Below are positions 1 through 28,105 of a DNA stretch of 28,105 nt, one piece after another. Position numbers and translations under genes: made by a program. Source of the DNA: Octopus sinensis (taxonomy: Eukaryota); NCBI RefSeq assembly GCF_006345805.1, contig NW_021827503.1:1-28105 (forward strand), read 5' to 3'. The notes beneath the pieces were generated by a model. The model was not told the DNA's origin, searched no databases, and saw nothing but the letters and a program-made list of their open reading frames with translations. Numbering within the stretch: the stretch's first letter is position 1; each line of letters starts with the position of its first letter.

Positions 1-256
1 TCTCTCTCGATCGGACGCTAGTCAAATGGGCTCCACGTAAGTTGGCCATTTTTACATGTTTAAAACTCTTTATTGTGAAATATTTTGTTTTTAAAAGTTG
101 TGCAAGATCATTCACTGAAAAACCTGAGAAATATTTACGTAGAATTTCGCCCGTGTGGGCGAAATTTCCAAAAGTTTCAAAACTTTCGTGGTTTCATTTT
201 AGCCATTTTTCATTTTGAAAATAGCGACTGGAAACCACGTGGCCAGTGCACAAGTC

Positions 257-2178
257 ATGTGGAACGCTAGCGAGGCACCACTGCTGTCATTAGCTGATAA
301 ACCTCACAGCTTGAACACCGCTGTCACCACCAATACCACCACCATCCCCACCACCAACAGCAAAGCTAATGCCGCAAGACCATTACCGCCACCAAAGACA
401 TTAACTTAAATTTCCCCCACTCTTTACACCACATGTCAATGAAAGAAAGATGGGGGAAGGGATTTTAAAACAAATGAATACAGACGCAAGCATGAATGCC
501 AGTACCACCACTATTAACAACGAAATTAGCACAAAGCCACCCACCGAAGACAGCACCGCCAACACCAATACTACTACTACTACTACGACTTCAATGCTAC
601 AACTAATACCTCTGCTACCAACACCACCACCACCACCACCACCACCACCACCACCACCACCACCACCACCAAAGACAAAACAAACTTCGCAGAAGCGATA
701 AAACAAAAGAACAATCATAAAATTCACTGCACAATAAATAAACAACAGAAAGGCACTTCTAACCAAAGAAGGAGATAATTTACCTCTCCACATTCTACAA
801 CACATCATGGAAAACACGCACACACACAAAAAAAGAAAAACAATCATATACAAAGCTATCAACAAGAAGACAAGACGACTGAAAGTGCACCGCAGCAAAA
901 AATTAAAAAATGTCTTCGCCCTGTTTGGGCTCACAAGGAATACGTCAATTGGTATCATAAATTTGGCACAGTCCAAGTACGTTTCCACAATGAAAATCTA
1001 GCAAAACGATTTTCCACATTAGATCTGCATACAGATGACTTAGTGATGATATTAACTTATTTAGGCCAAAGGGTGACGAAAGTTACAATAAAAAGTGTGA
1101 CACCTGAAGTAGAAACACAATGGTTAGTCTCTGTCATCTGCTTTGAAACGGCAGAGACAAACATTCTCGAAATCGCTCTTCTTGAACAGCAAAACTGGGT
1201 GGGAAAATCAATTCAATTACTCCTTCAAATGGAAGAAACAACAACAGAAAAAGATACCCACCACTATAGAACTGCTAGAAGGCTACAAACTCTATGTAGT
1301 GGTGGAGGGCAGGCGACCACGTTGCTATCTGTGCGGCAGCGAAACACATTTGAAAAAGAAGTGTCCAACCGCCGCACAACAAAAGCAACAACAACCACCA
1401 CCACAACCAAAACACACCGAGAAAAAAGTACTACTACTCACACCACCATCAACACAGAAGCACACCAAGCAAATCCATCAACAATCGAAAATAATACAAC
1501 ACCTAATAAAATACCAACACCACCAACAACAGCAAGAACTAAAGGAACAGAAAAACAAAAAATAATACAAAAACTGATTCCCCATCCCCTATACCGCACA
1601 CACCATATACACACAGCCAACAACCAACACCAACGAAAATAACAACACAACCACTTACACAAACATACATAGGAGCTTACAACATGCCCCTACTCACTTC
1701 TGATTCCTCAGAAATTTCGTCGGAAGACGAAAGCAGTGAGGAATGGCAAATAGCCAGAAAAGGAAGGAGGAAAAGGAGAAAAAAGAACCAAACCAAATGC
1801 AAACGTGAACAAAGCAGAGGGATATGATCCCCCGAAGACATTTCGAAAGCTACCACAAACAACAGCAACACCACCACCACAAAAATATATACAGCAAACA
1901 TGCGCACAGCTATAGACACTAAAAACACAAATTTGATGGAACACAGCAAATCAAAAACAAACTTAACAAAAGATGACATAAAAACAAACAACCACCCATA
2001 CACAACACCACCGGAGCACATCAAAATACTACACATCTCCCGAAGTCTACAGCACACGCTAAAAGGCATTTTCCCCAGTGCGGTTGGTAAATGCCAAAAG
2101 TACCTCACGAAGAAACTGTATTGGGATCTCCTCGACGACAAACCAAATGAGGAGAAAGCAAAAACTTTCGAGCAGTAA
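257..2178 (+). pseudogene. Tx1-like ORF1 (gag-like nucleic-acid-binding protein), frameshifted
   Basis: Reads across frames as NFAEAIKQK...KFGTVQVRF...TYLGQRVTKVTIKSV...QQNWVGKSI...VVEGRRPR-CYLCGSETHLKKKC (CX2CX4HX4C at 1323-1364). Thr/Pro-rich N-terminus and acidic/basic C-terminus. Clearly homologous to the ORF1 at 5980-6806. The start codon is uncertain. Confidence 0.85.
621..669 (+). repeat. (CCA)n microsatellite encoding poly-Pro within ORF1
   Basis: Direct reading. Confidence 0.95.
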
Positions 2179-2222
2179 GTAACCCTCTGTTCCTTTCGTT
2201 TGTGTTTTAATTCACTAGGATT

Positions 2223-2490
2223 ATGATCAAGATTGGTCGAGTGAATGCGCGTGGCTTGGTGTCCCCTTGAAAACAAGGGTACCTCTTAAATGACATAAAG
2301 TCACACAAGTTAGAAATCATAGCCATAAGACCAGACTCCATAATCCACAGGCCCTAAAGTCCATGTTTGGCGGACAATTTAACATATATTTTTCTCCCTG
2401 TCTGTGGCACCGCGGTACTTTTTCGCAAGAGTCTGGATCTCGAAGTAAAAAATATTCGTATACCCGGAGGGTAAACTGGTCGTCCTAGAT
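2223..2490 (+). pseudogene. N-terminal fragment of Tx1-like ORF2 AP endonuclease
   Basis: MIKIGRVNARGL...KQGYLLNDIKSHKLEIIAI...TAVLFRKSLDLEVK...PEGKLVVLD aligns by eye with the APE start of the LINE at 12080-12360 (IKLGCINVRG...KQACLLDDL...PEGRLVVLDV). Confidence 0.85.
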
Positions 2491-4942
2491 GCACGGACTG
2501 AAGAAACCACCTGAACCAAGAGTACCATTTGATTTGAGCGACATCAAACGGAAAGAAATGGATGAATTCATAAGGAAAGCAAGAGCAAAAAGTGCACCAG
2601 GGAACGATGGAGTGAGCTACAAGGTATACAAATATTGCCCAAAATTACGTTTGCAGCTGTTTGCACTGATAAGAGAAATGTGGAAGAAGAAAGATGTAGC
2701 GGAGCGATGGTGTATAGCCGAAGGTATCTATCTACCTAAAGAAAAAGAGGCAAAAGCACTAGGCCAATTTAGACCGATTTCACTACTAAATACAGACGGG
2801 AAAATCATGTTTGGAATAATTGCTAGACGAATTATAAGATTCGTACAGCATAACGGATACGTTAATGAAGCGATTCAAAAAGCAGGAATCCCTGGGTGCA
2901 TAGAACACGCATTTTCCATCTGGGAAGCCATCACCTGTGCAAAACAAAAGAAGACAAACCTGTATATTGTTTGGCTAGATCTTGCCAATGCCTATGGATC
3001 TGTTCCGCACGCAATAATAAAAACAGCGATGGACGTCTTTTGGATTCCAAAAGATGTTCAACGAATGCTCATGTCGTACTACGACAACCTGAGGATGAAA
3101 TTTACAGCAGGTAAGTTCACAACGGAGTGGCAACGGCTTTAAATAGGTATTGCAGCCGGATGCACGATATCAGTCATCTTATTCGTGCTAGTCATGGAAA
3201 TGCTACTCAGATCTACAAACTGTGAGAAAGCTGTTACAAAGACACCATTAAGGGCTTTTATGGACGATGTAACTATATTATCGGAAAGTAGAGAAGCAGC
3301 AGAGGGAACGTTAGAGCGGTTGGACGAACTGATAGGATGGGCAAGGATGAAATTCAAAGCCAAAAAATCTCGAAGCGTGGCTTTCGTGAAAGGAAGGCAA
3401 GAAGAAGTGAAATTTAGGATAGGAAGTGAAGACATACCAACGGTGAAAGAACAACCAGTAAAGAGTCTCGGCAGATGGTATAGAGATTTATTAAATGATA
3501 AGAAGCAAGGGAAAGAAACGCACGAGTTAGTAGAACAAGGATTAAAGGCAATTGACAGAACAACGCTGCTGGGAAAATTCAAATGTTAGATACTGCAATT
3601 TGGGCTATACCCAAGAATTATGTGGTCATTGCAAATGTACGAAATAGCCTCGAGTATAGTAGAAAAGATGGAGCAAAGATGCAGTGTGTTTATCAGAAAA
3701 TGGCTTGGTCTGCCGAAACCACTGAATACAACTGCACTATATGGAAAACCCGTGCTGCAACTACCAATAACATCAATCGCCGAAGAATATAAGGCAGGAA
3801 AGGCAAGGACAGTAATGATGCTAAGGTACTCAAAAGATCAGAGCATCCAGGAAAACCCTCCAAAGGTACGAACAGGGAGGAAATGGAAGGCGGAAGAGGC
3901 AGTAAACAGGGCGATCAGAAAATTAAGGCACGCAGATATAGTCGGAGCGACGCAAGAAGCTAGAACCGGCCTAGCATCGCAAAACTTCAGGCCATTTTGC
4001 AAGAGAAAAAGAGATGAAAGAGGCAGTGGTATACGAAGTGAGAAAGGAGGAAGAATAAAGGCGAAATGTACATTTGGTGCAATGCAGTCAACAGGGACAG
4101 TGCCTGAGATGGGAGGAATATGTGATCAACCGCAGAATATCAGGGAAGGAACTTTGGGCTTGGGAACAAGCAAGAACATCCTTCCTGATCAAGCCTACCT
4201 TCGACGTTCTACCCTCACCGGCGAACTTAGTCCGGTGGAACATAAAAACAACCGACGAAGGGAGATGCGGAGAGAAAGCGACGGTTAGACATGTTCTGTC
4301 AGGTTGCAGACTAGCAATTGAAAGATATACATGGCGGCATAATCAAGTCCTCGGCGTCATAAGCGCAGCACTCAAGAATAAGATTGAGAGGTACAATAGG
4401 GGAGAATACCCAAAAGTAGAAAGCGCAGGAGAGTATACTTCCACAAAGAGGGAAAAGGTTATAAAACCAGGCCTACAAGTAAAGTATACGAGATAGACGA
4501 AAGATTGAAGGGATACTGGGAGGTGGCCACGGACTTGGAAAGACAAGTAATATTTCCACTAATAAAAACAACAAAAAGATCGGATTTAGTTCTTTGGAAC
4601 AGAGACCGGAGAATGGGAATTTTACTAGAACTGACAGTACCTTGGGAAGAGAACATCGGCAATGCAGAGGAACAAAAGGAGAAGAGGTATGAAAAGCTAA
4701 TCGAAGAATGCAGAGAACAGGGATGGAATGTCGAATATTATCACCTGGCAGTGGGGGCTAGAGGCTTCATTGAAAAAAAAATGACAACGCTTTTCAAAAG
4801 AAGATTTGTTTTTTCTAGCCCCGAGCTGCGTAAACTAATAAGGAGAGTACAGGAGGCGGTCGAAAAAGCCAGCTTCTATATATGGCTGAAGCGGGAAGAC
4901 CGAAAATGGCTTGAAAGTCATAAACATGCCGACGGGAAATAA
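2489..4942 (+). pseudogene. HERO-like RT-RLE polyprotein, interrupted by stops and frameshifts
   Basis: Consecutive ORFs 2489-3142, 3185-3589, 3620-4288, 4074-4496 and 4505-4942 join into one RT-CCHC-RLE reading. Confidence 0.85.
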
Positions 4943-5248
4943 CATCATTAGGTGAGACCAGCTGACTGACAGGTGACGGTCGTTTAGAAAAAGTGCGGGC
5001 TAAAACTACGCGCCTTCACTAGTTAGTTAAGGTGAGACAGTGTCACGTGACAACTTGCTGGGACTACCTGTCAGGTGACGGTCGTTTAGAAAAAGCGAAG
5101 AGGCCAGGGAACAGAAGAAAGAAGACATGCACCCAACACCAGAGCTGAAGACACCTCCGAAAGAAGGGTGGGGGCGCCACGTCAAAACGGTAGAGAAGTA
5201 GGGGCCGAAACCGGACGTGGTTCCTCCTGATGATGTCTTGAGCTAACT
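2491..5248 (+). mobile_element. 5'-truncated R2-group (HERO-like) non-LTR retrotransposon: RT, CCHC finger and restriction-like endonuclease
   Basis: KARAKSAPGNDGVSYKVYKYCP, QFRPISLLN, WLDLANAYGSVPH, GIAAGCTISVILF, FMDD (3257-3268), CGEKATVRHVLSGC...RYTWRHNQVL and RLE motif RSDLVLW...LELTVPWE...K..RY. The 3' boundary is approximate. Confidence 0.85.
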
Positions 5249-5570
5249 GGATCCTATAAAGGAGCTGTTGTGGTAGCAGACCACGAAACACGGTTGTAAT
5301 TCCTCTTTTAGTATGACACTATTGCCCAAGGTCCCCGGGGTCTTTTCCATAGGCTTTTCTATCCACGGACAAACATAATCTGTTTTCCCCTTTTACATTG
5401 ACATTTCTGTGATACACGATCTCTATTGATTGGCCTCACTTTTTTTTCATGATCCCTTTTGATCGGAATTCACCCTCCCCTTTTTTCCCCTTCACTTCTT
5501 CCCAAAAAGAAAAGCCCTACTTTGTATTTTGTCCCTTCTGTGTACAGCCCCGTGTGGCCAATCTATCTAT

Positions 5571-5571
<1 letters not shown>

Positions 5572-5634
<63 letters not shown>
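5572..5634 (+). repeat. (CTAT)n microsatellite at the 3' end of element A
   Basis: Direct reading. Confidence 0.95.
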
Positions 5635-5764
5635 TGACTGACATGATGTCGCATCGGCTCCGCAGGTAATCCCTTTTTTTGACCTTTTATTGCACGCATT
5701 TTGTTCCAATTTTTGCACACAAGGTGTGTAAAGCACCTAGCCTTCATTTGAGTGTACTTTCAAG

Positions 5765-5913
5765 GGAAAATATTAGTTATCGCCATACTAATATGGCATT
5801 CTTATAAAAATAAGAAAAAAGCTGACCGCTTATTAGCTCCATGAGGCCATCGCCTTAAGTTAGCTATTTGATACACAATCTGTATCCATATATTCCAGTT
5901 AAATTTACAATTT
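5765..5913 (-). repeat. Inverted 149-bp copy of 9727-9875 (start of the hammerhead-bearing repeat array, without the ribozyme)
   Basis: The reverse complement matches AAATTGTAAATTTAACTGGAATATATGGATACAG...CTAATATTTTCC with no mismatch seen by eye. Confidence 0.95.
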
Positions 5914-6806
5914 GGGTCAGTTTCAAACTTATTTCCATTTCCATTTTCTTCGATTTCCTTGCCATATTTCTAAACAAATATGGCTCAGCGGAATGATGAG
6001 GCCGACTTCCTGCCTCTACCAATACTAGAGGTGAAGGAAGCTGAAAGTAAAGCCGTTGCATGTGAACACACACAGGCCTTAGAAATCAGGAATGCTTCTG
6101 CTACTACAATCACTGGCTCTACCACTGCTACCACCACTACCAACATGGATACCGGAAACAATTTTGCCGCAGCTTTAAAGCTAAAGAAAACAATCATGTG
6201 CTTTTCCAAAGATGAACTGTTTGCCTGTAAAGCAATGTTAAAAATGATGACCTCAGCATACAACTACAAACACCACAAGACATCACGGAAAAAATCGAAA
6301 AAATTTGCCACGATCAAAGTTTGATTCGATAGTGAAGAAAGAGCCAAGGACCTCTCCACAAAGTCCTTCCAATTTGAAAATTTATTGATGATTCCCAACA
6401 TACCTTGGCCGTAGGGTCAAAAAAATTAAAATAAAGAATGTGCATCCTGAAATAGAAATAAAGTAGCTCATGTCCGCCATTTGCTATGATATCGAGGACA
6501 AAATCCATATTTTGGAAATCGCTGTCATGGACCAGCAAAACTGGATTGGCCAAGAAATCAAAGTTCTTGCTCAGATTAATTCAATGATTTACGAAAAAAT
6601 TCCACATCGAATCCAATTGAGAGAGGATTCAAGTTTACATGTGGCCATCAAAGGCAGAAAGCCTTGTTGCTACATTTGTGATAGCAACACACACTTACAA
6701 AATACGTGCCCAACAACAGCAACAACAAGATCATGAAAAACAACAACAACCACAAGAAAACCAAAAACTGGGCAAAAAACCAGCACTACTACCCTCACCG
6801 CCATAT
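5914..6806 (+). mobile_element. Tx1-like element B, 5' portion only (5' UTR and ORF1)
   Basis: Initiator-like TCAGTT at 5917-5922 and ATG at 5980. ORF1 reads NFAAALKLKK...KFATIKV.FDSEERAK...PTYLGRRVKKIKIKNVHPE...QQNWIGQEI...KGRKPC-CYICDSNTHLQNTC (6668-6709). Cut off by the RTE element. Confidence 0.85.
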
Positions 6807-8673
6807 GCACAACTAATTAGGGAGAGAGTCAGTTTAGATGAGATGCAGTTTGGGTTCATGCCAGGGAGAAGCACCACTGATGCTATATTTCTGGTAAGAC
6901 AGCTGCAGGAGAAATAGCCAAAGATAAGCCTCTGTACCTGGCTTTTGTTGACATGGAGAAAGCCTTTGATAGGGTCCCCCAATCCCTTATCTAGTGGTCA
7001 ATGAGAAAACTAGGGATAGATGAATGGTTAGTGAGAGCTGAGCAAGCCATGTACAAGGATGCTTTCAGTAAGGTGAGGGTTGGCAACGAGTACAGTGAAG
7101 AATTCCAGGTAGAGGTAGGGGTCCACCAAGGTTCAGTCCTCAGCCCCCTCCTATTTATCATAGTGCTCCAGGCAATAACAGGAATTCAAGATAGGATCCC
7201 CTGAGAGCTCCCATATGCTGATGACCTTGCTCTAATTGCTGAGTCACTATCAGAACTGGAGGAGAGGTTTCAGGTGTGGAAACAAGGATTAGAATCGAAG
7301 GGCCTTAGAGTCAACCTAGCTAAAACCAAAGTCCTAATAAGTAGGAAGGCAGGCAAACCACAAGTCCCTTCAGGTAGATGGCCCTGCTCAATCTATAGAA
7401 AAGGCATAGGTAGAAACTCTATAAAATGTACCCAGTGTAAGCTATGGACACATAAGAAGTGCAGCGATATCAAAGGAAGGTTAACTGGGAAGATAGTTTT
7501 TGTGTGTGGCAGATGCTCAGGAGCAATAAATAACACTGAAAATGTGCAGAGAACAACTTCCGCCACATTCCAGGGAGAAAAACTAGAAGCAGTTAATAGC
7601 TTCCGTTACCTAGGTGACCAAGTCAGTAGCAAGGGAGGGTGCGCTGAAAGTGTAGCTGCTAGAATAAGAATAGCCTGGGCAAAGTTCAGAGAGCTCTTAC
7701 CTCTGCTGGTGACAAAAGGCCTCTCGCTCAGAGTAAAAGGTAGACTGTATGATGCATGTGTACGAACAGCCATGCTACATTGCAGTGAAACATGGGCTGT
7801 GACTGCTGAGGACATGCATAAGCTCGCAAGGAATGAAGCCAGTATGCTCCGATGGATGTGTAATGTCAGTGTGCATACTCGACAGAGTGTAAGTACCTTG
7901 AGAGAAAAGTTGGACCTTAGAAGCATCAGATGTGGTGTGCAAGAGGGACGAATGTGCTGGTATGGCGAGAATGGATGGGGATAGCTGTGTGAAAAAGTGC
8001 CACACCCTAGCGGTTGAGGGAAACTGTGGAAGAAGTAGACCCTGGAAGGCCTGAGATGAAGTGGTGAAGCATGACCCTCGAACATTAGGCCTCACCAAGG
8101 CAATGACTAGTGATCGAGACTTTTGGAAATATGCTGTACTTGAGAAGACATGGCAAGCCAAGTGAGACCATAACATCGTGGCCTATGCCACGGGTGTAAC
8201 CAGCCCACTTATGTGTACCTTTCCTTCATTGGACACTAAACTCTGTTGAGGCAAGTGAAATCGAAATCAAATTTGATGACTGGCATCTGTGCTAGTAGAG
8301 TGCTAAGAGCACCATCCAAGCATGATCGTTGCCAGCATTGCCTTACTGGCACTTGTGCTGGTGGCATGTGAAAAAACATTCGAGTGAGGTCGTTGCCAGT
8401 GCCACTGGACTGGCTCCTGTGTAGGTGGCTCGTAAAAAACACCATTTGAGCGTGGCCGTTGCCAGTACCGCCTGACTGGACCTTGTGCCAGTGGCACATA
8501 AAAGCACCCACTACACTCTTGGTGAGGTTGGCGTTAGGAAGGGCATCCAGCTGTAGAAACTCTGCCAGATCAAAATTGGAGCCTGGTGCAGCCGTCTGGT
8601 TCGCCAGTCTCAGTCAAATTGTCCAACCCATGCTAGCATGGAAAGCAGACGTTAAACGATGATGATGATGATG
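6807..8673 (+). mobile_element. 5'-truncated RTE-clade LINE (RT C-terminal part, 3' UTR, (GAT)n tail)
   Basis: DEMQFGFMPGRSTTDAIF, AFVDMEKAFDRVP, GVHQGSVLSPLLF, YADD (7214-7225), FRYLG, stop at 8163-8165. The 3' UTR ends ...GGAAAGCAGACGTTAAACGATGATGATG. No TSD found. Confidence 0.9.
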
Positions 8674-9256
8674 ATATATATAAGTAATGTTTATCGCCAC
8701 TTCAACATGGCTGTTCTGTAGGAACCAACATTACTACTGCTTTTAACTTCTTCGTGGACACTTCTTCCAGTTGATTATTGATGAAATCTACACCTGATAT
8801 ATATTTCAAGCAGGGGAGTGTACCCCACCCCATCTCCTAGTGATGATAAGACCACCAGACTGTCTGGTTTTGAGCTATTTCTGCTCATCCTCAGTGGTAG
8901 ACACCCATCCACTAGAGATAGCAGTAGTTTGTTCCACCTCACAATATGTAGAAAAATCAGTGACCGGTTGTCACATATATATTGCAAGCTTCCCTGTTTG
9001 CAGTATGCATTGGGTGCAGATTGCATCAATAACCAGCTGGAGTAGGTGTTCTCCTGGGTTTAAAAATGGTAATAATGTCATTACAAGGTTGACAAGGTGG
9101 CAAAAGTAACAAGAATTTTGGGAGAAAAAGTATAAATAAAAAATGAGTAGAAATCGAACTGGTGGGTGTACAATATGACTCTCCCCAGACACTATAAAAT
9201 TTGCTTTAAGACATGAATTCACATAAAGAATCTTGCAAACTACATACCAAAACGAA

Positions 9257-9260
<4 letters not shown>

Positions 9261-9298
<38 letters not shown>
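9261..9298. repeat. (TA)n microsatellite
   Basis: Direct reading. Confidence 0.95.
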
Positions 9299-9304
<6 letters not shown>

Positions 9305-10022
9305 TAAGGGCATTACTATACATAAATGCCTCATACTAGGAGGGACTCTTAAAGTCAAAACTACCATAATAAACACATTTTACCGAACGTGTGGGAATGT
9401 AACTCTCGAAGCAAGCCTTTTAAAAACAGATTCAGTTGCAGATCATATGATTTCATAATTAGTTCATAAAATGCACTTTTTAATCGTCATGCATGCATAA
9501 TCAAGACACATAAAAAGGAACAAAAAACCAACATACCAGACGAACATCAAATGTATCCAGCATAGTACATAGAATTGTTCACACTTGAATGTCTATGTAA
9601 GAGGTGAGCTTTTCCAATTGCATCTCGGTACAGGTGTTTATTCAGAATAAAATTCAGCACTGAATATATTCCGGTTTTTCATACTAACTACTTGATAATT
9701 TCTTATAAAGATTTTATCCTATTTTTAAATTGTAAATTTAACTGGAATATATGGATACAGATTGTGTATCAAATAGCTAACTTAAGGCGATGGCCTCATG
9801 GAGCTAATAAGCGGTCAGCTTTTTTCTTATTTTTATAAGAATGCCATATTAGTATGGCGATAACTAATATTTTCCGGGAAGGCTGCCGTTGTTCTCTTTT
9901 ACAGAGACTTAGTAATTTTAATATTTCTATTATTGAAAACAAGTGGATGTATTCCACCGAAGCTAGGTAAATAAAACCTTTGAACAGAGATTGTCGGAAG
10001 CGACACCTACTGGTTTGGCTAC

Positions 10023-10064
10023 GCTGCATTGAAAAGGGGCAATACCCCGAAACGCGTCTGTAGC
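10023..10064 (+). ncRNA. Type I hammerhead ribozyme, U3-A8 core variant, predicted cleavage after GUC at 10058
   Basis: Helix I GCTGCA/TGTAGC (6 bp, one G-U), core TTGAAAA (10029-10035), helix II GGGG-CAATA-CCCC, GAAA, helix III ACGCGT palindrome (10052-10057), C17 at 10058. Confidence 0.8.
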
Positions 10065-10355
10065 TGCCGGCCAAGTAGTGTGGAGCGACTGACCTCCCTT
10101 GTTCAAAGGTTATATGGATACAGATTGTGTATCAAATAGCTACTTAAGGCGATGGCCTCATGGAGCTAATAAGCGGTCAGCTTTTTCTTTTTTTATAAGA
10201 ATGCCATATTAGTATGGCGATAACTAATATTTTCCGGGAACGCTGCCGTTGTTCTCTTTTAGAGAGACTTAGTAATTTTAATATTTCTATTATTGAAAAC
10301 AAGTGGATGTATTCCACCGAAGCTAGGTAAATAAAACCTTTGAACAGAGATTGTC

Positions 10356-10372
10356 GGAAGCGACACCTACTG
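10356..10372 (+). repeat. Left target-site duplication GGAAGCGACACCTACTG (17 bp)
   Basis: Identical to 15694-15710. A single uninterrupted copy occurs in unit 1 at 9996-10012. Confidence 0.95.
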
Positions 10373-10591
10373 ATTTTCCTTGGATTACGTCGGATTATTT
10401 ACGCTGTAAGCTGTTTTATGTTAGTTCGTTCTGTTCTGGATTTACACGTACAATTTTTGGAGTATTAACTTGTGAAACAAAGTAATTTCGTCGCCCTTCG
10501 GGGTAGAAAATTTCTTTTTATATATGAACTTTAATTCAGTGTGGATTTAATTTTTATCTTGTCTCTTGTGACAAGTCACTTGCATTTTATT

Positions 10592-12057
10592 ATGGATCTT
10601 GACTTAACGTCAAATTTTGATTTCCCGAGATGGGAGAAGTTATAAAGCAAAAGGATACAAAGGAGAAACAAAGTTTTTCGGAAGCGTTGGAGGCAATGTT
10701 TATAAACTGGAAGTAACAATGGAGGATCTCTTCAAGTTCAGAAAGTTCATACAAAGGAATGGAGAAGAAACGAGAATAATACCGCCCCCTGACACCTTAC
10801 AAGCAATCCGTGAGAAGACGGTAATTTATAAGTATATAATATTAAGGAAAAAAGATTGCAGATGTAAGAAATGAATTGGTAGAACGGTGCATGGCACCAA
10901 TTTGGAACAAGGTTCGCTATGTTGGCCGAGGAGTGAGAAGCGCTACTATTGAAGCGCATTTCGAGTCGGCTAGCATAGCGAAGGAAATTTTCAACTCAAA
11001 CGTTGAAGAGTGCAGACATCCTGTTGCTGCCCACGTACTTAGGGCGCAGAACAGCTAAGATAACAATAGAGGATATACCAACAGGTTACGATGTAATGTG
11101 GGCAGCAACAGCGGTCGTATTCGACGTAGAGAGAAATTAAACATTTTAAACATGAGGATGAAAGAGGCAAAATTTTGGAAAGGTCAGCAGCTTGAAATGA
11201 TCGTTCAAGCTGACAATGCAACGCTGGAGAGTTTGCCAGACAGGGTCTTCGTGGGGGATGGACACACTGCGCGGGTATCGGTGGAGGGACGTAGGCCCAG
11301 ATGTTTCAAATGTGGGCAGAAGGGTCACGTCCGCTCAGAGTGCAAAAAAAAAAACCCGTTAATGCCCCCATTCAAACCGCTGTGGAGAACAAAGCAGACA
11401 TCACAGCAACAACAAAAGAGAATACCCGGAAAAAGCAAAATGAAAGTCAAAAGAGGAAAAGAAAATGAATGGAAAACAAAGCGAAAAACGAAAACGAGGT
11501 GGAAAATATTTTATCAAATGGAAAAGAACTGGAAGTAATGGAATATACAACTGTAACCAACAAAAGGAAAAATCCAATACCCCGGACTCCCCACCCCAAA
11601 CAAAAAGAAACAAACGCAGAACACCACAAAAAATTATCCAATCCCACCCCGCTGGCACTACTTTGTAGGCCAGCATTTCATTAAACCCAGCCCCCCCACT
11701 TTAAAAGGATTCAAAAAAACCGATAGGTGCATTGCTTATAACACAAAACAAGAGAGTAGTTTGGTACATAAGGCGAAACCAAACATAAAATGTTTCAATC
11801 ATCGGAAAAAACCCGGATTGGAGGTATGCGAAGGTTTGGAGAGGAGGAATGGAAGGAGAGACTTCCAACTACACGTGAGGGACAACCTGATTAAAGATGT
11901 CACACAAGAGGTGATAGCTGGAAAATTGAATATTAGCCCGGCAGCCACTCCATCCCAGAGCCCGGGGCAACGCCGGTTAAATGCCCAGCAACAACGGAGA
12001 ATGTGGGGAAAGCAGGCAACCAAAAGCTGCCATGCTCCCTCTCACAACCGTAAGTAA
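10592..12057 (+). pseudogene. LINE C ORF1 (frameshifted in this sequence)
   Basis: ATG at 10592, then TLQAIREKTVIYK...VRSATIEAHFES...VSVEGRRPR-CFKCGQKGHVRSEC (11302-11343). The end frame is uncertain. Confidence 0.85.
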
Positions 12058-15000
12058 CAAACTTTCTTCTTCATTCATCGATATTAAGTTGGGCTGTATA
12101 AATGTGCGTGGAATGGGGTCGAAATGGAAACAGGCTTGCTTGCTGGACGACCTCAGGACACACAGAATAGATGTAGCCATTGTCACCCGAGTCCAAGATG
12201 AGAGGAACCCAAGCGTTCTCGCATCTTCTCAATGGTTACGAGAAATTTATTTCTCCTAGCCGAGGAGGAAGTGCAGGCGTGGCAGTCCTTATCAGAAGAA
12301 CTTGGACTTACATGTAAGTACTGTCTTTAGGACCCAGAAGTAGGCTGGTTGTCCTCGATGTAACTCACGTAAGTAAGCAGTCCTTCAGGTTGGTAGCTGT
12401 TTATGCTCCTAATGAGGGTAGGCAGACTGGTTTTTATCGGAACTTGGAGCACTTTCTAGTGACGTCTAAAACGGTAGTATTGGTAGGGGATTTCAACACT
12501 ATCATCGATGCGCGGATAGATAGTGTGGGCTCGTCTGATAGAAGGGGGAATCCTTGCCTTAAGGTTCTACTGACGAGCTTTAATCTAGTAGATCGGTTTT
12601 TCGAATGGATGAGCCGAGCATTCCACAGTGGACGTGAGTAACAATGACGGCTCACGCAGATCGTATATAGATAGGGTATTTGTTAAGAACGAGATAGGAA
12701 TAGCATTAGCTGTCCACAATTTTGTATTGTGCCTTACCACGGATCACAAATTAGTGACGTGTGAGGTACATGTAGATAATGCCATAGACAGGGACCCGAT
12801 ACTGGAAAATGAACAAGTCTATTTTGGCTTGTGAAGCTTTCCGTAACCGGATTATGGAATTAGTCCGAGGGCATTATGTGGAACCATCATTAATAATAGA
12901 TGGTGGATCGCCCTCAAAAGAGCCATCCGTTTGGAGTCCATTAGATTTAGCAACCAGCTAAGTTTAGATAGGACTAGAATAGAGGGCGATTTAGTTAAGA
13001 ACTTAGACGAGCAATGGATCTGGCTGTGCATCTAGAGTGTTTAGCAGAGAGAGAACGATCTTGTACCGTCACCTCAATGCCAAGCATGAAGGATGTAGAG
13101 TCAGAGCTAAGCTACGTGCAGTGAAACGAGAAGGTATTAATGTTGCCGGATGGGCACGTCGTGTGGAGAGTCAGAAGGGCAAAAAGTCCTCTATTAAGTC
13201 TTTAACTGACGAACAGGGACGCAAAATCTATGGACAGGAGGAGATACAGAAGGTCTTTCAACAGCATTTCGCTCGGTTGTTTGGGAGGGCGATCCACTCG
13301 AGCGAGGGAGACTTACAGAACTTCCTAGCTGGGGGCCTCGGCTCTCGCCAAGCAGAGCGGAACGCTGTGAAGGACCGATTACTCCCGCGGAGGTAAGAGG
13401 GTTTTGGCTGAATGCGCGCCGGGGGGAAAAGTCGCCGGGACTGGATGGTCTGCCCTATGAGTTTTTATTGTTGTATGCCGGACTTGTTCGGGGACATACT
13501 GGCAAGCCTACGCAAACTGGCAACAGAATGGGAGGATTCCCAGTTCTGTGACCGGGGAGTTGTGACGCTGATCCAGAAAGACCCGAGCAAGGGGATAATA
13601 TTAGTAATTATAGGCCCATAACTCTACTTAATGTAGAGTTAAAGATTTTGGCCAAGGTGTTAGCAAAAGGTTGAAGGTCGTCATGGAAAAACTTGTCGGA
13701 AAGGCACAGACATGTGCAATCCCAGGCAGGTCGATCGAAGATAATCTTCACCTTCTACGCTACACTATAGACAGGGTTGGGCAATTAGCCGGCAAAGGAG
13801 GGGCATTGGTCCCATTTAGACCAAAGTAAAGCATTTGATAGGTAGATCATCAGTACCTGGCGACGGTTCTCGAAGCGGCTGGGCTAGGTCCCTGACTTTC
13901 GCGGGTGGATATCAGCTATGTACAGCGGTATCAAAGTCCACAGTCCAGATAAACGGTTACTTAACGGAACCGTTTTCGATTAAGCGTTCAGTTCGTCAAG
14001 GATGTCCCTTGTCCCCTCTCCTGTACGTTTTGGCTCTTGAGCCATTGCTGCGGAAGTTGGAGACGGTGAGATGCAATCCTAATGAAATCGGATGCAGTAA
14101 GTCTGTTTCTGCGTATGCGGATGACGTCACCTTCATCGTGTCCAACGAAGCACAACTAACTCGTGTAGAAGGTGCTCTCCGAAAATACGAAGCGGTGGCT
14201 GGGGCAAAAGTTAACAAGGACAAGTCCACTGGTTTGCGCCTCGGCACCTGGGAGGAACAGCCGATATCGTCCAGTGTTGTTGGACACTGGACAGATGGTC
14301 CTGTTTAAATTGCTTGGAGTTTGGTTGTGGTTTCAGACTCCCAGACGGAGGAAAATTGGAGCGAGGTAGTGACCAAGGTAGAAGCCATAGTTTTGGAGTG
14401 GTCCGGAGGCATCTTTCCTTGAAAGGGAGGCGGAGGTGGTACAGGTTTTTATAGCATCTGTAATCACCTATCGCCGACTGTCGTGCCTTGCCCCCGATTT
14501 GTGGCTAAGCAAGTTTGATCGACTCCTTTTCCGCTTTTTTGTGGAAGGGAGGAAAGCCACTGTAAGGCGCTCCGTGTGTTGCCAGGAACCACTAAAGTGT
14601 TGCTGGGGATGCCTTGGTTAATGATGCGCAGCATGCGCTGAGACTGAGACATCTCTGGTTTCACCTGGAAGGTGATAAGGGTGGAGTCCGCTGGCAGATA
14701 ATTCTTCCCCGCAACCGGACTCTATGGAGAGATTTAAACCCGGTTTCATTAAAAGACGGAACCTGACTTTATGGCAGAAAGAGTGCCGACAGGCACTCTG
14801 GCTGATCCACAAGATAGGCAAAGCCGGCTGCGGGAATACCACCTCGACATTTTTAGAAGGATGGTAGAGGCAAAAAATGACGACGTCCTAAGAGGGGCTC
14901 TGGGGTTCGATGAGGATCAACTATCCGACCTGTTTAAGAAGACTTTCAAGCCGGGGTATTTGGACAATTACCAAAATCCCTGACTTGGCAGTGCTATGGA

Positions 15001-15439
15001 TGCTCTACCTGTTCGCGATAAGTTATATAGGCATGGAATGTCAGTGCCACCGACATGTCCAAGATGTGGGTTGGACGATGAAACCGTCCAGCACGTTTGT
15101 ACATTGTCAGGAACTGTCAGGCTTAATAAGTTACGTAGAATACGTGTTGTCGCATGGGACGAGTACAGCTATCGGCTGGTTCTATAATAAATGATACCGC
15201 CAGCTGGACTCTCAAAGGAAGGTGAGGCTTGTTTTCACTGTACGGTGGCAGTACTGAAAGAGTGTGTGTGGAGAACTAGATTGGAAGGTTTGGTGTCAGG
15301 AACCTTTGTCTCTGGATATGGTATGTTAAAATACTTCAGATACCATCTAAAGAGCAAGATGGATTTAGAGAAGAGGAACCTGACACAGAAAAAGTATGTG
15401 AATCGATGGAAGGATGTGATAAAAAGGTGGTGTGAGTAA
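12032..15439 (+). pseudogene. LINE C ORF2 (APE endonuclease and reverse transcriptase), frameshifted in this sequence
   Basis: IKLGCINVRG, VAVYAPN, VGDFN, SYIDRVFV, TDHKLV (APE); RSVRQGCPLSPLLYVLALEPLL, YADD (14114-14125) (RT); CPRCGLDDETVQH; ends VIKRWCE-stop. Confidence 0.9.
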
Positions 15440-15693
15440 CCCTGCTTGGTCATCATGAAGGGAGAAAATAGTCTCTGGGCTCTTAGGCTGTCGGGTAAGA
15501 ATCCTGACTGTGATATACCTAGCTGGCCAAATCATTTTAATTTAAAAAAAAAAAGGAGAAAAGTAAAGTAAAGTAAATCATATCAATATCAACATATGTA
15601 AATATCAAACGAACAACGTAAACTTTTTGTAATTATGTTTTGTATTGTAATGTACTATCTCTGTAAGATTTTTATAATCATAATAAAGATTTA

Positions 15694-15993
15694 GGAAGCG
15701 ACACCTACTGGTTTGGCTACGCTGCATTGAAAAGGGGCAATACCCCGAAACGCGTCTGTAGCTGCCGGCCAAGTAGTGTGGAGCGACTGACCTCCCTTGT
15801 TCAAAGGTTATATGGATACAGTTTGTGTATCAAATAGCTAACTTAAGGCGATGGCCTCATGGAGCTAATAAGCGGTCAGCTTTTTTCTTATTTTTATAAG
15901 AATGCCATATTAGTATGGCGATAACTAATATTTTCCGGGAACGCTGCCGTTGTTCTCTTTTAGAGAGACTTAGTAATTTTAATATTCTATTAT
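15694..15993 (+). repeat. Hammerhead-bearing tandem repeat, right part (right TSD 15694-15710, rest of unit 2, truncated unit 3 from 15809)
   Basis: 15694-15808 is identical by eye to 9996-10110. Unit 3 runs into a (TA)n tract. Confidence 0.95.
15721..15762 (+). ncRNA. Type I hammerhead ribozyme, second copy, predicted cleavage after 15756
   Basis: Identical to 10023-10064. Confidence 0.8.
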
Positions 15994-15994
15994 G

Positions 15995-16025
<31 letters not shown>

Positions 16026-16042
16026 TATATATATATACATAT

Positions 16043-16093
<51 letters not shown>

Positions 16094-16128
16094 ATATATA
16101 TACACACATATATATTATATATATATAA

Positions 16129-16177
<49 letters not shown>

Positions 16178-16208
16178 TATATATATATATTATATATATA
16201 TAATATAA
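15994..16208. repeat. Imperfect (TA)n microsatellite
   Basis: Direct reading. Confidence 0.95.
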
Positions 16209-16394
16209 TGAGTGTTAAATAAGTCTGTGTGGAAAGAGGTTGTTCTCTCCTAGGGATATTTATCCAAGCGTACACCAGTTTAGAACTATATCAATTAACG
16301 ATACTGAAAATCCAACGTGTGTATATGTACTGGTGTTTATCGTTGGTTCTTCTTCGATATTAGTACAGTTGTTACTATAGATGTTTCCATCTTT

Positions 16395-16640
16395 TCGACG
16401 CTCCAATTAGATCAGACTCGAACCTGGACAGGCCACGACGGTGGGGCAGTAGTAGATGACGGGTGCGATGTACGCATTCACCACCTCTTCCCGACCTTTC
16501 GGGGATAGCTTTTTCTCGGCCCATTTCTGGGTAAAATTCGCCACCCTGCTCATCACCTCATCCCAGTTCTATATCTGGAGATTTTGATCGAAACAGACCC
16601 CAAGCAATTTAACCGGTCCTTCCGTCTACTGGAGATCCCG
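16395..16640 (-). pseudogene. Fragment of another Tx1-like ORF2 (region just after the RT core)
   Basis: The minus strand reads TEGPVKLLGVCFDQ...NWDEVMSRV...WAEKKLSPKGREEVVNAYIAPVIYY, homologous to LINE C 14290-14480 (TDGPV.KLLGVW...NWSEVVTKV...LSLKGRAEVVQVFIASVI). Confidence 0.8.
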
Positions 16641-17139
16641 ATTTGTTCGACTAAACACTTCAGGACAACTAAAAGCAAGTAAAAGAATAAAAGAGATTTG
16701 TTCAACGCCAGTTCTTCCCACAGTTGACGTTGCAAATTATCTTTAGCAACGTTATGCCCCACGTCGGAGATTAACACCTTACTAACATTTGTTGAGGCAA
16801 CCTGTTCTCTTTCAACAGATACGTGGTATTATCGTTGCTTTCGGTCGTATTGTAAGGGGTTTAAGAACTTTAGGGGTTAGTGTCTGGGATTCAGTGTTTA
16901 GGGATCGATTCTTCTTGAACAATAGATGTTCAGACGATATGTCTTGCGTTTGGATAGTAACTGCACGATTTTCGAAATCTGCTAGGATTCCAAGTTTTGT
17001 TACATTTCCTGTCGATATTGGCATCGTTCTAAGATTTCCGAGGAAAAAGAGCCAAACATAACCTTACTGATGGTATGCAAAATAGATTCTGCTGTAAGCA
17101 TTCTGTTGAGATATATTCTCTTCTACATTGATACATTTA

Positions 17140-17590
17140 TATATACATACGTACATACATACATACATACATACATACATACACATAAATACCCCCATGC
17201 ATACGCACATGCTTTTATGTACACATACATATAGACATAGTTATATATAAATATACATGTATATATGCATATATTTATAAACGCACGCATATATATGTAT
17301 GCAAGTCCTGTATATAGATATATGTATATGCATATGGATATATATAGATATGTTTATATGTGTAATATATATATATATATATAATATATATAATATATAT
17401 ATGTTTATGTGCATTATTATATATATAATATATATATGCATTTATATATATATACATATATATATATACATATATTATATATAATACATACACACACGCA
17501 CGCACACACACACATATACATATACACACACACACACATATTGTATATATATTATATATATATATATATATGCACATACATACATACATG
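17140..17590. repeat. Compound (TA)/(CA)/(TACA) microsatellite
   Basis: Direct reading. Confidence 0.9.
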
Positions 17591-17902
17591 CACACAATTA
17601 CCACGCGTCTGGAAATGGAAAAACACGCTAAGCAGGCTCGCAGAGACAGACTCGGTTAAATTTTCCCAACTACCTTACCAGAGCAGGACTCCGCATATAG
17701 CAGACCTTCATATAAAAACTAGAAAATGAATGCCATTAACAGGTCTAAGTCTTTGGCTCTGCTCGTGCCAAAATTCCTGGCATATGCATCGTATGAATTC
17801 CTCCCACAGCTGCTCATAACTGCCGCTGAAGCACAGCAAGCGCTGGTAAAAACTGAGATGATTTTTCTTTTGTTTCTGCCCTGCCAAATTAATAACATAC
17901 AT

Positions 17903-17903
17903 A

Positions 17904-17995
<92 letters not shown>

Positions 17996-18032
17996 CATAC
18001 ATATATATGCATATATATGTACATATATATAC

Positions 18033-18079
<47 letters not shown>

Positions 18080-18094
18080 ACACACATACATACA

Positions 18095-18126
<32 letters not shown>
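17903..18126. repeat. Compound (TA)/(CA)/(TACA) microsatellite
   Basis: Direct reading. Confidence 0.9.
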
Positions 18127-18127
<1 letters not shown>

Positions 18128-18420
18128 GTTTGTTTTTCACTGTCCTGTTTGTGTTACCTATTTTGACCCTTCGAAAAATACCAAATTTTATCTAATTTGC
18201 TTTGCTGGACTAACTGTTTTATCGAAAGCGTACGTGGTTTTTAAATGCTCGAAATACGAGACTAGAAAAACAGCCAACAACCGATGAAGGGTCGTTCTTT
18301 ATGTTGTTTGTCTTGTTTTCCATTTGTGTCTTTCGTTGTTCTAAATAATAGTTCATGTTCCATGTACTCGTACTTCGTACTTTTTTTTGTACACGTTTCA
18401 CGACGTCCTGTGCCCACATA

Positions 18421-18465
<45 letters not shown>

Positions 18466-19083
18466 CAATTACAACGGCGCCTGCAACCACCACCACCACC
18501 ACCACCACCACCAAAAACAACAGCACAAACAAAAAAGTAGATCATTTTATATCTCACCTTGAAGGTTATCTCCATGAAATCCATTGAAGAAGAAATCTTC
18601 ACCATGAACGAAAGATATTTAAAAAATCCCACTTAAGTTGTGCAAAATCAAAACATTAACCATTTGAGTGCAAACTGCGAGAAAATGTCTTCGTTTTATT
18701 ACATCTCCGTAGTGAAAGGTTGACAGAGTCTTGAGTACTGATTGTGAGAAAGTGTCCTCAAGGTATTACTTCTCCGCGATGCATGATTTACACGGCCTTC
18801 AGTACCAATTGTGAGAAAATTACCTCAAGATATTACTTCTCCATGATTTAGAGTTGACAGAGTCATCTGAAATGAAATAAGAAATAGGGATAGAAATAAC
18901 TAATATGAATATTCTTTTACTGGTTTATCAAACGAATGTGAATGTCCTTGACTCCTTTTAGAGGCCATAAGAGCTGTTGGATAGGAGATATGGATGTGGC
19001 CTAAAGCCGGAGACCCCATCGAAATGCTTGCAACAGATTGGACGCTGCTGAAAGCACCAGGTTGTGGTGCTAAAATGGGCTTC

Positions 19084-19178
19084 CAGATAGTTTCCGTCTA
19101 CCAAGAAATTACTTAGTCAGGGATACACCAGAAGACGCTCATGGTTCTGCGCAGTGGAAGTGAACTTCTAAACCACAG
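19084..19178 (-). mobile_element. Highly decayed, internally deleted tRNA-derived SINE remnant
   Basis: TTCCGTCTACCAA...GCGCAGTGG...GAACTTCTAAACCACAG resembles pieces of a common cephalopod SINE (recollection only). Confidence 0.3.
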
Positions 19179-19259
19179 TTATGTATGCCTGTGTATGTAT
19201 AAAAGAGTTTATGGACCTCACTCACAAAAACAGGAAATATTGTTTCAATTATCTTTACA

Positions 19260-19800
19260 GCGAACACGGTTCTTCACCCAAAGCCAAATCTTTCGCGAAA
19301 ATACCTTTTTCTTCAAATCTACGAATCTTTCATAAAAATTCTATAAAAATTAATACCTTTTCCACAACCCAAACTTTACAGTCTTGTAATTTCATTTACC
19401 CGAATCCTTGCTCACTGGAACGAATAATTCTTTTCAAAAGAACTTATTTAATTCGCTACAGTGAAAACTAGCACAGTTTCTAAATCATATATTGGATTAA
19501 CTTCAGATTCTTTCAAATTACGTCAGAATCAACATCCGTAGGTTTTTTTTAGCCATCATTTTTTGGAAGCGCCGGCACTATGTCTAAATACATTTGTAAT
19601 CTTATGTCTAATAACACAAATTTTGACGCCAAACCTTATCATTCAAACAAACGGTGTCTACTTTGCCTGTCTGAAGCATATAAAATATTTTTTTCCAACC
19701 CCACCCTTTTGAATCGACATTCAGAACTGGTGTCTCCTTGCCTGCATAAACACTTTATATCGCTCGAATATTATAAACCATTTCTCCGACATAAGAGTTG
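19260..19800 (+). pseudogene. Decayed Penelope-like element, GIY-YIG endonuclease region
   Basis: RIFHKNSIKI..STT, SYIGLT (YIG at 19488-19496) and MSKYICNL...AKPYHSNKRCLLCLSE...PTLLNRHSELVSPCLHK match the PLE endonuclease C-terminal pattern (LSKYIW...KPY...RCxLCLxE...LLNxRSEL..CxH). Confidence 0.8.
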
Positions 19801-20192
19801 AACTCAAGTCAATGAGAGTCACTCATCTTCCCAATCAATCTCTCCTCGGAAAATGACGTTCTATCCACGGACGTTTTACCATAGGAAGACCACGCTTTAT
19901 TTAACTGCTTCCTTTCAACTCAACCGCTTTCCAAATATTTAAACCAACCGAATTAAACTTTAAATACGAAATCGCAATAAATTACCCTCTGTTGAATGCA
20001 GCATCGATTCCCAGTTTAAATCCTTCTTTCTGTCCATTTCTAATTTATCAATTTCTAACTTATTTCTTTGCTACTCTGCTCTGCAATCCTTTACAGTATC
20101 ACAGACGCAATATATTTTTCAAAAATTTACTTAACACAATTCGGAAGATCAAAGCAATGTTATTGAAATCCAAAATTTTTAATTTCACTTAA

Positions 20193-20217
20193 TACATACA
20201 TATGTGTATATATATAT

Positions 20218-20279
<62 letters not shown>

Positions 20280-20405
20280 CACACTTACATACATTTATAA
20301 TATATATATATATATATGTGTGTGAATATTATGTATATATATATATGAAAAAATATATATGCATATCCATATATATATATGCATATACATATATATATAA
20401 ATATA

Positions 20406-20439
<34 letters not shown>

Positions 20440-20544
20440 CATATATATATATGTATATATAATAACACATATACTTAAAATATGCTTGTATACATGCACA
20501 TCCGCACACTCACACGCACACATGCACGCATACATACAGATATG

Positions 20545-20587
<43 letters not shown>

Positions 20588-21035
20588 TCATACACGCATA
20601 TGCATACACTCATAAACTCACATACATACAGATATACATACATGCATACACACATACATATATACATATACAAACATAATACGTACACATATATACATAC
20701 ATACATACCTATATAACTTCCTACTTGATGTTTAATTTCCAATGTAAGTGCCTTGTTTCTTAGAAAAGAAAACACAGAAGGATACGTACACACACATGCA
20801 CACATACATACATACATACATACACACTCACACATATACATACATACATACATACATACATACACACGCATACATACATACATACACACGCATACATACA
20901 TACATGCATACATACATACATACATACAAACACTCGTGACTAATTATAGAATACTGTTGTCATTAAATCTTACATACATAAATATATACACTCCTGAGTA
21001 ATTATAGAACAGTGTTGCTATTAAATCGTATATAC
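20193..21035. repeat. Long compound (TA)/(CA)/(TACA) microsatellite
   Basis: Direct reading. Confidence 0.9.
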
Positions 21036-21131
21036 ATCAACGAAATCTCTTATTAAGAAGGAGTTTGGAGTCCTAAGCTTTTAATTAGCCATCTTTAAGG
21101 TGGGTAATGGTTTGAGAGAAAAATATTTAGT

Positions 21132-21203
21132 CAGTGGTGGTGGTGGCGGTGGTGGTAGTGGTGGTGGTGGTGGTGTGGATAGCAGTGTTTGACATTAAAA
21201 TGG

Positions 21204-21235
<32 letters not shown>

Positions 21236-21501
21236 ATGGTGGTGGCTGTGGTCGTGGTGGTGGTGTGGATAGCAGTGTTTGACTTTAAAATGGTTGTGGT
21301 GATGATGGTGGTGGTGGTGGTGGTGGTGGTAGTGGTGGTGGTGGCGGCGACGGCGGTGGTGGAGTTCGTGGCAATAGTGTTTGACTTCAAAATGGTAAAG
21401 GTGATTGTGATGATGGCGATGATGATGATGATGAAGACAATAATGGGTGGTGGTGGTCGTCGTGGCAATGATGTTTGAATTTAAAATAGTGATGGTGATT
21501 G

Positions 21502-21532
<31 letters not shown>

Positions 21533-22125
21533 GGTGATGATGGTGATTGATGATGGTGGTGGTGGTGGTGATAAAGACGGCACATGACGGGGTTTTTGAA
21601 AAGATAATTGTTAAGGTGAGTGGTGCTGTGATAGTGATGGTGGCGACGGCAATGGTTGTAATGGTAGTTATGATGGTGATGGTGGTGGTGGTGGCGGCGG
21701 CGATGATGGTGGGAATAGTTGTTATGATGATGATGATGATGATGGAACTAGTAATGGTTGCAGCGAGGATGGTGGTTCTGGCGCTTGGTGTTCATAGGCA
21801 GTTGAGGTGATGGTTGTGTTTTTGGTGCTGGATTGGTGGCGATGGTGGCAGTGGTGGGTGGTATTGGTGATGTTGGTGTTGCTGTTGGTGGTGGTCTTGA
21901 CGGCTGTGATGATGGTGGAGGTGGCGGCGGTGGTGATGATCATGATGATCATGATCATGATGACGACGACGATGACGATGATGATGGTGGGGGATGACGA
22001 CGGCGATGACAAAGATGGTGATGATGACGATGATGACAATGACGATGATGATGATGACCACCACCACCGCCGCCGCCACCACCACAACAACGATGATGGT
22101 GATAACGATGACGATGATGATGAAT
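21132..22125. repeat. (GGT)/(GAT)/(GAC) trinucleotide low-complexity tract with an embedded 4-unit minisatellite
   Basis: Direct reading. The conserved core GTGTTTGAC.T.AAAATGG occurs at 21185, 21275 and 21377, with a more diverged copy at 21471. Confidence 0.9.
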
Positions 22126-22267
22126 GTCTAACCTTCAAGTCAGCTCTCTGTGGTCGGGCAGAAACCTATGATGAAAGACATTCCAGTCGTAGCCAACCCG
22201 TCTCATATTTTTTTCTTTTGTGCAGGGAAGTCGGAAATACATTATCCTAGTGTTATTTCCTAAAACG

Positions 22268-22570
22268 GTGTGTGAGTGTGTGTGTGAGTGTGTGTGAGTG
22301 TGTGTGTGTGTGAGAGTGAGTGTGAGTGTGTGTGTGTGAGTGTGTGTGTGTGAGTGTGTGTGTGTGTGAGTGTGTGTGTGTGTGTGACTAAGTGAGTGTG
22401 TGTGTGTGTGTGAGTGTGTGTGTGAGAGTGAGTGTGTGTGTGAGAGTGAGTGTGAGTGTGTGTGTGTGTGAGTGAGTGTGTGTGTGTGTGTGTGTGTGTG
22501 AGTGTGTGTATATGTGTGTGTGTGACTGAGTGTGTGTGACTGAGTGTGTGTGACTGAGTGTGTGTGTGTG
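22268..22570. repeat. (GT)n/(GTGA) microsatellite
   Basis: Direct reading. Confidence 0.95.
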
Positions 22571-23069
22571 TTATTTAAAGGAGCTTTGACTGCTATTTCT
22601 AGTAACTCAACAGGCGACATCGTGAGAGACAAAGGTCCCTTTTTGATGTCAAGCAATGACGACAGTAGCCATGGCGATGGAATAGCAATACAGGAGCTGT
22701 CGTCGTGGTTAAAAAGTGCCGTTGTTGTTGTTGCCGTCGCCGACGGTGCTGATGGCGGTGGGGATGATGATGGTGGTGGTGGCGGCGGTGATGATTGTAG
22801 GATGGAAATACAGCAAAAAAGTTAAAGTGTAATGTATGTAGCGGAGGAGGAGAAGAGGCAGGGGAGGCAGGGGAAAGCGTAGTACGGAGGAAAAAAGGGT
22901 GAAGACAAGTAAAGGATTGAGAGAGGGAGCGAGGGGAGGAGTGAGAGAGGGAGCAAGGGTAAGGGAGTGAAGGTGGGAGGTAATAAAGAAGGCATTCAGT
23001 TACGCCACATAATATGATGGATGGTTAAGTTGTCTGTTAATTAGGTGTGAAGTCAGGCTCTTGTTGATA

Positions 23070-23362
23070 TGTGTGGATGTGTGTGGGTATGTGTGTGTGT
23101 GCGCGCGTGCACACGTGTGTTACCGTGTGTGTGTGTGTGTGTAATATATGTGTATGTATGAATGTATATCTATCTGTCTATCTATCTGTCTATCTATCTG
23201 TCTGTCTATCTATCTATTTATCTATCTACCTATCTATCTATATTTATAGATATATGTATATATATATGGGTTTATGTGTGTGTATATATCTATATATGTA
23301 TCCACACACAGATACATGCTTACACAAGCTTACATATATAAAGATGTATGTGTGTGTGTATC

Positions 23363-23403
<41 letters not shown>

Positions 23404-23459
23404 GCATATATATATTGTATATATATATATGTATGTATGTATACACGCACACACGTGTT

Positions 23460-23509
<50 letters not shown>

Positions 23510-23688
23510 CATACACTGATACCCATGCATACACACACACACACACACTCGTATATCAACAGGATGGGTCGAGAGAAGCGGGTGGTTCTGAAAAGGACGT
23601 AACACAAGCCGTTGTGGTTTGGTGCAGCGTTGTTGGATAGAAGTAGCAGCAGCAGCAGCAGCGCAGCAGCAGCAGCAGCAGCAGTAGC

Positions 23689-23720
<32 letters not shown>

Positions 23721-23871
23721 CAGCGGTGATGGTATATGTGAAGTGTTGAAGGGCGCTTGCAGGTGATTGTATGGGGCAGAACAAGAGCGGTCTCTTTAGA
23801 CGTACTGGGTGGCTTCATCTGTAACAGGTCTATTGTGCGCTCTATGTGTTTGTGTGTGTTTGAGTGTGTTT

Positions 23872-23936
<65 letters not shown>

Positions 23937-23940
23937 AGAG
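23070..23940. repeat. Cluster of simple repeats: (GT), (TATC), (TA), (CA), (GCA)/(GTA), (GT)(GA)
   Basis: Direct reading, with short unique stretches in between. Confidence 0.85.
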
Positions 23941-24150
23941 AAAGTGGTGTGGTATGGGAGTCGGATTTCAAGTACTACGTGGGTCGTTTTTTAAAGTTTG
24001 TGTGTGTTTGTATGTTGGAAAGTTTTTATTTTTCTCCTAAGGGTTGTGCGTTGCGGAACTACGTAGAACGTTTGTAATGTGTGTGTGTGTGTGTGTATGC
24101 ATGCGCGCGCCGCGCGCGTGTGTGTGTGTGTGTGTGTGCTTGTGTGTGTT

Positions 24151-24965
24151 TATAATAATCCGTTCTACTAAAGCACAATTCCTGAAATTTTGGGGGTAGG
24201 AGTCAGTCGATAACATCGATCCCAGGATTCAAATGACACTGTAGTGATCCTATATAACGGTGCGCGCTCGCGCACCGTCCATTTCTATTTCGCGCGTGCG
24301 GTGTTGGTGCCTTCACCAAGGCAGAGAGGAAGGGCCCTCTCGCGCATGCGCGAAGCCCCGGAAGAAGGACCATTTGCCTACGTGGCAGTTAGCCGAGGCA
24401 AGGGGATCGTAGGACGTTGACCACTAACGTCCAGCAGCAGTCATTGACTTGAGACAAAGCGACCGAAGGCAACGGACGTATATTTTCTCGCTGTCCCTTT
24501 ATGATAGCAGTCGGCCGAAGGCTTTAACCAAATTGTTGCAGACAACATCATCTTCTTCTTTCCGGACGCCATTTTGACCAGTGTCGTTAGCATTTGAACA
24601 CTGTAGATTCTACAGCGATATAGTTCAGCTCTGACACATCTATACCAAAGGGATACCCAGATATACCACTTATTTGTTACTGTCATAAGAGAATAAAGTA
24701 GATATATATATTTTACGTCTGCGTCTTGTTGTTTCTGACTGGTAGAATCTGGATTATTAAAGCAACGGATAGTGATTGCTTCTCGCACCCCCAAAAGGTC
24801 CAGAGAAGATACACACTAGTTCGTTACAACACTTATTTTATCGACCCCGAAAGGACGAAAGACAAAGTCGACCTCAGCGGAAATTGAACTCAGAACATAA
24901 AGACGGACGAAATGCCACAAAACAATTTGTCCGGCGTACTAACGATTCTGGAAGCTTGCCGCCTT
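24151..24965 (-). mobile_element. tRNA-derived SINE split by a solo LTR (5' half 24829-24965, 3' half 24151-24239)
   Basis: Minus strand has an A-box-like CCAGAATCGTTAG and a B-box-like GAGTTCAATTTCC (24879-24891). Removing 24240-24828 and one ACAC joins the halves into one continuous SINE ending in an (ATT)-like tail. Confidence 0.75.
24240..24828 (+). mobile_element. Solo LTR (589 bp), probably Ty3/Gypsy-type
   Basis: Starts TGTA and ends TACA. Flanked by 4-bp direct repeats ACAC (24236-24239 and 24829-24832). AATAAA at 24692-24697. Interrupts a SINE cleanly. Confidence 0.8.
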
Positions 24966-24995
24966 GAACGGTCTATAAATAATAGTTCTTAGAAG

Positions 24996-25161
24996 CAGGG
25001 CCGGCTCAAGGCACCGGCATGTCGAGCAGTAATCCAGAGCGCCATGTGGATGGGGGCGCAAACGAGGGCGTGACAAAGACAAGGAAATTTCCACGACCGT
25101 CAGCTTGTACACTCCAATGATCAGCTTTCCCGGGGCGCCAGCAACCCAAAAGCCGGCCCTG
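24996..25161. mobile_element. hAT-type MITE (166 bp)
   Basis: 11-bp TIR CAGGGCCGGCT / AGCCGGCCCTG and a perfect 8-bp TSD CTTAGAAG (24988-24995 and 25162-25169). Confidence 0.92.
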
Positions 25162-25712
25162 CTTAGAAGTGAATATGAAAGCTTATTGTGTGATTTCTTA
25201 TAGGAAAGACTATATCAACATTTACAACAGTGTTGCATTTGTAATATATGAGGTATCAAGGGTTGGTTTCTGGTGGAAATGTTCGGGCTATGCTTGAAGA
25301 GATCCATGTAGTAGCTTAGCGAGAGTGTGTGCCGCCCCATCCCAAAGGCCTCCAAGCTTATAGCCTTATACAGCAAACCCAAAAGTGCCGTCCAGGACGG
25401 ATCACCCGCCTTCCCCGTTACGTACTCCATTTGCTTACTGCTGTTTCTGCTCATATGATGCAGCACACTCAAATGACTTCGTTTTTGAAGCTCTGGAGAA
25501 GCTATAAGGTGAATGCACAAGCACTCTTCTCTGAGTGCACTGCATCTTATAGTGGAAACAGCTGTAAGCTAATGAAATTCATTGCATAATTATCGGTTCC
25601 TTTGTCATTTATTTAATGTCACATTACACTTTGAACTTGACAAACACTTCGTTCTGAAGCTTATGCATATTGAGTTATAATACCAGGTTATTAATATCTC
25701 TGTATCTATGTA

Positions 25713-25860
25713 TACGAAGGGGTGCTGAAAAGTTCCTGGCTTTGGGTAAAAGAAAATAGAGGAGGATCAGTTAATTATGATTTTATCCAACATATTCCCC
25801 TCAGATTCACAAACTGTTAAAAAACTCGGAAGGTTGAGCCTCCAGCCAGGCCTTTCACGG
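25713..25860 (+). mobile_element. Tc1/mariner-type MITE fragment (left TIR only)
   Basis: TA followed by CGAAGGGGTGCTGAAAAGTTCCTGGC, a typical mariner terminus. No matching right TIR found. Confidence 0.55.
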
Positions 25861-26019
25861 CTTGCGAACCCCTGGGTTACAGCTTTTGAATTGGTAAAGC
25901 TATAATACAGGGAAGGTGTACTTCGGGCAGGAGCATTCCCAGTTCCGTGGTTGAGCCCTTCGATGAAGTGCTGCGTAGTCGAAGTAACGGTCCCCATCAT
26001 CACTTTGTTGCTTTGTTTC

Positions 26020-26400
26020 GGTTTGTGATGATGGTTGTGGTCGTGGTTTTGGTGGTGGTGGTGGACGTAGTGGTCAAGTCGAAATAGCTGTAGCGGCGGC
26101 TTTGGTGATTGTGGCAGAGAGGATCGTGATTGTTATGGGTAGTAGTGGTGGTGGAAATGGTTTTCATAATGGTGGTGGTGATTGCGGTAGTTGTGATGGT
26201 GGTGGCGGTGGTGGTGATGGTAGTGGTGGTATTTGTGGTGATTATGGTAGCTGTGATGGTGGTGGCTGCCTTGGCACCAGCAATGATGGTGTGTATGGTT
26301 TGGTGGTTGCAGTTGTGATGGTAGTTGTAATAGTGGTGATGACGGTGGCGGTTGTGTCAGTGGTGGTGATGGTGATGGTGATTGTAGCGATGCCAGTGAC
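26020..26400. repeat. (GGT)/(GAT) low-complexity tract
   Basis: Direct reading. Confidence 0.85.
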
Positions 26401-26632
26401 GTTTATTATCTGCGTGTCATATTTTCCACCATCAAACTATGAATAATTCGTTAGTTTAAACGATATTTGGTTTCCTTTAAATTGTTGTTGTTATTGTTGT
26501 TGTTGTTGTATTGTTTTTCTATCTCGTTGATAGGTTCTTGATTTTGGTTTTCGTAGCTTGGTGGAACGAACAATGGAGTCCAGAAGCAAGATGGCGAAAT
26601 TAACGAGGCGAGTTGACTGTTACATAAAGTTT

Positions 26633-27010
26633 ATGTATATATGTATGTATATATATATATATATATGCACACATATTTTTACACATACATATGTGTGTAT
26701 GTGTATGTATATGTATATATGTGCAAAATATACATATAAATATGCATATATATACATATCTATACATATATATGTATGTATACATATATAATATATATGT
26801 ATGTATGTATATATACAAATGTATATATATACATGTATCTATATATACACACACACATATATAGACATATATACGGTATATATATATATGTTATACATAT
26901 AGATATATATATTATATATATAATATATACATTATATATATTTATATTATACATATATATATAATTATATATATATATATATATTATATGATATATATAT
27001 ATATATATAT

Positions 27011-27089
<79 letters not shown>

Positions 27090-27100
27090 TATACATATAT
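26633..27100. repeat. Compound (TA)/(CA) microsatellite with (GATA)n at about 27012-27087
   Basis: Direct reading. Confidence 0.92.
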
Positions 27101-27424
27101 CAGAGACAGAAAGACAGACAGTGAACCAGGCAGACAGACCAACTGATAGTAGATGGTTGCCTGGAGATTAACTCTTACTGTCTGTCTGCCATTAAAGATC
27201 TGGGTGGCGAAGGAGAGAGTCTTTCAGAAAGACGGCGCGAGGGACGGGGTTGTTTGGAAAGAAGATAGTCTATGTTTGTCAATTCAACTGCAGTCAATCA
27301 CACCTTCCTGTCATTTTGACAGAGATATATATGGCTGCGAGGTGAAATTGAAACGACGACCCTGCCGATCGCGTAATACGATAACGTGGCATGATGAATG
27401 TTCTGTGGGCGTATGGGAGCGTAT

Positions 27425-27776
27425 GTGTGAGTGTGCGTGTCTGATTGTATGTGTATATGTGTGTGTGTGTGTCTGTGAATATGTATGTGCGTATGTATAG
27501 ACATGATATATGCATACAACATATATCTGTGTTTATATGTATTATATATGTGTGTGTGGTATTGTATATATATATATATATATATATCTATATATTATAT
27601 ATAATATATATATTATATATATATAGTATATATATATATATATATATATTATTTTATAAAAAAGATATGTATGTATATATATGTATAGATATATATAATA
27701 TATATTATAGATATAGATATATATTATATATATATATATATGTGATTATATTGTATATATATGTATATATATATGT

Positions 27777-27821
<45 letters not shown>

Positions 27822-27911
27822 ATATAGTATATATATATACTTATATATACATACATACATATACATACATATATATATGCCTGCATGTGTATATGAATGT
27901 ATGCATATATG

Positions 27912-27960
<49 letters not shown>
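27425..27960. repeat. Compound (TA)/(GT) microsatellite
   Basis: Direct reading. Confidence 0.9.
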
Positions 27961-27962
<2 letters not shown>

Positions 27963-28105
27963 TGCGCACTGGCGCATGTACATTTATCATATATTGTATG
28001 CGTGCGCGTGAGTTACGTATTTTAAATCTTTCGGAATATCGAGAAACTAAATCTCGCTCACCACGGACTTATGTTATGGAAGGGATGAGTGATAAAAAAA
28101 CAAAA

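What the first reader, a model, noticed from the sequence alone, without database searches (positions are those of the whole stretch)
9727..15993. Full-length Tx1-like LINE inserted into a hammerhead-ribozyme tandem repeat and bracketed by two identical ribozymes
Seen: a 5321-bp LINE (10373-15693) with a perfect 17-bp TSD (GGAAGCGACACCTACTG) interrupts unit 2 of a ~360-bp tandem repeat. Identical hammerhead motifs lie upstream (cut after 10058) and downstream (cut after 15756). Established: Tx1-clade APE elements are often sequence-specific for multicopy targets (U2 snRNA, 5S rRNA, tRNA arrays, microsatellites), and R2-type elements use ribozymes to release themselves from host co-transcripts. 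Inference: this may be a Tx1 family that targets retrozyme or Penelope-terminal repeats. Read-through transcription would then be cut on both sides into a 5698-nt RNA (314 nt of repeat, the LINE, 63 nt of repeat) with 5'-OH and 2',3'-cyclic phosphate ends, which could in principle circularise. I do not know of a LINE described with a ribozyme repeat as its target.
Basis: partly seen in the sequence, partly recalled or inferred. Interest (0 to 1): 0.92.

Follow-up and report, generated by a model that had tools for sequence, protein, structure and literature searches.

The report
Dead LINE nested in ribozyme repeat
A decayed L1/Tx1-type jumping gene sits inside one unit of a 360-bp hammerhead-ribozyme tandem repeat (a "retrozyme"), probably in an octopod genome. 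This looks like an ordinary nested insertion, and one copy cannot show that the element aims at ribozyme repeats.

Summary
The sequence observations hold. A 360/361-bp tandem repeat (9749-15993) is interrupted in unit 2 by a 5321-bp non-LTR retrotransposon (10373-15693). A perfect 17-bp target-site duplication flanks it (10356-10372 and 15694-15710).

The repeat looks like a non-LTR retrozyme:
- Each complete unit has a type I hammerhead with a 6-bp helix I and a 4-bp helix II.
- Helix III is a palindrome (ACGCGU) that can form only in a dimer.
- The core carries U3-A8 in place of C3-G8.
- The 360-nt monomer is strongly self-paired (z = -6.7).
- Rfam does not call the hammerhead, and cleavage is untested.

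The insert has an ORF1 zinc knuckle, an APE endonuclease, an RT and a zf-RVT domain. Its nearest solved structure is human L1 ORF2p. It is dead, with at least 10 frameshifts and 5 stop codons.

The claim that the element targets ribozyme repeats rests on this single copy. No other family member was reachable. The nearest retrievable relatives (35-40% aa identity) lie at unrelated sites, and the window is rich in transposons. Bracketing by two hammerheads follows automatically from any insertion into a repeat unit.

Best reading: a chance nested insertion. Interest is low to moderate. The retrozyme, with its U3-A8 hammerhead, is a new member of a known kind.

The parts
9749..10109 (+). Retrozyme unit 1 (361 bp), complete, with an unoccupied copy of the 17-mer target at 9996-10012
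   Evidence: tandem period 360/361 bp, 41% GC
10023..10064 (+). Hammerhead 1, type I. Helix I is 10023-10028 paired with 10059-10064. The core UUGAAAA is 10029-10035. Helix II is GGGG/CCCC at 10036-10048. GAAA is 10049-10052. The palindrome ACGCGU is 10052-10057. The predicted cut is after C10058.
   Evidence: The architecture and the U3-A8 covariation match PMC4209133. Not called by Rfam.
10110..10372 (+). Retrozyme unit 2, 5' part, ending in the left copy of the target-site duplication (10356-10372)
10373..15693 (+). L1/Tx1-type LINE, 5321 bp, structurally complete but decayed. It ends in ...AATAAAGATTTA with no poly(A) or microsatellite tail.
11059..11535 (+). ORF1 remnant with a CCHC zinc knuckle
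   Evidence: zf-CCHC, E 1.8e-5
12086..12792 (+). APE endonuclease domain, spread over three reading frames with one in-frame stop
   Evidence: Exo_endo_phos, E 1.4e-9
13550..14366 (+). Reverse transcriptase domain (YADD at about 14130), spread over three frames
   Evidence: RVT_1, E 1.9e-13; human L1 ORF2p, E 4e-27
14984..15184 (+). C-terminal zinc-binding zf-RVT motif. ORF2 ends at the stop codon at 15437-15439.
   Evidence: zf-RVT, E 8e-6
15694..15807 (+). Retrozyme unit 2, 3' part, beginning with the right copy of the target-site duplication (15694-15710)
15721..15762 (+). Hammerhead 2, identical to hammerhead 1. The predicted cut is after C15756.
15808..15993 (+). Retrozyme unit 3, truncated at unit position ~185 by (TA)n (15991-16207). 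It has no hammerhead.
5765..5913 (-). Inverted 149-bp copy, 100% identical to the left edge of the array (22 bp of flank plus the first ~127 bp of a unit)

Best explanation
A short array of a non-LTR retrozyme was hit once by an L1/Tx1-type LINE. The retrozyme is a 360-bp unit with a dimer-dependent type I hammerhead, probably mobilised by Penelope-like elements. The LINE entered by ordinary target-primed reverse transcription.

The inferred steps are as follows. The bottom strand was nicked opposite ...GATTGTC^GGAAGCG. The top strand was nicked 17 bp downstream. A full-length copy was then inserted, which produced the 17-bp duplication. The copy, or its donor, later accumulated frameshifts and stops and is now inert.

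Two hammerheads flank the LINE because it landed inside a repeat unit, upstream of that unit's ribozyme. This is not an adaptation of the LINE.

Shown here: the anatomy, the duplication, the domains, the decay, the hammerhead architecture and the self-paired monomer. Inferred: the order of events, ribozyme activity, and the chance nature of the landing.
For: - The repeat is interrupted and resumes in phase with a perfect 17-bp duplication. A relative has a 15-bp duplication.
- The insert has L1-type domains.
- ORF2 has at least 10 frameshifts and 5 stops.
- The window is rich in transposons. At least three other RT-bearing fragments lie within 17 kb, so nesting is expected.
- Relatives in L001, L003 and L004 sit at three unrelated sites.
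- No part of the LINE resembles the repeat. Rfam finds no ribozyme inside the LINE.
- The repeat matches published retrozyme features. These are 170-400-bp tandem units, GC below 50%, a type I hammerhead with 6-bp helix I and 4-bp helix II, a short palindromic helix III, and a self-paired monomer.
Against: - Many Tx1-clade families are target-specific, some for other transposons.
- This copy is full-length, lies in the same orientation as the ribozymes, leaves the ribozyme intact, and lacks the (TCTA)n tail seen in its Argonauta relatives. These details would also fit a homing element.
- Two diverged Argonauta relatives share a nearly identical 3' flank. This hints that the lineage can have target preferences.
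- No other copy of the family was available, so chance is assumed and not demonstrated.
Confidence: 0.78

Rival explanations
1. The LINE family is sequence-specific for this retrozyme. Its endonuclease, possibly helped by 3' read-through RNA that pairs with the nicked target, inserts at GTC^GGAAGCG in retrozyme units. This would parallel Tx1 in Tx1D, or crocodilian Tx1-Mar in a Mariner element.
For: - Target preference, including for other transposons, is common in the Tx1 clade.
- The copy is full-length with clean junctions and no A-rich or microsatellite tail.
- The LINE's 3' end has no complementarity to the primer strand. Priming would therefore be easier from a read-through RNA carrying GGAAGCG... 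(direct reading of the sequence).
- Two diverged Argonauta relatives share one 3' flank.
Against: - There is only one copy.
- The second target site in the same array (9996-10012) is empty.
- Relatives in another assembly are at three unrelated sites.
- Selection bias applies. A genome with about 10^5 LINE copies should hold some in retrozymes by chance.
Confidence: 0.12
2. The LINE exploits the flanking hammerheads. Read-through transcripts are cut after 10058 and 15756 into a 5698-nt RNA with 5'-OH and 2',3'-cyclic phosphate ends. This RNA serves as, or circularises into, the transposition template.
For: - Both ribozymes are intact, identical and on the LINE's strand.
- Retrozyme RNAs are cut and ligated by a tRNA ligase in other animals.
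- R2 shows that ribozyme release from co-transcripts exists (cited).
Against: - The ribozymes belong to the host repeat and lie 314 nt and 63 nt away from the LINE ends.
- Helix III can form only between two hammerheads, and these are now 5.7 kb apart.
- Minimal or dimeric metazoan hammerheads cleave poorly in vitro.
- This copy is non-coding.
- No transcript data were available.
Confidence: 0.04
3. The whole structure is a Penelope-like element, with the two ribozyme-bearing repeats as its pseudo-LTRs.
For: PLEs carry hammerheads in flanking direct repeats and occur in tandems.
Against: - The internal ORFs are APE plus an L1-type RT plus zf-RVT, not a PLE RT plus GIY-YIG.
- The repeat is interrupted mid-unit with a 17-bp duplication and resumes in phase.
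Confidence: 0.01

Closest known systems
Metazoan non-LTR retrozymes (Cervera & de la Pena 2020, PMC7229834), e.g. the 350-390-bp Mytilus repeats
   Same: Tandem units of about 360 bp at 41% GC. There is one type I hammerhead per unit, and the monomer is highly self-paired. The host is a mollusc.
   Different: The core is U3-A8 instead of C3-G8. Helix III is obligatorily dimeric, as in salamander and PLE hammerheads. No expression or cleavage data exist. The papers searched did not report retrozymes in cephalopods.
Minimal and dimeric hammerheads of Penelope-like elements, including the U3-A8 variant of Schistosoma Cercyon (Cervera & de la Pena 2014, PMC4209133)
   Same: The U3-A8 covariation, and a palindromic helix III that forms only in a dimer.
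   Different: Here helix I (6 bp) and helix II (4 bp) have the canonical metazoan sizes. The motif sits in a short tandem repeat with no PLE ORF nearby.
Target-specific Tx1-clade LINEs: Tx1L in Tx1D, Keno in U2 snRNA genes, Kibi and Koshi in microsatellites, Tx1-Mar in Mariner-N4_AMi (PMC4494074)
   Same: An APE-type L1-superfamily LINE sitting inside a multicopy repeat, with a clean target-site duplication.
   Different: Those families are defined by many copies at one site. Here there is a single copy, and Tx1-clade placement was not tested.
R2 and other LINEs with HDV-like ribozymes
   Same: The idea of releasing element RNA from a host co-transcript by self-cleavage.
   Different: In R2 the ribozyme is encoded at the element's own 5' end. 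Here the hammerheads belong to the host repeat, and no ribozyme was found inside the LINE.

Membership tests
Hammerhead ribozyme, type I | Conserved core CUGANGA ... GAAA ... UH at a three-way junction | tested here: met
   UUGAAAA ... GAAA ... GUC. Positions 3 and 8 changed together to U-A, which keeps the 3-8 pair. This covariation is reported in PMC4209133.
Hammerhead ribozyme, type I | Helices I, II and III | tested here: met
   Helix I is 6 bp and helix II is 4 bp. Helix III is sterically impossible in a monomer. It forms as a 6-bp ACGCGU duplex in the dimer, and cofold gives -34.7 against 2 x -14.3 kcal/mol.
Hammerhead ribozyme, type I | Match to the curated covariance models (Rfam) | tested here: not met
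   No hit at gathering score or at E<=10 on 28 kb, 701 nt or 81 nt.
Hammerhead ribozyme, type I | Self-cleavage, and covariation across homologues | not testable with these tools
   Only two identical copies are available, and no relatives were found.
Non-LTR retrozyme | Tandem 170-400-bp units, each with a type I hammerhead, and low GC | tested here: met
   About 2.5 units of 360/361 bp at 41% GC.
Non-LTR retrozyme | Highly self-paired monomer RNA | tested here: met
   Circular MFE is -118 kcal/mol against -84 +/- 5 for shuffles, z = -6.7, with 67% of bases paired.
Non-LTR retrozyme | Expressed as linear and circular monomer RNA | not testable with these tools
   No transcript data.
L1 superfamily LINE (L1/Tx1) | ORF2 with an N-terminal APE, an RT and a C-terminal Cys motif; an ORF1; a target-site duplication | tested here: met
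   (human L1 ORF2p, E 4e-27), plus the 17-bp duplication.
Tx1 clade | RT phylogeny places it with Tx1 and not with L1 proper | not tested
   No Tx1 reference sequences were on hand, and the database names were uninformative. Octopus repeat annotations list L1-Tx1 as the L1-type superfamily, which is consistent only.
Target-specific LINE | Many independent copies at the same target position | not testable with these tools
   There is one copy, and no family members are in the searchable collections. Relatives at 35% identity are not site-specific.
Penelope-like element | PLE-type RT plus GIY-YIG endonuclease between ribozyme-bearing repeats | tested here: not met
   APE plus L1-type RT.
Ribozyme-processed LINE (R2-like) | A self-cleaving ribozyme encoded within the element's own 5' end | tested here: not met
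   Rfam finds no family inside 10373-15693. The descriptor scan finds hammerheads only in the host repeat.

The most novel reading that the evidence does not exclude
An octopod L1-Tx1 family homes to a hammerhead retrozyme. It is co-transcribed with the repeat. The downstream ribozyme trims its 3' end to a 63-nt tail that pairs with the nicked target in other retrozyme units. The 5' ribozyme cut yields a ligatable, possibly circular, 5.7-kb RNA. This would be a LINE that uses a foreign ribozyme repeat both as a safe harbour and as its RNA-processing machinery.
Probability: 0.05. Interest if true: 0.8.

Novelty: new member of a known kind. Interest (0 to 1): 0.27.

Why it matters
As it stands, the locus documents a retrozyme-type repeat, probably in an octopod, with a natural U3-A8 core in an otherwise canonical type I hammerhead. 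It also shows that retrozyme arrays receive LINE insertions. That is useful for repeat annotation and as a natural test case for the 3-8 pair.

It would matter more if the LINE family proved to home to the ribozyme repeat. That would add a new target class to site-specific LINEs. It would also link LINE RNA processing to a host-repeat ribozyme.

Tried and rejected
- **Rfam.** I searched the whole window at gathering score, then 701 nt and 81 nt at E<=10. None gave a hammerhead hit. I fell back on a hand-written descriptor with shuffle controls.
- **Other copies of the family.**
  - A protein search with a stitched ORF2 gave at best 35-40% identity.
  - Exact scans for the hammerhead 23-mer gave 0 hits in the metagenome and prokaryote-genome collections.
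  - The LINE 3'-end 21-mer gave 23 metagenome hits. All were unrelated AT-rich DNA.
- **Clade naming.** The second protein search and the cluster look-up returned no useful names.
- **LINE and repeat partnership.** BLAST found no similarity between the LINE's ends and the repeat.
- **Penelope-like element.** Rejected on domain content and junctions.
- **RT fragment at 16398-16625(-).** I considered it as a second insertion into the same array. It is only a 230-bp fragment, so nothing can be concluded.
- **5' flanks of the two Argonauta copies.** They were uninformative.
Full report
**What is in the sequence**

The region 9749-15993 is a tandem repeat with a 360/361-bp period.
- Unit 1 is 9749-10109.
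- Unit 2 is 10110-10372 and resumes at 15711-15807.
- Unit 3 is 15808-15993 and is cut off at unit position ~185 by a (TA)n microsatellite (15991-16207).
- Units are about 98% identical.

Unit 2 is interrupted by 5321 bp (10373-15693). GGAAGCGACACCTACTG flanks the insert at 10356-10372 and 15694-15710, matching 17 of 17. Joining the flanks gives an uninterrupted 360-bp unit.

**The repeat is a retrozyme-type element**

Each complete unit carries GCUGCA-UUGAAAA-GGGG-CAAUA-CCCC-GAAA-CGCG-UC^UGUAGC. This reads as a type I hammerhead:
- Helix I is 6 bp and helix II is 4 bp.
- The GAAA and the GUC cleavage triplet are in place.
- Helix III is two pairs around a 2-nt loop.

That monomeric helix III is sterically impossible in the energy model. 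The six bases ACGCGU are a palindrome, however. Cofolding two copies gives the classical double hammerhead with a 6-bp intermolecular helix III. The energy is -34.7 kcal/mol against 2 x -14.3.

The core differs from the consensus at two positions, C3 to U and G8 to A. These two positions pair in the active fold, so the change is compensatory.

Cervera & de la Pena 2014 (PMC4209133) describe the same layout as typical for metazoan type I hammerheads: helix I of 6 bp, helix II of 4 bp, and helix III of 1-2 bp capped by a small palindromic loop that works as a dimer. They also report a natural U3-A8 covariant in Schistosoma Cercyon elements.

A descriptor scan that allows C3-G8 or U3-A8 finds only 10029-10058 and 15727-15756 on both strands of the window. 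It finds nothing in 74 kb of related loci. Three hundred dinucleotide shuffles of the window gave 0.043 loose hits per window and none as good as the real sites.

Against this, Rfam reports no hammerhead at gathering score or at E<=10, even when given only 81 nt. The two copies are identical, so there is no covariation evidence. Activity is untested.

The 360-nt monomer, taken from cut site to cut site, is 41% GC. It folds as a circle at -118 kcal/mol against -84 +/- 5 for shuffles (z = -6.7, 67% paired). Tandem 170-400-bp units, low GC, one type I hammerhead per unit and a highly self-paired monomer define the non-LTR retrozymes. Mussels have units of 350-390 bp (PMC7229834). The papers I could search did not mention retrozymes in cephalopods.

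**The insert is a dead L1/Tx1-type LINE**

- ORF1 keeps a CCHC knuckle (11059-11535; zf-CCHC, E 1.8e-5).
- The stitched N-terminus of ORF2 matches Exo_endo_phos (E 1.4e-9).
- The centre matches RVT_1 (E 1.9e-13).
- The C-terminus matches zf-RVT (E 8e-6).
- The nearest solved structure is human LINE-1 ORF2p across the APE and RT domains (E 4e-27). R2 proteins are far weaker.

Following the coding path needs at least 10 frame changes and crosses at least 5 stop codons. The copy is therefore complete in structure but non-coding.

The best database relatives are only 35-40% identical. One is from the octopod Argonauta hians, and its locus reaches 71% nucleotide identity with the RT core. The window is therefore probably from an octopod.

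Octopus repeat annotations list L1-Tx1 as the L1-type superfamily (PMC13282606 and PMC8967140). "Tx1-like" is thus plausible, but I could not test it by phylogeny.

The element ends in ...AATAAAGATTTA with no poly(A). Its Argonauta relatives end in ...AATAAAGAAA(TCTA)n.

**Is the landing site chosen?**

I could not retrieve another member of the family.
- The protein database holds nothing closer than 40% identity.
- The hammerhead 23-mer is absent from the metagenome and prokaryote collections.
- The 23 metagenome hits to the LINE's last 21 nt are unrelated AT-rich DNA.

The nearest intact relatives come from assembly ERZ21867824. They have a 15-bp duplication at an unrelated site in L001, and two further unrelated 3' flanks in L003 and L004.

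The window is dense in retroelements, so nesting is expected:
- A second decayed LINE lies at 779-5634.
- An RT and PHD fragment lies at 6621-7981.
- An L1-like RT fragment lies at 16398-16625.

The other copy of the 17-mer in the array (9996-10012) is unoccupied.

Some points favour a preference.
- Many Tx1-clade families are target-specific, some for other transposons (PMC4494074).
- This copy is full-length and co-oriented with the ribozymes.
- The primer strand (...GCTTCC-3') has no complementarity to the LINE's 3' end, but it would pair perfectly with a read-through RNA.
- Two Argonauta relatives, only 67-70% identical to each other, are followed by the same ~160-bp sequence at 98.9% identity.

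I put homing at about 0.12.

**Does the LINE use the ribozymes?**

Any insertion into a retrozyme unit is automatically flanked by that unit's ribozyme and by the preceding unit's ribozyme.
- The hammerheads lie 314 nt upstream and 63 nt downstream of the LINE and belong to the repeat.
- No ribozyme was found inside the LINE.
- The hammerhead needs a partner. The insertion moved the only two local copies from 360 nt to 5.7 kb apart, so processing at this locus is more likely impaired than exploited, unless retrozyme RNAs from elsewhere pair in trans.
- Dimeric and minimal metazoan hammerheads cleave weakly in vitro.

The 5698-nt product is arithmetically right and chemically possible, but nothing supports it.

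**Verdict**

The most likely account is an ordinary nested TPRT insertion of a LINE into a retrozyme array, followed by decay.

The modest novelty lies in the retrozyme itself: a probable octopod host, and a U3-A8 core in an otherwise canonical hammerhead. A single genome-wide tabulation of this LINE family's flanks would settle the interesting question.

Noticed in passing
window 5765-5913 (- strand) versus 9727-9875: A 149-bp, 100% identical inverted duplicate of the array's left edge. It includes 22 bp (AAATTGTAAATTTAACTGGAAT) that are not part of the repeat unit. The array's right end runs into (TA)n. Penelope-like elements are described with short terminal 'tail' extensions, inverted truncated copies and a (TA)n bias (PMC8557442). 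This may therefore be a footprint of PLE-mediated retrozyme insertion, or it may be an assembly artefact.
   Followed up: partly
window 779-5634 (+): A second decayed non-LTR retrotransposon. It has an ORF1 with a CCHC-like motif at about 1128-1562 and RVT_1 at 2489-3586. It ends in ...GTGTGGCCAA(TCTA)n at 5561-5634. Its 3' end resembles that of the Argonauta L1-like copies.
   Followed up: partly
window 6621-7981 (+) and 16398-16625 (-): Further RT fragments. The first carries a PHD-like finger. The second is a 230-bp L1-like piece just beyond the (TA)n that truncates the array. The first 17 kb of the window is largely retroelement debris.
   Followed up: partly
L005 (Argonauta hians BAAFZT010000021.1) 7716-10965 and 13174-17074: Two L1-like copies that are only 67-70% identical to each other. 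Both end in ...GGCTAATAAAGAAA(TCTA)n, and each is followed by the same ~160-bp sequence at 98.9% identity. This suggests independent insertions next to one repeated target, or a microsatellite-directed preference.
   Followed up: partly
L002 and L003 (ENA ERZ21867824 contigs): The closest intact relatives form head-to-tail LINE tandems with a 6432-bp period and 99% identity. The junctions read ...AGAAATAAA|GCAGACTAGAAGG with no duplication between copies. The L003 array ends with the first ~14 nt of another unit. A solitary copy in L001 has a normal 15-bp duplication.
   Followed up: partly
window 16000-28105: Very dense simple repeats, including (TA)n, (ACAT)n, (GTG)n/(GAT)n blocks and (GT)n-rich 14-18-bp arrays. 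No convincing coding sequence was seen.
   Followed up: no
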